A program made the translations under genes and the position numbers. Source: an uncultured Bacteriovorax sp. (lineage in GTDB: Bacteria > Bdellovibrionota > UBA1018). From it: a stretch of DNA of 64,000 bases. Shown in pieces: positions 1 to 64,000 of the stretch. The stretch lies in NCBI GenBank assembly GCA_964432565.1, contig CAYSOA010000005.1, positions 24,022-88,021 of the forward strand, in the 5' to 3' direction. The notes beneath the pieces were generated by a model. It was not told where the DNA came from, ran no database searches, and was given only the letters and a program-made list of their open reading frames with translations. Every line of letters starts with the position of its first letter. The stretch's first letter is position 1.

Positions 1-276
1 GAGGGCCCCGATGCAGAAAGTCTCTCGTCAGAGGACCATTACCGTCGTGCTAGAGAGCACTTAGAGCGGGTCGAGCAGGATCATCCGGGATCTGAGACTG
101 CCCAGCGGGCAGCCATGGCTCTGGTGACATATTATGAGGAGCAGGGCTTCTGGGAAGACGCTCTTTCTAAATTGAAGACGTTATCTGGACGCTATTCGGC
201 TCCAGAAGTTCTCAGAATCCGTGAGCAGCGAATTCGGGAGCGCCTCGGGCGTCGCAACCCAACAGACCGACGTTGA
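1..276 (+). CDS. Partial CDS (5' end outside window), C-terminal fragment of a TPR-like helical protein; hypothetical
   Basis: Frame 1 is open from position 1 to TGA at 274-276; the translation has TPR-like helical composition. It is absent from the ORF track because there is no in-window start. Confidence 0.3.
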   Translation, partial: EGPDAESLSSEDHYRRAREHLERVEQDHPGSETAQRAAMALVTYYEEQGFWEDALSKLKTLSGRYSAPEVLRIREQRIRERLGRRNPTDRR

Positions 277-309
277 CGCCTTGAAAATCGGCGTGGTAGC
301 CCACCGAAT

Positions 310-549
310 ATGACGCAGGAGGGTCGGAAGCCTCCCGAGAGAGCTGAGTATTTGAAGGGGCTTGCGCTACTGGCGTGGATTTCTTCCGAAATCCTTGCGC
401 TTACGGGTTCCGGAGTGATTCTCGGATGGGCTCTACATCGGTGGCTCGATTGGCCGCTCATTCTCGCTCTCCCCTTTGGCCTTGCCGGCCTTTTTCTCGC
501 CATTTATCGAATCTATCGGGTCTGGACTCGCATGGAGGGACAGAAGTGA
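310..549 (+). CDS. Small two-TM membrane protein of the AtpZ/AtpR family (ATP synthase accessory protein upstream of atpI)
   Basis: 79 aa with two hydrophobic helices, located immediately upstream of atpI-atpB-atpE. Its stop overlaps the next start (GTGA). Confidence 0.45.
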   Translation: MTQEGRKPPERAEYLKGLALLAWISSEILALTGSGVILGWALHRWLDWPLILALPFGLAGLFLAIYRIYRVWTRMEGQK

Positions 550-968
550 AAACGAATGAGGCGAAGCAGCAGTGGAAGCCGTTCAGTCTGACCGCTCTGG
601 TCTGGCTAGTCGTTGGTAGTGGTCTAGCATTCTGGATGGGCTCTGGGGAGGTCAGCTGGATCACTCTTTTGGGATGGTTCCTCACCTTTTGGCTTCTCTC
701 GAGTCTGGATCTGCTGGCGATCGCAGCGTTGGTTTCTGCGATGGGTTCCTGGCAAGACGGGGTAGATCGAGTGAGACTGGGAGTGCGCTTGGCGGCCCTA
801 GCAGTCTTGAAGATGGGCCTTCTTGGAATTTTTGGTGCGATTTTGTTTCTAAACCGTGGAATTCCCCATTCTTCTTTGCTAGTGGGGTTAGCAACTTTAA
901 TCGTCGTTCCATTATTTGGAGGCCTGGCCTGGAGCTTTGGGTCCGAGCAGAGGCCAAAACAAGGATAA
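546..968 (+). CDS. atpI: ATP synthase protein I (AtpI)-like membrane protein
   Basis: GTG at 546 lies in the frame of ORF 375..968. The protein is a polytopic hydrophobic protein directly preceding atpB. Start is uncertain (GTG 546 or a downstream ATG). Confidence 0.4.
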   Translation: MKTNEAKQQWKPFSLTALVWLVVGSGLAFWMGSGEVSWITLLGWFLTFWLLSSLDLLAIAALVSAMGSWQDGVDRVRLGVRLAALAVLKMGLLGIFGAILFLNRGIPHSSLLVGLATLIVVPLFGGLAWSFGSEQRPKQG

Positions 969-992
969 CGATTTTGCAGGGTTTTTAGGCTT

Positions 993-1706
993 ATGCACGG
1001 TGAACACGGCTTTAATTGGCTTTCTCTGATCCCTGGTCTAGACCATGCGCCGAACCACGTGGTGATGGCGATTTTCGTCTCTTTGGTGTTGATGCTGACC
1101 ACTCTCGTTGCAGCCATGCAACTCAAGCGTGTGATGTTGACCCCAGAGGGTGGTCTGATTCCTCAGTCCAAATGGACTCTCAGAAACTTCTTCGAGATTG
1201 CGGCCGAGAACCTCTTCAAACTCACTGAGAGCGTGATTGGGCATCATGATGCCCCCCATTATTTCCCCGTGGTCGGGAGCCTGTTTCTTTTTATTTTTGT
1301 CTCGAACCTCGTCGGATTGATTCCGGGGTTTTTGCCACCGACCGATAATATGAATACGACGATGGCCTTGGGAGCCTTCGTTTTTCTTTACTATAACTAC
1401 GTGGGCTTGAAGGTGAATGGCATGGCCTACCTCAAGCACTTTCTTGGCCCAGTCCTTTGGCTTGGTCCTCTGATGCTGATCATCGAGATCGCATCCCACG
1501 TCTTTCGTCCCCTTTCTCTGGCCCTGCGTCTTCGCGGCAACATCATGGGAGACCACGTCGTGCTGAGCATCTTCAGCGATCTGGTTCCCCTGGTGATTCC
1601 TGTGATTTTTTATGGGTTGGGGATTTTCGTGGCGTTCGTTCAGGCCTTCGTTTTTTGTTTGATGACGATGGTCTATATCTCGCTGTCCACAGCGCATGAT
1701 CATTGA
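993..1706 (+). CDS. atpB: F0F1 ATP synthase subunit a
   Basis: 237 aa. Contains the conserved subunit-a C-terminal motif [17 protein letters not shown] and a multi-TM profile. Confidence 0.9.
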
Positions 1707-1731
1707 TGTGAGTAGAGGAAAGGAAAATTAC

Positions 1732-2046
1732 ATGATTCGTAAGGCTCTTTTGATGGTGGTTTCGGTTGGAGTGTTCTTTGCTGCACAGGCAGCAATGGCT
1801 GAAGAAGTGGTCAGCCATGGTGGCATGGATCCCTACGCCTCCCTCAGCGCCGCATTCGCAATTGGTATTGCGGCGTTTGGTGGTGCTCTTGGTCAGGCCA
1901 AGACCGCTACGGCAGCTCTTGAAGGGATTGCGCGCAACCCAGCTGCTCAGGGCAAGATCTTCGTTCCGATGATCATCGGTCTGGCTCTGATTGAGTCTCT
2001 GGTTCTTTACGCATTCGTTATCGCGTTCGTGAAGATCAAGATCTAA
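1732..2046 (+). CDS. atpE: F0F1 ATP synthase subunit c with N-terminal signal-like extension
   Basis: Mature region [46 protein letters not shown] is a classic c-subunit hairpin. ATG at 1732 follows SD GGAAAGGAAAA. The first roughly 30 aa are hydrophobic with an AMA-EE site. Confidence 0.85.
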
Positions 2047-2074
2047 TCGATCTCAGTCTCGTCGTATAGATACG

Positions 2075-2114
2075 CGGCCGTCGCTCTCATTAGGGGGCGA
2101 CGGCCGTTCTTATT
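2075..2114. terminator. Bidirectional rho-independent terminator between convergent atpE and the GT-C gene
   Basis: Perfect 10-bp stem CGGCCGTCGC (2075-2084) / GCGACGGCCG (2097-2106) with a 12-nt loop, followed by TTCTTATTG. Confidence 0.55.
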
Positions 2115-3453
2115 GGGGTTTGACGCGGCGTGAATGAGCGAGAATCCAGAATCCTCCGGCGAAGAGAAAGAGCCAGGCGAGGTGCGACAGGCCCTTTGGA
2201 ATGCCAAGAAGGAGGGTGGGTATCGAGAGAGGATTCAAGCTCCCCTTCAGGAATCGAGTCCATAAGACCGAGATCTGCGGGACGTCGAACTCGGGGGGAA
2301 TCATATATCCCGCCGTGCTCTTGGCGAGAAAAACTTGAATGCCACCTAAGACGGCAACCAGCACCAGCCATCTCGATGTTCTTGTGCCGGTCAATACTTG
2401 GCTCATACCGGCACCTTCGTAAATCAGCACCATGATGATGGGAATCAGGTGCCGAGGGCCAAAAGCCCAGCCCCCTTCCCACATTTCGTAGGATCCGACC
2501 AAGAATAGGAAACCGAAAACAGCAGCCACCTTAAGAACCGTAGGATGGGGGTGGTCTGAGTGAGCCGCCGCTCCAATCATGTGAACCGCCGTAAAAAGGG
2601 CTGTGGGAGCGTAAAACAGTAGTCCCCTCGACGGAGAAGCGATCAGCGCCAGAACCGAGCGAAAGTCGGGAAGTCGAAAGCCATACCACGACCTCATATG
2701 TTGAAAGCTCACACTATCCACATGCTTGTATGCGAATTCGAGCCACTTACCGGTCGTCCACAGATTATGGATGCCGATAAAGATCAGGCCGATCAGGCAG
2801 CCCAGGCTGAATAACCCCAGTGCTCGCCCTCTCTTAGGCGAGCTCAGGGCAGCCAGGGCGAGCACCGGGAGAAAGAAGAGGATTGGAAACTCGGCCAACC
2901 CTGCCAAGCCAATCCAGAGTCCCCCCTGAAAGGGCTGTCGACGGTCAAAGACGGCCCGCCATGCGAGAACCAGAAGGAGTCCGCCGAGGACGTGACCGAA
3001 AAAAGTCGAGGAATAGACACCTAGGATCGACGAGGGAATGGCGGCGATCAAAAAGAGCGTTCCGGTTTTTCTAGGAATCGAGGCAAGAGCGAGCTGGCGA
3101 GAGAGCAGCCATGAAAACACGAGAATCGGCAAAACGCCCGAAAGGAGGGATCCCAACACGAGTATTGAGCGATGGGGGTAGCGTTCGCTTCGATACCCAA
3201 GAAGGTGGTAGGCCACGGCATAGGCAGGGACAGTCAACCACGACGACAGCGGGGCCTTGTCGGAAAAATAGTGATCCCCGACTCGAGCGCGGTCCTCGGA
3301 CCAGTCCTTCAATCGGTCGATGGCGTAGCTGTGGTCATCCACGAGGGATGCAACGAGCAGAGCGCGTGAGGTGGGATTGGGAGTGTAGCTGAGATCGAGA
3401 TGCCAGATCGACAGAAGGAGTAGCCAAAGTGTGAAAAGCAATCGAAAGCGCAT
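2110..3453 (-). CDS. Polytopic membrane protein, GT-C-fold glycosyltransferase-like (ArnT/PMT-like); function uncertain
   Basis: 447 aa with at least 10 predicted TM helices and a periplasmic-loop acidic motif near the N-terminus. Its start abuts the uvrA stop with a 0-nt gap. Confidence 0.35.
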   Translation of the reverse strand: MRFRLLFTLWLLLLSIWHLDLSYTPNPTSRALLVASLVDDHSYAIDRLKDWSEDRARVGDHYFSDKAPLSSWLTVPAYAVAYHLLGYRSERYPHRSILVLGSLLSGVLPILVFSWLLSRQLALASIPRKTGTLFLIAAIPSSILGVYSSTFFGHVLGGLLLVLAWRAVFDRRQPFQGGLWIGLAGLAEFPILFFLPVLALAALSSPKRGRALGLFSLGCLIGLIFIGIHNLWTTGKWLEFAYKHVDSVSFQHMRSWYGFRLPDFRSVLALIASPSRGLLFYAPTALFTAVHMIGAAAHSDHPHPTVLKVAAVFGFLFLVGSYEMWEGGWAFGPRHLIPIIMVLIYEGAGMSQVLTGTRTSRWLVLVAVLGGIQVFLAKSTAGYMIPPEFDVPQISVLWTRFLKGSLNPLSIPTLLLGIPKGLSHLAWLFLFAGGFWILAHSRRVKPQ

Positions 3454-6060
3454 CTAGCCAAGAATCTCCAGAAGCGGCTTCAGGAATCGTCCCGTGTGAC
3501 TTTCAGAAACCTGAGCGACCTCTTCTGGAGTGCCGGCCGCGATGATGCGGCCTCCCTGCGACCCACCTTCCGGACCCATATCGATCAGGTGATCGGCAAC
3601 CTTGATGATATCCAGATTGTGCTCGATCACCACGACGGTGTTTCCCTGATCTACAAGACTCTGAAGAATCGAAATGAGCTTTCGAACATCGTCGAAGTGT
3701 AGACCGGTGCTCGGCTCATCCAGGATGTAGAGAGTTCGTCCCGTGCTGCGGCGAGAGAGCTCCTTTGCCAGCTTGATTCTCTGGGCTTCCCCTCCCGAAA
3801 GCGTAGTCGCACTCTGACCGAGTTGCAGGTAGCCCAGGCCGACTTGATCCATCAATTGGAGTTTCGCTTTGATGGAAGGAACTGATTCGAAGAATACGGC
3901 TGCCTCAGATACGGGCATTTCGAGGATGTCGGCAATATTTCGGCTCTTGTAGCGAATTTCGAGGGTTTCTCTGCTGTAGCGCCGACCCTGGCAAGTGCTG
4001 CAGGTGACAAACACATCGGGCAAAAAATGCATCTCAATGCGAGTGACCCCATCTCCCTCGCAGGCCTCACATCGTCCACCCTTGACGTTGAAAGAGTACC
4101 GCCCCGGCCCATATCCCCGAACCTGACTCTCCGGAAGCTGCGCGAAAAGCTCCCGAATCTGCGTAAATACCCCGGTATAGGTCGCAGGATTGGATCGTGG
4201 CGTCTTTCCGATGGGACTCTGATCGATGTCGATCACCTTGTCGACATGATCGAGACCTGTGATCTGAACGGACGCCAGATGGGACGCCTCCGATCCATAG
4301 AGTTGTGCCATCAAGGCACGGTAAAGCGTGTCCATGACAAGCGTGCTCTTGCCACTACCCGACACGCCAGTGACACAAGTGAAAACCCCAAGGGGAAAGT
4401 CGGCCGTAATGTCCTTGAGATTATTCAGGCTTGCCTGGGTGATCCGGATGCTGCGATCTGCGGTCCAAGGTCGTCTAAATCCAGGAACGTCGATCTTGAG
4501 TCGTCCATCGAGAAAGGCGCCGGTGATGCTGTGAGGATGGCGTCGAAGCTCTTCTGGACTTCCCTGTGCGACGATCTCCCCACCAGCGACTCCCGCTCCA
4601 GGACCGAGATCAGCAATGAAATCCGCACGTCTCATGGTGTCCATGTCGTGCTCGACAACAAGGACCGTATTTCCGAGATCGCGGAGCCGCTCGAGAGTCG
4701 AGATGAGCCGTTCATTGTCCCTCTGGTGCAGGCCGATGCTCGGCTCATCCAGGACATAGATCACCCCAACGAGCGAGCTGCCGATCTGGGTGGCCAGGCG
4801 AATTCGCTGGGCCTCACCTCCGGACAGGGTTTGCGCAGATCTCGCAAGAGTCAGATATCCCACCCCGACAGAGTTCAAGAATTCGAGCCGTTCTCGAACC
4901 TCCTTGATCACCCTGGAGGCGATCAGAGCGTCACGCTGAGATAGTTTGAGCTGATCAAAGAATCCCCCGAGATCTGAGAGCTGTAGACGACAGAGCTCGG
5001 CAATCGTCTTTCCTTCAAAAAGAAAGTGGAGACTCTCCGGCCTGAGGCGATCTCCGTGGCAGTCTGGACATGGAGGGGCCTGGTTCCGAAGCCCGCTTGG
5101 AAGCCCGTCCTCGGCTGGGCCTGACTCGGACTCGCTCTCTTCAGAAAACCCGGGGTCGACTCCGAGTCCCTCGCACGTGGGACACGCCCCTACGGGACTG
5201 TTAAAGGAAAATGACCGAGGCTCAGGCGCAGGATAGCTGACGCCACAGTCGGCACAAGCGAACTTTTCCGACATGAGCACTTGCCGGGGTTCAGCGGATC
5301 CCTGTCCCACCTCCAAAAGCAAGAGCCCCTCACCCATTCGAAGCGCCAGCTCGACCGATTCACTGACACGAGTTGCCAGAGCGCCGCGATCCCCTTTCAC
5401 GATCAAGCGATCGACGTACACCTCGATGTCATGTTTGCGATTCTTGTCGAGCGCGATGTCCTGGGAGAGATCTAGGACCTCTCCGTCAATCCTGACGCGT
5501 ACAAACCCTTTCTGCCTGAGTTGAAGCAGCTCCTTCTGGTATTCGCCCTTTCTACCCCTGACGATCGGGGAGAGTACCGCGACGCGGGATCCTTCGGGAT
5601 AACCTAGAATTTGATCGGTGATCTGCTGTGGTGACTGAGACTGGATGGGCTTTTTGCAGATGTGGCAATGAGGCCGACCGATACGGGCGAAAAGGAGGCG
5701 GAGATAATCGTAGATCTCGGTGACCGTTCCTACTGTAGATCTGGGATTGTAGCTGGTGGTTCTCTGCTCGATCGAAATCGTGGGACTGAGACCACCAATA
5801 AAGTCGACGTCGGGTTTTCCGACTTGTGCAAGAAACTGCCTCGCATAGGCCGATAGGCTCTCGACGTACCGGCGCTGCCCTTCTGCATAGATCGTATCGA
5901 AGGCAAGGGACGATTTCCCGGAGCCCGATGGTCCCGTTAGGACGGCCAGAGTGTTTCGCGGAATGCGGATCGAAACATTCTTCAGGTTGTGAACACGAGC
6001 CCCTCGAATGACGATGGCTTCATCCGGTACGGCATCCAGCGGCTCAAGGTCTCGATTCAT
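3454..6060 (-). CDS. uvrA: Excinuclease ABC subunit A (UvrA)
   Basis: Two ABC ATPase modules ([16 protein letters not shown] and [11 protein letters not shown]), LSGGEAQR signature motifs and Zn-finger CxxC pairs. Start chosen at ATG 6060 (MNRDLEP...) rather than ORF start 6135 to avoid overlap with the upstream gene. Confidence 0.9.
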
Positions 6061-6073
6061 CCGAGAAGCATCC

Positions 6074-7501
6074 TCAATGGGACTGGGAGTTGAAATCAAT
6101 CTTGGGATGTCCCACCTCGATCGCCGCTCCATCAAGCTCGTTGAGAAACAGCTCTTGAATCTCGCCGAGTCGTTTTTGAGAGATGGCTTCGAACCTGAGA
6201 ACGAGGACCGGCTGCGTATTTGATGCCCGGATCAGCCCCCAACCATCGGAGAAGTCGACACGGATCCCGTCAATGTCCGTCACCTTCCTGCCTGGCGAGA
6301 GGCGGGTCCTCGCGGCTTCAACCAGGGCGAACTTCTTTTCTTCGATGCAGTCGATCCGAATCTCAGGCGTAGAGACACTGGGCGGAAGATCGGAGAGAAG
6401 AGTTGAAAGCGGGCCGTCATGAGCAGAGACGATCTCGTAAACCCTCAGCGCCGCATAGATCGCGTCGTCATATCCAAAATAGCGGTCTGCGAAAAAGATA
6501 TGACCCGACATTTCTCCGGCCAGCAGTGCCCCCGTTTCCTTCATCTTGGATTTGATCAGGGAGTGCCCGGTTTTCCACATGATCGGGTTTCCCCCATTTC
6601 GGGCAATGTCTTCATAGAGTCGGTGGCTGGACTTGACCTCTGAAATGATCGTCGCTCCCGGATTTTCACTCAGAACAGAACGCGAAAGCAGGACCATGAG
6701 CTCATCACCGAAGATGATCCGGCCCGTCTCATCCACCAGACCAATGCGGTCAGAGTCCCCATCGAAGGCTACTCCAAAATCGGCGCGATTCGTGGCTACC
6801 GCCTGCACCAGATCGCGGAGATTGGCTGGCACCGTCGGATCGGGATGATGGTTAGGAAAGCGACCATCGAGCTCGCAGAAAAGAGGAATCACCGTTGCTC
6901 CAAGACGCTCAAAGAGCCGAGGTGCCACCGTAGCAGCAGTGCCGTTGCCCGCATCAAGGACCACTTTCAGTGGCCGAACCTGTCGTGCGTGACTCAGGAG
7001 ATGTTCGATATAGGCAGGGATCACCTCGAACGGCTCTTCGGCCCCTTCTGCCGCTGCTGGTCTCTCAAAGGACTCCATGAGCTGGCGCAATTTCTGGATA
7101 TCGGCGCCATGGAGCGTGCGTCGGCCGACACAGATCTTGAAGCCGTTGTAATCCCCAGGGTTGTGCGAACCGGTGATCATGATCCCACCGTCGAGATCGC
7201 GATTGAAAACGCTGAAGTAAGTAAGTGGTGTGGGACAGACGCCAAGATTCACCACTCTCACACCACAGCTTCTTAGTGCCCGAATCAGTGCCGTGGCGTA
7301 CTCATCACTGGAGAGGCGACAGTCCCGCCCCACCGAGACGACCGCCTGTGAGAGAGATTTACCGGACTCACTCTGCAGAAAGGAAGCATAGGCGTAGCCA
7401 AGACGACTGGCAAACTCTGCCGAGAGGTCTTTTTCGGCGATGCCACGGATGTCGTACTCTCTGAAAATAGAGCGGTTAAAAGTCATCGGAGCAAGCTTCA
7501 T
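6074..7501 (-). CDS. Phosphomannomutase/phosphoglucomutase (alpha-D-phosphohexomutase family)
   Basis: [10 protein letters not shown]-terminal motif, active-site [13 protein letters not shown], and Mg-binding DGDSDR. Start ATG overlaps the pdxA stop (ATGA). Confidence 0.85.
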
Positions 7502-8511
7502 GAACGGTTCTCCCTACGGTTTTTGACCATATCGCATGCCAACCGGAATGCAGACTTGAAACTGGACGGATCGGCAAGGCCCCTGCCCGCAATATCGAAT
7601 GCCACACCATGGTCCACCGATGTTCGGATCAGAGGCAGGCCGAGGGTGATATTGACGGTGTTCGGGAAGTCGATCATCTTCACAGGAATCAGGCCTTGAT
7701 CATGGTACATGCAGACGACGGCATCAAAACGCTCTGATGCCGGGGCGGATAGGTGTCTTGCAAAGAGGGTGTCTGCTGGCAGGGGCCCTTCGAGGGTTGC
7801 CGTATCCCTATACCTGCGCTGAAGGCGCTTAACGGCGGGGCCGATCAGCCGATCCTCCTCGTGGCCGAAGAGCCCCCCTTCTCCTGCATGAGGATTGAGA
7901 GCTGCAACGGCAACGCGTGGATGGTCGATTCCCCACCAGGCTCTCAGGCTGTCTACCGTATGACGAATCGTTGTGGAGATCGCCGCTCCCGTCAGCGAGG
8001 ACGAGACCGCTTTTAACGCTAGATGGGTCGTGACCAGAGTCACCCTCAACTGAGAGTTTGCGAGCATCATGGTGACGCGCTGGCGCCTACAGGCCCGGGC
8101 CAGCATCTCGGTGTGCCCGGGGAAGTCAAAGCCCCCTGCCTGTAGTCGGGCCTTGCTGATGGGTCCCGTGACGATCGCGTCCACCTTTCTGGCAAGCGCC
8201 AGACGAGCAGCGGCTTCAATCGACCAGCCGCTCTGGTAGCCCGGAAGCGAGAAACCCGAGGAGGCCGGGTGTCGGGGAGTGGGTGGGTTGAGGATGAGTA
8301 GCTCGCCCGATCTGGGTCGTGGGAGTGGCTTGCCGTCGAGGAATCCGCCTGCGTCGAGCGTCTTCACACCGAGCCGCATGAACGGCTCCTTTGCTCCAAT
8401 GATCAGGGGGGTGGTTCCAGAGGGAGCTAGTGAACGACCTGAAACCAAGGCCTTGAAAACGACCTCGGGACCGATACCTTCTGGGTCGCCTGGCGTGATG
8501 GCGATGAGCAT
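7498..8511 (-). CDS. pdxA: 4-hydroxythreonine-4-phosphate dehydrogenase
   Basis: 337 aa with the PdxA-family motifs MLIAITPGDPEGIGPE, GPISKARLQAGGFDFPGHTEMLA and HGVAFDIAG. Confidence 0.85.
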   Translation of the reverse strand: MLIAITPGDPEGIGPEVVFKALVSGRSLAPSGTTPLIIGAKEPFMRLGVKTLDAGGFLDGKPLPRPRSGELLILNPPTPRHPASSGFSLPGYQSGWSIEAAARLALARKVDAIVTGPISKARLQAGGFDFPGHTEMLARACRRQRVTMMLANSQLRVTLVTTHLALKAVSSSLTGAAISTTIRHTVDSLRAWWGIDHPRVAVAALNPHAGEGGLFGHEEDRLIGPAVKRLQRRYRDTATLEGPLPADTLFARHLSAPASERFDAVVCMYHDQGLIPVKMIDFPNTVNITLGLPLIRTSVDHGVAFDIAGRGLADPSSFKSAFRLACDMVKNRRENRS

Positions 8512-8514
8512 GAC

Positions 8515-9501
8515 TCAGCGGTCGCCAGCCCGATGGACGAAAGCGGCCTGCTCCTGCCTTGCAAGCCAGAGCTGAATCTGTCGCTGGTACTCTCCGGCAT
8601 GCAGCTGGTTCCGGATCTCTTCCTTCATCCGGGCAAACTTGGCATCTTCACCGGTCGAGATGTCGACGAGTTTCAGAATCATGAGTGCCTGTTTGGTGCT
8701 ACCGATCACCGGACTGATGCCGCCCACCTTCAGCTTGCGGACTTCCGCCCGAATCAGTGGAGCCATCTGGTCTTCCGTGAGGTAGCCCAGATCGCCAGGT
8801 GCCGCCGAACCATCAGATTCAGCGTACCGCATCAGAACCTCCTCAAACGGATCCCCCGACTTGATTGCGGTCATCGCGCTCTCGGCGGCTTCGCGAAGGG
8901 CCCTTTCCGACTTGTAGGAGGATCGCGAGAGCGACAGGACTCTCACACGGTAGGAGAGTGGCGGACCATCGTTCCCGGAAAAGCGGCTATAATAGAAATT
9001 CTTGATGTCATCGTCCGACACACTGACTTTGGAGCGAATGTCACGATCGATCAGATTTCGCTTCGCGATGCTGAGCCGAAGCAGTTCAAAGTAATCCTCG
9101 AATTCAAATCCGTTACGAGCCAGTTCTCCGCGCAGGCGCTCCCGCGATATTTGCTGGCCCGCCTGAATCGAGCTGATCTCCTGATCCACCTCGGCGTCCG
9201 AGGCAGGAAAGGCGGAAAGGATGAGCCGGTCGTGAATCAGGATCTCCAGAATCTCGGAATCGGTCGCCCCGCTGTCCTTCAAGGCCAGCCGGGACGAGGC
9301 AAAAAGGGGATCGAGCTGACGCCGGAGTCCAAGCGAACGCCGAAGCCGGCTAATGTCCGAGGTCAGGATCGGAGCGGCATTGACTGAAGCTTCCAGACGA
9401 TCGATCAGCCGATCTGCTGCGGACCCTGGAGTGGCCGTAGCAAAGAGAAGAAGTGCGGCGATGATGGGCATAAACGGGGTCGAAAAACGCAGCTCAAGCA
9501 T
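8515..9501 (-). CDS. SurA-like periplasmic chaperone / parvulin-type peptidyl-prolyl isomerase
   Basis: Signal peptide (MLELRFSTPFMPIIAALLLFATATPGSAA), a SurA N-domain-like region and a C-terminal parvulin PPIase domain. Conserved surA-pdxA linkage. Start uncertain (ORF begins 9537). Confidence 0.6.
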   Translation of the reverse strand: MLELRFSTPFMPIIAALLLFATATPGSAADRLIDRLEASVNAAPILTSDISRLRRSLGLRRQLDPLFASSRLALKDSGATDSEILEILIHDRLILSAFPASDAEVDQEISSIQAGQQISRERLRGELARNGFEFEDYFELLRLSIAKRNLIDRDIRSKVSVSDDDIKNFYYSRFSGNDGPPLSYRVRVLSLSRSSYKSERALREAAESAMTAIKSGDPFEEVLMRYAESDGSAAPGDLGYLTEDQMAPLIRAEVRKLKVGGISPVIGSTKQALMILKLVDISTGEDAKFARMKEEIRNQLHAGEYQRQIQLWLARQEQAAFVHRAGDR

Positions 9502-9548
9502 GCGTCCCGTTTTCTCATATGCCAAACCCGATATCAAAGGGCGAAATC

Positions 9549-10400
9549 CTACTCCTTCAGGAGTGACGCATTCACCGAGACATTCGCCTTCTTGCGGAGG
9601 CCTGCGACATAAGACTCGAAAATCTTGGCGCGCTTCTGTTCGAAGATCTGTCGCTTGACCTGGCCATGATCGGTCTCGTCCCAGGGACGAATGGCGGTCA
9701 ACTTGATGATGTGCAGCCCAAAGGGTGTCCGCACGATGTCGGTGATACGCCCCGGCTTTTGCAGTTTGAGAGCCGCGGCATAATAGGTGGGGTCAAGGGC
9801 GTCACGGGTCTTGTAGTCGACGTCTCCGCCCATCGGGGCGGTTGGACCCTCGCTCCTCTGCTGGGCGATCTCGGAGAAGCTGCCACCCTTTTTGAGCTCC
9901 TTCAGCGCGTCTTCTAGGCGACTGCGAGCGGCCTTTTCTGTCTCGGGTGACGCGCCTGGCGGAAGTGCCGCGAAAATATGCGAGGTCCGGATTTCAGGAT
10001 TCCCCGAGTAGTGGGATTTCGCCTCTGCGTCGGTGACCGTGATCTTCTCGACGTCCTTTCCTAGCTGCCGGTCCAGGGCGGCCTGGTAAAGGACCGTGTT
10101 GATTCGTTCTGCTACGGCCGGATCCTTCTCAAGCCCCAGACGCCGAGCCTCCTGCACCACCAGCTCTCTTCTGATGATGTCTTCGAGAACCGATTTGCGG
10201 TCGGGAGCGCTGAATTGAAAGAAACGCGAGTTTTCGGCGTATCGCGCATTGAAGTCTTCGAGTGTCAGCATTGTCCCGTTGATCTTTGCCAGAACCGACT
10301 TGCCGGAATCAGGCGTGTTTGCCGACGCTACGAACGGCGTGAAAATCGTGGATGAAGCCAGGGCGAACGCCAGCGAGAGAGAAAAGATTTTCAGCATCAT
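9549..10400 (-). CDS. PpiC-type (parvulin) peptidyl-prolyl cis-trans isomerase, secreted
   Basis: Signal peptide MMLKIFSLSLAFALA. Contains the PPIase region SFSEIAQQRSEGPTAPMGGDVDY...FGLHIIK. Start taken at the tandem ATGs 10400/10397. Confidence 0.6.
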   Translation of the reverse strand: MMLKIFSLSLAFALASSTIFTPFVASANTPDSGKSVLAKINGTMLTLEDFNARYAENSRFFQFSAPDRKSVLEDIIRRELVVQEARRLGLEKDPAVAERINTVLYQAALDRQLGKDVEKITVTDAEAKSHYSGNPEIRTSHIFAALPPGASPETEKAARSRLEDALKELKKGGSFSEIAQQRSEGPTAPMGGDVDYKTRDALDPTYYAAALKLQKPGRITDIVRTPFGLHIIKLTAIRPWDETDHGQVKRQIFEQKRAKIFESYVAGLRKKANVSVNASLLKE

Positions 10401-10447
10401 AAGAAAAAGGTACAGGCCTTGTTCGGGGTTGGCAACGTCTCTGAAGC

Positions 10448-13400
10448 TCAAGGTCGTCCATCCGGACGACCTCCGCCAAGATCCCGCGATAGCTCTTGGA
10501 TACGGAAGTAGAGATCCTTCATCGAGCCGATCTGGTAGGTCGCAACGAACTTCGAGTCAGGAGTAAGCTGGTACCGACTGGGATGGGCAGAGACCAGAGC
10601 GATGGCGCGGATCGGGTCGAGAGAGCTTCCTGACCCTGGAATCAGGACGATCCTTTCACGCCCTGCCGTGACGGCGTCAATTTTCAGGCGCTTGAGGTGT
10701 ACCTTGCAGCGAATCAGCCAGAGCAGATTGGTCGCCTCTTCGGGCAGGCGACCAAACCGATCCCGAAGCTCTTCCTCGAGAGAGTCCACTTCCTGATCAG
10801 ATGCGCAGGACGATAGCTTGCGATACAGGGAGAGCCGATGGTGAAGATCCGGAACATAATTTTCGGCTAGAAATGCAGGAAAGGGAGCCTTGATCTCAGG
10901 GTCATGATTCGAGCGGCGCTCCTCTTCGATCACGCCATCCCGAATCTCCCGGACGGCTTCTTCGAGAAGTTCGAGGTAGAGATCAAAGCCGACGGCCTGG
11001 ATGTTGCCCGACTGTTGGGGCCCGAGCAGCTCCCCTCCCCCCCGAATCTCGAGATCATGAGATGCGATCTGAAAGCCACTGCCCAGCTCGACGAATCGCT
11101 GGATCACATCCAGCCTCTTTTTGGCGTCGTCGGAAAGGATGCTGTTCGGCGGAACGAGCAGATAGGCGTACGCACGCTGGTCTCCGCGGCCCACCCTTCC
11201 GCGGATCTGGTAGAGCTGTGCGAGGCCGAAGGTGTCGGCCCTGTCGACGATGATGGTGTTTGCGGAGGGAAGATCGATCCCGGATTCGATGATCGTCGTG
11301 CAAACAAGGACGTTGCTTCGCTTTTCATAGAACTCGGCAATCGCCGATTCGAGCTCTGCTTCGCTCATCTGGCCATGTGCCACGGTGATTCGAGCGGCCG
11401 GCACCAGTTCGTGAAGACGGCGTGCCGTCTCCTGGATGGTTTGAACCCGGTTGTGAAGAAAGAACGCCTGTCCTCCTCTTGTGATTTCGTAGTCGAGCGC
11501 CTTACGGATCACCTCGTCATCTCGCTGAGAAACGAAGGTACGAATGGGAAGTCGATTCACGGGAGGAGTCTGGATGAGACTGATGTCACGCAGTCCAGAA
11601 AGGGACATGTGCAGGGTACGGGGAATGGGCGTGGCCGACAGCGTCAGTACCGGAATGCTGGCCTTCAATGCCTTGAGCTTCTCCTTGTGATCGACTCCGA
11701 AGCGATGCTCCTCGTCGATGACCAGCAGACCAAGATCCTTGAACCGGATGTCCTTAGACAAAAGGCGATGCGTTCCGATGATGATGTCGACGCCACCGTC
11801 TGAAAGGCGCCCGAGCACGGCTTTTTGTTCGGCCTTCGACTTGAACCTCGAGATGGATTCGACCTGGACGGCTGTGCCGAGGAGACGGCGCTTGAAGCTC
11901 ACTTCGTGCTGGTGAGCGAGGATGGTCGTGGGTACTAGAACGGCCACCTGTTTGCCGTCGCAAGCGGCACGAAATGCCGCCCGAATGGCAACTTCCGTCT
12001 TGCCGTATCCGACGTCGCCACAGATCAGTCGATCCATGATCCGTCCCTGCTGCATGTCATCGATCGTCGAGTCGATGGCTCGGGCCTGATCAGGCGTTTC
12101 TTCATAGGGAAACTTGGCCTCGAACTCTTCGAAAAGGGCGTCGCGACCCGAAAAGCGGAAGCCTTGTCGGATCTTTCGCTCGGCGTAAAGGCGCACAAGA
12201 TCGACGGCAAGCTTTCGAACCGACTCCTTGACCCGATCCCTGGTCTTTTGAAACTGCTGGGAGCCCAGACGGTCGAGTGCAGCGCTGTCGCCTGCCGCAC
12301 CATGCTTTTGGATCAGATTGAGTCGATAAACGGGCAGGTAGAGCCTGTCGCGGTTGGCGTATTCGAGCAGGAGAAAGTCGGCTGCAGCACCGGAGAGTTC
12401 GAGTCGAACCATGCCCTGGAAGCGCCCGATTCCGTGGTCAACGTGAACGATGGTATCACCGGGAGAAAGGTCAGCTAGAGCCTGAAGGCCCGCCCAACTT
12501 TCTGAGGCATCAGAGTCGGCATCCCCGGAGCGCGAACGGCTCTTCGAGCCGGAGGTTCTTTTCTCGCCAAGAATCTCGGTCTCGGTCACTACAGCCAGCC
12601 TCTCGGCGGGCCATCTGAATCCGCTTGTGAGGGATGATCGGAAGCAGACCACGTCTTCAAGCCGACTCGACAGCAGGTGCTGGAGTCTTTCAGCCTGCCC
12701 ATCGGTCGGCGCGCAGACAACCACTTGAAAGCGCTGCTCCCTCCACCGAAGCACCTTTTGACGAAAAACCTCGAGTGACTTTTGGTTGGTGTCGGTGAGG
12801 TCTTGATTCAGTCGAACGGCTACGCGATGTCGTCCTCGTGGCCGAGCATCGGGGGTTTCGTCGATGCCATGATCGGGGAGCTCTGCTGGAGCAGTGACCT
12901 CCATCACTGTGATCAGCAGCCGAGCACGCTGAAAGAGCCGACCGATATTTCTGGCCACATCGCCGAACAACACATCGGGGGCGCAAACCAGCCGACGGAG
13001 CGTGGACGGGGTCTCGATGAGTCTTGCATGAGAGTCCCTGCACTCAGACAGGAGCAGGTCAAAAGACTGCTGGCATTCGAGGTCGTCATCCACAAGTAGG
13101 TGGAAGTCATCCTGGAGGTGGTCCAGCAGGGTGGCTTGCTGATCATAGGCCAGGAAGGCCCATGTTTCTGAGAACTCGGGCGGGATACCCGAAGAAATCT
13201 GTTCGAGGAGAGGGTCCCGAAAGGTTCTTGAAATCCCCAAGTCATCGGCGATCCGTTTCAGATTCGAGCGAAGTCGGGAGGACGTTTCGGAGTTGATCAA
13301 AACCTCCCTGCAGGGGCCGACGATGATCGTTTCAAGGCTCTCTCCGACCGAGCGCTGACTCCGGGGATCAAACGCCCGAATTCGCTCAATGACGTCATCA

Positions 13401-14023
13401 AAGAGTTCAATTCGTACAGGGTGTCCGTCACCGCGGGCGGCTGGGAGATAGATGTCGATAATCTCTCCCCGTACTGAGAAGTTGCCCGGGTCTTCGACGG
13501 AATCGGCGCGAGTATAGCCCGCGGCGACAAGACGAGAGACGAGCTCTTCTCGAGATCCGATGGACATCCCAGCGCGAAGCGGCACGGACGTCCGCTCGAG
13601 AACTTCCGGAGGAATTGTTCTCAAGAGCGCGGACTGGAGGGTGGTCAGCACAATCGATGGAGACGGGCTGCTCGACCTCCGGCGCTGCAGGAGTTGAGAA
13701 AGTGCTCCTGCTCGTTGGAGTCGGGAGCGAATGGAAGGAGAAATGGAGGTAAAAAGACTGCGGTCAAACCCTGGAAACAGGAGAATGGCGGGATCGTCCT
13801 CTCCCTTCGAGGGTGGGATGAGACGGGATAGCTCCTCAAGATCGTTTGCCAGCTCGGAGGCAACCTCTTCGTCCGGGCAAAATACCAGCATCTGGCCGCC
13901 AAAGCGGCGGGAATACCGCAGAAGGAGCCATGCGCGGGAGGACCCTTCCAGCCCCGTGACCCGAACGGGGTCGCCGAGGCCTGAGCAATCCTCAAGGATT
14001 TCTTCGAGAGAACTGGTGATCAT
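10448..14023 (-). CDS. mfd: Transcription-repair coupling factor
   Basis: 1191 aa. Superfamily-2 helicase motifs ([27 protein letters not shown]), a UvrB-homology N-terminal region and a TRG/C-terminal domain. Confidence 0.9.
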
Positions 14024-14047
14024 AAAATCCTCAAGAATTTACAGACC

Positions 14048-14076
14048 TTGACACACTTTTTCAACTTCAGTAGCGT
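14048..14076 (+). promoter_or_regulatory. Candidate sigma70-type promoter for the nuo-like set-1 cluster (divergent from mfd)
   Basis: Perfect TTGACA at 14048-14053, a 17-nt spacer, a weak -10 TAGCGT at 14071-14076, then SD AAGGAGAG and ATG 14104. Confidence 0.25.
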
Positions 14077-14103
14077 TTCTGCGCATCGGGATAAGGAGAG
14101 TCT

Positions 14104-14550
14104 ATGGCCGGGATGGCCGCAGGAAACCATGGGTGGTTAGATTACTCGATCTTGCTTTTTCTTGCTGCTTTTGCGGTGGCGTTGCCGTTGCTGCTTCAGT
14201 TCGGGGCCCGGCTGCTTCGCTCAAAAGAACTTCAGCGAGATAGTTCGAAAGAAGGCGACTGCTTTCATGTCGAGCGAGATATCCCGACGAACCAATCCAT
14301 TCATACTCGCTATTTTTCGGCGGTCCAGGTCGGATCAGCCTGGGCCCTTCCGCTCGGTCTCTTGATCCCCATCGCGCACCCCGAAGTAAAAGAGTCGATC
14401 TATGCCACGATTTCCCTGCTGACGATTTGTCTGACCATGGGGGTTGCTCTCATCTATTTGAATCGCAAGGGTGACCTGAAGTGGATGGACTCAACCGGTA
14501 ACCCCGCAGACGACCGGGACACTGACTCTGAAGAAGAGGGCGCCGTTTGA
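14104..14550 (+). CDS. NuoA-like small membrane subunit of a paralogous complex-I-like set (set 1)
   Basis: 148 aa, 3 TM, heads a cluster of nuo homologs. Similar to canonical NuoA at 23559 but without a recognisable FD(V/I)E motif. Has an acidic C-terminal tail. Confidence 0.5.
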   Translation: MAGMAAGNHGWLDYSILLFLAAFAVALPLLLQFGARLLRSKELQRDSSKEGDCFHVERDIPTNQSIHTRYFSAVQVGSAWALPLGLLIPIAHPEVKESIYATISLLTICLTMGVALIYLNRKGDLKWMDSTGNPADDRDTDSEEEGAV

Positions 14551-15071
14551 TGAAGTCCTGGATAAGTCGGAGGATCGAGACATTGACCCGCTGGGCGGAC
14601 GCGAGCGCCCTACGTTATTTTCACGTCAAGGGTCTGTGTTGTTCGGATGAGTTTACCCAGACCGTAGCGGCCCGCTATGATCTAGAGAGATTCGGAGCGA
14701 TGCAGGAGGCCGACCATCGATCTGCGGACGTTCTCGTGGTCAGTGGGGCGATCAGCAGTGCTGCTGCCGAGCATCTGAGAACCATTTACGCAGAGATGAC
14801 TTCACCCCGATGGGTGATTGCCATCGGCAGCTGCGCCTGTTCGGGAGGTCTCTTCTCCCCTTCCAATGGCGGTGAGGCTCTTGCTGGGGTTTCTTCGGTT
14901 ATTCCGGTCGACGTCTTTGTGGTGGGCTGCCCCCCTCGTCCCGAAGCGATCATCGATGGCTGGATCCTTCTTCAGAAGAAGATTCAGGGACAAGTCACCG
15001 ACAGGACGGTTCGGAAAAAGAAGCGTCTTCCCGACAACCTGCTTCTGCAGGAAGACGGAGGCCCCGGATGA
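14547..15071 (+). CDS. NuoB-like subunit (set 1) retaining N2-cluster cysteines
   Basis: Motifs GLCCSDEF, GSCACSGG and VGCPP align with canonical [17 protein letters not shown] and PGCPP. ATGA overlap with the upstream gene. Confidence 0.7.
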   Translation: MMKSWISRRIETLTRWADASALRYFHVKGLCCSDEFTQTVAARYDLERFGAMQEADHRSADVLVVSGAISSAAAEHLRTIYAEMTSPRWVIAIGSCACSGGLFSPSNGGEALAGVSSVIPVDVFVVGCPPRPEAIIDGWILLQKKIQGQVTDRTVRKKKRLPDNLLLQEDGGPG

Positions 15072-16186
15072 ACGAGGCAGTGCTGGCGCGCAGAATTTCC
15101 TGGAGGATCGGACCGTTTCACTCGGCCTTGCCAGGGCCATTCGTGCTGGATTTGGAACTGGACGGAGAAGTCATCGCGGAGGCCCGGGCGACGGCAGGGT
15201 ATGGCGCCCGCGGCATCGAGTCCGTGATGCGACGGCTGGGCTGGGAGCAGGGGATTCCCGTAATGGACAGGCTCGACCCTGATTCAGGGATCTTCGGGGA
15301 GTGGGCTTATTGCCTAGCCATCGAACGTGCAATGGACATTGAAGTACCCGCCCGGGCAGTGGCGACTCGAGTCCTTCTTGGCGAACTTGTTCGGGTTTCC
15401 GCCCATCTGGCCCAGCTTGCCAGGGTTGCCCGTGAGGCGGGCTCAGAGATTGTTTTTCACTTCATGCTTCGAGAGCGGGAGCTCCTGCTGGATCTGATCG
15501 AGCTGGTGACGGGGGCTCGTCACTCCCCGGCCTTCCTGAGGATCGGGGGAGTTCGCGCCGATGTCAGTGAGGGATTCCTTGAGCGGCTACAGGAGACGAG
15601 TCAGGTGATTCTTGGACGAGTCGCAGAATACAATGATCTCCTTACCTATAATCAGGCATTCGTTCGCCGTGTGTCGGGAAGGGCCGTTCTCTCGGAGCAG
15701 CTGATTCGCGAGCACGGAATCAGTGGGATACCGCTTCGTATCGTCGACGATTCATCCGACCTGAGGTGGAGGGGGGAGATCGGAGGATACGATATGGTGC
15801 CTCATCAGCCTGTTTCTGCAGGAAGCCCGCTAGGAATAGCGGGGGACCTTCATCATCGTTTCGTCTTCCGGCTTCAAGAGGTGATTCAGAGCATCCAGAT
15901 CTGCCGCGAACTTTGTCAGAACCTTCCGGGCGGAGATCTTCGGGCCGATGTGGATCTGGCAAGAGTTCCGGCCGGGCGCCATTCGGCCCGAGTGGAGGCA
16001 CCACGGGGGCTTTTTCAGGTCACCGTCGAGTCTGATGGGTCGGCGAGACCGAAGGCGATCGAGTTCAGCACGCCGTCCGACGCCCTATTCTCTGCCATTC
16101 CGAAGATCCTTCAAGGGGCCCCTCTCGAGGACTTGGGGCTCTGGCTTGCAAGTATCGACCTGCAGATAGGCGAGGTGGACCGATGA
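15068..16186 (+). CDS. NuoD-like subunit (set 1), divergent
   Basis: 372 aa. GPFH, GYGARGIE, RIGGVRADV, VEAPRG and C-terminal IGEVDR align with NuoD (49-kDa subunit / NiFe-hydrogenase large-subunit fold). Lacks the roughly 30-aa N-terminal extension of canonical NuoD. Confidence 0.65.
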   Translation: MNEAVLARRISWRIGPFHSALPGPFVLDLELDGEVIAEARATAGYGARGIESVMRRLGWEQGIPVMDRLDPDSGIFGEWAYCLAIERAMDIEVPARAVATRVLLGELVRVSAHLAQLARVAREAGSEIVFHFMLRERELLLDLIELVTGARHSPAFLRIGGVRADVSEGFLERLQETSQVILGRVAEYNDLLTYNQAFVRRVSGRAVLSEQLIREHGISGIPLRIVDDSSDLRWRGEIGGYDMVPHQPVSAGSPLGIAGDLHHRFVFRLQEVIQSIQICRELCQNLPGGDLRADVDLARVPAGRHSARVEAPRGLFQVTVESDGSARPKAIEFSTPSDALFSAIPKILQGAPLEDLGLWLASIDLQIGEVDR

Positions 16187-17193
16187 ATGATTGGTTCAAG
16201 CTCTGGGTGGATCGCTGTGCTAGCAGCGGAGTATCCGTTGCTCTCTGTCTATTGATTTGCGTCTATCTTGCTGTCTGGATGGATCTGAAGGTCGGTGCCG
16301 ACGTCCAGGCCCGCGTCGGGCCGAATCGAGCCGGTGCCGCCGGGATTCTGCAGCCACTTGCCTCCTGGATACGAGAGCTTCTCAAGTTCTCTCCACATAT
16401 TGGCGGTGCCGGCTTTCAGCGGAGCTGGTGGGCACCCATGATTCCTTTGGTGTTGATGATTGGATTGGTGCCGACTACCGGGGCCGGACCACTCCTTCGA
16501 GCGCCGATGTCCGTGTTTCTGGCCCTTTTTCTGGGTCTCTGCTTTTCGTGCCTGGGTCTGATCATGGGATGGCGCTCAGGGCGCCTGGAGGTGAGGTTTG
16601 CCTCCATTCGAGCGGCATCACTCGCGCTGGCCGCAACGCCGCCAGCCTTGATGGCCATCACAGTGGCCGGCCGTGCTGCGGGAGGATTTTCGTGGGAGGC
16701 CATCGACCAGGCTCAGGGAGCGCTGCCGATGCAGTGGATTGGTTTTTCGGGCGCCTCGGGGCTGCTTGCGTCGGTGATCTTTCTTCTCGCAGGGATGCTG
16801 CTCTTTCTAATGCCCCCCTTTTCAAGTACCGGTCGAAACCTCAAACTCCTGATGAGTGCGATGGTTGGACCTGTTGGAGCACGGCAGCTCTGGGTGGAGC
16901 TGTCTGTTCGTGGTGCGGCGACCTGCTGGATGCTGCTTGCCGCGCATCTTTTTTGGGGCGGATCAAGAATTCCGCTGTGGCTGGAGCAGTTTCTAGGACC
17001 TGCTTCGCTCGCCACCAGGACCGTCGAGCTAGGTGTCATCTCCGCTAAGGTTCTTCTAATCCACCTGTTGATGTCACTGATGTCGAGGATGATGCCGACG
17101 GTGCGATCGGATCAGGCGCATGACTTCGCCTGGCGAGTGTTGACTCCGGCGGCACTGCTTTCTCTTGTCATGATGAAGCTGGGGGGCGCGTGA
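16183..17193 (+). CDS. NuoH-like membrane subunit (set 1)
   Basis: RVGPNRAGAAGILQPLASWIRELLKF matches the NuoH motif (RxGPNxxGxxGLLQPxAD). Polytopic. Confidence 0.6.
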   Translation: MNDWFKLWVDRCASSGVSVALCLLICVYLAVWMDLKVGADVQARVGPNRAGAAGILQPLASWIRELLKFSPHIGGAGFQRSWWAPMIPLVLMIGLVPTTGAGPLLRAPMSVFLALFLGLCFSCLGLIMGWRSGRLEVRFASIRAASLALAATPPALMAITVAGRAAGGFSWEAIDQAQGALPMQWIGFSGASGLLASVIFLLAGMLLFLMPPFSSTGRNLKLLMSAMVGPVGARQLWVELSVRGAATCWMLLAAHLFWGGSRIPLWLEQFLGPASLATRTVELGVISAKVLLIHLLMSLMSRMMPTVRSDQAHDFAWRVLTPAALLSLVMMKLGGA

Positions 17194-17720
17194 AATACGG
17201 ATTCGCTGGCGCCTTTATCGACTATTGGGGTTCGGTCTATCGATCCATTGCCTCCCTTTATCGGGCAGGAAAGGCCGGCGTCGCTTACCTTCGAGTTCGA
17301 AGCGAGACCAAAAAGGAAGTGACGGAGCAGTATCCGGATCCAGTCTCGTCTCGATCCTCCGAGGAGCTTCCGCCGAGAACTCGTGGCAAACTAAGGAACG
17401 ACATCCTCCGATGCACCGGGTGCGGCGACTGTGTGCGGATCTGTCCAACCAAGAGCATTTCCATGGAGACCATGGAGGGTGCAAAGCCAGGCAAGCTCTG
17501 GATTTCGATCTTCAACATCGATCACGCGAGTTGCATCGCTTGTGGACTTTGCGTTGACGTCTGTGAGCCGAGATCTCTGGTCCATGAGCGGGTTCATCAA
17601 GGTGCCGCCGTCAGTATCGAGGAGCATCTCCTGAGTTTTGGCCGGGGGGCGGTGTCCGAGAGCATGAGGGAGCTCTGGAGAAAACAACGCGTATTGGAGA
17701 GTGAAGGAGACCACCTATGA
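17190..17720 (+). CDS. NuoI-like 2x[4Fe-4S] ferredoxin subunit (set 1)
   Basis: Two CxxCxxCxxxCP motifs (CTGCGDCVRICP and CIACGLCVDVCEP). TEQYPDP aligns to canonical TIQYPEE. Confidence 0.65.
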   Translation: MKYGFAGAFIDYWGSVYRSIASLYRAGKAGVAYLRVRSETKKEVTEQYPDPVSSRSSEELPPRTRGKLRNDILRCTGCGDCVRICPTKSISMETMEGAKPGKLWISIFNIDHASCIACGLCVDVCEPRSLVHERVHQGAAVSIEEHLLSFGRGAVSESMRELWRKQRVLESEGDHL

Positions 17721-18220
17721 ATTCCTGGGTGATTGGGGTCTCACTGGGGTTGCTCGCAGTTTCTGCAGCCATCGTGTCTCTTTGGCGGGAGCCCCGCGCC
17801 GGCGCGATCGCAGCCTGGGTCAATGGGTGTGCCGCCGCCTCGGTGATGCTTTTGTTTCAGTCCGAGGTTTTGGCTTTGTTTCTGGCAATCAACTCGACCA
17901 TCGTTGCGCTAGCCGCCTTCTTGAACTCGGACACGATGGCCCTCAAGCCGCCGGAGTCGCACCGGTCGCCTTCCGTGTTCCACGTGAAGAATTGGCTTTC
18001 GCTTCTGGCGAGCGCGGCGCTTGGGGTGACCGTGGTCGGAGTGTTTCGCAGCACGATTCCGGTGCCTTTTGACGAACTTGCCGAGACCACCGCAAATGCC
18101 CTTGTGGGAGCTTCAACCGAGGAGAACCATGTGAGTTACCAGCTGGTTGCCCTGTTGGGACTGGTTGCAACCGTTGGCGCGGCCGTCATTGCCAGGCCGG
18201 AGAGGCCCGAGAATGATTGA
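17717..18220 (+). CDS. NuoJ-like membrane subunit (set 1)
   Basis: 167 aa, hydrophobic with about 5 TM. Its position between the NuoI-like and NuoK-like genes matches canonical order. Confidence 0.45.
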   Translation: MNSWVIGVSLGLLAVSAAIVSLWREPRAGAIAAWVNGCAAASVMLLFQSEVLALFLAINSTIVALAAFLNSDTMALKPPESHRSPSVFHVKNWLSLLASAALGVTVVGVFRSTIPVPFDELAETTANALVGASTEENHVSYQLVALLGLVATVGAAVIARPERPEND

Positions 18221-18506
18221 AGTGTTTGGCGCGTTGTTCGGAATCGGGTTTTTCGGTTTGTTGACCCAGAGATCGCTGGTTTCGGTTTTGTTGAATCTTC
18301 AGGTCATGGTGACGTCGCTGGTCCTAGTGCTGGTGGTCTCATCTCAGACTTTTTCTCCAGTGAGTCGAGAGAGAGCGGGCCACGCAGCACTGGCGATTCT
18401 GCTGGTGTTTGGAATCCAGGTTGCCGCCGCGCTGGCTTACGCGACGCGGCTTCACTATCTGAGGCGACGATCAGGCATGGATGATCTGAAGTCGATGAGG
18501 CACTGA
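18213..18506 (+). CDS. NuoK-like membrane subunit (set 1) with both conserved glutamates replaced by glutamine
   Basis: ATG 18213 overlaps the upstream stop. MIEVFGALFGIGFFGLLTQRSLVSVLLNLQVMV aligns to canonical Nuo[11 protein letters not shown] appears at both positions that are E in canonical NuoK (31597). Confidence 0.55.
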   Translation: MIEVFGALFGIGFFGLLTQRSLVSVLLNLQVMVTSLVLVLVVSSQTFSPVSRERAGHAALAILLVFGIQVAAALAYATRLHYLRRRSGMDDLKSMRH

Positions 18507-18508
18507 GC

Positions 18509-20431
18509 ATGGCGCGACAGTTCTTTCCCTGGATTCTTGTGCTCGCAATCAGTCTCTCCACGGTTTTCGCAATGCTCGGCGGTGGAATTCTGAATCGCTG
18601 GAGGACGCTTTTGAGCGGGCTGTGCTGGGCCGCCTTTCTGGGTTTAATCGCGGCGGCGATGATCATCATGACGGATGGAGGTGGACCGGCGCAATGGGCT
18701 GTGGATTTCATGGCCATTCCGATCAGCGCCGATGCTGCGAGGCTTGGGGTTGAGAACTCGCTGGTAGGCGTTCTGGTCTGCTGGCTGATCGCCCTGGTCT
18801 ACGGTTACGTTTTTTTTCTGGATCCCGCGTTTGGGGACAGATCGTCGGATTTCCGGCCCCAGGGGGGCAGCCACATTCAGGGCTCTGCGTGCCTCGGGAT
18901 GGTTGCCGTCGCGTTGGCCTGGTTTTCCTCGAGTTACTGGACCCTGCTCATGGCACAGGCTCTTTCAGTTTTGGCAGGGTGGACGGTGCTCTCAAGCCTC
19001 GCAAACTCCCGACTTTCTTCGGCGCCGGCATTTGCCCAGATCTCGGTGACCTTTCTTCGAGAGAAGGCTGGCTCCATGGCGCTTTTGATCCTGGGAGGGG
19101 GAATTTGCGCTTCGTCCGGCGCTTCGTTGGACTGGACCCGCACATCGCTTCATCTTCTTCCCGTCTCCGGTGTCGCGCTGATTCTCTTTGGGTGTCTTCT
19201 TCAGATGGGGATGTTTCCCGCAATCAGCTGGAATACTCGCCTGACAGGAGGGTGCAGCCTCCCGTCGAGCGTTCGGCTCCTATTGGTCAACCCGGCACAA
19301 TGGGTCTCTTTTGTCGTTGTTCTTCGTCTGTTCGGGACAGGTACCGTCCAGTTTCAATCGCTAGCCATGCCGATTCTTGTGGCAGTTCTCTTGACTACCC
19401 TTGTGGCGTTAGTCGCCAAACCTGCTCAGGCGGCGCTCACCCATGTCAGTGCCTCCCTCTCGGGACTGGCAGTGGCGGTACTGCTTCTTGCGGGAGTCCG
19501 GCAAGGAGCAGCGTTTTTCCTGACAAGCCAGCTGCTCCTCTGGGGGGCAGCCCTATTCCTGCGTCGCCCGTCCACAGGAACCCGTCTGGGACGGATCGAT
19601 CACTGGGTGGCAGGGCTATTGCCTCTCGCAATCTGCGCGGGGCCCGGAACGGTTTCTGCCGCGGCGTTGCTCGCATTATTGGAGGGATCGAGATCCTCTA
19701 TCATCCTCTCCCTTTCTGTGGCGGCCTGGATATTCTTCTCGCTTGCGATGGTTCGAGCGATGGCTCTGGGTGCTGCACCGACCGAGGGCACAGTCGAACA
19801 GGAGCTCGGCATGACGGATCGAACCTCGGCAGGATGGCGGGCGACGCCGGCCGTTGTTTTGGCCCTGATTTCGACGTCGATTCTCTGGACGGGAGACCTT
19901 GTGGGACGATTTTCGGGCCACGAGTTCGCCCCCGTCGGGCCAAACTGGTCGGGGGCGCTCTTTGGCACCGAGACCCTCGCTTTCCGATCAGCGCCGATGG
20001 ACTCGATCGTCTGGGGCTGGATGCTCACTCTCGTGGTTTTGGTGTCAGTCGATTCGGGCAAGCGCCTCGCACGAGCTGAATTGGGATTTCTTCGACTGGC
20101 GTCGGACGGCTATCGCGTTTCGATGCTCGTCGACCGCACCCTTCAACTGATGGTGCGAGCGCTGCTTCGCGCGGACCGTGGTCTGGCCATGATTGAGGCG
20201 CACGCGACAGACCTGGCACTGGCGCGAGGGTTCGGCTGGGTCTGTAGCGCGACTGCCGCTGCAGATCGCTGGTTGAGAGATCGGTTCGATCGGTTGGTCC
20301 GTGGAGCCATTGAAATACCGGCAAAGGGTGTTCAGTTACTGCAGGCGGGAAGTGTGCAGTTCTACATTCTGTTTGCGGTTGGATTCGTTTTGGCCATGTT
20401 GCTACATTTCTGGAGCCATCTGAACAGCTGA
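18509..20431 (+). CDS. NuoL-like antiporter-family subunit (set 1), highly divergent
   Basis: 640 aa, about 14+ TM, with a long C-terminal region. Motif LAGWTVLS aligns to canonical FLGWEGVG (TM5 Glu absent). Confidence 0.5.
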   Translation: MARQFFPWILVLAISLSTVFAMLGGGILNRWRTLLSGLCWAAFLGLIAAAMIIMTDGGGPAQWAVDFMAIPISADAARLGVENSLVGVLVCWLIALVYGYVFFLDPAFGDRSSDFRPQGGSHIQGSACLGMVAVALAWFSSSYWTLLMAQALSVLAGWTVLSSLANSRLSSAPAFAQISVTFLREKAGSMALLILGGGICASSGASLDWTRTSLHLLPVSGVALILFGCLLQMGMFPAISWNTRLTGGCSLPSSVRLLLVNPAQWVSFVVVLRLFGTGTVQFQSLAMPILVAVLLTTLVALVAKPAQAALTHVSASLSGLAVAVLLLAGVRQGAAFFLTSQLLLWGAALFLRRPSTGTRLGRIDHWVAGLLPLAICAGPGTVSAAALLALLEGSRSSIILSLSVAAWIFFSLAMVRAMALGAAPTEGTVEQELGMTDRTSAGWRATPAVVLALISTSILWTGDLVGRFSGHEFAPVGPNWSGALFGTETLAFRSAPMDSIVWGWMLTLVVLVSVDSGKRLARAELGFLRLASDGYRVSMLVDRTLQLMVRALLRADRGLAMIEAHATDLALARGFGWVCSATAAADRWLRDRFDRLVRGAIEIPAKGVQLLQAGSVQFYILFAVGFVLAMLLHFWSHLNS

Positions 20432-20442
20432 GGACGCAGACA

Positions 20443-22035
20443 GTGACCCTACCCCTACTGACAGCGATGATTCTAACGCCCCTTGCAGGTGCCGCGGTGC
20501 AGGCGATGACGCCGAGGCAACCGTTGTCGCGGCTGCTAGCCCTCTCCAGCAGCTTGATTTCAGCCATCATCGGTTTCGCGGTGCTGGCTGGGGCTTTTTC
20601 GGCCGATGACCCCGAATCCTTTCCGGAAAGATTCTCCTGGGTGGGATCCTATGCGATCTCCTACGATCTCGCCGTCGATGGCATGGCTCGGATTGCCGTA
20701 CTCATCGTCAGTGTCCTGTTTCCGGTCCTGATTGCCGCCGAATGGCGCCGATCGTCAGGGTTCCGGGGGTTTTACGCCCTTTTGCTCGTTCTTCAGGGTG
20801 CACTTCTGGGAACGGTCTGCGCTCAGGATCTTTTTCTTCTGTTCTTCTTCTGGGGCCTTTCCTCAGTGCCTGTGTTTTTTCTGGTCGGCGTGTGGGGGGC
20901 GGACGGACGTGAGGCGGCCGCCTTTCGAACGCTGGTCACCTCAGCGGCAGGTAATGCGCTGTTCTTCGGAGCGTTGATGCTGGTCTACCACGCGAGAGAC
21001 CCTCACACCTTTTCGATCGCCGAGCTCACTGGAGGATTGCTTCCAGAGCGGTCGATTTCGGTGGCTGGAGTCTCATTTTCTCTCGCGCATGTTTCTTTCC
21101 TGTTGGTCTGCCTTGGCGTGGCCCTCCGAGTCCCGGTCTGGCCGTTCCACGGCTGGTTCACTCGGCTTGCCGATGCCGCTCCTCCTACCGCGGCTGTTGC
21201 CGTTGCCGCCGCGATTGTTCCCTGCGGCGTGCAGATTCTTACCAGGCTGGGTCACCAGCTCTTTCCCAACAGCTTTTCAAATTATTCTGACGTGATCGTG
21301 CTGGTAGGGCTCGTCAATTTGATCATTGGTGCGCTCGCTGCGTTCGGGCAGCGAAAGCCGACGTCGCTTTTCTCGAGCCTCGTGCTTGCGGAGGTCGGTA
21401 TCTACCTGGTGGGCCTGGGGAGCAGCCATCCCAGTGCATTGCTAGGAACAGTTTATCATCAGCTTTGTAGTGCCCTGGCTCTGGCAGTGCTCGGGCTGCT
21501 ATTCGGCTCGATTTACCAGAAGAGTCCTCAGATCGACCTTCTGAGTCAGCGCTCGGGATCGGCTGCGCTCATGAGCGATGCACCTGTTGCGGGTGTCGTG
21601 ATGGCCTTGTCGCTGGCGACGCTGGCAGGGGTTCCCGGGCTGGGGGGGTTCATCGGACAGAGTCTGGTGCTCATGGGCGGGTTCGTGCGCTCGCCGATGA
21701 TACTGGCGCTGGTCGGCATGTCGGTTCTTCTGATCGGCATATGCCTTTTTGGAACGTACCGGGTGCTGTTTCTTGGTGGGGGGACCCAGGGGCGTTCCGG
21801 GGAGTCTCACGAGCTTTCATTCCGAGAGAAAACTTACCTCATCCCTCTGGTGGTTCTGATGGTTGCTCTGGGTGTTTATCCCAAGCCCCTCCTCGACGTC
21901 ATTCACCCGGCGACGGATCGTCTGGTAGTTTCGGGCACCGATGTTCCTCGTGATGTCGGTGGAGCACCAGACTCCGGGATCTTGCCGAACGGTGAGCAGC
22001 CCCCCATCGTCGAGTCGTCGGAAGCCCGGGAATGA
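20443..22035 (+). CDS. NuoM-like antiporter-family subunit (set 1), divergent
   Basis: 530 aa polytopic. FFWGLSSVPVFFLVGVWG aligns to canonical FWEFMLIPMYFLIGIWG. ALRVPVWPFHGWF aligns to AIKVPLFPLHTWL. Confidence 0.5.
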   Translation: MTLPLLTAMILTPLAGAAVQAMTPRQPLSRLLALSSSLISAIIGFAVLAGAFSADDPESFPERFSWVGSYAISYDLAVDGMARIAVLIVSVLFPVLIAAEWRRSSGFRGFYALLLVLQGALLGTVCAQDLFLLFFFWGLSSVPVFFLVGVWGADGREAAAFRTLVTSAAGNALFFGALMLVYHARDPHTFSIAELTGGLLPERSISVAGVSFSLAHVSFLLVCLGVALRVPVWPFHGWFTRLADAAPPTAAVAVAAAIVPCGVQILTRLGHQLFPNSFSNYSDVIVLVGLVNLIIGALAAFGQRKPTSLFSSLVLAEVGIYLVGLGSSHPSALLGTVYHQLCSALALAVLGLLFGSIYQKSPQIDLLSQRSGSAALMSDAPVAGVVMALSLATLAGVPGLGGFIGQSLVLMGGFVRSPMILALVGMSVLLIGICLFGTYRVLFLGGGTQGRSGESHELSFREKTYLIPLVVLMVALGVYPKPLLDVIHPATDRLVVSGTDVPRDVGGAPDSGILPNGEQPPIVESSEARE

Positions 22036-23522
22036 ATGCACTGATTTTTCTGCTGCCGGAAATCTACCTCGTTGCGACGGCCCTTGGACTGGTCGTCGCA
22101 GAGAGTTCGCATCATGGTGAGCGAGTGAGGCTGGCGCTGCCCACCAGTCTCCTAGGAATTTCGGGAGCATTGATTCAGGTGCTTTTGTCCTACCGCGGTG
22201 GCCCCACCCAGATCTTTGCCGGCACCTTGACCGTCGATGGTTTCACCCTATTCTTCAAGATGCTCTTTCTGGCGCTAGCGGCAATTGTCGTGACCTCCGC
22301 CTGTATCGGGCACGAAATTCCACGAAGGCTGCGTTCGGAGTTCTGCTCGTTGGCGCTTCTTGGAACCGTGGCATTGATGCTGGCGGCAAGTTCCTCCAAT
22401 CTTTTCGTCACCGTTCTGGCACTTCAACTGGCCGGGTGTGTGGGCTATTTTCTGGCCGGATTTCAGAAAGAGAGTGCCCGGTCGGCCGAAGCTTCGGTGA
22501 AGTGGATGATGTCTTCCCTGGTTTCGGGGGTGTTTCTGCTTCTTGGGGCGATGGTTCTGTTCCTGATGACCGGAACCGTGAACCTCTATGAGCTCAGCCA
22601 GCTTCTGTCGGCCGGGGGATATTCAGCCCGCGAGGCGGTTCTGGTTTTTTCGATCATTTTTCTGGGTCTCAGCATGCCGATGATGATCTTCCCAGGACAT
22701 CTTTGGGCGGCTGATGTCCTGCAGGGGGCCAATACTGCGGCAGGGACCTACCTTGCTGCCGGCCTCAGAGCGGCCACCTTCGCCGTTGCCTCCAGGGTTT
22801 GGGTCATTGTTTTTTCCAGCGCCAACGGCGACTCGGGCCGCTGGCTGCCGATGGGAGGATGGGACTGGACCCGCTGGTTGGGGTTTAGTGCGGCAATGAC
22901 TTTGGTGCTTCCCGCCCTGATGAGTGTGCGCCAGCAGAGTGCAAAACGGCTGCTGGCCTGCGTCGCCACAGTTCAGGGTGGCTTTCTGCTGCTTGGCCTG
23001 CTGGTCCTCGAAGAGATCGGGCTTGCAGCCGTGCTCTTCGGACTGCTGGTGGAACTTTTGTCCTTTGGTGGTCTGATGTTCGTGCTGTCATTGGCGGTGT
23101 CACGGAGCGGCTCAGATGAGCTCGACCGGCTTCGGGGCTGCCTTCGTGGTCGTCCATGGGAATCCGTGGCACTTCTGCTTTGCTCGATCGCATGGGTGGG
23201 CCTGCCACCCTTTGCAGGGCAGATCGGAAGGTTCGCCTTGATGGGGGCTGCAGTCCGGCGGGAGTGGTTCATTCTTGCCTTCGTGGGGCTTCTGGCGACC
23301 GTTTTAACGGTTGGGGCAATGGGGCGCCTCATGCTGACGGTGCTGGACCTGGGCGGTGAGTCGCGATCCCGGGTGGTTCAGGGGAGCGCTGGCCTCGAGC
23401 GCACTCCTTTCGATGTGCGGAGCTTTCTTGTCGGAGTTCTGGTGCCGTTGGCTACGGTCACCATTTTGGCGGACTGGCTCTTGCGGTGGACCAGCCATTC
23501 CCTGAAGTTTATTTTCTGGTAG
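22032..23522 (+). CDS. NuoN-like antiporter-family subunit (set 1), divergent
   Basis: 496 aa polytopic. N-terminal LPEIYLVATALGL is like NuoN. VLALQLAGCVGYFLAGF aligns to canonical IALELMSISVYVLVGF. Confidence 0.5.
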   Translation: MNALIFLLPEIYLVATALGLVVAESSHHGERVRLALPTSLLGISGALIQVLLSYRGGPTQIFAGTLTVDGFTLFFKMLFLALAAIVVTSACIGHEIPRRLRSEFCSLALLGTVALMLAASSSNLFVTVLALQLAGCVGYFLAGFQKESARSAEASVKWMMSSLVSGVFLLLGAMVLFLMTGTVNLYELSQLLSAGGYSAREAVLVFSIIFLGLSMPMMIFPGHLWAADVLQGANTAAGTYLAAGLRAATFAVASRVWVIVFSSANGDSGRWLPMGGWDWTRWLGFSAAMTLVLPALMSVRQQSAKRLLACVATVQGGFLLLGLLVLEEIGLAAVLFGLLVELLSFGGLMFVLSLAVSRSGSDELDRLRGCLRGRPWESVALLLCSIAWVGLPPFAGQIGRFALMGAAVRREWFILAFVGLLATVLTVGAMGRLMLTVLDLGGESRSRVVQGSAGLERTPFDVRSFLVGVLVPLATVTILADWLLRWTSHSLKFIFW

Positions 23523-23558
23523 CTCGCTCTTCTTCCGCTGCGCTATAACCCAGAAGCA

Positions 23559-23918
23559 ATGGAATACATTCCGGTTCTGATCCTGATGGCCGTCGGTACG
23601 GCGGTCGGGGTGGGCGCGATGACGTTGTCGGCCCTCCTTGGACCCAAAGCCCCTAATCGACGCAAGAATATGCCGTTCGAGTGTGGTGTCGAGCCGCATG
23701 GCGATGCACGACACCGATTCTCGGTGCGTTTCTATCTTGTTGCGATTTTGTTTCTACTTTTTGATGTCGAGGCACTGTTCTTCTATCCATGGGCGGTTGT
23801 TTATAAGAAATATCTGAGCATCAACGCCTTCATTCTTTTTGAGATGGCGGCGTTCGTGCTCATCCTTCTGGTGGGTTATCTCTACGTCCTGGGCAAAGGT
23901 GCCCTCGAGTGGGATTAG
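23559..23918 (+). CDS. nuoA: NADH-quinone oxidoreductase subunit A
   Basis: Canonical NuoA motifs PFECGVEP and [15 protein letters not shown]. Confidence 0.9.
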
Positions 23919-23955
23919 ACCCCGTCTTCGAATTTCATCGAGAGGCGCAACAAGT

Positions 23956-24468
23956 ATGTCTAAAGACGGATCATCCAGCTTCCTGACAACCAAACTCGAG
24001 GCGATTGTGGACTGGGGTCGCAAGAATGCCCTGTGGCCGCTGCCCTTCGGTACCAGCTGCTGCGGCATCGAGATGATGGCCACTTTTGCTGCGGACTACG
24101 ATATCGGCCGCTTTGGTGCCGAGGCCCTGCGCTTCTCCCCGAGGCAGGCGGACCTTCTGATCGTTGCAGGGATCGTGAACGCCAAGATGGCCCCGGTTCT
24201 CAAGAATATCTACGACCAGATGGCCGATCCCAAGTGGGTTATCTCAATGGGGGCCTGCGCGTCATCGGGAGGCATTTTCAACGTGTATAGTGTCACCCAG
24301 GGTATCGACACCATCATCCCAGTGGACGTCTACGTTCCGGGTTGTCCTCCGGCGCCCGAAGGGGTCCTTCATGGGCTGATGCGCCTTCAGGAGCTGATCC
24401 AGAAGGGCGAGACCCATCACCACCGATGCGAGCGGGCCCGACGTGCAGGAAAGGAGGCCCAGTCATGA
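23956..24468 (+). CDS. nuoB: NADH-quinone oxidoreductase subunit B
   Basis: [22 protein letters not shown] and [10 protein letters not shown] 23956 follows SD GAGG, whereas the ORF-track start 23839 adds a non-homologous extension. Confidence 0.9.
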
Positions 24469-25043
24469 GGGGTGCAGACATTCGGACTCCCGTGTCGACA
24501 GTTTACGGCGATTTCTCGAAGAAGTTCGCAGAGACTTGGAAGTCTCAGGTTCAGGAGCTGCAACAGAGATTCGGGGCCGTCATTGAAGAGGTTCGATGGC
24601 CCGGTGTTTACCCCACCGATGTTCCCATTGTCTTTGTGGCTCGCGAGTCGATCGTCGATGTGCTTCGGGTCCTTAAGGAAGAGTCCGCGTTCCGGTATGA
24701 CTTTCTGGCAGACATCACGGCGACGGATGAGGAAGTAGAGCCGCGCTTCGAGGTGGTCTACAACCTGGCGTCGATTGCATCGGGGTCGCGGATTCGCGTC
24801 AAGGTTCGAGCGCGTGAAGACGAGCAAGTCCCGTCTGTGACCGTTGTTTGGGCCGGAGCAGACTGGGCTGAGCGCGAGGTATGGGACATGTTTGGGATCC
24901 GCTTTCGCGGCCACCCGGATCTGCGCCGGATTCTGATGGATGAGCGCTGGGAGGGACATCCCCTGCGCAAGGATTACCCTCTTCGTGGCTATCAGCTTTT
25001 TCCAGATACCCAGCCCATCAACGTCGAACTGCTCAAGGATTGA
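24465..25043 (+). CDS. nuoC: NADH-quinone oxidoreductase subunit C
   Basis: 30-kDa-subunit family ([22 protein letters not shown]). ATG 24465 follows SD AAGGAGG and overlaps the nuoB stop. Confidence 0.85.
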
Positions 25044-25046
25044 TCG

Positions 25047-26318
25047 ATGGAACAGCAAAGACCGCATGGAGAGTTCGGGCTTCCCGCATCTGACAACTAT
25101 ACGATCAGCGTGGATGTTCCAGCGCATGAGCACGATCCGGATGACCTTTGGAAGGATTCGAGGGTTTTCGTCAATATCGGCCCCACCCACCCAGCCATGC
25201 ACGGCGCATTGCGGATGTGCGCCCGGTTGAATGGCGAAACGATCGAAAAGTCCTATTGCGAGTTTGGCTACACACACCGGGCAAAAGAGAAGCTCGGAGA
25301 GAATCGCACCTACCACAACTTTATCGTTTATACGGACCGGCTGAACTATTGCTCGGCACTGATCAACAATGTGACCTATGCCATGGCGGTGGAGCGCCTC
25401 ATGGGCATTGAGGTTCCCGATCGCGCCGTGTGGATTCGCATGATCTGCACCGAGATGGCTCGCGTCATCGATCACTTGATTTGTGTTGGCGTCAACGCGC
25501 TCGATCTCGGCGCTTTTTCTTTCTTCCTGTATGGCTTTCATCAGCGAGAAGAGGCCTACACCCTGATCGAGAAGATTTGTGGAGCGCGCCTGACGACCTC
25601 CTACACCCGAATCGGCGGTTTGATGGCGGATGCTCCCGCAGGCTGGGAGAAGGAAGTCAAGGACTGGGTCATTCGTACCCGGAAGACAGTTCAAGAGATG
25701 GACTCTCTTCTGACCAATAATCGCATCTGGTGCGACCGCACCCAGGGTGTCGGGGTATTCACGAAAGATCAGTGCATGAAGTACAGCTATTCGGGGCCGA
25801 ATGCCCGGGCGGCCGGTATCAATCGCGACCTCCGTCGCGATCAGCCTTCCATGTTCTACGACAAGGTCGAGTTTGATGTCCCTGTCGGAAAGAATGGCGA
25901 CGTCTTTGATCGTTACATGGTCCGAATGGCCGAGATCTTTCAGTCTCTCAACATCATCGCCCAGTGCGCGGAAAAGATGCACCCCGGGCCGATCTGGTCC
26001 GAGGACAAGCGAATCCGCATTCCGGACAAGGACGTCGTTCACAACACGATGGAAGGCCTGATCCACCACTTCAAGTTCTTCATGACGGGCTTCGACGTTC
26101 CTGCTGGTGAGGCGTACACGAGCTTCGAGGCGACCAATGGCGAGCTCGCTTTCTATATTGTCAGCAAGGGTGGACCGAGAGCCCATCGTATGCGAATCCG
26201 CGGACCATCGGTTTGGCACTACCAGGGCCTGAGCGAGATGTCTGAAGGGGCGAAGATCGCCGACATGGTTGCGGCGCTCGGTTCGATCAATATCATCGCA
26301 GGCGAGCTGGATCGCTGA
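25047..26318 (+). CDS. nuoD: NADH-quinone oxidoreductase subunit D
   Basis: 423 aa with GPTHPAMHG, RLNYC, RIGGLMAD and a C-terminal IIAGELDR. Confidence 0.9.
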   Translation: MEQQRPHGEFGLPASDNYTISVDVPAHEHDPDDLWKDSRVFVNIGPTHPAMHGALRMCARLNGETIEKSYCEFGYTHRAKEKLGENRTYHNFIVYTDRLNYCSALINNVTYAMAVERLMGIEVPDRAVWIRMICTEMARVIDHLICVGVNALDLGAFSFFLYGFHQREEAYTLIEKICGARLTTSYTRIGGLMADAPAGWEKEVKDWVIRTRKTVQEMDSLLTNNRIWCDRTQGVGVFTKDQCMKYSYSGPNARAAGINRDLRRDQPSMFYDKVEFDVPVGKNGDVFDRYMVRMAEIFQSLNIIAQCAEKMHPGPIWSEDKRIRIPDKDVVHNTMEGLIHHFKFFMTGFDVPAGEAYTSFEATNGELAFYIVSKGGPRAHRMRIRGPSVWHYQGLSEMSEGAKIADMVAALGSINIIAGELDR

Positions 26319-26329
26319 GGAGGAAGACG

Positions 26330-26803
26330 ATGTCCAAGCTTCTGTCCCAAAAGTTTTATGACGAGATGAATAAGCTCGAGCCACGCTATCCAACCAAGGT
26401 GGCGCTGCTCTTGCCGGCACTTCATGCGGCGCAGTCGGAGTTCGGCTGGTTGCCGGGTGAAGTCATGGACGAGATCGGTGAGTACATCGGAATTCACCCG
26501 GCGCAGGTGCGCGAGGTGGCCAGCTTTTACACGATGTACAATCTCAAGCCCGTCGGAAAATACCACCTGAAGATCTGCACGAATGTAGCGTGCTGCCTGC
26601 GTGGGGCTGATGAGCTGGTGGAGCACTGCGAGAAGAAGTTCGGCATCCAGTGCGGCGAAACCACCCCGGACAAGCGCTTTACCCTGATGGAAGAAGAGTG
26701 TCTCGGTGCCTGTGGGACGGCCCCCGCCATGATGTTGAACGATGACTACCACGAGAATCTGACCGCCGAGAAGCTGGACCAGCTCTTGGCAGGCCTGAAA
26801 TGA
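26330..26803 (+). CDS. nuoE: NADH-quinone oxidoreductase subunit E (24 kDa, [2Fe-2S])
   Basis: Cys pattern CTNVACCLRG...CLGACGTAP typical of NuoE. Confidence 0.85.
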   Translation: MSKLLSQKFYDEMNKLEPRYPTKVALLLPALHAAQSEFGWLPGEVMDEIGEYIGIHPAQVREVASFYTMYNLKPVGKYHLKICTNVACCLRGADELVEHCEKKFGIQCGETTPDKRFTLMEEECLGACGTAPAMMLNDDYHENLTAEKLDQLLAGLK

Positions 26804-28092
26804 GCGAGGAACGGGCGATGTCTGAATCCACTCCAATGTTCAAGCCGCACTTCCATGAGGAGGCGCGTCCACTCGCCTATTATCTGGCGAAAATGAATGG
26901 CTATACGGCGTTGAAGAAGGCACTTGGGATGGCGCCTGACGCCATCATCGACGAGATGAAGAAGTCCAACATGCGAGGCCGCGGTGGCGCAGGTTTTCCC
27001 ACCGGCATCAAGTGGGGATTTATCCCGAAGCAGAGCTCCAAGCCGAAGTATCTGGTCTGCAATGCCGATGAGTCGGAGCCCGGAACCTTCAAGGATCGGG
27101 ACATCATGCGCTACACGCCACACCTGCTCATCGAGGGCATGGTGATCGGGGCGCATGCCATTGGAGCAAACAGTGGTTATATCTATATTCGGGGGGAATA
27201 TACCCGAGAGGCGCGCCTCCTGAATGAGGCCATCGATGAGGCCTATGACAAGGGTTATCTCGGCAAGAACATCCTGGGCTCGGGATTTCACTTCGACCTG
27301 ACGGTACATCGTGGGGCCGGCGCCTACATCTGCGGAGAGGAGACCGCACTGCTGAACTCCCTTGAGGGCAAGCGCGGCGAGCCTCGGGTGAAGCCGCCGT
27401 TTCCGGCACAATCCGGAGCCTTTGCCGGTCCGACCATTGTGAACAATGTCGAAACCCTTGCAGCAGTTCCCATGATCATCAACGAGGGTGGCGAGTGGTT
27501 TGCCAAGCTTGGCAGGCTTGAGAAGTCGGGTGGTACCCGTCTCCTGTCGGTTTCAGGCCATGTCAAGAAGCCCGGCGTGTACGAGATTGGCGCGGGCAGC
27601 ATGACCATTCGGCAGATCATTTTTGATCTGTGCGGAGGAGTCCTGGGCGACAAGAAGTTGAAGGCCGTCATTCCCGGCGGATCTTCGGCTCCGGTGCTCA
27701 CCGCTGACGAAATCGACGTGATTTACGACATTGAGCCCCTGATGAAGATCGGCTCAATGATGGGGTCGGCCGCACTGATGGTGGTCAGCGAGGATTACTG
27801 CGTGGTGAAGCTGATCAAGCGCATCACGAAGTTCTATGAACATGAGTCCTGCGGGCAGTGCACGCCGTGCCGAGAGGGTTGCAAGTGGATGGAGGATATC
27901 CTTCATCGCATCGAGCACGGCCACGGCCGCGAGCAGGATCTGGATCTGCTTTTAGACATCGCAGAAAACATCAACGGAAAGACGCTTTGCGCGCTGGGCG
28001 ATGCCGCCGCAGGCCCGGTCTCCAGTTTCGTGAAGAAGTTTCGCGCCGACTTTGAAGCGCACATTCGAGGTGGAAAATGCCCAAATGCATAA
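26800..28092 (+). CDS. nuoF: NADH-quinone oxidoreductase subunit F (51 kDa; NADH/FMN/[4Fe-4S])
   Basis: GRGGAGFPTGIKW, GEETALLNSLEG and C-terminal CGQCTPCREG. Confidence 0.9.
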   Translation: MSEERAMSESTPMFKPHFHEEARPLAYYLAKMNGYTALKKALGMAPDAIIDEMKKSNMRGRGGAGFPTGIKWGFIPKQSSKPKYLVCNADESEPGTFKDRDIMRYTPHLLIEGMVIGAHAIGANSGYIYIRGEYTREARLLNEAIDEAYDKGYLGKNILGSGFHFDLTVHRGAGAYICGEETALLNSLEGKRGEPRVKPPFPAQSGAFAGPTIVNNVETLAAVPMIINEGGEWFAKLGRLEKSGGTRLLSVSGHVKKPGVYEIGAGSMTIRQIIFDLCGGVLGDKKLKAVIPGGSSAPVLTADEIDVIYDIEPLMKIGSMMGSAALMVVSEDYCVVKLIKRITKFYEHESCGQCTPCREGCKWMEDILHRIEHGHGREQDLDLLLDIAENINGKTLCALGDAAAGPVSSFVKKFRADFEAHIRGGKCPNA

Positions 28093-29477
28093 TTGACGGA
28101 CGCGAGGTGGAGTTTTCGCCCGGCCAAAATCTCATTGAGGTGGCCAAGAGCGCCGGAATCGAGATTCCCCTGTTCTGTTATCATCCCGGGCTCTCGGTCG
28201 TGGCCCAGTGCCGAATGTGCGCTGTCGAGATCGAGAAGTTTCCGAAGCTCCAGACGGCCTGTTCGACCCCGGCGCAGGAGGGGATGGTCGTTCATACCCA
28301 GTCGGAGCGAGTGAAAAAGAACCAGAAGTCGGTGATGGAGTTTTTGCTCATCAATCATCCGCTGGACTGCCCCATCTGCGACAAGTCGGGCGAGTGCGAT
28401 CTCCAGGACCAGTCGTACAGTTATGGTGATGCCTACATGCGCACCTCCGAAGAGAGGCGAACCTATGTCGATCTCGATATGGGGCCTGTCATCAAAAAGA
28501 ACATGAATCGCTGCATTCATTGCACCCGCTGCATTCGCTTCGGCGATGAGATTGCCGGAATTCGCGAGATGGTGGCGATTCAGCGCGGAAACAACACCGA
28601 AATTACCACCATCGACGGACGCGCGCTTGAGACCGAGTACGCTGGCAATTACGCTGACATTTGTCCGACCGGCTCGCTGACGCTCAAGGATTTCCGCTTC
28701 AAGAAGCGGGCCTGGTTTCTCAAAAAGACCGCGACCGTCTGCGAAGGCTGTTCGCGCGGTTGCGCCATTGAGCTTCAGCATGAGGCCAACGTCATTTACC
28801 GCTGCATCGCCCGTGAAAACCTCGAGGTGAATCGCTACTGGATCTGTGACGAGGGCCGGTTCAACCATCAGTATATTCAGGCGCCTGATCGCATGGTGGA
28901 GCCATCCCTTCTGGCGAAGGGCGCACTCGAGATGACGACCTGGAAGGACGCCGTTCTCGGGGCTCGAAAGGCGCTCGAAGGCAGGAAGTTAGCCATTCTG
29001 GTGGGCTCAGACCTGACCCAGGAGGAAGTGGCCCTGATCCAGAAGTTTGCTCCGGAAAAGTTTCCTGGGGCATCGCTTCACCACTTTGGCACCGCCGGTA
29101 TTTCGTCCGCGAAGGATGACGATGCTGCCGATGCGCTCCTTAAGCGGAAGAGCCGCACCTCGAATCTTCACGGCGTGGAGAAGCTTGGGATTTCAGGGCT
29201 CACCACGATTCCGCAGGGGGCCGATGCCGTTCTGGTATTTCGAGGCGGAAGGGCGGAGCTTCCCAACCTGTCCGGCCTGAAAGTGGTCGGTGTTGGGGTC
29301 TTCCGGAAGGGAGAGGCCGAAGGCTTTGAGGCGGTCCTGCCGGGGGCTGCCTTTGCGGAAAAGGACGGTACCATTGTGAACTTCATGGGAATGGAACAGC
29401 GGCTCCGTCGGTCCGTCGTCCCCCCACGAGAGTGCAAGTCGGTTTCTGAAATTCTCATGATGTGGGCGAACCTCTAA
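28077..29477 (+). CDS. nuoG: NADH-quinone oxidoreductase subunit G, short form (466 aa)
   Basis: N-terminal 2Fe-2S and 4Fe-4S Cys motifs (CRMCAV, HPLDCPICDKSGEC, CIHCTRCIRF). The C-terminal domain is much shorter than the 780-900 aa forms. Confidence 0.8.
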   Translation: MPKCIIDGREVEFSPGQNLIEVAKSAGIEIPLFCYHPGLSVVAQCRMCAVEIEKFPKLQTACSTPAQEGMVVHTQSERVKKNQKSVMEFLLINHPLDCPICDKSGECDLQDQSYSYGDAYMRTSEERRTYVDLDMGPVIKKNMNRCIHCTRCIRFGDEIAGIREMVAIQRGNNTEITTIDGRALETEYAGNYADICPTGSLTLKDFRFKKRAWFLKKTATVCEGCSRGCAIELQHEANVIYRCIARENLEVNRYWICDEGRFNHQYIQAPDRMVEPSLLAKGALEMTTWKDAVLGARKALEGRKLAILVGSDLTQEEVALIQKFAPEKFPGASLHHFGTAGISSAKDDDAADALLKRKSRTSNLHGVEKLGISGLTTIPQGADAVLVFRGGRAELPNLSGLKVVGVGVFRKGEAEGFEAVLPGAAFAEKDGTIVNFMGMEQRLRRSVVPPRECKSVSEILMMWANL

Positions 29478-30598
29478 TGGAAACGATTCTTTCGATTTGG
29501 ACACAAAATGCCGAGTTCATCATCACTGCCGTCAAGGCGGTGGTGGTGGCCCTGACCTTGCTGCAGGTAGTGCCTTTGATGGTCTGGCTGGAGCGGCGCG
29601 GCTCAGCAGTCATGCAGAAGCGACTCGGACCGAATCGTCTCGGACCACTCGGTCTGTTTCAGGGGATCGCCGACGGAATCAAGGCTGTGTTCAAGGAGGA
29701 CAATCCTCCGGCGCATGTGCATAAGTTCTTTTACCGGCTGGCCCCGGTCGTCTGCCTGATTCCAGCCTACATGACTTTTGCCGTGATTCCTTTTGCGAGC
29801 TCCATCACGATCGGCGGCTACGTCATCAACTTCCAGATAGCCGACCTAAACGTGGGCTTTCTCTACATCTTTTCGATCGCATCGCTCGGCGTCTACGGGA
29901 TCATCATGGCGGGGTGGTCCTCGAACAACAAGTACTCGCTACTCGGAAGCCTGCGCTCGTCGGCACAGATGATCAGCTATGAACTTTCGCTCGGGCTGTC
30001 GGTGATCGGCATCCTGATGATTTTCTCCAGCGTGCGCCTCGGAGACATCGTGCTTCAGCAGGGAGAGTTGCTGCTCCAGCTCGGACCATTGTCGATTCCG
30101 AAGTGGGGTTTCTTCGTTCAGCCAGTGGGTTTTCTGATCTTTCTGGTTTCGGCTTATGCCGAGACCAATCGCCTCCCCTTTGACCTTCCTGAGGGTGAGT
30201 CGGAGATCGTAGCCGGCTATCACCTCGAATATGGTTCGATGCACTTCGCGCTGTTCATGATGGCCGAGTACATCAACATGACGGTGGCGGCGGCCTTGAC
30301 GGTGACCCTGTTCTTTGGCGGCTGGCAGATGCTGCCGGGGATGCCGGCACTTCACAGTCTTCTGGTGGAGAATCTCGGCCTCGTCGGTCTTGCTTCGGAT
30401 GCCGTCCGAGTGCTGTTCGAGCTGGGCTCCTTTGTAATGAAGACCGCGTTCTTCCTGTGGCTCTTCGTCTGGGTTCGCTGGACGCTTCCGCGATTTCGTT
30501 ATGACCAGCTGATGGATCTCGGATGGCGGGTGATGCTGCCGTTGTCGTTGCTCAATATCTTCGTTACCGGCGTTTTGATTTACTACAAGGTGGTTTGA
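29477..30598 (+). CDS. nuoH: NADH-quinone oxidoreductase subunit H
   Basis: LERRGSAVMQKRLGPNRLGPLGLFQGIADGIK. ATG 29477 overlaps the nuoG stop. Confidence 0.9.
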   Translation: METILSIWTQNAEFIITAVKAVVVALTLLQVVPLMVWLERRGSAVMQKRLGPNRLGPLGLFQGIADGIKAVFKEDNPPAHVHKFFYRLAPVVCLIPAYMTFAVIPFASSITIGGYVINFQIADLNVGFLYIFSIASLGVYGIIMAGWSSNNKYSLLGSLRSSAQMISYELSLGLSVIGILMIFSSVRLGDIVLQQGELLLQLGPLSIPKWGFFVQPVGFLIFLVSAYAETNRLPFDLPEGESEIVAGYHLEYGSMHFALFMMAEYINMTVAAALTVTLFFGGWQMLPGMPALHSLLVENLGLVGLASDAVRVLFELGSFVMKTAFFLWLFVWVRWTLPRFRYDQLMDLGWRVMLPLSLLNIFVTGVLIYYKVV

Positions 30599-30600
30599 AG

Positions 30601-31041
30601 ATGATCGTTAAGAACAAGCCAGGTTTTTTCCAGCGATTCTACCTTCTCGAGGCCGTCAAGGGCCTGAAGATCACGATCTCGAAGATCTTCCAGAAGAAAG
30701 TGACGATTCAATATCCCGAAGAACGTCGCGAGTACTCGGAGCGGTACCGAGGAATGCACTACATCAAGTCCGTCAATGGCGTCGAGAACTGCACGGCATG
30801 CATGCTGTGCCCGACGGTTTGTCCGGCGGAATGCATCCACATCGAGGCCGGTGAACGGGATGACAAGGAGAAGTACCCCATCAAGTTCGAGATCGACTCC
30901 TTGCGCTGCTGCTTTTGCGGCATGTGTGAAGAGGCCTGCCCAAAAGACGCGATCAAGCTCAGCAATATCTACGAAATGAGCCAGACCACCCGTGAGGCGT
31001 GGGACAAGGAATACCTCATGGAACAGCGAGGCCATAAATGA
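30601..31041 (+). CDS. nuoI: NADH-quinone oxidoreductase subunit I
   Basis: Two 4Fe-4S motifs (CTACMLCPTVCP and CCFCGMCEEACP). ATG at 30601. Confidence 0.85.
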   Translation: MIVKNKPGFFQRFYLLEAVKGLKITISKIFQKKVTIQYPEERREYSERYRGMHYIKSVNGVENCTACMLCPTVCPAECIHIEAGERDDKEKYPIKFEIDSLRCCFCGMCEEACPKDAIKLSNIYEMSQTTREAWDKEYLMEQRGHK

Positions 31042-31616
31042 GTTCGGTTTCTCCTCTCGCCTTTTATATGTTTGCTGGCGCGGCACTGGCGTTTTCGCTG
31101 ATGACGGTATTGAAAAAGAATCCCGTCGCCAGCGCGTTCAGTCTGGTCATGGTTTTCTTCTCGCTGGCGGGGATCTATGCCTCTCTTGGAGCCCACCTGC
31201 TGGCCGCGCTTCAGATCCTCGTTTACGCGGGGGCGATCATGGTGCTGTTCGTCTTCGTGGTGATGTTGCTGAATTCCGACAGTCCGTCGTTTGACCTTCG
31301 TCGTACGCCGGCGTCTTTCCGTGTAGCGGCGGGAATCGTCTGCATCGGTCTGCTTGGCCTGTTTGTAAAGGTCTTCAAGTCGGCGCCTCAAACTGCGCCG
31401 ATCGGAGCGTTCGACCGTAGTGCCGTGGATGTTGCCGGTGGGAACACCCAAGTGATCGCCGAGCTGATGTTCTCAGAGTACATCCTGCCGTTCGAGCTCA
31501 CCTCGGTGCTGCTGCTTGCGGCAATCGTGGGAGCCGTTGCGCTCGCAAAGAGGCATTCGGTCAGCGTGACGAAGCCAGCAAGAAAGGGATCCGCAGATGT
31601 CGTTGCCAGTCGTTGA
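31038..31616 (+). CDS. nuoJ: NADH-quinone oxidoreductase subunit J
   Basis: 192 aa hydrophobic, in canonical operon position. Confidence 0.8.
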
Positions 31617-31911
31617 ACCCTGGGTCGTGCTTTCGCTTTCGGCTGCAATCTTTTTTATTGGGCTTTTTGGCCTGGTGGTGCGCCGAAACCTGCTCATCAT
31701 CATGATGTCGATCGAGCTCATGCTGAACGCCGTAAATCTCTCTTATGTGAGTTTTTCGGCCCAGTTGTCCTCGATGATCGGCCAGATGTCGGTGTTTTTC
31801 ATCATTGTCGTGGCTGCAGCCGAGGCCGCCGTCGGCCTTGGACTGGTCATCGCGCTTTACCGCACCCTCAAGACCGTCGACACCGACGACATCACTCTCC
31901 TAAAGGACTGA
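31597..31911 (+). CDS. nuoK: NADH-quinone oxidoreductase subunit K
   Basis: 104 aa with the conserved glutamates in MSIELMLNA and AAAEAAVG. Confidence 0.85.
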
Positions 31912-31915
31912 TGCC

Positions 31916-33883
31916 ATGCTGAAGCTGATTCCGCTCTTTCCTCTGCTTGGATTTCTGGTCAATGGGCTCTGGTACGCGCTTTTCCAGACTCGTCCCGGTG
32001 CAAAGAAGGCTTCTTCAGCCGTTGCCGGTGGAATTGCCAGTGCCGCGATTCTTGGATCATTCATCGTCAGCCTGAAGGTCTTTCTTCAGCTCAAGGGGAT
32101 GCCCTCGGAGAGTCGGGTTCTTGAGGAGACGCTGTTCTCCTGGATTCAGGTCGGGGACCTGAATGTTCCCATGACCCTCAGGGTGGATGCGCTGTCGACG
32201 CTATTCACGCTCGTCATCAGCGGTGTGGGATTCCTGATCCACGTCTATTCCATTGGCTACATGAGTCATGACGAGAGTCCGGGAAAGTTCTTTACGTATC
32301 TGAATCTGTTTTGCTTCGCGATGCTCATGCTGGTGATGGGCGCCAACCTTCCGATTCTGTTTCTGGGTTGGGAGGGCGTCGGACTGTGTAGCTATCTGCT
32401 GATCGGGTACTGGTACACGGACGACGAGAAGGCCTCAGCCGGGAAGAAGGCGTTCGTGGTCAACCGGATTGGTGACCTCGGCTTCTTGCTCGGAATGTTT
32501 TTGATTTTCACCACCTTTCAGACGCTCGACTTCACCGAGATCCGTCAGGCGTTTGCCAACAGCCCGACCGGAGTTCTGCCAGCCGGGGTGACGTTCGCCA
32601 CCTTGTCTGCGATCGGACTGTTCCTGTTCGTCGGGTGCATGGGCAAGTCTGCACAGGTCCCCCTTTATGTCTGGCTGCCCGACGCGATGGCCGGACCTAC
32701 TCCCGTTTCTGCGCTGATTCACGCGGCGACGATGGTGACCTCCGGCATCTATCTGGTCGCGAGGCTTAACTTTCTCTACAATCTGGCTCCCGCCGCCAGC
32801 GTGGTGATGGCCGGCATCGGCGCCTTTACCGCATTTCTTGCCGCGACCATTGCCATCACACAGACGGACATTAAGAAGGTGCTGGCCTACTCGACCGTGT
32901 CCCAGCTGGGGTACATGTTTCTGGCCTGCGGTGTTGGGGGCTACGTGGCAGGCGTCTTTCACGTCATTACTCATGCCTTCTTCAAGGCGCTCCTGTTTCT
33001 GGGGGCGGGTAGCGTGATTCACGGCATGCACGAGGAGCAGGACATCCTGAAAATGGGTGGCCTTCGATCGAAGATGCCCCAGACCTTTCTGGTCTTTCTG
33101 ATCGCTTGGCTAGCCATCTGCGGCCTTCCGCCGTTTTCAGGATTCTTTTCGAAGGATGAAATTCTGTGGCTTTCGTTCGCGTCGATGAAGGGCACCAAGG
33201 TGCTCTGGGCGCTAGGGGCAGGAACAGCCGTAATGACGGCATTCTACATGAGCCGACTTTTCTTCCTGACCTTCATGGGCAAGCCGCGAACCGAGGCAGC
33301 CGGGCATGCTCATGAGTCGCCATTCGTCATGACGGGACCTCTTTGGGTACTGGCGATCTTGAGTGCTCTTGGTGGCTTCATGGGCGTGCCTGCGGTCATT
33401 TCCGAGGTATTCGGGGCCCATGACGCCAATTGGCTCGCGCACTGGCTGGATCCCGTGGTTCCACACGCGGTACAGCTTCAGCCGGGAATGGGGCATGGAA
33501 CGGAGTGGGCATTGATGGGCCTGAGTGTTGCGGGCGCCGTCCTCGGGATCTTCCTCGCTCGAAACCTGTATTCTGATCTGGCGAAGGCATCGGCCCTTCA
33601 GCAGAAGTTCCGCACCCTTCACCGGATCCTCAGCCACAAGTGGTATGTCGACGAGCTCTACTCGCTGCTTTTTGTCCGACCTTTGGTCAACTTTTCGAAG
33701 GCTCTCTGGAAGAGCGTTGATGTGCTGATCATCGACGGCCTCGTGAACGGCCTGGGGCGCGTGAGCGCGTGGACAGGACAGACCGTTCGAGTCATCCAGA
33801 CAGGCTCGATGCAAACTTATGCGATCATGGCCCTGCTGGGGCTGCTTATTACCGTGGGGTACCTTGTTTATGGCCTGGCTTGA
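31916..33883 (+). CDS. nuoL: NADH-quinone oxidoreductase subunit L
   Basis: 655 aa with FLGWEGVGLCSYLLIGYWY. Confidence 0.9.
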   Translation: MLKLIPLFPLLGFLVNGLWYALFQTRPGAKKASSAVAGGIASAAILGSFIVSLKVFLQLKGMPSESRVLEETLFSWIQVGDLNVPMTLRVDALSTLFTLVISGVGFLIHVYSIGYMSHDESPGKFFTYLNLFCFAMLMLVMGANLPILFLGWEGVGLCSYLLIGYWYTDDEKASAGKKAFVVNRIGDLGFLLGMFLIFTTFQTLDFTEIRQAFANSPTGVLPAGVTFATLSAIGLFLFVGCMGKSAQVPLYVWLPDAMAGPTPVSALIHAATMVTSGIYLVARLNFLYNLAPAASVVMAGIGAFTAFLAATIAITQTDIKKVLAYSTVSQLGYMFLACGVGGYVAGVFHVITHAFFKALLFLGAGSVIHGMHEEQDILKMGGLRSKMPQTFLVFLIAWLAICGLPPFSGFFSKDEILWLSFASMKGTKVLWALGAGTAVMTAFYMSRLFFLTFMGKPRTEAAGHAHESPFVMTGPLWVLAILSALGGFMGVPAVISEVFGAHDANWLAHWLDPVVPHAVQLQPGMGHGTEWALMGLSVAGAVLGIFLARNLYSDLAKASALQQKFRTLHRILSHKWYVDELYSLLFVRPLVNFSKALWKSVDVLIIDGLVNGLGRVSAWTGQTVRVIQTGSMQTYAIMALLGLLITVGYLVYGLA

Positions 33884-35423
33884 TTCTCACCTGCTGACGA
33901 TCCTCACGTTCTTTCCGCTGGTTTGGGCGCTTGCGGGCCTGGTGCTGCCGGAGGGCTCCAAGGGGGGGACGGCGAAGGTTTGGGCGTTCGTTGGAAGTCT
34001 CCTGACCTTTTGGCTTTCCTGGCTGATGTACACTCGTTTTCAGGTCGGAACCGCGGAGTTCCAGTTCGGGGAGCTTTTCCCCTGGATTCCCGGGCTCGGT
34101 GTTCATTACCGCCTCGGGGTGGACGGCATCAGTCTGTGGCTGATCATGCTGACGACTTTTCTGATGCCGATTGTGGTGCTGGGTTCGTTCTCGGCGGTTG
34201 AGAACCGGATCAAGGAGTTCTTTTTCCTGCTACTGATGCTGGAAACGGGAATGCTGGGTGCCTTCGTGGCACTCGATGGCTTCCTCTTCTACGTATTCTG
34301 GGAGTTTATGCTGATCCCGATGTACTTTCTGATCGGAATCTGGGGTGGCAAGGATCGGATTTACGCAGCGACGAAGTTCTTCATCTATACGATGGTAGGA
34401 TCCTTGCTGATGCTGGTGGCCTTGTTCTATCTGGTGAGCCAGCACCAGCTTCAGTTCGGCACCTATTCGGCGGCGATTCAGGACCTCTATCGCCTGAAAC
34501 TGGATGGTGCCGGTTGGCTCTCCACCCAGGGGCTCCTATTTTTGGCGTTCGCCCTGGCGTTTGCCATCAAAGTCCCTCTTTTTCCGCTTCATACCTGGCT
34601 TCCTGATGCACACGTTCAGGCCCCTACGGCGGGCTCGGTGGTGCTGGCCGGGGTGCTGCTCAAAATGGGAGGCTACGGTTTTCTCCGGCTCGCCTTCCCA
34701 CTTTTTCCCGAGGCGGTGGCTCAGTACCAGATGGTGTTCATGGGTCTCGGCGCAATCGCCATCGTTTATGGTGCATGGGTGGCCATGGTCCAGCCCGACA
34801 TCAAAAAGCTCGTGGCCTACTCCTCGGTATCGCACATGGGTTATGTCGTCATTGGGCTTTTCTCGCTCAATGGGGTTGGCGTGAGTGGGTCGATTTACCA
34901 GATGCTCAACCACGGGATTTCCACGGGAGCGTTGTTCCTCCTTGTGGGAATGATCTACGAGCGCCGGCATACGCGGGAGATCAGTGAGTTCGGCGGCCTC
35001 ACCAAGGTCATGCCGCTCTTCGCCGTTTCTTTTCTGATCATCACGCTGTCCTCGATTGCCCTGCCGGGAACCAATGGGTTTGTTGGCGAATTCCTGATTC
35101 TCCTCGGCACCTGGAAGGCAAGCCCCTGGACGGCGGCGATTGCCGGAACAGGGGTGATTTTCGGTGCGGTCTATATGCTCTGGATGTTCCAGCGAGTGAT
35201 GTTCGGTCCGCTCAAGAATCCAGAAAATGAGAAACTTCGGGACTTGAGCTTGCGCGAGGTCGTGGTGCTCCTGCCCCTGCTTTTCATGGCAATCTGGATG
35301 GGCGTGAAACCGAATCTGTTTTTCGCCAAGATGGACGCCTCCGTGGCAGCATTCCTCGAGCGGACCTCCGTCAACCGCACCGAGCTTCAGTCGCCTGATG
35401 AGGCGCGAACGAGCAAGATTTGA
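33870..35423 (+). CDS. nuoM: NADH-quinone oxidoreductase subunit M
   Basis: FWEFMLIPMYFLIGIWGG and AFAIKVPLFPLHTWLPDAH. ATG 33870 overlaps the nuoL stop. Confidence 0.9.
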   Translation: MAWLDSHLLTILTFFPLVWALAGLVLPEGSKGGTAKVWAFVGSLLTFWLSWLMYTRFQVGTAEFQFGELFPWIPGLGVHYRLGVDGISLWLIMLTTFLMPIVVLGSFSAVENRIKEFFFLLLMLETGMLGAFVALDGFLFYVFWEFMLIPMYFLIGIWGGKDRIYAATKFFIYTMVGSLLMLVALFYLVSQHQLQFGTYSAAIQDLYRLKLDGAGWLSTQGLLFLAFALAFAIKVPLFPLHTWLPDAHVQAPTAGSVVLAGVLLKMGGYGFLRLAFPLFPEAVAQYQMVFMGLGAIAIVYGAWVAMVQPDIKKLVAYSSVSHMGYVVIGLFSLNGVGVSGSIYQMLNHGISTGALFLLVGMIYERRHTREISEFGGLTKVMPLFAVSFLIITLSSIALPGTNGFVGEFLILLGTWKASPWTAAIAGTGVIFGAVYMLWMFQRVMFGPLKNPENEKLRDLSLREVVVLLPLLFMAIWMGVKPNLFFAKMDASVAAFLERTSVNRTELQSPDEARTSKI

Positions 35424-35434
35424 AGGGATTTGAA

Positions 35435-36970
35435 ATGGAACAAGCTCTCACCACGATTCGTCCTGAACTTCTTTCCATGACCCATGCACAGATGGCGGCC
35501 CTAGGGCCCTGGATCTGGGCCGTCGGCGGAAGTCTGGTCATGATGCTGGCCTCGGTGCTCTTCAAGTCCCAGAAGGGCATCGTTCCCACGTTTCTGATTC
35601 TCTTTGCCGCGGGAGCTGCATGGAGCTCGGGGTTGCTGATGGACTCGAGTGAGCAGCTTCTCTTCAACCGAATGATGGCGGTGGATCGGCTGACGCTGGT
35701 TTCGATCATCCTTTTTTCTGTGGCCGCGATCGTGACCACTCTGGTTTCAATGAAGTACCTCGATCGCGAGGGGCTTCAGCACCCGGAATACTACATTCTG
35801 ATGCTCTTCTCGATGGTGGGGATGATGAACATGGTTTCCGCCCTCGACCTGGTGGTGATCTTCATCGCCCTCGAGCTGATGTCCATTTCTGTCTACGTGC
35901 TGGTCGGGTTTCGCAGGGCGGATCGCCGGAGCAACGAAGCGGCAGTGAAGTACTTTGTTCTCGGCGGCGCGGCTTCTGCCATCTTCCTTTATGGGACGGC
36001 CCTGCTCTACGGGGCAACCGGTTCGATCCAGCTGCAGGAGATTTTGTCCGCTGCGCGGCAGGGTGCGGTCGGTGGCTCGATGCTCTTCGTGCTCGGGGCT
36101 GCGCTAGTTCTCTTTGGGTTCCTGTTCAAGGTGGCCGCGTTTCCCTTTCACATGTGGATGCCGGACGTCTATGAGGGAGCTCCGGCGCCCATTACCGGAT
36201 TTATGACCACCGGGATCAAAGCGGCCTCGTTTGTTACCTTCGTTCGCGTCCTCGATGGTTTGGGTTACGCAAATGGCCTGGGTGAGGCGCTTCAGCGTCA
36301 CCTGCATGACATTCTCTGGCTTGCTGCGGCCCTGACGATGCTCATTGGAAATCTGGTGGCTCTGGCCCAGGTGAATCTCAAGCGGATGCTGGCCTACTCG
36401 TCAATCGCTCACACCGGGTATTTGCTGGTTGGCCTGGTGGCCGGTGCCGGACAGGGCCCGGTGTTCCTGTATCTTTTGGCCTATACGCTCATGAACCTCG
36501 GTGCCTTTGCAGTTCTCTCGGTTATGGCTCGCCGCGGGGATGCAGGCGTCAATCTGCACGACATGGCGGGACTGGCGCAGCGACGCCCCTTTCTTGCGCT
36601 GGCCATGTCGATCTTCCTTTTTTCGATGGCCGGAGTGCCGCCGACGGCCGGCTTTGCCGCCAAATATCTGTTACTCTCGTCGGCAGTTCAGTCCGGCGAG
36701 ATCTGGCTTACGGTCATTGCCGTGCTGTGTAGTGCCATTTCCGTGTACTATTACCTGAGAGTGCTCGTGTTCATGTACATGCGCGAGCCTGCAGCAGAGG
36801 CCGGAACCATTCCGCGGTCGTGGATGACGGCGGGAGCGATTCTGGCGATGGTGCTGCTGACCCTGCAGATCGGAGTCTTCCCCTCATCGGTGGTGGAGAC
36901 CGCACGATCCCTGCAGGGAAGCGCGGCACTGGTCCATACGGCTCCTGCAGGCACCACCGCCGCTCGTTGA
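35435..36970 (+). CDS. nuoN: NADH-quinone oxidoreductase subunit N
   Basis: IALELMSISVYVLVGF. ATG 35435 follows SD AAGGGA (the ORF track uses TTG 35420). Confidence 0.85.
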   Translation: MEQALTTIRPELLSMTHAQMAALGPWIWAVGGSLVMMLASVLFKSQKGIVPTFLILFAAGAAWSSGLLMDSSEQLLFNRMMAVDRLTLVSIILFSVAAIVTTLVSMKYLDREGLQHPEYYILMLFSMVGMMNMVSALDLVVIFIALELMSISVYVLVGFRRADRRSNEAAVKYFVLGGAASAIFLYGTALLYGATGSIQLQEILSAARQGAVGGSMLFVLGAALVLFGFLFKVAAFPFHMWMPDVYEGAPAPITGFMTTGIKAASFVTFVRVLDGLGYANGLGEALQRHLHDILWLAAALTMLIGNLVALAQVNLKRMLAYSSIAHTGYLLVGLVAGAGQGPVFLYLLAYTLMNLGAFAVLSVMARRGDAGVNLHDMAGLAQRRPFLALAMSIFLFSMAGVPPTAGFAAKYLLLSSAVQSGEIWLTVIAVLCSAISVYYYLRVLVFMYMREPAAEAGTIPRSWMTAGAILAMVLLTLQIGVFPSSVVETARSLQGSAALVHTAPAGTTAAR

Positions 36971-37004
36971 TCGAGCCGGGCCTCTCGACGGGAATTGAGA
37001 GGGC

Positions 37005-40000
37005 ATGGCGGCAAGAACGAGCTCGCAGAAATACAAGATTCGTCTTCGGTCGGGCCGCGTGCTCGGCCCTCTCGACGTGCAGCGTGTTCGCAAGTTGATT
37101 CGTGCGGGACATGTTCGTGGCGACGAACTGGCGAGGGACGCCTCTGGCGGTGACTGGGAGTCGCTGGCCCGTTTTCCCGAGCTGGCGCAGTTACTGCTCG
37201 AGGTGGCCGCCGGTGATCGCCCCATCGCCGGGGTTGATGAGGAGCGATCCACTCCCTCTCTGGCAAGAACACTTCCTCTTGGGTCGGCAAAAACGCAGAT
37301 TCTCGAGCCGACGGCGATTCTGCCCTCCGAGGCTCCCAATGAGCCCGCGCCAGCAACCCTGAGCCTTGAGCTTTCACTTCCCCCGGACGAGCCCGCATCC
37401 TCTACCGCCGGTACGAGCGATGGTGCAACTGCGGCAGTTGGCGAAGTGAAGCCGCAGGGGGTTCAACTGGATCGCTCGGACTCCCCGGATGACCGCACCG
37501 TGGTGGCCTCCGTGTTTGAGGATGATGAAGCGGATGAGACCAATGTGGCGATTGGGCTCGAGGGTGAAGAGCTTCCCCAGCAGGTTAGGATCTCCGAGGA
37601 AAAGACTGTTGTCTTTCAGCGTTCATCGATGTCGAAGCGCCTGCCCGGGAAGGTTTCCGGTAAGGGATCAGAGCGCACCCGCAGAGTCGTTGTGCTGCTC
37701 GGTCTGGTTTTCGTCGCTGTCGAGCTGCTGTCGGACATGGGGTCGACGCGCCGAAAAGCGGTGGAGCGTGCGGATGGGCTTCGTCCCCGTCTCCCCTCGG
37801 CTTCCGAAAAGAATGGGGATCCTGCCACAAGCCAGAAGCTTTATCTGCAGGGGCTTGAGGCCTACCGCATGGACGGCATTCCGGAATATCGGCGCGCGGT
37901 TCAGTATTTCACCCGGGCAGTTGAGGTCGATTCGGAGAATGTGCGAGCGCTGGCCATGCTCGCGTCAAGCTATCTGAACCTCATCGATGTTTCGAACAAG
38001 GATGAAACGTATTTCTCGGTCATCTCCAAGCTGATCGAGCTTTCACGGGCGAAGAACGTTGACCTTACGGAGACACTGATTGCCGAGGTTGAGTTTCTGC
38101 TGTTTTCTCAGCGACCCAGTGCCGCACAAAACAAGCTCATCGAGTACACGCGAACTCACAAAAACTACGATAATATCCTTTTTGTCTATCTTGCGACGAT
38201 TTTGGTGGCTCGCGGTGATTATGCGACCGCGGCGCGGTATCTCGCGCCTCTTGGTGATGACCTGCCGTTCAGCATCAAGGTCTACTACACGCGCGGACAG
38301 GTGGCCGAGGGACTTGGCGACAAGGAAGAGGCGCTTCGACAGTATCAAAAAGCCGTGGAGCTCAATCCCCGGCACGGGCTTGCACGCTACCGGATCTTGA
38401 AGATCCTTGAGGACCGCGCCCAACTCAAGGAGGGTCGGAAGCACTTGAGCTTCCTGACGCGCCAGCTTGGCCTCCTTCCCCACACCCAGCAGGCGCGTGT
38501 TTATTCGTGGCGTGCCACACTCGAAGAGTCGGACGGCCGCATCGACGTGGCGCTGGGACTGGTGGAGCGGGCGCTGCGACTCGACTCGGACGTCGCCGCG
38601 TATCATCTGCAATACTACCTGCTGAGGTCGCGCGCCGGAGATCAGGCGTCATCGACACTCAAGGAGGCGAGACTCTTTTACTATCTGGCCGAGGGTGAGC
38701 GGCTGGCACAGGAAGGCAAAGTCGAAGCAGCTCTTTCGCAGTATCTTGCGGCTCGAAACGAGAATCCCTCCAGTCCGCTTCCGCTGGTCAAGCGGGGCGA
38801 GCTATTCCATCGCGTGAAGCGAGACGTTGTGAATGCCCGCTTGGCCTACAAGAAGGCCGCGGAGCTGGCCCCTCGTGATGTGCAGATCTGGTCGAAGTAT
38901 ATCGAGCTGCTCATTCAGAGCTACGAGTGGGAGGAAGCCTCCAAGGCGATGGCCCGATTTCGAAACCTTCCGGTTCCTCAGGGGATCATCGACAAGGTCT
39001 CGGCAGACTGGCACGCCCGGCAGGGACTGCATGTTCAGGCGCAGGGCCACTACCGGAAGGCGATGTCGCGGACCTATATCGAGCCCGGCGTCTATCTGGC
39101 CTATGGGCAGAGTCTGCTCGCAACGGGAAAGTTCGAGGAGGCGCCCTTCATCTTTTCGCTGGCGCTGCGACAGGATCCCGAGAATCACGAGGCTATTCTC
39201 GGAACGGCCGCCGCTCTCGCAGGCAGTGACGGGATCGATCGAGCCGTGGCTTACCTTCAGGACGAACTTCAAAAGGGCCGTGGAACGCGGGTTGAGCTCC
39301 TTTGCGGAATTGCCTCGCTGTTGATTCAAAAGGGCCGATTGGATCCCGCCGCAGAGTTGATCGAGCAGGCCAAGCGCCTGCGCCCGGATGCGTCCCGTCC
39401 CTGGAGGGTCGAGGCGGAACTGAATCTTGCCAGAGGGGCCGATCGCAAGTTCAAGACTGTGGCAGCGGAGGCTTACCGCGCTTATCTGGATCGCAATCCC
39501 AGCGACGCGACCATGATGTACGAGCGTTACCGGGTACTGGTTGACCTCGAGCGATATGAAGAAGCGGATCACGAGTTGGGGCGTATTTATGAGTCGTATC
39601 CCAAGTTTCCGAGTCTGCACTTCAGCAAGGGGCTGATTTACATGAGGCTTGCCAACTACAAGGCGGCCATTCGCGAGTTTGAGCAGGAGTTGAAGAACGG
39701 AAACACGTCGACCCAGAACCTCGTGGAGCTGGGCAAGGCACATTTGGAGCTTCGGGATGCCGAAAAGGCCCTGGGATATTTCATTCAGGCCATTCGTCGC
39801 AGTCCGGCCGACCCCGAGCCGAAGTTTCAGGCGGGTCGCGCAAATTTTGCGCTCAGCCGCTATGACGCATCCATTGCGATGTATCAGGAGGCACTGAAGA
39901 CGGACGCGGGCAACCCGTTGATCTATCGACACCTCGGTTATGCATTCCGAGCCACGGGAGATCGTGCCAACATGCAGTGGGCGTTTGGAAAGTATCTCGA

Positions 40001-40049
40001 AATGGAGCCCGATGCTGCCGACAAGGCGCAGATCGAGCGAAACCTGTGA
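37005..40049 (+). CDS. Large TPR-repeat protein (1014 aa) with N-terminal globular domain, acidic low-complexity linker and one TM helix
   Basis: N-terminus KIRLRSGRVLGPLDVQRVRKLIRAGHVRGDELARDASGGDWESL. TM helix VVVLLGLVFVAVELL near aa 230. More than 15 TPR-like helical repeats follow. Confidence 0.55.
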   Translation: MAARTSSQKYKIRLRSGRVLGPLDVQRVRKLIRAGHVRGDELARDASGGDWESLARFPELAQLLLEVAAGDRPIAGVDEERSTPSLARTLPLGSAKTQILEPTAILPSEAPNEPAPATLSLELSLPPDEPASSTAGTSDGATAAVGEVKPQGVQLDRSDSPDDRTVVASVFEDDEADETNVAIGLEGEELPQQVRISEEKTVVFQRSSMSKRLPGKVSGKGSERTRRVVVLLGLVFVAVELLSDMGSTRRKAVERADGLRPRLPSASEKNGDPATSQKLYLQGLEAYRMDGIPEYRRAVQYFTRAVEVDSENVRALAMLASSYLNLIDVSNKDETYFSVISKLIELSRAKNVDLTETLIAEVEFLLFSQRPSAAQNKLIEYTRTHKNYDNILFVYLATILVARGDYATAARYLAPLGDDLPFSIKVYYTRGQVAEGLGDKEEALRQYQKAVELNPRHGLARYRILKILEDRAQLKEGRKHLSFLTRQLGLLPHTQQARVYSWRATLEESDGRIDVALGLVERALRLDSDVAAYHLQYYLLRSRAGDQASSTLKEARLFYYLAEGERLAQEGKVEAALSQYLAARNENPSSPLPLVKRGELFHRVKRDVVNARLAYKKAAELAPRDVQIWSKYIELLIQSYEWEEASKAMARFRNLPVPQGIIDKVSADWHARQGLHVQAQGHYRKAMSRTYIEPGVYLAYGQSLLATGKFEEAPFIFSLALRQDPENHEAILGTAAALAGSDGIDRAVAYLQDELQKGRGTRVELLCGIASLLIQKGRLDPAAELIEQAKRLRPDASRPWRVEAELNLARGADRKFKTVAAEAYRAYLDRNPSDATMMYERYRVLVDLERYEEADHELGRIYESYPKFPSLHFSKGLIYMRLANYKAAIREFEQELKNGNTSTQNLVELGKAHLELRDAEKALGYFIQAIRRSPADPEPKFQAGRANFALSRYDASIAMYQEALKTDAGNPLIYRHLGYAFRATGDRANMQWAFGKYLEMEPDAADKAQIERNL

Positions 40050-40057
40050 TAGGGTGA

Positions 40058-41395
<1,338 letters not shown>

Positions 41396-41469
41396 GCGCG
41401 TCTTGACAGCACGCCCGTTGGGCTGAGACACCCTTGGAATCGATCGACCCCGATTCCTGTCCTGATTGC

Positions 41470-41560
<91 letters not shown>

Positions 41561-41640
41561 TAATCCCTTAGGTTTCAAAGGGTTATGTGCCACCTTTTTT
41601 GCTGCACCGAATCATTGTAAGGGTAAAGACCGAGGAGTTC

Positions 41641-42372
41641 ATGGTGCAGTTTTTTGCGGTTCGCTCACGGCGGTTGGCCTTGGTACTCGCCATCATCTCT
41701 TTTCCCTTGGTTTCGCGCGCTGAGTCCTTTGCCCGGCCGGCCTCTGTAGGCTTTTATCCGCTTTGGGAAAACACCGGATATGTCGAGCCGCACCGCCACT
41801 TTTATCTCGGCACGAATGGGAGTGTTCTCGGCCTGCAGGATTGGGGACAGGTCGTCGTTCAGCCGCTCAACTTTCTGTATCGAACGCCGAACTTCGGCTT
41901 CAAGTTTCGCCTGCCGTGGCAGTCGTCATGGAGTACCGCGCTTCAGGTCAGTACCTTTTACCTGCTCGAAATGGCCAGTCGGGCGACGCTTTCCCCACAA
42001 TACAGTTCTCGAATCGATAACCCGGACTATCGCGTCTTGCTCGTTCCGGTGTCCCTCTCTGCGAGTCGTCGGTTTTCAGATGCCATCACGGTCCATCAGA
42101 CCCTGACCTTCCTCGCGCTTTTCAGTTCAGGATCCCTGCAGGATGCCGTGACGCCCGCGTATTCGATCGTGGGTGAATTCGAGGCGCTATCCCGCCATTC
42201 CCTTCTGTTTCATCTGGCTGAGCTTGGGTTTTGGAATCATGACCATTTGATGGTGGGAGCATCGTATCGCTGGGCCGGAGAGCGCATGGAGTTTCGTGCC
42301 GGTTATTTTTATCGGGTCAGTGCCGGTGCGGCACAGTCGGCTCCGCTGGTATCGCTGGGGGTGTACTTGTGA
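41641..42372 (+). CDS. Hypothetical secreted protein, possibly an outer-membrane beta-barrel
   Basis: Signal peptide MVQFFAVRSRRLALVLAIISFPLVSRA. Alternating hydrophobic beta-strand-like segments. Stop overlaps the next gene's start. Confidence 0.35.
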   Translation: MVQFFAVRSRRLALVLAIISFPLVSRAESFARPASVGFYPLWENTGYVEPHRHFYLGTNGSVLGLQDWGQVVVQPLNFLYRTPNFGFKFRLPWQSSWSTALQVSTFYLLEMASRATLSPQYSSRIDNPDYRVLLVPVSLSASRRFSDAITVHQTLTFLALFSSGSLQDAVTPAYSIVGEFEALSRHSLLFHLAELGFWNHDHLMVGASYRWAGERMEFRAGYFYRVSAGAAQSAPLVSLGVYL

Positions 42373-43868
42373 GTCGTCGCCCGTGGATCTTCGCCCCTTT
42401 GGTGCTGGCCATCCTCTCGGCGTGTGACTGGACGCAGTTTGCCTTCATGAACAGCATTCCCTTCAAGGGTGATCCCTCGAAGAACCCAGAGGTTCGAGTC
42501 TATCTCGGTATCGACGGTCTTTCTTATTATTCGGTGCTGGATGCGCAGGCTAGGGGAGCCTTTCGAGGCGGAGAGTGGTCGCTGGCAAAGTCGATCGCCC
42601 CCTTTCCTGTCACTTCCGACGCCAACTGGACCCGAATCTTGAGAACGCAGCCCATCGAGGGCTACGAGCTCGAGTATTACGATCCGATCTCGGATCGAAT
42701 CGAGAACCCCGGGCTTTTAGGGCTCGTGCGCCACATCATGCCGGTTTTTAATGAGTCACTGAACCTCTCGGCTCCTTGGTGGAACGGCTTCGATCACACT
42801 GGCAGCGGTTATTTTTCTTCGATTTCGGCGTACTCCGATGTTTACGCCAGCCTGGGAGAGTCGCTGGACAGCCTATTTTTTCTTTTGGAGGGACGTGCAG
42901 AAACCGCGTCGACCTTTTCCGCGTACCTGTTGGAGTTCGATGTGCTCGGCCACATGGAGCACCGCATGGACTCGGCGGATGCCCTGATGCTGCTTTCGCG
43001 AAAGATCGATCAATTCGTGCGACGCCACCCCGAGCGTCGATTCTATTTCACGATCTTCTCGGATCACGGAATGGATTTCATGCCTTCGGCGCCCGACAAG
43101 CTGGTGATGATGGATGAGGAACTTCCAAAGGTAGGCGTCCAGGCGGTGCGTACTCTTTCTGGGCGTGACCCCACCCCAGGTCCCTATGCGGTTCCGGTGA
43201 TTCACACCCGTGTTTCGTACTCGTCGCTTCATACGCACCCTTCGTTGGTCGAAGAGGTGGCCGGACGCGTGAGTCGGCTTCCGTCGGTCGATGTTGCAGT
43301 CGGAGGGCTTCCTGCGCCGGTGACCGACCCGGGGGCTCCTCGTCCTTTGGAGTGGTTTGGCATCTGGGCGGACGGAAGTCTTGCCGCTTACTTCGGCTTC
43401 GATGCGACCACCGACGAGTATTATCTGCCGCCCGGACAAGACTACGCGCGGCTGGGGCTGGATTCGTCGATCTCCTCCGGCCCCGGATTTCGAGTCATTG
43501 GTGATGACGCGCTCTTTGCCCTGGTGAGTGACAAGAAGTATCCCGATCTATTTTACCGAATTCGCACCGGGCTTTCCGCAGTCGGGGTTCGGTATCCCGG
43601 ACAGGTGCTGGTGTCGTTTCGCGAGCTTTATGCTTCGCGAGGATTTACGGCGCTTCCGGGCGCCGATCAGGTCGCCAACGAAGGGTTTCATGGGGCCCTC
43701 AGCGAAGGTGGCAGCCTCGGAACGCTCCTGACCAACGAGACATCGGTTCCTGCAGTAGTCCGAGCCGAATCCGTGGTGGATCTGTTTCCGGCGCTCGAGC
43801 GGCACCTGCACCAGAGCCGTGGGCTGAAGGTCCATTCCGTCGATGCTCACCACGGCCTGCGCTACTGA
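42369..43868 (+). CDS. Lipoprotein of the alkaline-phosphatase superfamily (type I phosphodiesterase / nucleotide pyrophosphatase-like)
   Basis: Lipobox LAILSAC. FTIFSDHGMDF resembles the metal-ligand DHG motif of the Phosphodiest family. Confidence 0.4.
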   Translation: MSRRPWIFAPLVLAILSACDWTQFAFMNSIPFKGDPSKNPEVRVYLGIDGLSYYSVLDAQARGAFRGGEWSLAKSIAPFPVTSDANWTRILRTQPIEGYELEYYDPISDRIENPGLLGLVRHIMPVFNESLNLSAPWWNGFDHTGSGYFSSISAYSDVYASLGESLDSLFFLLEGRAETASTFSAYLLEFDVLGHMEHRMDSADALMLLSRKIDQFVRRHPERRFYFTIFSDHGMDFMPSAPDKLVMMDEELPKVGVQAVRTLSGRDPTPGPYAVPVIHTRVSYSSLHTHPSLVEEVAGRVSRLPSVDVAVGGLPAPVTDPGAPRPLEWFGIWADGSLAAYFGFDATTDEYYLPPGQDYARLGLDSSISSGPGFRVIGDDALFALVSDKKYPDLFYRIRTGLSAVGVRYPGQVLVSFRELYASRGFTALPGADQVANEGFHGALSEGGSLGTLLTNETSVPAVVRAESVVDLFPALERHLHQSRGLKVHSVDAHHGLRY

Positions 43869-43874
43869 GAGGCG

Positions 43875-44507
43875 TCAACGTTCCTGTCGGGAGATCTTTC
43901 CGGCTGCTCGCAGAAGGGTTTCCAGCATTCCCCGTGACACTTCCTCCGGCTTTCGGTGGGGCGTATCGGCCTCCTCGTAGGCGGTCGCCTCAACCAGGTT
44001 CTGAGCGGTCTGCTTCAGTTCGATCCAGCCGCAAAAGTGCTTGAAGCGCTCATCGCCGGACACTTTTTGATAGTCGATTCGGTAATGCTTGTCTGGACTC
44101 AGCTCGCGAAGACGCCACTGTTCGAGCCAGTTGAGGGTGATAAAGAATACCGGCTTGAGCCGGACCTGAACCATGGCCTCTCGTAGCAGCCCCTCGCCAG
44201 CGGGGACGTCACGGGTTGTGAAGGTCGTATTCTTCGGATTCTTGATGGTGGCCGGGTTCCAGAGCTGCTCCCTGAGTGTCGTCAGTTGGCCACTGAGAGT
44301 GATCTTCGCCGCGCCCCAGGCCCCGTGCGGCTTTTCGAAAGTGCCGAGTTGCCCGTGTTGAATCAGGGCTTCGGGGTACTTCAAGGAGCCGCTCCAGGTT
44401 TCGCCGACGGAGGCTCGACAGGGCTTGGGTTCGGCACCCGCCTCACTCGAAGAGACGACGGCAAGCACGACCAAAAGGGCAGCTCGAGAAATCGCCATAG
44501 TCCCCAT
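43875..44507 (-). CDS. Hypothetical secreted protein (210 aa)
   Basis: N-terminal signal peptide MAISRAALLVVLAVVSSSEAGA. No recognisable domain. Confidence 0.35.
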   Translation of the reverse strand: MGTMAISRAALLVVLAVVSSSEAGAEPKPCRASVGETWSGSLKYPEALIQHGQLGTFEKPHGAWGAAKITLSGQLTTLREQLWNPATIKNPKNTTFTTRDVPAGEGLLREAMVQVRLKPVFFITLNWLEQWRLRELSPDKHYRIDYQKVSGDERFKHFCGWIELKQTAQNLVEATAYEEADTPHRKPEEVSRGMLETLLRAAGKISRQER

Positions 44508-44564
44508 TCTACACGATGAGGTGCCTTCGGGTCATCCCGCCCCCTGCCATGCTAGAGTGGCAGC

Positions 44565-45323
44565 ATGGACACTGCTCTCCCTCTGGCGCTCGCCGGCATG
44601 GTTGCGGGCCTGGTTGATGCCGTAGTCGGAGGCGGCGGGCTGATCACGCTGCCCTCGCTGATGCTGGTGCTCGGTTCAGGGCCGCTTGCCGTGGGATCGA
44701 ACAAGATTCCCGGAACCCTCGCGGCACTGTCGGCGCTGCTCGTCTACTGGCGCGGCGGACATCTCTGGGCTCGCACGGGAGCGGTCTTCTCGGCCGCGTT
44801 ATTTGTCGGTGCCTGGTGCGGGAGTGTCGCGTCGCCCCGGCTCCCTGCCGAGGCGTTCAAGGGGCTGCTGCTGGTGAGCGTTCCCCTCGTACTGGGAGTC
44901 GTCGTTTCGCGCCCCATCTGGATGCGGCGCGTAGAGGCACACGAGCAAAAGTCGGATGTTTTGACTCGTCGAAGCGTGTTGCGCCTGAGCGTGCTTGGTG
45001 GACTGGTCGGGTTCTATGATGGTGCCTGGGGCCCTGGCGGAGGGACCTTCATGTTTCTGGCTCTGCTCTTTGGAGCTGAAATCCCCCTTCTTCCGGCGAT
45101 GGCCACGGCCAAGCTCGCAAACGTCACTTCTGCCGGAGCGTCATTGATCAGCTACAGCCTGCAGGATCTGGTTTCGCCCGTCGAAGGATTGGCGGTGGCC
45201 TCGGGGGCCGTCGTCGGAGCGCTGATGGGTGCAAGGCTTGCCCGGCGAGCCGCCACTCAACTGGTTCGCCCCGCCCTGGTTGCGATTTCCGTTCTTCTGC
45301 TTCTCAGGGTCTTTCAGTCTTGA
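44565..45323 (+). CDS. TSUP-family (TauE/SafE, DUF81) sulfite/anion exporter
   Basis: 252 aa, 7-8 TM. Glycine-rich VDAVVGGGGLITLPSLMLVLG N-terminal motif typical of TauE/SafE, with an internal repeat GFYDGAWGPGGGTF. Confidence 0.75.
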   Translation: MDTALPLALAGMVAGLVDAVVGGGGLITLPSLMLVLGSGPLAVGSNKIPGTLAALSALLVYWRGGHLWARTGAVFSAALFVGAWCGSVASPRLPAEAFKGLLLVSVPLVLGVVVSRPIWMRRVEAHEQKSDVLTRRSVLRLSVLGGLVGFYDGAWGPGGGTFMFLALLFGAEIPLLPAMATAKLANVTSAGASLISYSLQDLVSPVEGLAVASGAVVGALMGARLARRAATQLVRPALVAISVLLLLRVFQS

Positions 45324-45396
45324 GCCCAACGCCCTACAATCAAGAGCGTTCCTTCAATTTAAAATTGAACAACCCGTCTTAGAGGAGAACTCCCTA

Positions 45397-45978
45397 ATGA
45401 AGAAGCTTCTGTTTTTCGCTGCCCTGCTGGGTGCCTCGGTTCCTTCGGTGCGTGCTGCTGACTATGTCATCGATGGGGCGCACTCGAGCGCCAACTTCAA
45501 GATTCGTCACCTGATCGCCAAGGTCTCTGGAGGGTTCAACGACTTCTCGGGCGAGTTCTCGTTCGACGAGAAGAATCCGAAGGCTTTTACGGGAGGCTTT
45601 ACGATTCAGGCTTCGAGCATCAATACGAATAACGCCGATCGTGACAAGCACCTGCGAAGCCCCGATTTTTTCGACGCCGAAAAACATGCGACACTCACCT
45701 TCAAAGCCAAGTCGCTGAAGGCGGCGGGAAAGAACAAGTTCAAGTTGCTGGGCGACTTCACGATGCGAGGTGTGACGCGTCCTGTGACTTTTGACGTCGA
45801 GTACACCGGGTCCGGAAAGGATCCCTGGGGTAACGAGAAGGTGGGCTTTAGCGCGACCACCAAAATCAGCCGCAAAGATTTTGGAATGAGCTGGAACAAG
45901 ACGCTCGATACCGGCGGCATCCTGCTTGGCGACGATGTGGAGATCGATGTCCAGGTAGAAGGCAATGCCAAGAAGTAG
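45397..45978 (+). CDS. YceI-family periplasmic (polyisoprenoid-binding-like) protein
   Basis: Signal peptide MKKLLFFAALLGASVPSVRA, then ADYVIDGAHSSANFKIRHLIAKVSGGFNDFSGEF, a typical YceI N-terminal motif. ATG 45397. Confidence 0.75.
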   Translation: MKKLLFFAALLGASVPSVRAADYVIDGAHSSANFKIRHLIAKVSGGFNDFSGEFSFDEKNPKAFTGGFTIQASSINTNNADRDKHLRSPDFFDAEKHATLTFKAKSLKAAGKNKFKLLGDFTMRGVTRPVTFDVEYTGSGKDPWGNEKVGFSATTKISRKDFGMSWNKTLDTGGILLGDDVEIDVQVEGNAKK

Positions 45979-46858
45979 GTCGTTGCAGAGTGTCGGAGTC
46001 GTGGGCGCAGCGCTGCTGGTTTTCGGCTGCGCCCAGATCCCACTTCGCCAGCCCGCCCAACAGGGGGCAACCTGCCCTCTTGCGGGCAGCGGTGAGACCA
46101 AGGGGGATTGTCCCTGGGCAGGCTGGGTTCGGGATTACGAGGCCGGCTTGGTGTCCGCCTCAGACCTTCCCGAAGAGATATCCAGCTCACTTGTGCGTGA
46201 CCGTTCGGATTCGGCCCTGCATGACGCCTGGGGTATGAGCCTGAACTTTGACTCGGGCGCGCGGGCAGAAATCGTCACCCGACGTGTGCTCGAGGAACTT
46301 GCCGCAAGATTCGGAGTGGCCCTTTCCTCGAGCGCAGGCCGAACCATCCAGCACGCGGGACTCATTCACACCTACGGGTATCTGCTCAGTAATCTTCAGA
46401 CCCCGTTTGGTTACAAGCGCGCTCGCTGGGTGGGTGGGGTGGTAGATCGGGGCCTGGGCCTCCCGGCCGGCACCCTGGGACCCGACCGCCGGGGCGAGAC
46501 CACACTCCTGTCGCGCGCAACGGCCTTGTTCATGCGCGTCGCAGCCCATCAGGATGCGGATCTGTGGCGGACCTGGGAGCGCCGGCTCGCAGCCCGCGCG
46601 GGCGACGATATTCGCCGGCTTCGGTTGCCGCCCATCTCACGAAAAACGGAGACCTATCGGCTGAAGTCAGGCGAGCGAGTCGAACTGGTGACGGATCTGG
46701 TCGAATTACCCCACGATTCAGCGGGGTCGCGCCTGTTGGTTTACTCTGTTCGACGCGGCCGGGAGATCCGGCTGATTACCGGGTTTCCAGTGGATTCCGG
46801 CTTTCGCGAGCGTCCAGGCAACCCGGCGCGTCCCCGCTACAATGCGTGGCTCGAGTAG
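45965..46858 (+). CDS. Hypothetical lipoprotein
   Basis: Lipobox LLVFGCAQ. No recognisable domain. Confidence 0.35.
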   Translation: MPRSRSLQSVGVVGAALLVFGCAQIPLRQPAQQGATCPLAGSGETKGDCPWAGWVRDYEAGLVSASDLPEEISSSLVRDRSDSALHDAWGMSLNFDSGARAEIVTRRVLEELAARFGVALSSSAGRTIQHAGLIHTYGYLLSNLQTPFGYKRARWVGGVVDRGLGLPAGTLGPDRRGETTLLSRATALFMRVAAHQDADLWRTWERRLAARAGDDIRRLRLPPISRKTETYRLKSGERVELVTDLVELPHDSAGSRLLVYSVRRGREIRLITGFPVDSGFRERPGNPARPRYNAWLE

Positions 46859-46924
46859 GGCTTTTGGCAAAAAACGGGATGAAAAACAGAAACCCCGCTG
46901 CTAGAGTGGGTTCGACCCTGTCGC

Positions 46925-47014
46925 GGAGAGATGGCCGAGTGGTCGAAGGCACACCCTTGCTAAGGGTGCAGGGGAGAAATCCCCTCGAGAGTTCGAATCT
47001 CTCTCTCTCCGCCA
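46925..47014 (+). tRNA. tRNA-Ser (anticodon GCT)
   Basis: Same acceptor stem as the upstream tRNA-Ser, anticodon loop TTGCTAA, long variable arm, TTCGAAT T-loop and an encoded CCA. Confidence 0.85.
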
Positions 47015-47032
47015 CTTTTCATTCCTGTCCCA

Positions 47033-47881
47033 GTGAAGCTTTTTGACCGGAAGTTTGGAAACGCCTTCCTCGACTCCGTGCCCCTCGATCCGGGGGTGTA
47101 TCGCTATCTGGACGCCTCTGGAGAAATCCTCTACGTCGGCAAGGCGATTCGGCTCAGGCGCAGGCTACAGCAGTACCGCAACGCCACGCGCCTGAAGCGC
47201 CATCGTAAGATGCGCGAGATCCTCCGTGCCGCGGCCTCGCTCGAATTTGAAACCTGTGTTGACCATCGGACGGCCTGCCTTCTGGAGCTGAAGCAGATTC
47301 AGGAATGGCGCCCCCGGTTCAATGTGGCCTCCGCCTACTCTTTTCTTTACCCCTTTGTTGGGGTTCGGCAGGGCGAAGGAGGTCGGCTGGAGCTTTTCCT
47401 GACTTCGGACATCGGCAGGCTGCAGGATCAGTCGGAAGTCTCGTGGCATGGGGCGTTTCGTTCGCGCTACTGGGCCAGACAGCTCTTCGAGGGGCTGGAC
47501 GAGCTTCTCGGGTATGTCGCTCACCGCGTTTCATCAGCAAAGCGCGTGGTGCCTCGAACGCGCGGGGTCTGGGTGCTCGAGTTCAGGGCGGTTCCCCGAG
47601 CGGTCGGACGTGAGCTCGAAGGGTTTCTTTCGGGCCGACCGGAGAATACGTTTCTGGCTGAGTTGTCCCTGTTACTTCTTGAAAACGCGGGGGCACGCAT
47701 TCGGCGTTCGGAAATTCAAGAGCTGCTTCGCAATCAAGAGCGGTTTTGGAAAAATGAATGCGCTCGCCTTCATCGTGCCCGGCTTGCAGTCGGATGTAGC
47801 GAGTATCCCGTGGCCCAGCATCGGCGGGATGAGATCTTTCTGGTCGAAAGACTAGGCTGCGCGCCGGGCCTTGGCCGGTAG
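47033..47881 (+). CDS. GIY-YIG nuclease-domain protein, UvrC N-terminal-like (Cho-like)
   Basis: GVYRYLDASGEILYVGKAIRLRRRLQQY and EFETCVDHRTACLLELKQIQEWRPRFNV match the UvrC/Cho GIY-YIG core. Length 282 aa is similar to Cho. GTG start lies 19 nt after the tRNA. Confidence 0.55.
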   Translation: MKLFDRKFGNAFLDSVPLDPGVYRYLDASGEILYVGKAIRLRRRLQQYRNATRLKRHRKMREILRAAASLEFETCVDHRTACLLELKQIQEWRPRFNVASAYSFLYPFVGVRQGEGGRLELFLTSDIGRLQDQSEVSWHGAFRSRYWARQLFEGLDELLGYVAHRVSSAKRVVPRTRGVWVLEFRAVPRAVGRELEGFLSGRPENTFLAELSLLLLENAGARIRRSEIQELLRNQERFWKNECARLHRARLAVGCSEYPVAQHRRDEIFLVERLGCAPGLGR

Positions 47882-49837
47882 AGATGGCTTTCGAGAATGT
47901 GGCAGAACCTCGCTGACCTGCTGTTCGCGGGCCGGGGGCTTTCGCGTCCGGTTGCGTGCCAGGGAGGGGCCAGGGGGCGGCAGTTCCGGAGCCTTGGGCA
48001 CCGCAGTTGCTGTGGGGTCGTGGTCGACTGAGAGTTCCCGAATCTGGGTCAGGGTTGCGTCGATTCCTTCTGTACCAGTCGGAGAGCGAGTGAACTCTGC
48101 GAGAGTTTGTCGCGAACGCTGATCGAGCTCATCCAAATGGGAGTGCAACTGCGAGAGGAGCTGCCCCTGGTCCTCTCGACGCAGATGAAGCTCGTGGGAG
48201 GCTTCGCCGGCAATGGCGGAATTTTCGAGAATCACGCGAATGGACTCCTGAAGCCTTCGAATCGAGTTCCGCTGGGTCTCGATCAACTGACTCAGGCGGG
48301 TTTGCACGATTTGAGGGGCAGCGTGTGCGACCTCTGGCCGATGCTTCGAGCCCTCGCTTGGGCTGGAAAGGGTGTCGAGATTCGTGGGGGCCTCTTCGAG
48401 GGCCCTGGCCAACTGCTTGGCGGAGTCGGCGGAAATTCGAGCGAGGTTAGCCAGTTCTTCTGCCACCAGGGCGATTCCCCGCCCACCCTCGCCGACGCGA
48501 TCAGCCTCTACAGCGGCATTGAACGACAGCAGCTTGGTCTGAAAGGCGAACTCTCCGAACGAACCGGCCTGCTCGCGGACCCGATCGATCCAGTCATGCA
48601 AGGGCTTGAGTGCCTCGCCATTCCAGGTGATCGCTGCGGTGGCCGGTTCTGCTGCAGGAGATGGCGCGGCGACCGAACCTGCCAGTGTCTCGACTGCGGG
48701 AATGTCTTCGAGAGAGGCGGAAAGCCCCTCGAGAACGACTCGAGCCTGCTCGGCCGAGATCTGCAGCCCACTGGCGGATTTCTCGATCAGCCCGAGGACC
48801 GGAGATATCTCGAGGTGTGCCTGATGCAACGCCTGAAAGGGCGTACCCATCTGCTGGACCTTTTTCGTACAGCCGGTGATGTTCTCCGCATGTCGAACAC
48901 CTAGTTCGCGTCCCTTCTGGATTCCGTGCTCGATGGTGGAAATCTCATCCAGAATTCGGTCAAAGCGGGTGCGATAGCCAGAGGAGATCGTTCCGAACGA
49001 GAAGAGAAAGAAGCCCAGAGTCACCAGGCAGGTTCCGGCGATCACCGCCCAGTTCCACACCGGGAGGGTCGAGCTCATGGGAGCTGAAGAGACCAGAATC
49101 ATCCACTCGAGTCCCGCCGTGGTCCCAATCGGGGAATAGCCCCACAGTCCGGTGGCGTCCTGGTGCGCGCCAGCGGCGCGTCTGGAGAGCGCTCCAAACA
49201 ACTCCACCGAAAGACCCGGAACAGAGGCCTGTGAGGTCACCGGATGAGTGAAGATCTGAATCTTTTCGTTTCGTCGCGACTCGGTCTGAAGCAGGGATTC
49301 GAGCTTTCGTATGCTGACCTGTCCGGCGATCACGCCCGGCCCATTGCCTCGCACTGATGAAGCAGGAACTGCAAGAGACAGAACGCCATCTCGCACGTCT
49401 GCGCCAAAGGCACCCGAACGCGTCACCGAGCTCTGCCGAAGGACTTCGCGAAACCAGCCTTCACCCGAGAAGTCTTCGAACTCGGACTGGTCGATCGCAG
49501 ACGAGGCGACGAGGCGGCCCTGGTTGTCGGCGATGAGAATCCGCTCGAAGAAATCATCGACGCCGGCGTAGAGTGCGAGCGCGTCTGAGGCTTCCTTGCG
49601 TATCCCTGCTGCAAGCCGGCTTTTCGCGAGCCCCTGAAGGGCCCGAAGCTCTGCGCCGAGCTTCTGGTTGATTCGCTCTGAGAGTTCGGCCGTATGGATG
49701 GCAAGTTGCGACTGGGTGAAGCGAAGTCGCTGATCGTGGCTGGCATGAAAGCCCAGCCAGACCCCTGTGCCGATGGACAGGATGACCAGTGCGGTCGCCG
49801 TGTAGCGCAGCCATTTGGGGTGTCGAGGAGTGATCAT
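47852..49837 (-). CDS. Methyl-accepting chemotaxis protein (two TM, periplasmic sensor domain)
   Basis: Signalling-domain core LLSFNAAVEADRVGEGGRGIALVAEELANLA. Topology is an N-terminal TM, a roughly 270-aa periplasmic region, then a second TM. Confidence 0.8.
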   Translation of the reverse strand: MITPRHPKWLRYTATALVILSIGTGVWLGFHASHDQRLRFTQSQLAIHTAELSERINQKLGAELRALQGLAKSRLAAGIRKEASDALALYAGVDDFFERILIADNQGRLVASSAIDQSEFEDFSGEGWFREVLRQSSVTRSGAFGADVRDGVLSLAVPASSVRGNGPGVIAGQVSIRKLESLLQTESRRNEKIQIFTHPVTSQASVPGLSVELFGALSRRAAGAHQDATGLWGYSPIGTTAGLEWMILVSSAPMSSTLPVWNWAVIAGTCLVTLGFFLFSFGTISSGYRTRFDRILDEISTIEHGIQKGRELGVRHAENITGCTKKVQQMGTPFQALHQAHLEISPVLGLIEKSASGLQISAEQARVVLEGLSASLEDIPAVETLAGSVAAPSPAAEPATAAITWNGEALKPLHDWIDRVREQAGSFGEFAFQTKLLSFNAAVEADRVGEGGRGIALVAEELANLARISADSAKQLARALEEAPTNLDTLSSPSEGSKHRPEVAHAAPQIVQTRLSQLIETQRNSIRRLQESIRVILENSAIAGEASHELHLRREDQGQLLSQLHSHLDELDQRSRQTLAEFTRSPTGTEGIDATLTQIRELSVDHDPTATAVPKAPELPPPGPSLARNRTRKPPAREQQVSEVLPHSRKPSLPAKARRAA

Positions 49838-50322
49838 GCGGCAGTTTTCTGCACGGCCGTAGCCGTCGCTTTTTCCTCCGCATTGAGAACCCGCTCGGGG
49901 TTGATGACTAAGACCATGGTCTCTCGAAGATGAAACAGCCCTTCAATGAACTGCGGGGTGGCGACTCTGCCGTTTCGAGGCACTTCGACGAACTGTTCGG
50001 GGGCGGGTGCGAAGACGGCCTGAATCCCGTCAACCAGCAGGCCGAGCGTCATGTCATCAAGTGTGCAGATCACGACCGCCTGTTCGGGCAACTGATCCTG
50101 ACTCGAGAGATCGAGTTTGATTCGAAGGTCTACGACGGGAATGGCACGGCCTCGAACATGGGCCAGTCCCTTGAAGTAGTCGGGCATCATCGGGATTCGG
50201 GTCACCCGAGGAAGAGGAATGACTTCGCGCACGAGGGTCAGCGGAATGGCATAGTCCTCGGATCCCAGACGAAACTGTAGGAACCGCGACTTCAGTGCTC
50301 TTTCCAGAAACGGCGCACTCAT
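49834..50322 (-). CDS. cheW: Chemotaxis coupling protein CheW
   Basis: 162 aa. FLQFRLGSEDYAIPLTLVREV and GLAHVRGRAIPVVDL are typical CheW. Confidence 0.8.
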   Translation of the reverse strand: MSAPFLERALKSRFLQFRLGSEDYAIPLTLVREVIPLPRVTRIPMMPDYFKGLAHVRGRAIPVVDLRIKLDLSSQDQLPEQAVVICTLDDMTLGLLVDGIQAVFAPAPEQFVEVPRNGRVATPQFIEGLFHLRETMVLVINPERVLNAEEKATATAVQKTAA

Positions 50323-50587
50323 TTTGACATTCCCCTTCTCACTGGCTTATCGGAACGACGGGCGCCGGCTTTAAGGTCTTTTTTGTCAAAAATTTGACGG
50401 GCCGTGGAGTCTGTCTGGTGCCGGCTGGCACCCGGGGCGGTCGCGGCGGCGACCGAATTCACGTGCCTGCTCGGGCAGTTCTGTGTCTTACAGGACTTCA
50501 AACGGCGATCAGTAGCGCCAAGGTGTTGACGTTACCTCAAAAGTGACTTGAAGGATTTGGAATAACTCGACGAAATCTGGCCTGTTT

Positions 50588-51190
50588 TCAGCCGCCCTCA
50601 AAAACCCGGTCCTGCAGGCGCCGCAGCTCGAGAGCGAAGTCCTGAACGAGAAGCCGTGCCGGAGACGGGCTCGTAAGGCGCGAGGAAAGGAGTTTGAGGA
50701 TCTCCTTGCCATACCAGGCGTGGTTCATGGCGTGGCTGGGGCGTCGGCGCCACACCTCGGCGGGCGGGGCGGTACGAAGTTCGGCGGCCAGCTCGGTCAG
50801 CTCGTGAAGCTCCTCGCATCCGACCACCAGCAGCGCCTCAGGGGGCACCTGTTGAAGCTTTGACAGGTAGGCCTTTTTCGTCAGCTCCCACCGGTGCTTC
50901 TCCATCAGTTCCGGAGGGAGTTCTGGGGAAAGCTCAGGATCGGTGAAGGCGCCGACAAGCGCGGCGACAGCAGGACCGAACTCTCCTTCGATATCCTGAA
51001 GCGAGATTTCGCCCAGCCCGGGGGTGTCGTGCAGTAGAGCTGCGGCGATCTGTTCCTCAGTTCCCCCAAAGCGAACAACCAGCGAGGCCGTGGCCATGGG
51101 GTGGCTGAGAAACGGAGTGATCCCATCGAGCCGGAACTGCCCGGCATGGGCGCGCTCGGCCCACGCAATGGCACGTGAAAGCAGGCTCAT
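50588..51190 (-). CDS. HD-domain protein resembling the RelA/SpoT (p)ppGpp hydrolase domain (small alarmone hydrolase-like)
   Basis: AHAGQFRLDGITPFLSHPMATASLV...AALLHDTPG...FGPAVAALVGAFTD parallels the SpoT HD motif (HP, AALLHD, FG..VA.LV). Start chosen at ATG 51190 (ATGA overlap with the upstream gene); the ORF track extends to 51430. Confidence 0.55.
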   Translation of the reverse strand: MSLLSRAIAWAERAHAGQFRLDGITPFLSHPMATASLVVRFGGTEEQIAAALLHDTPGLGEISLQDIEGEFGPAVAALVGAFTDPELSPELPPELMEKHRWELTKKAYLSKLQQVPPEALLVVGCEELHELTELAAELRTAPPAEVWRRRPSHAMNHAWYGKEILKLLSSRLTSPSPARLLVQDFALELRRLQDRVFEGG

Positions 51191-51516
51191 GGCATCACCC
51201 AGCGGTGGATGAAGTAGGCCGCCGTCAGCAGCGCCACCCCCGAAGCGTAGAGTGCCCCAAACCCCAGCCGAAGCCTGTCGGCCAGCAAAAAGGGAATGAA
51301 GAAGGTGAGCGAAAGGGGAACGCTCACGAGAATGCTTCGAGCGAACTCCACCGACTTTGCCGAGTCGCGATGTTCGGCCTGGGTGAATAGCAGGGCAATC
51401 ATCGAAGAAATCGGCAGCGCAATGATCCATCCCGCGAGTCGAGGATTCCTTCCTGCAAGCCAGGACGAACCGGTGATGACCGAGACCGAGATGGCGATTT
51501 TCAGTAGCGGCAGCAT
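51187..51516 (-). CDS. Small integral membrane protein (about 109 aa, 3-4 TM), hypothetical
   Basis: Hydrophobic ORF between the CxxCH protein gene and the HD gene. Stop overlaps the HD-gene start. Confidence 0.3.
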   Translation of the reverse strand: MLPLLKIAISVSVITGSSWLAGRNPRLAGWIIALPISSMIALLFTQAEHRDSAKSVEFARSILVSVPLSLTFFIPFLLADRLRLGFGALYASGVALLTAAYFIHRWVMP

Positions 51517-51529
51517 GAGAGACCTCCCC

Positions 51530-52708
51530 TTACTGAACCTTTTTTCCCGGCCGGGGGGTCGTCGTGGCAAGCACTCTCAGGCCGTCGAGCTTCCTGGTGG
51601 CAGATTCCGGCAGCTGAGTGCCACCCGAGCCACTGTAGCCCGCGATGATGCTTTGCTCCAACTGCCTGAAGCACGACTCTGCCGTCTTGGTATGCGGAGC
51701 GCGGTTGATGCACGCTTCGAAGTACACTTCGCCGAGGTTCCAGAGTTCGAAATCACGAAGCACCTCGTAGGATTGACCGAGGCGAAACAGGGCATCGGCA
51801 CTGAGAGGGCCATCTGGGGCCACTTGAAGCTGCTGATGCAGCATGGATGTGGCGCGCAGGTAAAGAATGTCGCCGCTACGATCCATCGGGTAGCGTTGTG
51901 CGGCGCGTGCCAGCTCGAGCAGTCGGTGTGCCTCGGCGTTGAGCTGACTCTCGGTCGAGGGCCGAGTCTTCTTGGCGACCTTTTCCGCCTTCCAGGCTTC
52001 CAGCGAGCGCTTCCAGTCGCGAATGTCCAGTCGAGTGAACTGCGGAACCCCCGGTGCCGCCGTGGCCCGTTCGAGTAGCGACAGTGCCTTGCTCGGATCG
52101 CGTTCGATGCGAACGGTAATGGCCAGCGCGAACCTCAGGGCCCGGTTCCAGTCCAGGGGGCGTTTCTTGGCGAACTCGTCATCGCCGAGGATCTTGTCGA
52201 GTGTGGCAAGGGCCGCCTCAAACGAGCGTCCGGCTGCAAGCAGTTCGACCTGCTGAAAGAGCGGCAGACCCTCCGCAAAACCCGTCGAGAAGTCCCAGCT
52301 CAGCTTCGAGCCGGCGGCCGACCGTGAGTGGCACGCAATGCAGGTGCTGGCCATGTTGCGAAACAGGCTGCGTGCGTAGTCGCGATGGCCGGAGCGATAG
52401 GCCTCCTGGGCTCGGCGTGCTTCGTCCTGCAGGAGGGCGCCAAAGATGCCCACGCTCGGATCGGGATCGGGAGCTTTTCCGCGCATCTTGGCTGCATCGT
52501 GCGCACTTTTCGCCAGGTTCTCAGCGGCAGTTTCAATGCGGGCGGTGTTCTTGGGGTCGTTGAAACGAGCCTCGTCGACGGTCAGAACTAAAAGTTCCTG
52601 AAGCGACAAGAACAGTGACTGCATGTTCTTGGTCCATGGCGTGGCCGAAGCAAGGGAAGAAGTGAGCAGAAGCGTGCCGATCACGGAGAGCAGGATCTTT
52701 CGGTTCAT
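51530..52708 (-). CDS. Secreted helical protein with a single CxxCH heme-binding motif (putative c-type cytochrome)
   Basis: Signal peptide MNRKILLSVIGTLLLTSSLASA. Motif MASTCIACHS. Otherwise alpha-helical with TPR-like composition. Confidence 0.35.
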   Translation of the reverse strand: MNRKILLSVIGTLLLTSSLASATPWTKNMQSLFLSLQELLVLTVDEARFNDPKNTARIETAAENLAKSAHDAAKMRGKAPDPDPSVGIFGALLQDEARRAQEAYRSGHRDYARSLFRNMASTCIACHSRSAAGSKLSWDFSTGFAEGLPLFQQVELLAAGRSFEAALATLDKILGDDEFAKKRPLDWNRALRFALAITVRIERDPSKALSLLERATAAPGVPQFTRLDIRDWKRSLEAWKAEKVAKKTRPSTESQLNAEAHRLLELARAAQRYPMDRSGDILYLRATSMLHQQLQVAPDGPLSADALFRLGQSYEVLRDFELWNLGEVYFEACINRAPHTKTAESCFRQLEQSIIAGYSGSGGTQLPESATRKLDGLRVLATTTPRPGKKVQ

Positions 52709-52784
52709 GACTCTAATCCATCAAACCCCGCGCGCTACCGCAAGAAGCGAGTGGCGTCATGGACAGGATCTCGGAGGACATGTT

Positions 52785-52994
52785 ATGTCTCGACGCATGT
52801 TCGGACTCAGCCTGGGACACCTGATCATTCTCGCCTTCGTGGTTTTGCTTTTCGGCTATCGCCGTCTGCCGGAACTGGGATCAGCCCTGGGCAAGGGGAT
52901 GGCTGCCTTCAAAAAGGGTCTTGAGGGCAAGGATGAGCAGGATCGTCTTGCCGACGGCTCGCGTTCGGACCGTGACGATCGGCATCAGTCCTGA
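52785..52994 (+). CDS. tatA: Twin-arginine translocase subunit TatA/E
   Basis: MFGLSLGHLIILAFVVLLFGYRRLPELGSALGKGMAAFKKGL. SD GGAGGA is 6 nt before ATG 52785. Confidence 0.75.
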   Translation: MSRRMFGLSLGHLIILAFVVLLFGYRRLPELGSALGKGMAAFKKGLEGKDEQDRLADGSRSDRDDRHQS

Positions 52995-53049
52995 GCTTGG
53001 TGGCATCCGGCCTTGACCGGTTGCCCGCACGCCCCCTACTCTCTCGCCC

Positions 53050-53601
53050 ATGGCGCTTCACCTCTGGCATGACCTCTCGTCCGGGCACGATCTCCCTTCC
53101 GAGGTGCAGGCGGTTGTCGAGATTCCGCAAGGGTCGCGCTCCAAGTTCGAGGTCGATAAAGAGTCGGGCCTGATCAAGCTTGATCGGCTGCTCTACGGGT
53201 CCATGCACTACCCGGTCAACTACGGCATCATCCCTCGCACTCTTGCCGAAGACGACGACCCCCTCGATATTCTGGTTCTGACCCAGGCCACGCTTTTTCC
53301 GGGCTGCCTGATTGATGCGCGAATCATCGGCGTGATGCACATGCTGGATCAGGGTGTTCCAGACGACAAGATCATCGCAGTGGCCACCAAGGATGTGACC
53401 GTGTCGCACATTCGCAAGATTCAGGATCTCCCGCTCAGTTATCGCCTCGAGATCGATCACTTCTTCGAGCGCTATTCGGAGCTCGAGGGCAAGGCCGTAG
53501 AGATCTCGGGCTTTGCCGGCGCAGAGAGCGCGCAGCAGATTTTGCTAGAATCCGTTCGCTCGTATCGCCGCAAGTTTGCCGCGAAGAAAGGAAAGAGATG
53601 A
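53050..53601 (+). CDS. ppa: Inorganic pyrophosphatase (family I)
   Basis: VVEIPQGSRSKFEVDKESG, NYGIIPRT and DDDPLDILVL. Confidence 0.9.
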   Translation: MALHLWHDLSSGHDLPSEVQAVVEIPQGSRSKFEVDKESGLIKLDRLLYGSMHYPVNYGIIPRTLAEDDDPLDILVLTQATLFPGCLIDARIIGVMHMLDQGVPDDKIIAVATKDVTVSHIRKIQDLPLSYRLEIDHFFERYSELEGKAVEISGFAGAESAQQILLESVRSYRRKFAAKKGKR

Positions 53602-54023
53602 GTAAGAAGAAGTTCTACGCTGGAGGAATTCGCTTCGAATGCCAGGGAACCGGTCGGTGCTGCGTCTCTCGCGGCGGCTATGGGTTTGTCTATCTGACGC
53701 TCGAGGATCGTCGCCGGATGGCAAAGCAGCTCAAGCTGAGCACCCTGGCTTTCACTCGACGCCACTGCTCGAAAACCGACGGATATTTTCACCTCAAGGA
53801 CGTCGACGGGCCCTGCCGATTTCTCGAAGGCAAGGGCTGCTCGATCTATGAAGCCCGTCCGGCGCAGTGTCGAACCTGGCCGTTCTGGCCGGAGAACATG
53901 AACGCGCGCACCTGGAGTCGCGAAGTTCAGGCCTATTGCCCCGGCGTGGGCAAGGGGCGCCGCTACAGCGAGCAGGAGATCGAGCAGCTTCTCGCTCAGG
54001 ACCCGATTGCCAGCTCTTCTTGA
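53598..54023 (+). CDS. YkgJ-family (UPF0153) cysteine-cluster protein
   Basis: CQGTGRCCVS...CRFLEGKGCSIYEARPAQCRTWPFWPEN Cys pattern. ATGA coupling to ppa. Confidence 0.7.
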   Translation: MSKKKFYAGGIRFECQGTGRCCVSRGGYGFVYLTLEDRRRMAKQLKLSTLAFTRRHCSKTDGYFHLKDVDGPCRFLEGKGCSIYEARPAQCRTWPFWPENMNARTWSREVQAYCPGVGKGRRYSEQEIEQLLAQDPIASSS

Positions 54024-54292
54024 AACGAGACGTCCGGCTCCTGATAGGCACTCATTTCCATTTCGGCCAGGCTCAGCCACTCGTCGCCCTGCTCTTCCAG
54101 AGCTCGACGCCGCCTGAAATAGGCCAGGCTGCCGAGAATTCCGAGAGCGAGTGCTGCACCAGTCAGCAAGTAAGGTCGCGGATTACTTCGAACCTCGTCT
54201 GCAAAGCCAGCAAGCGTCTTTTGAATTGCCTTCGAACGGGATTTTTGAAAAATGGCCATGGTTCCCGCTGATGCACCGAAAGTGCCGCTCAA
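53996..54292 (-). CDS. Small membrane-anchored protein, possibly DUF883 (ElaB/YqjD)-like
   Basis: NPRPYLLTGAALALGILGSLAYFRRRR resembles the DUF883 C-terminal anchor motif. Start uncertain; convergent overlap with the YkgJ gene. Confidence 0.25.
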   Translation of the reverse strand: MSGTFGASAGTMAIFQKSRSKAIQKTLAGFADEVRSNPRPYLLTGAALALGILGSLAYFRRRRALEEQGDEWLSLAEMEMSAYQEPDVSFQEELAIGS

Positions 54293-54319
54293 AGCGGGGG
54301 GCTATCGATCTCTCACCCC

Positions 54320-54706
54320 ATGAACGACACAACGAGCATTTATGAGCAAATGGGCGGCGAGCCCGGCATTCGAGCCCTCGTCACCGAGTTTTATTCGGTG
54401 ATGGATGGGGATGCGTCCGTGCACGTGATTCGACAGCTGCATCCTGAAGACCTTTCAGAGAGCCGAGAGAAGCTGATCGACTTCCTGTCGGGCTGGAGCG
54501 GAGGGCCGCCCCTTTACCACATGAAGCGTGGCAACCCGATGCTTCGGGCTCGCCACCTTCCGTTTGCGATCGGCACTCCCGAGGCAGCGCAGTGGATGTT
54601 TTGCATGGAGACGGCGCTTTCGAGAATGAACTGGAACTACGAGCTCTGCGAGGTACTCATGGGAGCCTTTCGGCGCATTGCCGCCCACATGAGAAACCAG
54701 CCCTGA
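54320..54706 (+). CDS. Group 2 truncated hemoglobin (trHbO-like)
   Basis: IYEQMGGEPGIRALVTEFYSVM, LSGWSGGPPLY and proximal-His region RHLPFAIG. Confidence 0.75.
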   Translation: MNDTTSIYEQMGGEPGIRALVTEFYSVMDGDASVHVIRQLHPEDLSESREKLIDFLSGWSGGPPLYHMKRGNPMLRARHLPFAIGTPEAAQWMFCMETALSRMNWNYELCEVLMGAFRRIAAHMRNQP

Positions 54707-54719
54707 CGAAAACTCGCGC

Positions 54720-55397
54720 TCAGCGGGCGGAGCCGGCTTTGCCGCTAAGTCGTGCCTGCCGGACCTCGGACGAAGAACTGGAGGCCGACTCGCGCTTGTT
54801 GTTCGATCCCGCGATCCGACTGTCATTTGAAGATGCAACAGCCAGTCTCACGGGGCGGTCCAGGCCAACCCCGTTGGCGGGACGGGTGATCGTGAAGTGG
54901 TGGGCCAGAATGCCAGAGGCCTCGCTCACGCTCAGGTTGCCGCAGTCGATGGCAACACTGTGTGAGGCATCATCAGAATAACTGAAGAGGGTTTGATCCA
55001 TCCTGCTACCCGTGATTCCACCCGAACGGACCACGGTGCCGGGAAGCAACGTCGTGCCCGAGAGAATCTTCGAACGACTGCGTTCGGGCAGTACCTGCTG
55101 GACGCGTCCGTTTGAGTTGAGGGCGGACCGCGCATTGACTCCTCGGGCGAGGCGGTCATAACCGGTTTCCGCTTTGAGCTCACGAAGCGAGATCTTGCAG
55201 GACTTTGATTTTCTCGACTCATGCACCTTTCCGTCGGCCGTGAGGTAGGCTTCGCCTGAAGCGAGGTGCAGAGGCCTCTTGAGCGTCGCCGCGAACCACG
55301 AGGATTCGGCAAGGGCCTGACTCAGCGGGGCTGCCGAGGCAGCAAGGGCAAGAACAAGAGAAAGGCTCGTGCGATTCAGGCTGTTGAGGTTCTTCAT
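54720..55397 (-). CDS. Hypothetical secreted Ser-rich protein
   Basis: Signal peptide MKNLNSLNRTSLSLVLALAASAAPLSQA. No recognisable domain. Confidence 0.3.
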   Translation of the reverse strand: MKNLNSLNRTSLSLVLALAASAAPLSQALAESSWFAATLKRPLHLASGEAYLTADGKVHESRKSKSCKISLRELKAETGYDRLARGVNARSALNSNGRVQQVLPERSRSKILSGTTLLPGTVVRSGGITGSRMDQTLFSYSDDASHSVAIDCGNLSVSEASGILAHHFTITRPANGVGLDRPVRLAVASSNDSRIAGSNNKRESASSSSSEVRQARLSGKAGSAR

Positions 55398-55574
55398 GAA
55401 TGTTTCGAACTGCAGGGCCTATGCCCACTGCCAAAAGGCGTCGAATACCCATCGGCAAGGCTGCGGAAAGGACCTGGGATAACCGCCTCTGTCCAAAGTT
55501 TCGACACCTGATCAGAAGATCAGCAACTTTAGCTCGTGCCCGTCGGGCCAGCCTCGGGGTAGACTTCAGCTCAT

Positions 55575-56072
55575 ATGGCTGAGGAACTTTGTACTTCTTG
55601 TCGCCGTCCGCGGGCCACCCAGCAGTGTGAGGCCTGCAGTGACTGGTGCTGCCGATCGTGCCTGCACCATCTCGACTCTGGGACCTTTTCGTTTCGCTCG
55701 GATCTTCCTTCCGAGCTTCGCCATACGCGCTACTGTCAGGCCTGCCACCAGCAGCATGTCGAGCCGGCACTTGAGGAGTACGAGCAGTGGATGGAGCAGG
55801 CTCGCGAGGCCTACATCTTCTTCACGACACAGAAGAATCCTCCCCCAGTCGTTTCGAAGTCAAAGGAGCGACTGCAGGTCTCCGAGTGTATTGATCGCGA
55901 TGAGACGATTCTCAGGCTGGCGTTTCAGGCCGTGCGACTGGGGTTCAACGCCGTGCTCGAAACCCATGTCGTCGCTGAAAAGGTTCGCAACGCCGGCTAT
56001 CAAAAGAGCGCCTGGCGCGGCACCGGAGTGCCGGCGATGGTGGATGCCGACAAGCTCGAGCGCCGGCGGTGA
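55575..56072 (+). CDS. Cys-rich zinc-ribbon-like N-terminal protein with possible YbjQ-like C-terminal half; hypothetical
   Basis: Four CxxC pairs in the first 60 aa (CTSC, CEAC, CCRSC, CQAC). Stop overlaps the next ORF's start. Confidence 0.35.
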   Translation: MAEELCTSCRRPRATQQCEACSDWCCRSCLHHLDSGTFSFRSDLPSELRHTRYCQACHQQHVEPALEEYEQWMEQAREAYIFFTTQKNPPPVVSKSKERLQVSECIDRDETILRLAFQAVRLGFNAVLETHVVAEKVRNAGYQKSAWRGTGVPAMVDADKLERRR

Positions 56073-56077
56073 TGCCG

Positions 56078-56395
56078 ATGCTGATTTACGAAGTGAATCT
56101 TGCGGTGGATGACGAAGTGGCCGGGGACTACGCCGAGTTTCTTCGCCGGCACATTCCCGAAGTGATTGGTGCTGGCGGCTTCGAGAGGGCCCACTGGTGG
56201 AAGCGCGACCTTCGTGACGAGGGAATCGCCGTCAGCACGGGCCAGACCCACTGGACCATTCACTACGAGGTTCGCAATCGCGAGATTCTTGAAAAGTACT
56301 TGTCGGGCCCGGCCGCGGCGATGCGCGCCGACGCGATCGTGCGCTTCGGGGGGCGATTTTCGGCGACGAGAAGGGTGTTGGAGCCCGTTCGATGA
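56078..56395 (+). CDS. DUF4286-family protein
   Basis: MLIYEVNLAVDDEVAGDYAEFLRRHIPEV is typical of the DUF4286 N-terminus. Start is ambiguous among GTG 56069, ATG 56072 and ATG 56078. Confidence 0.5.
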   Translation: MLIYEVNLAVDDEVAGDYAEFLRRHIPEVIGAGGFERAHWWKRDLRDEGIAVSTGQTHWTIHYEVRNREILEKYLSGPAAAMRADAIVRFGGRFSATRRVLEPVR

Positions 56396-57396
56396 GGAAC
56401 GTCCAGGTTTCGCGAATCTATAAAATTCTGACCCTGCTCGAGAGTACGCGCGTCGGCATGACGGTGAAGGAGCTTCATCAGCGCATTCAGGAGCATGACG
56501 AGGTGACCGAACGCACGGTTCGTCGCGATATTGAGGCGCTCGAGGCTGCCGGCTTTCCGGTCGAGCGGGTGCCCGACCGGGAGGACAGCCAGGCGGGAGA
56601 TCGTTTTCGCATCGAGGCCTCGGTGAAGGTGGCCAAGCATCTCACCCTTTCGGCACGCGAGCTTTTTGCGCTCTACATGGCCCGAGGCATGCTGACGCCG
56701 CTCAAGGAGAGTGCTCTGTTCGTTGACCTCGAGCGCGTCTTTCAGCAGATCGACGCCCTGATTCCCAAGAGCGGCCGCGAGCACATCGACGAGCTTTCCG
56801 CTGAGCTGGGCTTCGAGCCGGGCCCGCGCTGGGGCCTGGGCGTCACGCCGGATATTCTTGATACGATTCTTGCCGCCTGCGCGAATGCGCAGGTGCTGAG
56901 GCTCGAGTACCAGTCCCCCAACAAGTCCGAAAGGCGCTGGCGCAGGCTGGGGCCGCACTTTCTTTATTTTTCGAAGGGGGCCATCTACCTCGTGGCCGAG
57001 GACCTCGAAGAGAACAAGCTCAAAACGTTCAGTGTGGCTCGCGCCTCGGGGGCCGAGATGAGCGACGAGGCCTATGATCGGCCGCAGACGAATCCGGATG
57101 AGTACTTTCGCGGCAGCTTCGGCGTCTACAAGGCCGACCGGGCCGTGCCGATCGAACTCAAACTCAAGAAAGAAGTGGTAGCCTACGCCACCGAGCGCCG
57201 CTGGCACGAGTCGCAGCGCGTGGTTCGTCATGCCGATGGCTCGGCGACGCTTCACCTCGAGGTGGGCATCACGCCCGATCTCGTGCAGTTTGTCCTGGGG
57301 TTTGGCGATGCTGTCGAGGTGAGAACCCCTGACGAGCTTCGCCAGAAGGTACTCGAGGCCGCCCTTCGGGTCGCGAGCCTGTACTCGGCGGAGTGA
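56392..57396 (+). CDS. WYL-domain transcriptional regulator (HTH + WYL + C-terminal domain; YafY/PafBC-like)
   Basis: N-terminal HTH (YKILTLLESTRVGMTVKELHQRI...ERTVRRDIEALEAAGFPV), central WYL-like core (FLYFSKGAIYLVAED). ATGA coupling to the DUF4286 gene. Confidence 0.7.
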   Translation: MRNVQVSRIYKILTLLESTRVGMTVKELHQRIQEHDEVTERTVRRDIEALEAAGFPVERVPDREDSQAGDRFRIEASVKVAKHLTLSARELFALYMARGMLTPLKESALFVDLERVFQQIDALIPKSGREHIDELSAELGFEPGPRWGLGVTPDILDTILAACANAQVLRLEYQSPNKSERRWRRLGPHFLYFSKGAIYLVAEDLEENKLKTFSVARASGAEMSDEAYDRPQTNPDEYFRGSFGVYKADRAVPIELKLKKEVVAYATERRWHESQRVVRHADGSATLHLEVGITPDLVQFVLGFGDAVEVRTPDELRQKVLEAALRVASLYSAE

Positions 57397-57414
57397 CTCC
57401 GGTCGTCAAGGGCT

Positions 57415-57939
57415 TCAGCCTGAGAGTTTCTCTAGCGTGGTAGCAACATGGCCGTGCCCATGGCTTCGGGCCAAATCAGCCGGCGTAACTCCGGTGGAGA
57501 GGCGCGCTCGCGGGTCGCCCCCTTTTTTCAAGAGCCAGATCACAGCCTCGAGAGCTCCCGCTTGAGCAGCGTGGTGAAGGGGGGTTCCTCTGAGTTCGTC
57601 CTGTGCGGGCTCGTGGATTGCTAGCCCCAGTCCTTCCAAGGCGTTCATCATCGAGACGCGGTTCCAGAAGGCTGCAGCGTGAACGGCCGTTCGTCCCAGG
57701 CGGTCCCGAGCAAACGGGTTGGCACCCCCCTCGATCAGCGAGTTCATGATGGGCTGATGCCCTGCCTCAATTGCGAAAAACAGCGCTTCGGTAGCCTCGC
57801 GAGTCTGGAGTTCGGGCGTAACACCCTCTTTGAGGGCTTGCCGTACCTTACTGACGTCACCTAGAAAAATAGCCCAGAAGAATTCGTTTTGAGTCATCAC
57901 TGCTACTCCTGAAGCAACAATGACCGGCATCTCGGACAC
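57415..57939 (-). CDS. Ankyrin-repeat protein
   Basis: At least four ANK repeats (TALFFAIEAGH, GRTAVHAAAFWNRVSMMNAL, GTPLHHAAQAGALEAVIWLLKKGGD). Confidence 0.7.
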   Translation of the reverse strand: MSEMPVIVASGVAVMTQNEFFWAIFLGDVSKVRQALKEGVTPELQTREATEALFFAIEAGHQPIMNSLIEGGANPFARDRLGRTAVHAAAFWNRVSMMNALEGLGLAIHEPAQDELRGTPLHHAAQAGALEAVIWLLKKGGDPRARLSTGVTPADLARSHGHGHVATTLEKLSG

Positions 57940-58002
57940 GTGAGGACGGCAGAAAGTAGTGCTGTGACCTCACGTGTCAGCCCCCAGGAGGACGCTGTGA
58001 GT

Positions 58003-58185
58003 ATGAAGCTTACTTTGGCTCGAATGACCGTCCTGGTACTCGTCGCCCTGGCTGGAGTTCCGGCGTGCGGCCCGGCCCGCTCCTCCACGGGAGTGCAGGT
58101 GGAGATCGTCACCGCACCAGATGGCACCCGTTGCTACGCCTTCGTTCAGGAGGGCGAGGTTCGGGGTGGGAGCTGTGAACGGTAG
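58003..58185 (+). CDS. Small lipoprotein (about 60 aa), hypothetical
   Basis: MKLTLARMTVLVLVALAGVPAC lipobox. Start chosen at an internal ATG of ORF 57940..58185. Confidence 0.3.
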   Translation: MKLTLARMTVLVLVALAGVPACGPARSSTGVQVEIVTAPDGTRCYAFVQEGEVRGGSCER

Positions 58186-58261
58186 GGCTGCGATTTCAGC
58201 GGGCTGCTCTTGATCCGTTTTTCCAAGACGAAGCGCACCGGTTTCGATACTTTCTGAAGTC

Positions 58262-59542
58262 ATGCTCGTCTACGGAATCGACTTCGGCACCTCCAATTCG
58301 ATCGTCGGCGCGGCTGATGAAAACGGGCTTCGTGGTTTTGTTCCGCTCGATCCGGGAGCCCCGGACCCGTCAATTCTGAGGTCGCTGCTCTATTTTCCGA
58401 ACTCCAAGCAGGTCTTCTTCGGAACCGAAGCGATAGCCGAATTCACCAACCATGACCTGACGGGTCGTTTCATTCGGTCGATCAAGAAACAGCTGCCCAG
58501 CCGCAGTTTCGTGGGCACGTATATCGAAAACCGTCCGATGAATCTTGAAGTGTTGATTGGAACCTTTCTTGGCGAACTACGAAGGCGCGCCAATGCGCAT
58601 TTCAAACAGGACGTGAAGCACGTTGTTCTTGGTCGCCCGGCCCGCTTCGCCGAGGACGACGCCGATGATCTTTACGCACAGGGACGCCTCGAGCAGGCCG
58701 CGCGCCTTGCGGGCTTCACCCACATTGAGTTTCTGGCCGAGCCCGTGGCTGCTTCGATGGGGTACGAGTCTGAGCCAGGCACACGCGCCAAGAGCCCGGT
58801 CATCCTGACCGTCGACTATGGCGGTGGAACTTCAGACTTCACTGTTTACCAGCTTCGCGGAGAGACGTTCGAGCCCTCGGACGTCTTGGCCATGGGGGGC
58901 GTCTCGATCGCTGGCGATGCCCTCGATGCCGCACTCATGCGCAAGCGCATCTCGCTGCATTTCGGAACGGGTGTGAAGTACCAGGTGCCGTTTGGGGACA
59001 ACACGCTGACCATGCCCAAGAACCTCATGGAGCGAATCTGTCATCCGGGAGAGATCTCGCTGCTGCGCAAGCAGGACACGATGGAGTTCTTGCGCAATGT
59101 TCAGCAGTGGTCTCTTGGGGCGGAGGACCGCGCGAAGATGGATCGGCTCTTTACACTGCTCGAGGATCAGTTGGGATTCTCCGTTTTTGAGCAAATCGAA
59201 AGAACCAAGCGCGCGCTGTCGATCTCAACTCATGCGCCGTTTCGGTTCTCTTATCCTGGGGTGGAGATACACGAAGACCTCACGCGGCAGGAGTTTGAGG
59301 ATTACGCTGGCGACGCTCTCCAAAAGCTTGACCGCGAGCTCGAGGAGACCCTCAAGCGCTCGGGGCTCGAAGCAGCTGCCATCGACCAGGTTCTCTGCAC
59401 CGGTGGTACTGCCAAGGTTCCCTGGATTCGAAACTCGCTCATCCGGCGTTTTGGTGCGGCGAAGCTGATGGATCTCGACCCCTTTCGGGGCGTCGCCCTC
59501 GGCTTGAGCCAGCGCGCGCATCAAGTGGCGCAGGGACTATAA
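58262..59542 (+). CDS. Hsp70-family ATPase, YegD-like (nucleotide-binding domain only)
   Basis: [13 protein letters not shown] phosphate-1 motif, [14 protein letters not shown] phosphate-2 motif and [11 protein letters not shown] adenosine motif. 426 aa with no substrate-binding domain. Confidence 0.75.
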
Positions 59543-60472
59543 TCCGCTTCTGAAGCGTCGGGCACACCAGGCCTTCTGGTGCTGAAGATCGCAGAAGCTC
59601 CAGGCCACAAAACGACTCGTTTTCTGGCCTTGTTCCATTTTGATGGTCCGTTGTTCGACAACACGCGCGCGCTTCAGGGCCTGGTAGACGAGGGGCAGGT
59701 TCGCCTCCTTCGAGATCAAGATCGAGAACCAGAACACCTCACGTGCGAGCGGGATGCTCTCCTGAATCATGCGTTCGGCGAAGGCCACCTCGCCGCCGGG
59801 ACACCAGAGTTCAAAGGCGCTACCGCCGAAGTTTGGTGCCGTCCTGGGGTCATGCCCGAGGTTGCGCCACTTCTTGCGGCTGGCCTCTTCCGCCTCTTCA
59901 GCGGACGAGTGAAAGGGAGGGTTGCACACGACCACGTCGATCTGTTCTCCCGGGCGAAGGAGTCCTTTGAGGATGGCGCGGCGTGAGGGCTGCTGGCGGA
60001 GCTCGATTCCCGTACGGAAGCTCGGGTTCTTGAGCAGGATCTGTTCAGAGGACTGGAGCGCCTCTGGGTCGATGTCCGAGGCCAGAAAGCTCCAGCCGTA
60101 CTCGGCACGGCCGATCAGCGGATAAATGCAGCTGGCGCCGACGCCAATATCGAGCGCCCGAACGTGGTCGCCGCGAGGAATGACCCCGCCATGGAGTGAG
60201 GCGAGAAGATCGGCAAGATGGTGGATGGTGTCGGCGCGCCCGGGGATGGGAGGGCAGAGAAAGCCCTGCGGAATGTCCCACCCGCGAATGCCGTAATACG
60301 AGGCCAGCAGCGCTCGGTTCAGCGCCTTCACGGCTTCGGGCCGTGAGAAGTCGATCGACTGATCGCCTCTCGGGGTGGTGGTCAGCCACTGAGTGAGTGC
60401 GGGATCAGCTTCGACCAGCTTGGCGATATCATAACGACCCTGATGGCGATTTCTCGGATGGAAGGGGGGCAT
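59537..60472 (-). CDS. rlmF: 23S rRNA (adenine1618-N6)-methyltransferase RlmF-like
   Basis: [17 protein letters not shown]-binding motif and [10 protein letters not shown] catalytic motif. Confidence 0.75.
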
Positions 60473-60563
60473 ATGGAGATCATACCGTGCTCGGTGAGGG
60501 TTGGTGGAAAAGTTAGGAATCCACCATCAACGCAGTGACGAGAATTCCACCGTCGAGGATCTG

Positions 60564-61292
60564 TCATTTCACCTCGATATCCTGAATCCGAAGGCCGAAA
60601 GCGAGTCGCTCGCTCTCGGGCTTGCCGATCGGCATCGCACGCCGCTGCGAGGTCGGTCGCGGATCCCACTCGAGGGTCTGTGTGATGAGCCGTTGCCAGT
60701 CCGCAGCAGATCGAAACTCGTCGACAGTGTCGCCTTGCCGGGCAGGGCGATGCTGCTCCAGCTCTGCCAGGAAGGCTCGCGCTGCGTCTGAAAAGGTGAC
60801 GACGTACTTCGGAATCTCTCCCTCCGCCCAGCCGGCAGTCGCATCCGAAATGATGTCGGCGTACGGAAGATAGGGTTTGATGTCCAGGATGGGAGTGCCA
60901 TCGAGAAGGTCCACGCCACTCAAACGGATTTCAATGCCTCCCTCGGCATCCAGATCGATGCGATCGAGCTTCACGGCGGAAATACCGATCGGATTGGGTC
61001 GATGAGGCGACCTCGAGGCGAAGACCCCCACCCGGCGCGGAGCATCCACGCGAGGGGGGCGAATGGTCGGACGCCAGTCGTTTTCGGCCACTCGATCAAA
61101 CACGAAGATCAGCCAGACGTGCGAGAACTCATCGAGGTGATTCAAGGCCACTCGAAACGAAGGGTCCGGGCGGAGCTTCAACACCCCGCGAGCCTCGCTC
61201 ATCATCATTGACTGCCGCGGAACCCCGAACTTTTCACGAAAGGGGGTATGAAGGATTCCGATGGCGCGATGATGAAACTCCATGGGTTGCAA
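60564..61292 (-). CDS. trmO: tRNA (t6A37-N6)-methyltransferase TrmO (TsaA/YaeB family)
   Basis: FSHVWLIFVFD, VGVFASRSPHRPNPIGIS and DGTPILDIKPYLPY. Confidence 0.8.
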   Translation of the reverse strand: MQPMEFHHRAIGILHTPFREKFGVPRQSMMMSEARGVLKLRPDPSFRVALNHLDEFSHVWLIFVFDRVAENDWRPTIRPPRVDAPRRVGVFASRSPHRPNPIGISAVKLDRIDLDAEGGIEIRLSGVDLLDGTPILDIKPYLPYADIISDATAGWAEGEIPKYVVTFSDAARAFLAELEQHRPARQGDTVDEFRSAADWQRLITQTLEWDPRPTSQRRAMPIGKPESERLAFGLRIQDIEVK

Positions 61293-61644
61293 CGTAGGTC
61301 AGCCGGCGCGGTCTTTCAATTTCCTCGCGCATGGTCGGGGTAACTGGATTTACTCGGGCCATCTGGCCCTCGCCCTTCGGGCACGCTTCGCGTGTTGTAT
61401 TGAACCAGCGACCTCTTCGTCCCGAAAACGAATTTCCAGAATAACCTAAGCACCGAGAACAATTCGCGAAAAGCTGATTTTGACCCCTCTTATCCGCGGA
61501 ATCTGAGGCAGTTTCAGGAGGAAGTCATGAGCCAGATCGTACAAAGTGGGTGCCAATTATAACGTGGGTCTGCCCATGTTTTATTGCGAATCATAAATCA
61601 TGATTTGTAATAACTGGGTCGCCAACCACCTCATGAGTTGAGCC

Positions 61645-62415
61645 TTAGAGGAGTCCATCAAGCCAGCGATTCACGTCAGCAAAGAGCGCTGCTAGATTTG
61701 ATGGAAGGTCTTTGTACCGCGCAGAGTGTGAACGCCAAGACCGTTCCATACTCTCCTCGATCCATGCAGGATCTAGAGCGGCTTCGACTTTTCGGGAACG
61801 CAGAAGGCTCCTTAAAGTGGCGGTCCTCACTTGAACTGAGCTTTTCGAGAGTCGCCAAAGATCGTCATAGTCCTTCATTCGCGTGTTGCCAGCGCCAAAT
61901 CTGCGGCACGCAGCAAGCTTGTCGGTGATGATGTTTTCGATCGTGGCCGCCTGAATGGTCTTTTCCGCCCCCAATGGTGAAGCAATGGATTGCGCGTCAG
62001 TTTCGATAGCGTAGACGATGTCGGCCTCAAATTGGTTCGCTGCGCCTTCGCCGGTGGAGTACGAAAAAGTAACGGATGCGCCGACCTTTTCGTCTTGTTC
62101 CACCTCGCGAAAAGCGATCATGTTGAATTGAATCTCGTTGTCCACCTTGCACGCCCGCTCCAGAAGGGATCGGACCTTGGCGTGCGAGGTGGCATGGAGT
62201 GTTGCGAGATCGAGGTCAGTAGTTGACCGTGGGGTGTTAATGTAGACCCACAGGAGGTTTCCCCCCTTGAATACGAATTCGTCGCTGGTCCGGTTCAGAT
62301 TCTCGGTGAATCTCAGAATCACATAGCGAAGGAAGGTCTGTGCTCCAAAGAGGCCTCTTTTCGTCGCCCAGGATCGTGCTTCAGCCAGGATGGATCGCTT
62401 CTTAGTCATCGGCAA
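61645..62415 (-). CDS. AbiEii/AbiGii-family nucleotidyltransferase toxin (type IV TA / abortive infection)
   Basis: 256 aa DUF1814-like protein (FKGGNLLWVYINTPRSTTDLDLA). Overlaps the upstream AbiEi-like gene by 14 nt. Lies in a lower-GC region. Confidence 0.7.
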   Translation of the reverse strand: MPMTKKRSILAEARSWATKRGLFGAQTFLRYVILRFTENLNRTSDEFVFKGGNLLWVYINTPRSTTDLDLATLHATSHAKVRSLLERACKVDNEIQFNMIAFREVEQDEKVGASVTFSYSTGEGAANQFEADIVYAIETDAQSIASPLGAEKTIQAATIENIITDKLAACRRFGAGNTRMKDYDDLWRLSKSSVQVRTATLRSLLRSRKVEAALDPAWIEESMERSWRSHSARYKDLPSNLAALFADVNRWLDGLL

Positions 62416-62980
62416 GTTCCTGTCTCAAGTGTGCGAGCACATCCGTCTTAACGGCGCGGTCGTACTCGAGGATTCGATCGGCGTTGGGTTTTCCCGATTT
62501 GATATAGCGTTTGAGGGCCCTAAAAAAAATCGGGCCTGACGGATCAATTCGAAACGCCTCACAGAGCGAGCGCTCACGGTCGTAGATTTGAATGACACCA
62601 CCATGGTGCTTGAGTTTGGTGATCCCCACGAGCCTGCCCTTGGGAACACGGTGCACCTTGAGAAGGCGATTTCGGAGGCTTGTTTCGCGAGGGACATCGA
62701 CATCCACCTTGTCGACATACTCCTGGGCTAGTCCATGAATCTGAAGTGCAGTGAGTCCGGAGATCACGGCCCTCGGGTAGTACTTTGCTGTGGCCAGTGC
62801 GGCTGCGACGAATGGATCGAGCGATGGCGTGGCGTAGATGCCGCTGCCTACTGAGAGCACCAACCCCGCATCTGTCATCCGGCGAAGCTTGACGGCGCTC
62901 GCACCCAAGCGCTTGAGCTCGGAGAGTTTGAGTACTCGGTGCTTCTTGAGCTCCATTAAGATTGGGTCGGTGCGGGGCAT
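62402..62980 (-). CDS. AbiEi-family antitoxin / transcriptional regulator
   Basis: 192 aa with an N-terminal winged-HTH-like region (LKLSELKRLGASAVKLRRMTDAGLVLSVGSGIY) plus a C-terminal domain. Lies immediately upstream of and overlapping the AbiEii gene. Confidence 0.65.
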   Translation of the reverse strand: MPRTDPILMELKKHRVLKLSELKRLGASAVKLRRMTDAGLVLSVGSGIYATPSLDPFVAAALATAKYYPRAVISGLTALQIHGLAQEYVDKVDVDVPRETSLRNRLLKVHRVPKGRLVGITKLKHHGGVIQIYDRERSLCEAFRIDPSGPIFFRALKRYIKSGKPNADRILEYDRAVKTDVLAHLRQELADD

Positions 62981-63026
62981 GTAACTAGTTTACCGCACAG
63001 ACGATATTTAGTGGTAAATTAGTTAC
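62981..63026. promoter_or_regulatory. Imperfect inverted repeat (candidate AbiEi autoregulatory operator) directly upstream of the abiEi start
   Basis: GTAACTAGTTTACC (62981-62994) and GGTAAATTAGTTAC (63013-63026) are reverse complements with one mismatch, separated by 18 nt. Confidence 0.4.
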
Positions 63027-63112
63027 ATCATCTTTGGGGCAGGTGTGCGCCATGAGGCCCCATTACCGGGGTGCCTCGCGGTCCGCTTTGCGCCAAAGAG
63101 AAGCGAGCCCGC

Positions 63113-63406
63113 TCACTTTCCAGTAAGGGTGTCGCGTACAAGCAGAACGAGCTCATCTTCGAAGCGCTTTCTTTCCGCGGCCGAGAGCTTCAATCGACCG
63201 GACTCTTCCAACTGGTCGAGACGCGTCAAAAGAAGTTCCTCGGCGGCTTCGGGCGTCATGAGCCCCCTTTTCTGGTTGTCGAGGATCTTGGCCATCATTT
63301 TGTCCTGAAACGAGGACTTCATCAGGTCCGCAGCCCAGGCACCAACCGAAGAAAGGCTGGCCAGAACACCGAAGATCATTGCCTTGAAACCGAGAGAAGC
63401 CTTCAT
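63113..63406 (-). CDS. Small secreted protein, hypothetical
   Basis: Signal peptide MKASLGFKAMIFGVLASLSSVGAWA from an internal ATG of ORF 63113..63448. Confidence 0.35.
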   Translation of the reverse strand: MKASLGFKAMIFGVLASLSSVGAWAADLMKSSFQDKMMAKILDNQKRGLMTPEAAEELLLTRLDQLEESGRLKLSAAERKRFEDELVLLVRDTLTGK

Positions 63407-63484
63407 GTCATGATACCTCTTGACGACTCCGGCACCCAACCATACCATTGTTATTCAGTCAAGAATTGTGGGCGCACGAATACT

Positions 63485-64000
63485 TTGAAAAAAACCGCAA
63501 GGCTTTCAGTTGCTTATGTTGCTCCTCTCCTGTTGGCGCTGGGCTTGGGCGCGGTGTTGGGGGTTGTCCGATTGAAAAAGCAGAACTCGACCTGGCAGCG
63601 CTCTGGGGCTTGTCTCCGAATGGCGATCACCAAGATCTACGAAAGCTACGACCCAACGCAGCTGGTGACGACGGACCATGTCTTTGCAATTCAGAACCTG
63701 ACGGGCAAGTTGATCGAAATCGGTGAAGATAACTCCCTATACTCAGCGATCGCCCAAAGCTGGCAGGTGAGCCCTGACCGTCGCACCTACAAGTTCACAC
63801 TGTCTCCGGGAGCTAAGTTTTCCGACGGAACCCCGATCGAGGTGGAGGACGTACTCCTCAGCCTGAAGAGACAGATGCTGTTCTCGGGTACTCATATGGA
63901 CATGAGGGAGAAGGTGCTCGGTGCCAAGACCCTCAAGCGAGTCACTGACGATGTGCCCGGGCTTCGCCGCCTCTCGAGTTCTGAGTTTGAGATCGAGATC
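63485..64000 (+). CDS. Partial CDS (3' end outside window): ABC-transporter substrate-binding protein, family 5 (oligopeptide/dipeptide-type)
   Basis: ESYDPTQLVTTDHVFAIQNLTGKLIE...YKFTLSPGAKFSDGTPIEVEDVLLSLKR is characteristic of the SBP_bac_5 N-terminal region. Frame is open to the window end. Start is uncertain (TTG 63485, giving a hydrophobic N-terminus, or ATG 63620). Confidence 0.55.
   Translation, partial: MKKTARLSVAYVAPLLLALGLGAVLGVVRLKKQNSTWQRSGACLRMAITKIYESYDPTQLVTTDHVFAIQNLTGKLIEIGEDNSLYSAIAQSWQVSPDRRTYKFTLSPGAKFSDGTPIEVEDVLLSLKRQMLFSGTHMDMREKVLGAKTLKRVTDDVPGLRRLSSSEFEIEI

What the first reader, a model, noticed from the sequence alone, without database searches (positions are those of the whole stretch)
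14104..23522. Ten-gene paralogous complex-I-like cluster (A,B,D,H,I,J,K,L,M,N homologs) lacking NuoC and the NADH-oxidising NuoEFG module
Directly upstream of a complete canonical nuoA-N operon lies a second, far more divergent set of nuo homologs in the same gene order. All ten ORFs are intact and joined by ATGA-type stop/start overlaps, so this is not pseudogene decay. There is no gene between the NuoB-like and NuoD-like genes, so no NuoC, and no E/F/G. Known 11-subunit complex-I-like enzymes keep NuoC. Ehr-type complexes lose the N2 cysteines, which are retained here. The set therefore does not fit either class cleanly and may be an undescribed complex-I-derived membrane module.
Basis: partly seen in the sequence, partly recalled or inferred. 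Interest (0 to 1): 0.85.

Follow-up and report, generated by a model that had tools for sequence, protein, structure and literature searches.

The report
Pump-dead complex I paralog cluster
Next to its normal respiratory complex I genes, this Bdellovibrionota bacterium keeps a second, selection-maintained set of ten complex-I genes that retains the iron-sulfur wire but has lost the quinone-binding residues and essentially every proton-pumping residue, so it is a complex-I-shaped machine that cannot work as complex I.

Summary
Ten translationally coupled + strand genes (14104-23522) encode NuoA, B, D, H, I, J, K, L, M and N homologs. There is no NuoC or NuoEFG, and a canonical nuoA-N operon follows 36 nt downstream. 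The missing NuoC is not the main point. The cluster belongs to a family found only in Bdellovibrionota and always at the same locus (mfd | set 2 | canonical nuo). Deeper relatives have 11 genes including an eroding NuoC, which was lost at least twice. NuoD is the short form typical of 11-subunit enzymes, so set 2 is not a recent copy of the local operon.

Across the whole family the quinone ligands (NuoD His38, Tyr87, Asp139) and the proton-path residues of NuoA, H, J, K, L, M and N are replaced, for example Glu to Gln and Lys to Arg, Gln or Pro. All 12 Fe-S cysteines and the structural charges are kept. dN/dS is 0.05-0.2, so these are not pseudogenes. The acceptor pocket is remodelled, with a new conserved His in NuoD and a new Asp in NuoB.

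Best reading: a complex-I-shaped Fe-S complex that does not pump, probably co-expressed with canonical complex I. Its acceptor and role are unknown. I found no description in the literature.

The parts
14024..14103 (+). Intergenic region between divergent mfd and the A-like gene. It is the presumed promoter and RBS region of set 2.
   Evidence: One search shows TTGACA-like and GGAG elements by eye. The consensus scan reports no strong + strand site here, so the promoter assignment is an inference.
14104..14550 (+). A2: NuoA-like protein, 148 aa, three predicted TM helices and an acidic C-terminal tail. The canonical TM2 Asp79/Glu81 (E. coli numbering) are replaced by hydrophobic residues or Pro.
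   Evidence: Weak PF00507 match (E 0.014 here, 2.9e-4 in the L004 ortholog). Alignment. dN/dS 0.20.
14547..15071 (+). B2: NuoB-like protein, 174 aa. All four N2 cysteines are kept, including the tandem CC. The chamber-lining CCxIEMM motif is changed to CCxDE(F/V). The RxSPRQ loop Arg and Ser are lost. There is an extra basic C-terminal tail of about 20 aa in the clade lacking NuoC.
   Evidence: PF01058 2.7e-26 and TIGR01957. Cysteines kept in 19/19 family members, Asp34 in 17/19. Tail.
15068..16186 (+). D2: NuoD-like protein, 372 aa, short form without the 21-aa insert. His38 is replaced by Pro, Tyr87 by Pro and Asp139 by Glu (Ala in most of the family). His131 is a family-specific residue at the position of T. 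thermophilus Phe147. There are no NiFe cysteine motifs.
   Evidence: PF00346 4.4e-46. End-to-end match to the 366-372-aa NuoD/FpoD models. Alignments.
16183..17193 (+). H2: NuoH-like protein, 336 aa. The E-channel and TM5-6 loop acidic residues (E. coli E157, E216, E220, E228, E241) are lost. Structural R46, K70, K274 and D295 are kept.
   Evidence: PF00146 1.8e-26..
17190..17720 (+). I2: NuoI-like 2x[4Fe-4S] ferredoxin subunit, 176 aa. All eight N6a/N6b cysteines are kept.
   Evidence: TIGR01971 4.3e-17 and Fer4 families. 8/8 cysteines in 16/16 family members.
17717..18220 (+). J2: NuoJ-like protein, 167 aa. The TM3 motif YAGA is replaced (Tyr59 to Ser).
   Evidence: Assigned by position and alignment. 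Orthologs in L004 and L050 hit PF00499.
18213..18506 (+). K2: NuoK-like protein, 97 aa. Both membrane glutamates (E36, E72) are replaced by Gln.
   Evidence: PF00420 9.4e-10.. Start codon chosen.
18509..20431 (+). L2: extremely diverged NuoL-like protein, 640 aa. E144, K229 (to Gln), H254, K342, K399 and D400 are all lost. The C-terminal lateral-helix/TM16 motif is its best-conserved part.
   Evidence: No Pfam or PDB sequence hit. hhalign against canonical NuoL gives 96.2%, E 2.5e-9, aligned end to end. Alignments.
20443..22035 (+). M2: NuoM-like protein, 530 aa. E144 to Gly, K234 to Arg, K265 to Pro, E407 to Gln.
   Evidence: PF00361 1.1e-29 and TIGR01972 3.8e-74..
22032..23522 (+). N2: NuoN-like protein, 496 aa. 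E133 to Gln, K217 to Pro, K247 to Arg, K395 to Arg.
   Evidence: PF00361 1.1e-38 and TIGR01770 2.4e-55..
23559..36970 (+). Context: canonical 14-gene nuoA-N operon. It starts 36 nt after the N2 stop with no terminator-like site between them. It keeps every residue that set 2 has lost and supplies the only NuoC and NuoEFG at this locus.

Best explanation
The ten genes encode a second, complex-I-shaped membrane complex ('set 2'). Its modules are B2-D2-I2 (Q-module), H2-A2-J2-K2, and L2-M2-N2.

**Origin**
- Set 2 is the local member of a vertically inherited family found only in Bdellovibrionota.
- The family descends from an 11-subunit (nuoABCDHIJKLMN, short-NuoD) complex-I-like enzyme.
- It is always encoded immediately upstream of the canonical nuoA-N operon.

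**What is shown**
- The family keeps the architecture: gene order, structural loop charges, and the NuoL lateral-helix anchor.
- It keeps the full N6a-N6b-N2 iron-sulfur wire.
- The quinone-headgroup ligands in NuoD (His38, Tyr87, Asp139) are replaced.
- The chamber-lining residues of NuoB are replaced.
- The E-channel acids of NuoH, A, J and K are replaced.
- The TM5 Glu, TM7 Lys, TM8 Lys/His and TM12 Lys/Glu of all three antiporter-like subunits are replaced.
- The genes remain under clear purifying selection.

**What is inferred**
- The complex assembles but cannot pump protons and cannot reduce quinone in the canonical way.
- The acceptor pocket is remodelled rather than simply degraded. 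It has a family-specific His in D2 at the Phe147 position and an Asp in B2 next to the N2 cysteine pair. My preferred reading is therefore an energetically uncoupled redox module. It would pass electrons from a soluble donor, or from the neighbouring N-module, through N2 to a non-canonical and more polar acceptor.
- It is probably co-transcribed with canonical complex I.
- NuoC is dispensable for this complex and has eroded or been lost repeatedly. In NuoC-less lineages such as this window, the canonical NuoC may substitute, or the extended B2 tail may compensate.

The confidence of 0.7 applies to the core claim: a selection-maintained derivative of an 11-subunit complex I that does not pump and does not reduce quinone canonically, with NuoC lost secondarily. 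The sub-claim that it is still redox-active with a different acceptor deserves about 0.45.
For: **Anatomy**
- Gene content and translational coupling.

**Family and synteny**
- 13 GTDB species plus metagenome contigs all show uvrA-pgm-pdxA-surA-surA-mfd | set 2 | canonical nuoA.
- This holds down to 32% D2 identity.
- An exhaustive search finds about 34-45 representatives (50%-identity clusters) with the same motif changes, and a sharp boundary to canonical NuoD.

**Origin**
- D2 lacks the 21-aa insert present in the local canonical NuoD.
- It forms a monophyletic clade (60/60 bootstraps) next to short-type His/Tyr-bearing NuoDs.
- Set-2 codon usage matches the rest of the genome: Nc 52.3 against 51.0.

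**Residue losses, checked in register against E. coli and the window's own canonical subunits**
-.
- Structural charges are retained while buried functional ones are lost.
- In D2, the only canonical residues conserved at >=90% that the family lost are His38, Tyr87 and one N-terminal Asn.

**Fe-S ligands**
- N2: 4/4 cysteines in 19/19 members. N6a/b: 8/8 in 16/16.

**Remodelled pocket**
- His131 is present in 30/34 representatives, where canonical proteins have L/F/M/I.
- B2 Asp34 is present in 17/19, where canonical proteins have Ile/Val. The RxSPRQ Arg is lost.

**Selection**
- dN/dS is 0.05-0.29 and 0.06-0.22 in two more genome pairs. Canonical genes give 0-0.095.

**L2 identity**
- L2 is a full-length NuoL homolog.

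**Co-transcription**
- The gap to nuoA is 36 nt with no terminator-like site. The gaps are similarly short in all loci.

**NuoC**
- NuoC2 is present in the deeper relatives (L004/L014, L006, L011, L012, L013, L015, L016, L017, L019, L050) and absent from the window clade, from L049/L051 and from L018.
- Where present it evolves fastest and is sometimes truncated.
Against: - There is no expression, proteomic or biochemical evidence. Assembly, redox activity and lack of pumping are inferred from sequence alone.
- The residues at the His38 and Tyr87 positions vary within the wider family (P/V/N/M/L/Q and P/S/A/G/T). That pattern fits an inactive site as well as a new one.
- The reason for keeping about 1,670 aa of L2/M2/N2 under purifying selection is unexplained if they transport nothing.
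- No candidate electron donor or acceptor gene is linked to the cluster.
- Some 'ancestral' Nuo complexes (Sulfolobus, Nautiliales, Desulfurobacteriales) also lack His38/Tyr87 (PMC4758237). The Q-site state alone therefore does not prove loss of function.
- The structure prediction of L2 failed (pLDDT 33.8).
- The NJ tree has only moderate support for the placement of the NuoC-less lineages (33/60 and 42/60).
Confidence: 0.7

Rival explanations
1. Structural or regulatory pseudo-complex. Set 2 has no catalytic turnover at all. It is kept as a scaffold, assembly partner or modulator of the canonical complex I encoded downstream, in the way dead paralogs regulate active enzymes. The Fe-S clusters are retained only because B2 and I2 need them to fold.
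For: - The substitutions are isosteric (Glu to Gln, Lys to Arg) and preserve structure while abolishing protonation chemistry.
- Structural charges and the L2 lateral-helix anchor are conserved.
- Residues at the His38 and Tyr87 positions vary across the family.
- The cluster is always adjacent to the canonical operon and probably co-transcribed with it.
- No donor or acceptor gene is linked.
Against: - The new chamber residues are strongly conserved: D2 His131 in 30/34 and B2 Asp34 in 17/19. All 12 Fe-S cysteines are invariant over very deep divergence. Both suggest the redox site still matters.
- Set-2 codon bias is lower than canonical, and its dS is higher. That argues against strict 1:1 stoichiometric partnership.
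- No precedent is known to me.
Confidence: 0.3
2. Hybrid isoform. Set-2 subunits assemble with the canonical NuoC and the NuoEFG N-module from the adjacent operon. The result is an uncoupled NADH dehydrogenase that re-oxidises NADH without building proton-motive force.
For: - Set 2 has no input module of its own, and NuoC2 has been lost repeatedly.
- The only NuoC/EFG genes at the locus lie in the operon 36 nt downstream, with no terminator between.
- The Fe-S wire from N6a to N2 is intact.
Against: - The canonical quinone ligands are gone, so NADH:quinone activity is unlikely without a new acceptor site.
- Deeper relatives still have their own NuoC2.
- B2/D2/I2 are only 28-48% identical to the canonical subunits, so the docking surfaces for NuoG and NuoC may not be preserved.
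- This cannot be tested with the tools available here.
Confidence: 0.2
3. Conventional energy-converting 11-subunit-type enzyme: a ferredoxin- or other donor:quinone oxidoreductase that still pumps ions, merely divergent in sequence.
For: - Gene order and content match nuoAB(C)DHIJKLMN.
- NuoD is the short type found in 11-subunit enzymes.
- N2, N6a and N6b are intact.
Against: - Every residue class known to be needed for coupling is replaced throughout the family. This covers NuoD His38/Tyr87/Asp139, NuoH E-channel acids, NuoA D79/E81, NuoK E36/E72, NuoJ Y59, and the TM5/TM7/TM8/TM12 residues of L, M and N.
- The flanking motifs align in register.
- The window's own canonical set keeps all of these residues.
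Confidence: 0.05
4. Decaying remnant: a pseudogene cluster that has not yet accumulated stop codons.
For: - Set-2 proteins evolve much faster than canonical ones. D2 is 61% identical between the window and L001, where D1 is 93% identical.
- L2, A2 and J2 are no longer recognised by Pfam.
Against: - All ten ORFs are intact and translationally coupled.
- dN/dS is 0.05-0.29 in three genome pairs, similar to mfd at 0.16.
- The cluster is retained intact at the same locus in more than 20 genomes and contigs, down to 32% identity.
- Losses are restricted to functional residues, while structural residues and Fe-S ligands are invariant.
Confidence: 0.02
5. Ehr-type complex or group-4 [NiFe]-hydrogenase relative rather than a complex I derivative.
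For: - D2 matches MbhL (E 1.4e-33) and MbsL (E 1.8e-27) over its full length.
- Like Ehr, it lacks the catalytic residues of its parent family.
Against: - D2 scores far better against complex I 49-kDa/NuoD chains (E 1e-51 to 1e-42) and against NuoD/FpoD models.
- It has no RxCGxC or DPCxxC NiFe motifs.
- The cluster has the complete complex-I membrane set, NuoA/H/J/K/L/M/N with a NuoL lateral helix.
- The tandem-Cys N2 ligation typical of complex I is kept.
Confidence: 0.03

Closest known systems
11-subunit complex-I-like enzymes (nuoABCDHIJKLMN, 'NUO11': Chlorobi, Bacillota such as Desulfitobacterium, cyanobacterial/plastid NDH-1, archaeal Fpo)
   Same: - The gene order is the same and there is no NuoEFG.
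- NuoD is the short form without the 21-aa insert.
- The N2, N6a and N6b ligands are kept.
- Deeper relatives of this cluster carry all 11 genes.
- The nearest non-family NuoDs are of this type.
   Different: - Described NUO11 enzymes keep the Q-module function and the pumping residues (PMC11238625).
- Here the quinone ligands and the proton-path residues of all seven membrane subunits are replaced. NuoC is missing in this window.
- This cluster always coexists in tandem with a full 14-subunit operon.
Canonical 14-subunit complex I (NuoA-N), i.e. the neighbouring operon at 23559-36970
   Same: - It has homologous subunits in the same order.
- It has the tandem-Cys N2.
- It has NuoL with a lateral helix and TM16 anchor.
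   Different: - Identity is only 28% for D, and L is not detectable by BLAST.
- Set 2 has no N-module and no NuoC.
- The Q site and pump residues are lost.
- Set 2 evolves 3-10 times faster.
'Ancestral' Nuo complexes lacking His38/Tyr87/Asp139 (Sulfolobus, Nautiliales, Desulfurobacteriales) discussed by Degli Esposti 2015 (PMC4758237)
   Same: NuoD lacks the quinone-binding triad, and NuoEFG is absent.
   Different: - Those are the organism's main complex and are interpreted as pre-quinone forms.
- I have no evidence that they lack the antiporter-like Lys/Glu set.
- The family here nests next to His/Tyr-bearing short NuoDs and has a specific 'xLPGP' loop plus His131.
[quoted passage not shown] 2013 (cited from memory and via PMC4758237)
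   Same: Both are derivatives of the complex I / group-4 hydrogenase superfamily that have lost the catalytic residues of the large subunit and have no known function.
   Different: - Ehr derive from hydrogenases and have fewer membrane subunits.
- This cluster has the full complex-I membrane arm and complex-I-type NuoD and NuoB.
Cyanobacterial NDH-1MS (NdhD3/NdhF3/CupA CO2-uptake complex)
   Same: It is a precedent for repurposing antiporter-like subunits of a complex-I-like enzyme for something other than plain proton pumping. It is also one of several isoforms in a single cell.
   Different: - NDH-1MS swaps only the distal subunits.
- It keeps quinone reduction and proton pumping in the core.
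- It adds CupA/CupS.
- Here the whole Q and P modules are duplicated and neutralised, and no accessory gene is linked.

Membership tests
Canonical respiratory complex I (14-subunit NADH:quinone oxidoreductase) | NADH-oxidising N-module (NuoE, F, G) encoded with the core | tested here: not met
   No E/F/G homolog lies between 14104 and 23522. The only copies are in the downstream operon.
Canonical respiratory complex I (14-subunit NADH:quinone oxidoreductase) | Quinone headgroup ligands NuoD His38 and Tyr87 (T. thermophilus numbering) with Asp139 | tested here: not met
   His38 is Pro, Tyr87 is Pro and Asp139 is Glu here (Ala/Ser in most of the family). All three are absent from the whole family.
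Canonical respiratory complex I (14-subunit NADH:quinone oxidoreductase) | Proton-translocation residues: TM5 Glu, TM7 Lys, TM8 Lys/His and TM12 Lys/Glu in NuoL/M/N; NuoK E36/E72; NuoH E-channel acids; NuoA D79/E81 | tested here: not met
   These residues are replaced across the family. The one partial exception is NuoN Lys395, which is Arg in this window but kept as Lys in 8 of 13 members. The alignment was checked in register against E. coli and the window's canonical set.
Canonical respiratory complex I (14-subunit NADH:quinone oxidoreductase) | Fe-S clusters N2 (tandem Cys in NuoB) and N6a/N6b (NuoI) | tested here: met
   4/4 cysteines in 19/19 B2 and 8/8 in 16/16 I2.
[quoted passage not shown] | Gene set nuoABCDHIJKLMN, including NuoC (free or fused to NuoD), without NuoEFG | tested here: not met
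   The window has ten genes. No NuoC domain or remnant was found. Syntenic relatives do have NuoC2, so the family as a whole meets this feature but this locus does not.
[quoted passage not shown] | Short-form NuoD (about 366-380 aa, no 21-aa insert) grouping with NUO11-type NuoD | tested here: met
   D2 matches the 366-aa and 372-aa NuoD/FpoD models end to end. It has 1-2 residues where long-type NuoD has 21. In the NJ tree it sits next to short-type NuoDs.
[quoted passage not shown] | Conserved Q-module function and proton-pumping module (as stated for described members, PMC11238625) | tested here: not met
Group-4 [NiFe] hydrogenase (Mbh, Ech, Hyc) | NiFe-binding cysteine motifs (RxCGxC near the N-terminus, DPCxxC at the C-terminus) in the large subunit | tested here: not met
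   D2 has 'ARGIE' and 'IGEVDR' at these positions. Hydrogenase-like representatives show 'CGIC', which D2 lacks.
Ehr complexes | Hydrogenase-derived large and small subunits lacking NiFe ligands, with a reduced membrane module. The definition is from memory of Marreiros et al. 2013. | tested here: inconclusive
   No Ehr reference sequences were available. D2 scores much higher against complex I NuoD than against MbhL/MbsL, and the full A/H/J/K/L/M/N set is present. Both points argue against membership.
Pseudogene cluster | Relaxed selection (dN/dS near 1), frameshifts or stop codons, patchy retention | tested here: not met
   dN/dS is 0.05-0.29. ORFs are intact and synteny is conserved in more than 20 loci.

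The most novel reading that the evidence does not exclude
An entire ten- to eleven-subunit respiratory machine has been converted into a 'pseudo-complex I' and then maintained by selection across a bacterial lineage. The Fe-S wire and the architecture are preserved. The quinone site has been rebuilt into a polar pocket (new His in NuoD, new Asp in NuoB). The whole charged proton-transfer axis has been neutralised. If correct, this is a new functional class derived from complex I. It would be either a redox enzyme for a non-quinone acceptor that uses the membrane arm for something other than proton pumping, or a dedicated structural or regulatory partner of canonical complex I.
Probability: 0.5. 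Interest if true: 0.9.

Novelty: new variant of a known kind. Interest (0 to 1): 0.78.

Why it matters
How quinone chemistry drives proton pumps 200 Å away in complex I is still debated. The question is usually probed with single point mutants.

This family is a natural experiment. Evolution has removed the quinone ligands, the E-channel and every antiporter-like Lys/Glu pair at once. It has kept the fold, the lateral helix and the Fe-S chain under purifying selection.

- It shows which features of the scaffold are needed for stability rather than for catalysis.
- It shows that NuoC can be dispensed with.
- It implies an unknown, selectable function for a complex-I-shaped particle that does not pump.
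- It gives a concrete target for cryo-EM, EPR and proteoliposome assays.
- It is a caution for metabolic annotation of Bdellovibrionota MAGs, where pipelines label these genes as 'NADH-quinone oxidoreductase subunit D'.

Tried and rejected
**Searches and predictions that gave nothing useful**
- Searched for a cryptic NuoC. Pfam at E<=1 on all ten proteins and on the alternative-frame ORF 14818-15282 gave nothing. tblastn with ten NuoC2 proteins against 14000-24000 gave no hit better than E = 0.13.
- L2 against PDB sequences, as a single sequence and as a 9-sequence profile: no hit at E<=1.
- A first hhalign with 9 L2 sequences and the tool's settings gave only 48% probability. A 14-sequence alignment gave 96%.
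- A word-indexed homolog search with the L2 profile returned only two proteins, because hydrophobic words saturate the candidate list.
- AlphaFold2 of L2 was restricted to a 2-sequence alignment and failed (mean pLDDT 33.8). No fold search was attempted.

**Hypotheses rejected**
- Recent tandem duplication of the local operon. Rejected because D2 is short-type and groups with NUO11-type NuoDs, while D1 is long-type.
- Recent horizontal acquisition. Rejected because codon usage and GC match the genome and the locus is syntenic across the lineage.

**Literature**
- Seven full-text searches found no description.
- The Peredibacter paper (PMC13147790) reports two nuo clusters in Bdellovibrionota. 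These are nuoAHJKLMN plus a 14-gene cluster at 37-41% identity, which is not this system.

**Other**
- The consensus promoter/terminator scan was uninformative. Terminator-like sites were not above the shuffled expectation.

Full report
**1. Observation**

The window carries ten intact + strand ORFs between 14104 and 23522.

- Pfam and NCBIfam identify NuoB (PF01058), NuoD (PF00346), NuoH (PF00146), NuoI (two 4Fe-4S motifs, TIGR01971), NuoK (PF00420), NuoM (TIGR01972) and NuoN (TIGR01770).
- The first gene gives only a weak NuoA match: PF00507 at E 0.014 here and 2.9e-4 in an ortholog.
- The sixth gene is NuoJ-like by position. Orthologs hit PF00499.
- The 640-aa eighth protein has no Pfam hit and no PDB sequence hit, even as a profile. 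A 14-sequence family alignment nevertheless matches canonical NuoL end to end (hhalign 96.2%, E 2.5e-9, 538 columns).
- Six gene junctions are 4-nt stop/start overlaps. J/K overlaps by 8 nt, with the K start at ATG 18213.
- There is no NuoE, F or G.
- No NuoC domain is found in any product, in the alternative-frame ORF at the B/D junction, or by tblastn with NuoC proteins from relatives.
- A canonical nuoA-N operon with NuoC, NuoEFG and all functional residues follows at 23559-36970.

**2. A conserved, lineage-restricted family**

A homolog search with the NuoD-like protein (D2) gave a small family at 39-100% identity, then a sharp drop to canonical NuoD at about 33%.

- Every contig I could inspect has the same layout: uvrA, pgm, pdxA, surA, surA and mfd on the minus strand, then set 2, then canonical nuoA onward.
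- A scan of one genome per GTDB species found 13 carriers. All are MAGs labelled Bdellovibrionota, Bdellovibrionia, Bacteriovoracaceae or Oligoflexia.
- An exhaustive HMM search of 1.84 billion representatives showed the family is larger than first seen. About 34-45 clusters at 50% identity share the same motif changes.
- Three of the most distant members (32-37% identity) again show identical synteny.
- The boundary to canonical NuoD is sharp at the motif level.
- In these carriers the family is vertically inherited. I have not tested cultured Bdellovibrio and related genera.

**3. NuoC is a secondary loss**

Relatives at 37-47% D2 identity encode a NuoC (PF00329, 132-183 aa) between B2 and D2.

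- NuoC2 is absent from the window clade, from L049/L051 and from L018.
- In an NJ tree of D2 the family is monophyletic (60/60 bootstraps).
- The window clade groups weakly with L049/L051 (33/60). L018 nests among the NuoC-containing lineages (42/60).
- This implies at least two independent losses.
- Where present, NuoC2 is the fastest-evolving subunit: 63% identity where D2 is 83%. It is truncated in some lineages.
- In the window clade, B2 carries an extra basic C-terminal tail of about 20 aa.

The ancestral cluster therefore had 11 genes. 'No NuoC' describes this sub-lineage, not the system.

**4. Origin**

- D2 lacks the 21-residue insert present in the local canonical NuoD. It matches the 366-372-aa NuoD/FpoD models end to end.
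- Its nearest non-family relatives are short-type NuoDs that carry His38 and Tyr87. Named examples come from Ignavibacteriaceae and Chloroflexi.
- D2 is only 28% identical to D1.
- Set-2 codon usage and GC match the rest of the window (Nc 52.3 against 51.0). The canonical operon is more biased (Nc 46.4) and has lower dS.

Set 2 is therefore an old resident derived from an 11-subunit-type enzyme. It is neither a recent duplicate of the neighbouring operon nor a recent import.

**5. The central finding: catalytic residues are gone, the scaffold is kept**

I aligned each subunit with E. coli and with the window's own canonical proteins. The family shows the following changes.

| Subunit | Canonical residues | State in the family |
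|---|---|---|
| NuoD | His38 | Pro |
| NuoD | Tyr87 | Pro/Ser/Ala |
| NuoD | Asp139 | Ala/Ser/Glu |
| NuoA | D79/E81 | hydrophobic |
| NuoH | E157, E216, E220, E228, E241 | lost |
| NuoJ | Y59 | Ser |
| NuoK | E36/E72 | Gln/Gln |
| NuoL | E144, K229 (to Gln), H254, K342, K399, D400 | all lost |
| NuoM | E144 | Gly/Ala/Ser |
| NuoM | K234 | Arg (14/14) |
| NuoM | K265 | Pro |
| NuoM | E407 | Gln/Asn |
| NuoN | E133 | Gln/Leu |
| NuoN | K217 | Gln/Pro |
| NuoN | K247 | Arg |
| NuoN | K395 | Arg, or kept as Lys |

- The flanking motifs align in register. Examples are 'DLFLLFFFW[G]' against 'DMFLFFFFW[E]', and 'AL[R]VPVWPFHGW' against 'AV[K]MPVVPLHGW'. These are therefore not alignment artefacts.
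- Structural charges are invariant: NuoN D70, E104, K158, D229, R256 and R296; NuoM D135 and E464; NuoH R46, K70, K274 and D295.
- The C-terminal lateral-helix/TM16 motif is the best-conserved part of L2.
- All four N2 cysteines (19/19 members) and all eight N6a/N6b cysteines (16/16) are kept.
- In NuoD, the only canonical residues conserved at >=90% that the family lost are His38, Tyr87 and one N-terminal Asn.

**6. Not pseudogenes**

| Comparison | Set 2 dN/dS | Control or canonical dN/dS |
|---|---|---|
| Window vs a 90%-identical relative (L047) | 0.05-0.29 | mfd 0.16 |
| L001 vs L048 | 0.06-0.15 | canonical 0-0.06 |
| L008 vs L001 | 0.07-0.22 | canonical 0-0.095 |

Set-2 proteins evolve several-fold faster than canonical ones. 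D2 is 61% identical between the window and L001, where D1 is 93%. Constraint is nevertheless clearly present.

**7. The acceptor pocket is remodelled**

- At the position of T. thermophilus Phe147, 30 of 34 family representatives have His. Canonical NuoDs have Leu, Phe, Met or Ile there. Phe147 is listed among the quinone-chamber residues in PMC4758237. I checked the numbering against that paper's S36, H38, M85, Y87, T135, D139 and F146.
- In NuoB, the hydrophobic stretch after the tandem cysteines (CCxIEMM) becomes CCxDE(F/V), with Asp in 17/19.
- The Arg and Ser of the RxSPRQ loop are lost.
- New invariant Arg43, Glu47 and Arg131 appear.
- The residues at the former His38 and Tyr87 positions themselves vary across the wider family.

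This pattern suggests a more polar pocket next to N2 rather than random decay. It does not identify a substrate.

**8. Mechanism**

Shown:
- A complex-I-type gene set with an intact Fe-S wire.
- No canonical quinone ligands.
- No proton-transfer residues.
- Purifying selection.
- Fixed position upstream of canonical nuo, with a 36-nt gap and no terminator-like site.

Inferred:
- The subunits assemble into an L-shaped particle that cannot pump and cannot reduce quinone in the canonical way.
- It is probably co-transcribed with complex I.

My preferred sub-hypothesis (about 0.45) is an uncoupled redox module with a non-canonical acceptor. The main alternative (about 0.3) is a catalytically silent structural or regulatory partner of complex I. 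A hybrid that borrows the canonical NuoC and NuoEFG (about 0.2) overlaps with both. It would explain the repeated NuoC2 loss and the lack of an input module.

A conventional pumping enzyme, a pseudogene cluster and an Ehr/hydrogenase identity are each unlikely (see the rival explanations). Why roughly 1,670 residues of neutralised antiporter-like subunits stay under selection is unexplained.

**9. Comparison with known systems and novelty**

[quoted passage not shown] Set 2 shares their gene order, short NuoD and lack of NuoEFG. It fails the functional criteria, and at this locus it also lacks NuoC.
- Loss of His38/Tyr87 has precedents in some 'ancestral' Nuo complexes (PMC4758237). Repurposing of antiporter-like subunits has a precedent in cyanobacterial NDH-1MS.
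- I found no report of a complex-I-type cluster in which the entire proton-transfer axis is neutralised while the genes remain under selection.
- Annotation pipelines simply call these proteins NADH-quinone oxidoreductase subunits, or 'hypothetical'.
- I classify it as a new variant of a known kind. There is a substantial chance that it represents a new functional class.

**10. Limits**

- All functional statements rest on sequence.
- No expression data were available.
- The structure prediction for L2 failed.
- The tree is distance-based, with moderate support for internal nodes.
- The Ehr comparison relies on memory of the literature.
- The taxonomic breadth is known only from MAG labels.

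Noticed in passing
window 28077-29477 (+): The canonical NuoG is only 466 aa. It has the 2Fe-2S, 4Fe-4S and Nqo3 ferredoxin-like domains but only a stub of the molybdopterin-like C-terminal domain. The Acidimicrobiia NuoGs fetched for comparison are about 830 aa.
   Followed up: partly
window 23559-36970 compared with 14104-23522: The canonical nuo genes have stronger codon bias (Nc 46.4, GC3 0.71) and markedly lower dS than set 2 (Nc 52.3, GC3 0.65) and than other genes in the window (Nc 51.0). This suggests much higher expression of the canonical operon, even though the two are probably co-transcribed.
   Followed up: partly
window 37005-40049 (+): A 1014-aa protein made almost entirely of TPR repeats lies directly after canonical nuoN. 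Seryl-tRNA synthetase follows at 40064-41395. It is not known whether the TPR protein is linked to complex I assembly.
   Followed up: no
L049 (GCA_023657465.1, JAGTJX010000001.1, 909-kb contig): This MAG is labelled Xanthomonadaceae. It nevertheless carries the Bdellovibrionota-type locus (uvrA-pgm-pdxA-surA-surA-mfd | set 2 | nuo), and its canonical NuoD is 76% identical to the window's. The taxonomic label is probably wrong.
   Followed up: no
L049 13265-14854 and L051 13263-14855: In the most divergent NuoC-less clade, L2 is shortened to about 530 aa. It has lost roughly the first 50 residues and several internal segments but keeps the C-terminal 'Q..D.QYYLIFGIG...LLHF' anchor. B2 is cut down to 136 aa.
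   Followed up: partly
L021, L023, L025, L042, L043 (Aenigmatarchaeota and uncultured archaeon MAGs): Short NuoD-like genes (about 30-33% identity to D2) are followed only by NuoH- and NuoI-like genes. BLAST found no B, A, J, K, L, M or N homologs in the held flanks. This may be a minimal D-H-I module in DPANN archaea.
   Followed up: no
window 14995-15071 (B2 C-terminus) and orthologs in L001, L003, L010: B2 proteins of the NuoC-less window clade share a basic C-terminal extension of about 20 aa (for example RKKKRLPDNLLLQEDGGPG). It is absent from NuoC-containing relatives and may compensate structurally for the missing NuoC.
   Followed up: partly
N2 (window 22032-23522) and orthologs: N2 has family-specific conserved acidic and basic residues that canonical NuoN lacks: E10, E24, E30, R33 and E377 (12-13 of 13 members). 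M2 has conserved Q118, H188 and N292. Their location and role are unknown.
   Followed up: no

What the first reader, a model, noticed from the sequence alone, without database searches (positions are those of the whole stretch)
14547..17720. Set-1 Q-module keeps all Fe-S ligands but the NuoD-like subunit appears to lack the quinone-site His and Tyr
The NuoB-like protein retains the tandem CC, the GSCACSGG Cys and the GCPP Cys (all N2 ligands). The NuoI-like protein retains both CxxCxxCxxxCP motifs. In the NuoD-like protein, the loop aligning to canonical GPTHPAMHG reads GPFHSALPG, so the second His (the His38 equivalent) is Pro. RLNYCS reads RLDPDS, so the Tyr87 equivalent is Pro. An intact electron wire with an altered or absent quinone site suggests a different terminal acceptor or a regulatory or structural role.
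Basis: inference. Interest (0 to 1): 0.65.

Follow-up and report, generated by a model that had tools for sequence, protein, structure and literature searches.

The report
Degenerate second complex I beside the normal one
Next to a normal respiratory complex I operon, this bacterium keeps a second full-size complex I copy that retains its iron-sulfur sites but has lost the residues for quinone reduction and proton pumping, so it probably does something other than canonical respiration.

Summary
NuoB-like (14547-15071) keeps the four N2 cysteines and NuoI-like (17190-17720) keeps all eight. NuoD-like (15068-16186) has Pro where Thermus Nqo4 has His38 and Tyr87. Both residues are invariant in 53 canonical NuoD and absent in all 17 close relatives.

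The change extends well beyond the quinone pocket. Set-1 (14104-23522) is a nuoA-B-D-H-I-J-K-L-M-N operon without nuoC or nuoEFG. It lies 36 bp upstream of a canonical 14-gene nuo operon. Nearly every proton-pumping residue of the membrane arm is replaced:
- NuoK: E36Q, E72Q.
- NuoA: D79, E81.
- NuoH: E157 and the acidic TM5-6 loop.
- NuoM: E144G/A, K234R, K265P, E407Q/N.
- NuoN: E133Q, K217P/Q, K247R.
- NuoL: all key residues.

The genes are not decaying (dN/dS 0.05-0.29). The locus recurs with the same synteny in at least 18 further assemblies, 14 of them labelled Bdellovibrionota or its classes, and about 35 clusters at 50% identity carry this kind of NuoD. Its nearest ordinary relatives are 11-subunit (NUO11) operons.

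Best reading: an Fe-S-bearing complex I paralogue that no longer reduces quinone canonically or pumps protons. Its positive role is inferred only. I found no description of it.

The parts
14024..14103 (+). Divergent intergenic region between mfd (minus strand) and nuoA1. It holds TTGACA at 14049-14054 and an AAGGAGAG ribosome-binding site before the ATG at 14104.
   Evidence: Sequence read directly. Promoter function is inferred only, and the consensus scan did not list a site here.
14104..14550 (+). nuoA-like gene (148 aa, three hydrophobic segments). E. coli D79 and E81 are replaced by Ala and Pro.
   Evidence: No Pfam or NCBIfam hit. A family profile hits only NuoA, weakly (E 0.002).
14547..15071 (+). 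nuoB-like gene (174 aa). N2 ligands C31, C32, C96 and C128 are kept, along with E67, D77, R80, D94 and E163 (E. coli numbering).
   Evidence: PF01058, and NCBIfam NuoB subfamily models above cut-off. Thirty-five near-invariant positions are shared with canonical NuoB across 20 members.
15068..16186 (+). nuoD-like gene (372 aa, short type). Pro22 replaces His38 (codon 15131-15133), Pro71 replaces Tyr87 (codon 15278-15280), and Glu123 sits at the Asp139 position. There are no NiFe cysteines, and the C-terminus is DLQIGEVDR.
   Evidence: The AlphaFold2 model has pLDDT 92.2 and pTM 0.91. Its best Foldseek matches are complex I 49-kDa/NuoCD chains at TM 0.91.
16183..17193 (+). nuoH-like gene (336 aa). 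Peripheral-arm docking residues are kept (R46, K70, R148, K274, R293, D295). E157 and the acidic TM5-6 loop (E216, E218, E220, E228) are lost.
   Evidence: PF00146 at 93.6 bits, against 385.6 bits for the set-2 NuoH.
17190..17720 (+). nuoI-like gene (176 aa). It keeps both [4Fe-4S] motifs: C75, C78, C81, C85 and C115, C118, C121, C125.
17717..18220 (+). nuoJ-like gene (167 aa). E. coli Y59 is replaced by Ser.
   Evidence: No Pfam hit. The family profile hits NuoJ (E 1.2e-8).
18213..18506 (+). nuoK-like gene (97 aa from the ATG at 18213; the listed ORF starts at 18147). E36 and E72 are both Gln.
   Evidence: PF00420. The gene call in the 90%-identical contig L083 supports the shorter start.
18509..20431 (+). 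nuoL-like gene (640 aa). The C-terminal region that holds the lateral helix and last transmembrane helix in NuoL is kept. E144, K229 (now Gln), H254, H334, H338, K342, K399 and D400 are all lost.
   Evidence: No Pfam hit. hhalign of the family against canonical NuoL gives probability 98.6%, E 7.6e-16 over 528 columns, up to E. coli residue 597.
20443..22035 (+). nuoM-like gene (530 aa). Substitutions are E144G, K234R, K265P and E407Q.
   Evidence: PF00361. K234R and K265P are found in 10/10 close members; deeper members have K234R in 3/3 and K265P in 2/3.
22032..23522 (+). nuoN-like gene (496 aa). Substitutions are E133Q, K217P, K247R and K395R. K158, D229 and K295 are kept.
   Evidence: PF00361.
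23523..23558 (+). 36-bp spacer between nuoN1 and the canonical nuoA2. No promoter-like or terminator-like site was found in it.
   Evidence: The spacer is 34-59 bp in relatives.
23559..36970 (+). Canonical set-2 nuoA-N operon with 14 genes, including nuoC and nuoEFG. Its NuoD (25047-26318) has GPTHPAMHG and RLNYCS. This is context and the presumed partner of set-1.

Best explanation
Set-1 is a strongly derived, NUO11-type (no NuoEFG) paralogue of respiratory complex I that has become a "pseudo-complex I".

Shown: it encodes homologues of every core membrane-arm and quinone-module subunit except NuoC. The NuoB N2 site and both NuoI clusters keep their ligands and their immediate surroundings. 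NuoH keeps the residues that dock the peripheral arm, and NuoL keeps the C-terminal region that carries its lateral helix. The canonical quinone ligands (His38, Tyr87, Asp139), the NuoA and NuoH loop residues, the E-channel carboxylates and the Lys/Glu axis of NuoL, NuoM and NuoN are replaced. All genes are under purifying selection, and the set always lies directly upstream of a canonical nuo operon.

Inferred: the complex still assembles as an L-shaped Fe-S-bearing membrane complex and is co-transcribed with the canonical enzyme. It can neither reduce quinone in the canonical pocket nor pump protons. Its selected role is therefore not bioenergetic. Most likely it is an Fe-S-containing structural or regulatory partner of the canonical complex I, with the clusters kept as structural or redox-sensing cofactors.

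I put the loss of canonical catalysis and pumping at about 0.85. The positive role (structural or regulatory partner) is a weaker inference. The confidence given is for the whole statement.
For: **Fe-S sites kept**
- All 12 cysteines are kept in every member examined.
- NuoB has 35 and NuoI 39 near-invariant positions across the deep family. In NuoB nearly all of these are shared with canonical NuoB.

**Quinone site lost**
- His38 and Tyr87 are 100% conserved in 53 canonical NuoD and 0/17 in set-1.
- In about 35 representatives of the wider family these positions take many different residues.

**Pump residues lost**
- Motif-level alignments have clear anchors, for example FFFW[E to G/A/S], A[K to R]xPxWPxHGW, GF[V/I]G[E to Q/N] and GxxxQxQxFP.
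- Only 9% of canonical-invariant charged residues survive in NuoL, 0% in NuoA and 14% in NuoJ, against 74% in NuoD.
- A published review states that the central charged axis is maintained in complex I, MBH and MBS and is key to coupling (PMC8165549).

**Not decaying**
- dN/dS is 0.05-0.29 against a 90%-identical relative, compared with 0.16 for the mfd control. It is 0.07-0.23 in a second pair.
- All ORFs are intact, and most adjacent genes overlap by 4-8 nt.

**Link to the canonical enzyme**
- The synteny uvrA-pgm-pdxA-surA-surA-mfd, then set-1, then set-2, holds in every locus with enough flank.
- The spacer is 34-59 bp, and no terminator or promoter was found in it.
Against: - There is no expression, assembly or biochemical evidence.
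- Co-transcription rests on a short spacer and on negative consensus scans.
- The two Fe-S subunits are the most conserved set-1 proteins. NuoB1 is as conserved as NuoB2 in one genome pair (0.924 vs 0.925). His131 (Thermus Phe147 position) is conserved in 83% of the wide family and never seen in canonical NuoD. Both facts fit continued electron transfer to some acceptor at least as well as a structural role.
- A purely structural role does not obviously explain why about 1,660 residues of NuoL, M and N stay under omega of about 0.1.
- NuoD of Sulfolobus, Nautiliales and Desulfurobacteriales also lacks His38, Tyr87 and Asp139, and those enzymes are presumed active (PMC4758237). Loss of these residues alone therefore does not prove loss of redox activity.
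Confidence: 0.45

Rival explanations
1. Set-1 is an uncoupled oxidoreductase. Like other NUO11 enzymes, it takes electrons from a ferredoxin-type donor at NuoI and passes them through N6a and N6b to N2. It then reduces a non-canonical acceptor in a remodelled pocket, or a quinone bound lower in the tunnel. No ion is translocated, and the membrane arm serves only as anchor and stabiliser.
For: - All Fe-S ligands and the N2 surroundings are strictly conserved.
- B1 and I1 are the most constrained set-1 subunits.
- Glu127 (Thermus Leu143 position, 94% in the close family) and His131 (Phe147 position, 100% in the close family and 83% in the wide one) are family-specific. They lie on the helix that carries Asp139 in canonical NuoD.
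- The nearest relatives are NUO11 operons that also lack NuoEFG.
Against: - Apart from His131, no conserved polar residues replace His38 and Tyr87, and those positions vary freely.
- No donor or acceptor gene is linked to the operon.
- It is unclear why three large antiporter-like subunits would be kept for over 60% sequence divergence if they only anchor the complex.
- The placement of Glu127 and His131 in the cavity rests on helical periodicity, not on coordinates.
Confidence: 0.3
2. Set-1 forms a hybrid isoform. Its core borrows NuoC and the NADH-oxidising NuoEFG module from the co-expressed set-2, giving a non-pumping NADH dehydrogenase isoform that acts as a redox valve.
For: - Set-1 and set-2 are always adjacent and probably form one transcript.
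- NuoEFG is encoded only once in the cluster.
- NuoC1 has been lost in the window's clade, L013 and L084, and reduced in L014, while NuoC2 is always present.
Against: - D1 is less similar to D2 than to any other NuoD tested (135 vs up to 207 bits). The docking surfaces for a NUO14-type NuoG and NuoC are therefore not expected to match.
- An acceptor is still required, and none is evident.
- No test of the interfaces was possible.
Confidence: 0.1
3. Set-1 is still a working quinone-reducing, ion-pumping complex I that uses non-canonical residues.
For: - The full subunit set and the NuoL C-terminal region are kept.
- There is purifying selection on all subunits.
- NuoN keeps K158, D229, K295 and usually K395.
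Against: - The substitutions match known loss-of-function mutations of E. coli complex I: NuoM E144A and K234A/R, NuoK E36Q, and NuoCD Tyr273 and His228. This is cited from established mutagenesis literature, from memory.
- The losses affect every element of the coupling path at once.
- No new conserved chain of titratable residues appears in the membrane subunits.
Confidence: 0.05
4. Set-1 is a decaying relic (pseudogenes) or an assembly artefact.
For: - Set-1 evolves several times faster than set-2 (D1 39-61% vs D2 71-93% identity).
- Most NCBIfam scores are below the curated cut-offs.
- NuoC has been lost in some lineages.
Against: - Ten intact, largely overlapping ORFs recur in at least 18 independent assemblies, including contigs of 1 Mb and 396 kb.
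- dN/dS is 0.05-0.29.
- All 12 Fe-S cysteines are invariant across lineages that share only about 25-50% identity.
Confidence: 0.03

Closest known systems
NUO11-type complex I (11-subunit enzymes without NuoEFG, as in the Dehalococcoidia, Actinomycetota and Ca. Hakubella MAG loci found here; cyanobacterial NDH-1 is the solved example of the class)
   Same: - The gene order is A-B-(C)-D-H-I-J-K-L-M-N with no N-module.
- NuoD is of the short type, lacking the roughly 27-residue insertion.
- NuoB has the tandem-Cys N2 site, and NuoI has two clusters.
- These are the best non-family matches of D1.
   Different: - Every clearly NuoD-like ORF in those loci keeps the His38-equivalent, and Tyr87 wherever it could be scored.
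- Set-1 lacks both residues, and lacks the E-channel and antiporter Lys/Glu residues.
- In the window's lineage it also lacks NuoC.
NuoD of Sulfolobus, Nautiliales and Desulfurobacteriales (Degli Esposti 2015, PMC4758237)
   Same: These NuoD proteins naturally lack His38, with Tyr87 and Asp139 replaced by residues that cannot hydrogen-bond. They sit in NUO11-type operons and are thought not to react with quinone in the usual way.
   Different: - Those are described as ancestral forms. The Nautiliales and Desulfurobacteriales proteins keep vestigial NiFe cysteines at positions 86 and 403.
- Set-1 has Asp at position 86 and no cysteine at 403.
- Set-1 is a second copy beside a canonical operon.
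- Set-1 has also lost the pump residues, a feature not reported for those enzymes and not tested here.
MBS/Mbx and Ehr (energy-converting hydrogenase-related) complexes
   Same: These are complex I-like membrane complexes whose NuoD homologue has neither a NiFe site nor a quinone site, while the Fe-S relay is kept (PMC6349859, PMC8165549).
   Different: - D1 scores far higher against complex I 49-kDa chains (176 bits) than against MbhL (120 bits) or MbsL (99.8 bits).
- D1 ends in the complex I GEVDR motif and sits in nuo gene order.
- MBS keeps the central charged axis and conserves energy. Set-1 has lost that axis.
Canonical 14-subunit complex I (set-2 of this window; E. coli Nuo)
   Same: - The subunit folds match: the D1 model aligns to NuoCD and 49-kDa chains at TM 0.91.
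- The Fe-S ligands are the same.
- NuoH has the same docking residues, and NuoL aligns through the region that carries the lateral helix.
   Different: - Set-1 has no NuoC or NuoEFG.
- It has no His38, Tyr87 or Asp139.
- The proton-pumping residues are lost.
- It evolves much faster.

Membership tests
Respiratory complex I / NDH-1 (NUO11 class) | nuo gene order with homologues of A, B, C, D, H, I, J, K, L, M and N | tested here: inconclusive
   Ten of the eleven genes are present, in order. nuoC is absent from the window's set-1 but present in set-1 of deeper lineages.
Respiratory complex I / NDH-1 (NUO11 class) | NuoB with tandem-cysteine N2 ligands and NuoI with two CxxCxxCxxxC motifs | tested here: met
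   All 12 cysteines are kept in every member examined.
Respiratory complex I / NDH-1 (NUO11 class) | NuoD without NiFe cysteines and with the complex I C-terminus (GEVDR) | tested here: met
   D1 has RLDPDS and ends in DLQIGEVDR. Its best sequence and fold matches are complex I 49-kDa/NuoCD.
Respiratory complex I / NDH-1 (NUO11 class) | Quinone-ligating His38, Tyr87 and Asp139 of NuoD | tested here: not met
   The three positions are Pro, Pro and Glu/Ala/Val. His38 and Tyr87 are 0/17 in set-1 against 53/53 in canonical NuoD.
Respiratory complex I / NDH-1 (NUO11 class) | Central axis of titratable residues: the E-channel in NuoH, A, J and K, and the TM5 Glu plus TM7, TM8 and TM12 Lys/Glu of NuoL, M and N | tested here: not met
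Respiratory complex I / NDH-1 (NUO11 class) | Scores above the curated NCBIfam cut-offs for the Nuo subunits | tested here: not met
   Only NuoB passes, on two subfamily models. D, H, I, K, M and N fall below every cut-off, and A, J and L have no Nuo hit above cut-off.
Respiratory complex I / NDH-1 (NUO11 class) | Donor:quinone oxidoreductase activity coupled to ion translocation | not testable with these tools
   This needs biochemistry.
Group 4 membrane-bound [NiFe] hydrogenase | Large-subunit NiFe ligands (RxCGxC and DPCxxC motifs) | tested here: not met
   D1 has no cysteine at either motif. It scores lower against MbhL and HycE than against complex I chains.
Ehr / MBS (Mbx)-type hydrogenase-related complexes | Large subunit of the hydrogenase lineage lacking NiFe ligands, encoded with Mrp-type antiporter modules, with the charged axis retained | tested here: not met
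   D1 belongs with complex I NuoD by score, C-terminal motif and gene order. The charged axis is lost.
Mrp cation/proton antiporter | MrpA-G subunit set without a NuoB, D or I module, and conserved antiporter Lys/Glu | tested here: not met
   A B/D/H/I module is present. The Lys/Glu residues are replaced.

The most novel reading that the evidence does not exclude
A whole respiratory complex I has been turned into a pseudo-enzyme and kept for the entire history of a bacterial lineage. It is a full-size 10- or 11-subunit paralogue with an intact Fe-S relay but no quinone ligands and no proton-pumping axis. It is obligatorily encoded, and probably co-transcribed, in front of the canonical complex I. 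It would serve a role not previously assigned to the complex I architecture, such as a structural or organising partner, a redox sensor or regulator of the active enzyme, or an electron buffer.
Probability: 0.45. Interest if true: 0.8.

Novelty: new variant of a known kind. Interest (0 to 1): 0.7.

Why it matters
According to the review I read (PMC8165549), complex I, MBH and MBS all keep the central charged axis that couples redox chemistry to ion translocation. This family has removed that axis, the three coupling loops and the quinone ligands. It still preserves the fold, the Fe-S sites and the lateral-helix region under purifying selection.

If it assembles, it is a natural "all-sites-mutated" control for the coupling mechanism. 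It would also be the first sign that the complex I scaffold can be selected for something other than energy conversion.

There is a practical point for annotation. Pipelines call these genes NADH-quinone oxidoreductase subunits. Metabolic reconstructions of these Bdellovibrionota MAGs would therefore count two complex I enzymes where probably only one is bioenergetically active.

Tried and rejected
**Classifications considered and rejected**
- Ehr/Mbx membership: D1 is a complex I-type NuoD by score, C-terminal motif and operon order.
- NiFe hydrogenase: there are no ligand cysteines.
- Pseudogenes or relaxed decay: rejected by dN/dS and conserved synteny.
- Recent tandem duplication of set-2: the neighbouring D2 is the weakest of 68 NuoD matches to D1.
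- Pro22 and Pro71 as a designed new pocket: in the wider family these positions vary freely.

**Searches that gave little or nothing**
- The word-index protein search underestimated the family, finding 17 D1 relatives and only 2 L1 relatives. The exhaustive representative search corrected this.
- A profile-against-sequence search failed to link L1 to NuoL. Profile-profile comparison succeeded.
- The Rfam scan of 13500-24500 found nothing.
- Promoter and terminator scans were uninformative apart from the empty spacer.
- Cluster look-ups gave no organism names.
- Literature searches for Ehr, Bdellovibrionota nuo paralogues or non-pumping complex I found no description of this family. A Peredibacter genome paper describes a different two-cluster nuo arrangement.

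**What could not be done**
- A multi-subunit model was not attempted.

Full report
**1. What is in the window**

The + strand from 14104 to 36970 carries two nuo gene sets in tandem.

Set-1 (14104-23522) has ten genes. Most adjacent genes overlap by 4-8 nt:
- A-like (14104-14550)
- B (14547-15071)
- D-like (15068-16186)
- H (16183-17193)
- I (17190-17720)
- J-like (17717-18220)
- K (18213-18506)
- L-like (18509-20431)
- M (20443-22035)
- N (22032-23522)

Set-1 has no nuoC. The only NuoC-like coding sequence in the window is the set-2 gene at 24342-25043. It also has no nuoE, F or G.

Set-2 starts 36 bp downstream at 23559. It is a canonical 14-gene operon with strong Pfam scores.

Set-1 proteins are recognisable but very divergent. 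Pfam finds B, D, H, I, K, M and N. It finds nothing for A, J and L. Against NCBIfam, only NuoB reaches a curated cut-off. Family profiles link A1, J1 and K1 to NuoA, NuoJ and NuoK. A profile-profile comparison links L1 to NuoL over 528 columns, up to E. coli residue 597, with probability 98.6% and E 7.6e-16. That span includes the region that carries the lateral helix and last transmembrane helix in NuoL.

**2. The observation**

- NuoB-like has C31 and C32 (GLCCSDEF), C96 (IGSCACSGG) and C128 (VVGCPPRPE). These align with E. coli NuoB C63, C64, C129 and C158.
- NuoI-like has CTGCGDCVRICP and CIACGLCVDVCEP. All eight cysteines are present, although the second motif ends in CEP rather than CP.
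- NuoD-like reads GPFHSALPG at residues 15-23 and RLDPDS at residues 68-73.

phmmer alignments to solved 49-kDa subunits put these on GPQHPAAHG and DRLDYVS. MAFFT alignments with Thermus Nqo4, E. coli NuoCD and the window's own NuoD put Pro22 on His38 and Pro71 on Tyr87. It has 409 residues, as PDB 2fug_4 does, and its numbering is self-consistent.

The His38 partner Asp139 is Glu in the window and Ala or Val in most relatives. Thermus His169, next to N2, is also not conserved.

Among 53 canonical NuoD, His38 and Tyr87 are invariant. Among 17 set-1 NuoD, the His38 position is Pro in 17 and the Tyr87 position is Pro in 15.

The AlphaFold2 model of D1 is confident (pLDDT 92.2, pTM 0.91). Its best structural matches are complex I 49-kDa/NuoCD chains at TM 0.91. 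D1 is a properly folded NuoD of the short type. It lacks the roughly 27-residue insertion seen in E. coli, Thermus and set-2.

**3. The rest of the complex**

I aligned each set-1 subunit and its orthologues from related loci with E. coli Nuo (locus L082) and with set-2. I then read off the residues known from E. coli mutagenesis and from structures.

| Subunit | Canonical residue (E. coli numbering) | Set-1 |
|---|---|---|
| NuoK | E36, E72 | Gln, Gln |
| NuoA | D79, E81 | Ala/Val, Pro/Leu |
| NuoJ | Y59 | Ser |
| NuoH | E157 | Thr/Ala |
| NuoH | TM5-6 loop E216, E218, E220, E228 | lost |
| NuoM | E144, K234, K265, E407 | Gly/Ala/Ser, Arg (10/10), Pro (10/10), Gln/Asn |
| NuoN | E133, K217, K247 | Gln/Leu, Pro/Gln, Arg |
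| NuoN | K158, D229, K295, usually K395 | retained |
| NuoL | E144, D178, K229, H254, H334, H338, K342, K399, D400 | all lost (K229 is Gln in 9/9) |

The flanking motifs align unambiguously, and hhalign confirms the NuoL result.

The share of canonical-invariant charged positions kept by the set-1 majority differs sharply between subunits:
- NuoD 74%, NuoB 50%, NuoN 50%, NuoI 43%
- NuoH 37%, NuoK 33%, NuoM 32%
- NuoJ 14%, NuoL 9%, NuoA 0%

No new conserved chain of titratable residues appears in the membrane subunits.

The NuoH residues that contact the peripheral arm are kept (R46, K70, R148, K274, R293, D295). The N2 surroundings in NuoB are near-invariant across 20 members (E67, D77, R80, D94, E163).

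**4. It is not decaying**

Against a 90%-identical contig (L083), dN/dS is 0.05-0.29: A 0.20, B 0.11, D 0.09, H 0.13, I 0.07, J 0.29, K 0.05. The value is about 0.10 for the start of L and 0.16 for the neighbouring mfd control.

A second pair (L001 vs L003) gives 0.07-0.23 for all ten set-1 genes. Set-2 A, B and D give 0.00-0.02 and C2 gives 0.11.

Set-1 therefore evolves much faster than set-2, at about the rate of Mfd. It remains under clear purifying selection.

**5. Distribution and origin**

A scan of one genome per species found the D1 family in 14 genome assemblies (L002-L015), 13 of them labelled MAGs. They are labelled Bdellovibrionia, Oligoflexia, Bacteriovoracaceae, Bdellovibrionales and similar; one is labelled only Pseudomonadota.

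In every locus with enough flank the arrangement is the same: uvrA-pgm-pdxA-surA-surA-mfd on one strand, then set-1, then set-2 after a 34-59 bp spacer.

The exhaustive profile search showed that the family is larger and more diverse than the first search suggested. About 35 representatives at 50% identity lack both His38 and Tyr87. Three of these deeper members (L084, L085, L086) have the same synteny. They keep all 12 cysteines and have lost the same pump residues.

In this wider family the His38 and Tyr87 positions take many residues. The only family-specific conserved NuoD residues are Phe76, His131 (Thermus Phe147 position) and Leu146.

L086 still has Tyr87 (TLDYLS) but has Val at His38 and no pump residues. 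The pump and His38 were therefore probably lost first, and Tyr87 later.

NuoC is retained in set-1 of several lineages, where it is the least constrained subunit. It is reduced in L014, and absent in the window's clade, L013 and L084.

D1 is most similar to short-type NuoD from NUO11 operons of Ca. Hakubella, Actinomycetota and Dehalococcoidia (207-181 bits). These operons have the order ABCDHIJKLMN and no EFG. D1 is least similar to its neighbour D2 (135 bits). Set-1 is thus a NUO11-type lineage, not a recent copy of set-2. Every clearly NuoD-like ORF in those other loci keeps His38.

**6. Expression context**

Upstream of nuoA1 there is a TTGACA and a strong AAGGAGAG ribosome-binding site. 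The 36-bp spacer before nuoA2 has no promoter-like or terminator-like site. No Rfam family matches. Co-transcription of set-1 and set-2 is therefore plausible, but it is only inferred.

**7. Interpretation**

The substitutions coincide with positions where single mutations cripple E. coli complex I: NuoM E144 and K234, NuoK E36, and NuoCD Tyr273 and His228. This is established mutagenesis literature, cited from memory. The substitutions hit every element of the coupling path at once.

A review of the superfamily states that complex I, MBH and MBS all maintain the central charged axis (PMC8165549). I therefore consider loss of canonical quinone reduction and of proton pumping very likely (about 0.85).

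The positive function is not settled. Several facts favour a non-bioenergetic Fe-S-bearing structural or regulatory partner of complex I:
- the quinone-site positions vary freely;
- the set is obligatorily adjacent to the canonical operon;
- the whole architecture is retained.

Other facts keep an uncoupled electron-transfer role with an unknown acceptor as a serious rival:
- NuoB and NuoI are strictly conserved;
- His131 is conserved across the wide family.

A hybrid with the set-2 N-module, a still-working pump, and decay are less likely, in that order.

**8. Comparison with what is known**

NuoD proteins lacking His38, Tyr87 and Asp139 have been described in Sulfolobus, Nautiliales and Desulfurobacteriales. 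There they were interpreted as pre-quinone forms (PMC4758237).

Ehr and MBS complexes also lack a quinone site, but they belong to the hydrogenase lineage and are thought to conserve energy (PMC6349859; PMC8165549).

I found no description of the combination seen here: an intact Fe-S relay, a lost quinone site, a lost proton-pumping axis and lost NuoC, in a conserved second copy placed in front of a canonical operon. I rate it a new variant of a known kind.

Noticed in passing
window 28077-29477: The set-2 NuoG is only 466 aa. It has the N-terminal Fe-S domains plus a 40-residue fragment of the molybdopterin-like domain, and nuoH2 starts at 29462. Most of the usual C-terminal domain of NuoG is missing.
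   Followed up: no
L016 1-11133; L021 146-12475: An Actinomycetota MAG and Ca. Hakubella thermalkaliphila also carry two NUO11-type nuo sets in tandem. The NuoD matched in each of these loci keeps His38.
   Followed up: partly
L001 vs L003 (set-1 8887-18356, set-2 18360-20968 in L001): In the same genome pair, synonymous divergence is 1.1-2.1 for set-1 genes but only 0.35-0.68 for the adjacent set-2 genes. This could reflect strong codon bias in set-2 or recombination of set-2 between lineages. It remains unexplained.
   Followed up: no
window 18147-18506: The mechanical ORF for nuoK1 starts at TTG 18147, inside nuoJ1. ATG 18213 gives the 97-aa product called in the 90%-identical contig L083.
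   Followed up: yes
L086 10001-11131: A deep member of the same syntenic locus keeps Tyr87 (TLDYLS) but has Val at His38, and has already lost all pump residues. This suggests a stepwise order of loss.
   Followed up: partly
window 37005-40049: A 1014-aa TPR-repeat protein is encoded directly after nuoN2, followed by seryl-tRNA synthetase at 40064-41395.
   Followed up: no
window 15068-16186 (D1 residues 127, 131, 262): Three family-specific residues occur at positions that are hydrophobic or aromatic in canonical NuoD: Glu127, His131 and His262 (Thermus Leu143, Phe147 and Phe273). His131 is present in 83% of the wide family and in 0 of 71 canonical sequences. It may be part of a new polar site, but its location could not be checked without coordinates.
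   Followed up: partly

What the first reader, a model, noticed from the sequence alone, without database searches (positions are those of the whole stretch)
18213..23522. Systematic loss of the conserved membrane-arm carboxylates: NuoK-like E to Q twice, NuoN-like E to Q, NuoM-like E to G and E to Q, NuoL-like E to T
Aligning each set-1 subunit by eye to its canonical neighbour shows that every key protonatable glutamate of the proton-translocation pathway is replaced. NuoK-like has LNLQVM and GIQVAA versus canonical SIELML and AAAEAAV. NuoN-like has VLALQLAG versus IALELMSI. NuoM-like has LVLQGALLG and FFWGLS versus LMLETGMLG and FWEFML. NuoL-like has LAGWTVLS versus FLGWEGVG. Most are isosteric E to Q changes, which argues for selection for a non-protonatable but structurally intact membrane arm rather than decay. 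This is the signature expected of a non-pumping or ion-specificity-altered complex-I-like module.
Basis: seen in the sequence. Interest (0 to 1): 0.85.

Follow-up and report, generated by a model that had tools for sequence, protein, structure and literature searches.

The report
Charge-stripped complex I copy beside normal one
Next to its ordinary respiratory complex I genes, this bacterium (a relative of the predatory Bdellovibrio group) keeps a second, selection-maintained set of ten complex-I genes. In that set nearly all residues needed to pump protons and to protonate quinone have been replaced, while the iron-sulfur ligands are kept, so it is a natural pump-dead complex I of unknown use.

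Summary
Window 14104-23522 encodes a ten-gene complex-I-like set (A,B,D,H,I,J,K,L,M,N; no C/E/F/G), 36 nt upstream of a canonical nuoA-N.

Replaced residues (E. coli numbering):
- NuoK: E36 and E72 are Gln.
- NuoN: E133Q, K217P, K247R, K395R.
- NuoM: E144G, K234R, K265P, E407Q.
- NuoL: no TM5 acid; K229Q; H334, H338, K342, K399 and D400 lost.
- NuoD: quinone ligands His38 and Tyr87 are Pro.
- NuoH: the acidic TM5-6 loop is rewritten.

All 12 Cys ligands of clusters N2, N6a and N6b are kept.

The pattern recurs in about 95 NuoM clusters and in ten syntenic loci (mfd | set-1 | set-2) from Bdellovibrionota MAGs. Canonical controls keep these residues in about 100% of sequences.

It is not decay. 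dN/dS is 0.05-0.22. The NuoM model has pLDDT 91 and TM-score about 0.88 to solved NuoM, with both broken helices retained.

- The LMLE-to-LVLQ position is not a canonical key residue.
- E407Q was missed.
- The NuoL register is ambiguous, but no acid lies in TM5 in either register.

Best reading: a structurally intact, Fe-S-bearing, non-pumping derivative of an 11-subunit complex I, probably co-transcribed with the canonical pump. Its acceptor and role are unknown. I found no published description.

The parts
14104..14550 (+). NuoA-like, 148 aa. The conserved PFECG and FDVE (D79/E81) motifs are absent.
   Evidence: No NCBIfam hit. Identified by position and by alignment with orthologues and set-2 NuoA.
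14547..15071 (+). NuoB-like, 174 aa. All four Cys ligands of cluster N2 are kept (CC at 31-32, C96, C128).
   Evidence: NCBIfam NuoB 152 bits. Alignments.
15068..16186 (+). NuoD-like, 372 aa. His38->Pro21 and Tyr87->Pro71 (LDP motif), plus a deletion of about 25 aa. No NiFe Cys motifs. There is no nuoC gene between B and D.
   Evidence: NCBIfam NuoD 258 bits, below the 360 cut-off. Alignments.
16183..17193 (+). NuoH-like, 336 aa. The ERR motif, E157 and the ETNRxPFDLxEGESE loop are replaced.
   Evidence: NCBIfam NuoH 73 bits against a cut-off of 305. Alignments.
17190..17720 (+). NuoI-like, 176 aa. Both CxxCxxCxxxCP motifs (N6a/N6b) are kept, and the protein has extra N- and C-terminal extensions.
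17717..18220 (+). NuoJ-like, 167 aa. The TM3 Tyr59 position is Ser.
   Evidence: No family hit. Identified by position and alignment.
18213..18506 (+). NuoK-like, 97 aa. E36->Q30 and E72->Q69.
   Evidence: PDB alignments to Nqo11/NuoK. Family table.
18509..20431 (+). NuoL-like, 640 aa, very divergent. There is no acid in TM5. K229->Q232. H334, H338, K342, K399 and D400 are all replaced. The lateral helix and TM16 (QxGxxQxY) are kept. Glu185 is invariant.
   Evidence: No PDB hit by phmmer. hhalign against a canonical NuoL profile gives 98.6% probability, E 5.8e-16, full length. Family tables.
20443..22035 (+). NuoM-like, 530 aa. E144->G138, K234->R229, K265->P260, E407->Q406.
   Evidence: PDB alignments. 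95-member family table. AlphaFold model with pLDDT 90.8. Foldseek TM-score 0.86-0.90 to NuoM.
22032..23522 (+). NuoN-like, 496 aa. E133->Q132, K217->P216, K247->R246, K395->R400.
   Evidence: PDB alignments. Family table.
23523..23558 (.). 36-nt spacer between set-1 nuoN-like and set-2 nuoA. It has no terminator-like hairpin and no promoter-like site on the + strand.
23559..36970 (+). Canonical 14-gene nuoA-N (set 2) with all key residues present. It is always found immediately downstream of set-1 in related genomes.

Best explanation
Set-1 encodes a structurally intact, selection-maintained derivative of an 11-subunit complex I. That type lacks the NuoEFG module; this lineage has also lost NuoC, leaving ten genes. 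It can no longer work as a redox-driven proton pump.

Shown:
- The Fe-S wire N6a-N6b-N2 is retained.
- Nearly all conserved titratable relay residues of the membrane arm have been replaced by Gln, Arg, Pro or small residues. These are the NuoK glutamates, the TM5 Glu / TM7 Lys pairs, and the TM8 and TM12 Lys/Glu of NuoL, M and N. Exceptions are a conserved Glu in NuoL TM6, a conserved Glu in NuoM, and Lys or His kept at TM12 in some other family members.
- The quinone-protonating Tyr and His of NuoD are replaced, and the acidic NuoH loop is rewritten.
- The genes are under purifying selection.
- The cluster always sits directly upstream of a canonical nuoA-N.

Inferred:
- Set-1 and set-2 are co-transcribed.
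- Electrons enter through the NuoI-like subunit, either from a soluble low-potential donor or from the NuoEFG(+C) module made from the downstream genes.
- Electrons reach N2 and are passed to an unidentified acceptor in a remodelled cavity, with no coupled charge translocation.
- The membrane arm serves as anchor or scaffold.

In short, it is a non-electrogenic redox module made together with the real pump.
For: - Key-residue replacements in the window.
- The same pattern across the family: 95 NuoM clusters, ten loci for K, N, L, D, H, A, J, and about 60 further 50%-identity representatives in an exhaustive HMM search.
- Canonical controls retain these residues in about 100% of sequences.
- The roles of E133/K217/K247/K395 (N), E144/K234/K265/E407 (M), K229/D178/K399/D400 (L) and E36/E72 (K) are as described in PMC9271201 and PMC13073174.
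- N2 and N6a/b cysteines are conserved in the eight (NuoB) and ten (NuoI) set-1 sequences aligned; the L005 NuoB has a CGC variant.
- omega is 0.05-0.22 at unsaturated dS.
- The NuoM fold is intact, with breaks in TM7 and TM12. NuoL is a full-length homologue including the lateral helix.
- The synteny mfd | set-1 | set-2 holds in ten loci. There is no terminator in the 36-nt gap.
Against: - No expression, assembly or activity data exist; everything rests on sequence.
- Loss of His38 and Tyr87 argues against ordinary quinone reduction, so the electron acceptor is unknown. The Fe-S clusters might be kept only for folding.
- Some titratable residues persist. NuoL Glu185 is invariant and NuoM Glu317 is conserved. 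In many family members NuoM TM12 is His and NuoN TM12 is Lys. Residual or unconventional proton transfer in parts of the family is therefore not excluded.
- Single mutants such as NuoN E133A are tolerated in E. coli. The argument rests on the combined loss, not on any one site.
- The window's sub-clade is the most eroded. It lacks NuoC, the HRGxEK motif and the family-specific NuoH loop motif. That fits a structural role about as well as a redox role.
Confidence: 0.55

Rival explanations
1. Catalytically inert pseudo-complex. Set-1 would be a dead paralogue that acts as a structural, assembly or regulatory partner of the canonical complex I made from the same transcript. Examples would be a scaffold, a dimer partner or a membrane organiser. 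Its Fe-S clusters would be kept only for folding.
For: - Set-1 is strictly adjacent to set-2 in ten loci, with no terminator between them.
- The quinone ligands and the coupling loop are lost.
- Erosion is progressive in the window clade, including loss of NuoC.
- Set-1 evolves several-fold faster than set-2: 35-63% vs 82-95% identity between the same genomes.
Against: - All 12 Fe-S cysteine ligands are conserved across a family whose NuoM identity falls to 37%.
- New, family-specific conserved motifs line the former quinone site: GPYHxALPGP and LDPE in NuoD, and PPLDGGLSxxDIHGGVSSH in NuoH of the NuoC-containing clade. These suggest a site under functional constraint.
Confidence: 0.2
2. Subunit-swap or 'gear-shift' module. 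Set-1 subunits would assemble with set-2 subunits, sharing NuoC/E/F/G or replacing individual antiporter-like subunits. The resulting hybrid complex I would have a lower or zero H+/e- ratio, for use at high proton-motive force or for redox balancing.
For: - Set-1 lacks NuoE/F/G everywhere and lacks NuoC in the window clade, while set-2 supplies them from the adjacent genes.
- The two sets are probably co-transcribed.
Against: - Set-1 duplicates the whole Q-module and membrane arm, not just the antiporter-like subunits.
- Its own NuoD and NuoH lack the quinone chemistry.
- Set-1 is not a recent copy of set-2. It is closer to 11-subunit clusters of other lineages, so interface compatibility with set-2 subunits is doubtful.
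Confidence: 0.1
3. Still an ion translocator, but with altered specificity or an unconventional mechanism. Examples would be an anion or Na+ pathway, or proton transfer along Gln/His/Arg-water wires.
For: - Polar residues are conserved at the former charged sites. These are Gln in NuoK TM2, NuoN TM5 and NuoL TM7, Arg in NuoM TM7 and NuoN TM8/TM12, and His at NuoM TM12 in many members.
- The broken helices are retained.
Against: - Known Na+/H+ pathways of Mrp and complex-I relatives use the same carboxylate/lysine sites. Here both partners are gone, and no compensating acidic residues appear in the arm apart from NuoL Glu185 and NuoM Glu317.
- Arg and Gln are poor proton carriers.
- The driving machinery, namely the quinone site and the NuoH loop, is also rewritten.
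Confidence: 0.1
4. A decaying duplicate: genes on the way to becoming pseudogenes.
For: - Set-1 evolves fast relative to set-2.
- Several subunits fall below the curated family cut-offs or match no family at all.
Against: - All ten ORFs are intact, with overlapping or abutting start and stop codons.
- omega is 0.05-0.22.
- Synteny and the specific replacement residues are conserved across a deep family.
- The NuoM structure model is confident.
Confidence: 0.02

Closest known systems
Canonical bacterial respiratory complex I (NDH-1, NuoA-N), e.g. E. coli 7Z7S/3RKO, T. thermophilus 4HEA, and set-2 of this window
   Same: - Homologous NuoA, B, D, H, I, J, K, L, M, N in the same gene order.
- N2, N6a and N6b cysteine ligands.
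- NuoM fold with discontinuous TM7 and TM12.
- NuoL with lateral helix and TM16.
   Different: - No NuoE/F/G, and here no NuoC.
- NuoD Tyr87 and His38 are replaced.
- The acidic NuoH loop is replaced.
- NuoK E36/E72 and essentially all Glu/Lys/His relay residues of NuoL/M/N are replaced.
- Set-1 evolves several-fold faster than set-2.
11-subunit complex I relatives without an N-module (the NUO11 type of Chlorobi and Firmicutes, cyanobacterial/plastid NDH-1, Fpo-like complexes; PMC4758237, PMC3144371)
   Same: - In most family members the gene content is A-B-C-D-H-I-J-K-L-M-N without E/F/G.
- By BLAST, set-1 B, D, I, M and N are closer to such clusters on other contigs (L009, L007, L006) than to the set-2 of their own genome.
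   Different: The ordinary 11-subunit clusters used as controls keep every pumping residue, plus Tyr87 and His38. Set-1 keeps none of the relay residues tabulated. No ferredoxin-docking or other input subunit is encoded next to it.
Specialised NDH-1 variants with exchanged antiporter-like subunits (cyanobacterial NDH-1MS with NdhD3/NdhF3/CupA; PMC6981117, PMC6358722)
   Same: An alternative version of complex-I membrane subunits coexists with the standard enzyme and is used for a function other than plain respiration.
   Different: In NDH-1MS only two subunits are exchanged and an added CupA domain supplies the new chemistry. According to those papers, proton pumping is retained. Here the whole module is duplicated and de-charged, and no added catalytic domain is seen.
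Membrane-bound hydrogenase / sulfane-sulfur reductase (MBH, MBS) and Mrp antiporters
   Same: - Shared ancestry of the NuoB/D/I/H-like and antiporter-like subunits.
- MBS shows that the catalytic pocket of the NuoD homologue can be repurposed.
- The NuoM-like model also matches MrpD, MbhH and MbsH folds at lower scores.
   Different: - Set-1 NuoD has the complex-I type C-terminus (IGEVDR) and no NiFe cysteine motifs.
- The gene order is that of nuo.
- Solved-chain and family-profile matches rank NuoM/NuoN (complex I) above MrpD, MbhH and MbsH. In MBH/MBS/Mrp those relay sites are regarded as functional (own knowledge, not tested here).
Laboratory point mutants of E. coli complex I (NuoN K247A/K395A, NuoM E407K and others; PMC13073174, PMC9271201)
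   Same: The same positions are altered.
   Different: The mutants change one site at a time and lose part of their activity. Set-1 is a natural protein set in which nearly all of these sites are changed together, with the changes fixed under purifying selection.

Membership tests
Proton-pumping NADH:quinone oxidoreductase (complex I, 14 core subunits) | Homologues of the 11 Q- and P-module subunits NuoA,B,C,D,H,I,J,K,L,M,N in one cluster | tested here: inconclusive
   Ten of the 11 are present. B, D, H, I, K, M and N are identified by NCBIfam and PDB matches. L is identified by profile-profile alignment. A and J are identified only by position and alignment. NuoC is absent in the window but present in most relatives.
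Proton-pumping NADH:quinone oxidoreductase (complex I, 14 core subunits) | NADH-oxidising N-module NuoE/F/G | tested here: not met
   There are no E/F/G genes in set-1 in any of the ten loci. They exist only in the adjacent set-2.
Proton-pumping NADH:quinone oxidoreductase (complex I, 14 core subunits) | Cysteine ligands of Fe-S clusters N2 (NuoB) and N6a/N6b (NuoI) | tested here: met
   The CC...C...C ligands in NuoB and the two CxxCxxCxxxCP motifs in NuoI are conserved in the window and its relatives.
Proton-pumping NADH:quinone oxidoreductase (complex I, 14 core subunits) | Quinone head-group ligands Tyr87 and His38 (T. thermophilus Nqo4 numbering) in NuoD | tested here: not met
   Tyr87 is Pro in 8/8 set-1 NuoD. 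His38 is Pro or Ser in 7/7. Set-2 and the ordinary 11-subunit controls keep Tyr and His.
Proton-pumping NADH:quinone oxidoreductase (complex I, 14 core subunits) | Acidic TM5-6 loop and E-channel residues of NuoH (ERR, E157, ETNRxPFDLxEGESE), NuoA D79/E81 and NuoK E36/E72 | tested here: not met
   These are replaced in the window and across the family. Canonical NuoK keeps E36 in 34/34 and E72 in 33/34.
Proton-pumping NADH:quinone oxidoreductase (complex I, 14 core subunits) | TM5 Glu / TM7 Lys pair, TM8 Lys (or His) and TM12 Lys/Glu in each of NuoL, NuoM and NuoN | tested here: not met
   Window replacements:
- NuoN: Q132, P216, R246, R400.
- NuoM: G138, R229, P260, Q406.
- NuoL: A151 or T159, Q232, and A384/A385 at TM12 by hhalign (MAFFT gives L386/L387).
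Family-wide pattern. Controls retain these residues in about 100% of sequences.
Proton-pumping NADH:quinone oxidoreductase (complex I, 14 core subunits) | Redox-coupled proton translocation (activity) | not testable with these tools
   This requires purified or reconstituted enzyme.
11-subunit complex I relatives without N-module (NUO11 / NDH-1 / Fpo type) | Gene set A-B-C-D-H-I-J-K-L-M-N without E/F/G, and closest sequence relatives of that type | tested here: met
   Most family members have exactly this set. The best BLAST partners of set-1 B, D, I, M and N are clusters of this type, not the genome's own set-2. The window itself lacks C.
11-subunit complex I relatives without N-module (NUO11 / NDH-1 / Fpo type) | Conserved quinone (or analogue) site and pumping residues | tested here: not met
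   Controls L009 and L007 keep all of them. Set-1 keeps none of the residues tabulated.
Group 4 membrane-bound [NiFe] hydrogenases / MBS | NiFe-binding Cys motifs (RxCGxC ... DPCxxC) in the NuoD homologue | tested here: not met
   Set-1 NuoD has GPFHSALPGP near its N-terminus and ends in IGEVDR, the complex-I type. NCBIfam ranks NuoD and FpoD, not hydrogenase large subunits.
Pseudogene / decaying duplicate | Disrupted reading frames, or omega near 1 | tested here: not met
   All ten ORFs are intact and tightly packed. omega is 0.05-0.22.

The most novel reading that the evidence does not exclude
Set-1 defines a new functional class of complex-I-derived machine. It would be a conserved, assembled L-shaped complex that keeps an Fe-S wire but neither reduces quinone in the classical way nor translocates ions. 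Its function would be either redox chemistry on a new acceptor in a rebuilt pocket, or service as an obligate pump-dead partner of the canonical complex I. If so, nature has preserved the complex I architecture for a purpose independent of energy conservation.
Probability: 0.3. Interest if true: 0.85.

Novelty: new variant of a known kind. Interest (0 to 1): 0.72.

Why it matters
Complex I research has relied on single-site mutants to ask what the charged central axis of the membrane arm does. Here evolution has removed nearly all of the canonical relay residues together, along with the quinone-protonating residues. Yet it has kept the architecture, the Fe-S ligands and the genes under purifying selection across a wide uncultured branch of Bdellovibrionota.

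If the complex assembles, it provides several things:
- A natural pump-dead scaffold for separating the structural roles of the antiporter-like subunits from their catalytic roles.
- A case study of how a large respiratory machine is repurposed. A partly de-charged relative (L011) offers what may be an intermediate.
- A warning for genome annotation. These genes are routinely labelled 'NADH-quinone oxidoreductase subunit M/N' (names given by sources) and would be counted as a second proton pump in metabolic reconstructions.

Tried and rejected
- NuoL-like against solved structures by phmmer: no hit even at E <= 10. Identity had to be established by profile-profile alignment instead.
- Two large-database searches for the NuoL-like family, with a single sequence and with a 10-sequence profile. 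Each returned only two proteins, probably because the word prefilter is swamped by hydrophobic sequences. The second was a wasted search.
- Metagenome scan with NuoM-family patterns. The patterns were too generic, so 79 of 80 loci were not scored as family (L011 later proved a partly de-charged relative) and only L005 was a family member. These loci were reused as canonical controls and for finding L011.
- AlphaFold model of the NuoL-like protein from a 2-sequence alignment: pLDDT 33.8, unusable and not searched.
- NuoD Asp139 as a third lost quinone-site residue. Rejected as evidence, because the ordinary 11-subunit controls also have Ser at the aligned position.
- Origin by recent duplication of set-2. 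Rejected, because set-2 proteins rank far down the BLAST lists of set-1 B, D, I, H, M and N.
- Decay or pseudogenisation. Rejected on dN/dS and family conservation.
- Literature searches for a described de-charged or non-pumping complex I in Bdellovibrionota or elsewhere found nothing relevant. Papers on Bdellovibrio-group nuo clusters describe other arrangements.
- Organism names could not be obtained for the window's own genome.

Full report
**What is there.** The + strand of the window carries two complex-I-type gene sets back to back.
- Set-1 (14104-23522) has ten tightly packed or overlapping genes: NuoA-, B-, D-, H-, I-, J-, K-, L-, M- and N-like. It has no nuoC, E, F or G.
- Set-2 (23559-36970) is a standard nuoA-N.
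- Upstream, on the other strand, lies mfd. The wider context is housekeeping: uvrA, pgm, pdxA, SurA-like PPIases, a TPR protein and serS.

Curated family models recognise set-1 B, D, H, I, K, M and N as Nuo subunits, but mostly below the curated cut-offs.

**Checking the observation.** Alignments to solved complex I chains and to the canonical set-2 give the following replacements, in E. coli numbering. The roles of these residues are as in PMC9271201 and PMC13073174.
- NuoK: E36->Q30 and E72->Q69.
- NuoN: E133->Q132, K217->P216, K247->R246, K395->R400.
- NuoM: E144->G138, K234->R229, K265->P260, E407->Q406.

The NuoL-like protein is so divergent that phmmer finds no solved relative. A profile of ten orthologues nevertheless aligns over its full length to a profile of 42 canonical NuoL, with 98.6% probability and E 5.8e-16. 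The alignment includes the C-terminal lateral helix and TM16.
No Asp or Glu exists between residues 118 and 184, so the Glu is missing in either register.
- K229 is Q232.
- H334, H338, K342, K399 and D400 are F, Q, W, A and A.

Two corrections apply. The NuoM 'LMLE->LVLQ' site is not a canonical key residue, since E. coli has no Glu there. Some acidic residues remain: an invariant Glu185 in NuoL TM6 close to the D178 position, and Glu317 at the H322 position of NuoM.

**More than chance.** Canonical NuoK, L, M and N taken from dozens of unrelated metagenome contigs keep these positions almost without exception.
- NuoL: 42/42 at eight of nine sites.
- NuoM: K234 and E407 in 74/75, K265 in 75/75 (E144 is Glu in 68/75, Asp in 6).
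- NuoK: 34/34 and 33/34.

**The loss extends beyond the membrane arm**.
- In NuoD, the quinone ligands His38 and Tyr87 are Pro21 and Pro71. The 'LDP' motif at the Tyr position occurs in all eight set-1 NuoD examined. A stretch of about 25 residues is deleted.
- In NuoH, the ERR motif, E157 and the acidic ETNRxPFDLxEGESE loop are replaced.
- NuoA lacks the FDVE motif.
- NuoJ Tyr59 is Ser.

By contrast, the four cysteines that bind cluster N2 in NuoB and both CxxCxxCxxxCP motifs of NuoI are kept in the window and in every relative. One relative has a CGC variant.

**Relatives.** The NuoL-like protein has only one distant relative in the 5.8-billion-protein index. The NuoM-like protein retrieves a sharply bounded family of about 95 clusters, with E from 1e-285 to 1e-80. 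Canonical NuoM start only at about 1e-50. Source names for the family are Bdellovibrionales, Oligoflexia and Bdellovibrio sp. MAGs.

Within that NuoM family:
- E144 is never Glu; it is Gly, Ala, Ser, Thr or, in one member, Met.
- K234 is always Arg.
- K265 is almost always Pro.
- E407 is His, Gln or Asn in most members.

An exhaustive HMM search of 1.84 billion representatives adds about 60 de-charged representatives at the 50% identity level, one of them named Bacteriovoracia. It also finds scattered, partly degenerate NuoM elsewhere.

Ten loci were fetched: L001/L003, L004, L005, L085-L090, plus one without DNA. Where the upstream flank was recovered they show the same layout, mfd on the opposite strand, then set-1, then a canonical nuoA-N; the loci cut at a contig end (L004, L085) still show set-1 followed directly by set-2. 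Most set-1 clusters have eleven genes including nuoC. The window's sub-clade has lost it. The K, N, L, D, H, A and J replacements recur in these loci:
- NuoK TM2 Gln: 9/10.
- NuoN TM5 Gln: 9/10.
- NuoL K229->Gln: 7/10.

**Selection and structure.** Between the same pairs of genomes, set-2 proteins are 82-95% identical (NuoC about 76%), while set-1 proteins are only 35-63% identical. Set-1 therefore evolves several-fold faster. It is nonetheless under clear purifying selection.
- L001 vs L004 (dS about 0.85): omega is 0.05-0.13 for I, J, K, L, M and N, against 0.01-0.08 for set-2.
- The window vs its nearest relative L091 (dS 0.34-0.6): omega is 0.05-0.22.

An AlphaFold model of the NuoM-like protein, built from the 85-sequence family alignment, has pLDDT 90.8 and pTM 0.91. 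It keeps the breaks in TM7 (with R229 in the break) and in TM12 (with Q406 just after it). It superposes on solved NuoM chains with TM-score 0.86-0.90.

**Origin.** Set-1 is not a recent copy of set-2. Its B, D, I, M and N proteins are more similar to 11-subunit clusters without E/F/G on other contigs than to the set-2 proteins of Bdellovibrionota. Those ordinary 11-subunit clusters (L009, L007) keep every key residue and serve as controls.

One low-GC contig, L011, has the same tandem layout but is only partly de-charged:
- NuoN keeps the TM5 Glu and the TM12 Lys.
- NuoL keeps the TM7 Lys and the TM8 His.
- NuoD keeps Tyr87.

This may represent an intermediate stage.

**How it most likely works.** Shown:
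- A complete, conserved complex-I-like gene set.
- Fe-S ligands retained.
- Pumping relay and quinone-protonation residues removed.
- Purifying selection.
- Fixed adjacency to a canonical nuo operon, with a 36-nt gap that has no terminator-like hairpin.

Inferred: the proteins assemble into an L-shaped complex whose N6a-N6b-N2 chain still carries electrons. The electrons would come from a soluble low-potential donor, as in other 11-subunit enzymes, or from the NuoEFG(+C) module made from the downstream genes. They would go to an unidentified acceptor in a rebuilt pocket. No charge would be moved across the membrane, and the arm would act as anchor or scaffold. I put this at about 0.55.

The main rival (0.2) is a fully inert pseudo-complex that partners the canonical enzyme. 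Hybrid assembly with set-2 subunits and unconventional ion transport each get about 0.1. Decay is effectively excluded.

**Comparison with what is known.** The cluster is a derivative of the 11-subunit branch of the complex I family. It fails the defining functional features of a proton-pumping complex I, so it should not be filed as a second NADH:quinone proton pump. Searches of the paper library found no description of such a de-charged complex I. Comparative papers on Bdellovibrio-group nuo clusters describe other arrangements.

**Verdict.** The cluster is a new variant of a known kind, of considerable interest to complex I specialists.

Noticed in passing
L011:2940-13051 and L011:16259-21487: A low-GC metagenome contig has the same tandem layout: an 11-gene nuo cluster followed by a canonical nuoA-G.... 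Its first cluster is only partly de-charged. NuoN keeps the TM5 Glu and TM12 Lys. NuoM keeps the TM8 Lys. NuoL keeps the TM7 Lys and TM8 His. NuoD keeps Tyr87 but His38 is Ile. This may be an evolutionary intermediate.
   Followed up: partly
window 15068 (B/D junction) vs L086:3989-4531, L088:3898-4443: The window's sub-clade (window, L001/L003, L087) has no nuoC in set-1, whereas most relatives have one. NuoB in the nuoC-less clade carries an extra C-terminal tail of about 17 residues.
   Followed up: partly
window 18509-23522 vs 31916-36970: Set-1 NuoL/M/N are strongly lysine-poor and arginine-rich compared with set-2 in the same genome. K/(K+R) is 0.10-0.15 against 0.30-0.62, and NuoL has 4 Lys against 24.
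   Followed up: no
window 14104-23522 vs 23559-29477, compared with L001 and L004: Between the same genome pairs, the canonical set-2 proteins are 82-95% identical (NuoC about 76%) while set-1 proteins are only 35-63% identical. The two adjacent clusters therefore evolve at very different rates.
   Followed up: yes
window 17190-17720: The NuoI-like protein has an N-terminal extension of about 35 residues and a C-terminal extension with a family-conserved FGRGxV..RE.W motif. Both are absent from canonical NuoI. This could be a docking surface for an electron donor.
   Followed up: no
proteins P0118, P0155, P0164, P0172, P0176, P0180, P0192, P0194, P0222, P0232 (no window coordinates): Other NuoM-like proteins in public metagenomes show partial loss of the E144/K234/K265/E407 set. 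P0155 is named as coming from a 'Deltaproteobacteria bacterium' MAG. Degenerate antiporter-like subunits may therefore be more widespread than this family.
   Followed up: partly
L008:5262-13015; L022:5302-18697: These are membrane-arm-only clusters (A-H-J-K-L-M-N, without B/C/D/I). L022 has two in tandem. They were among the best matches of the set-1 NuoH-like protein.
   Followed up: no
L086:13037-17581: In this long contig the canonical set-2 genes B, C/D and F are split into fragments. This may reflect frameshift errors of the assembly rather than biology.
   Followed up: no
window 33819-33883: The longest ORF for set-2 nuoM starts 65 nt inside nuoL. The real start is probably the later Met (MAWLDSHLL...).
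   Followed up: no
L003 (CAMAQA010000029.1): The record is titled 'MAG: Bacteriovorax stolpii'. The tandem set-1/set-2 layout differs from the nuo arrangements described for cultured Bacteriovorax/Peredibacter in PMC13147790, so the species label of this MAG may be loose.
   Followed up: no
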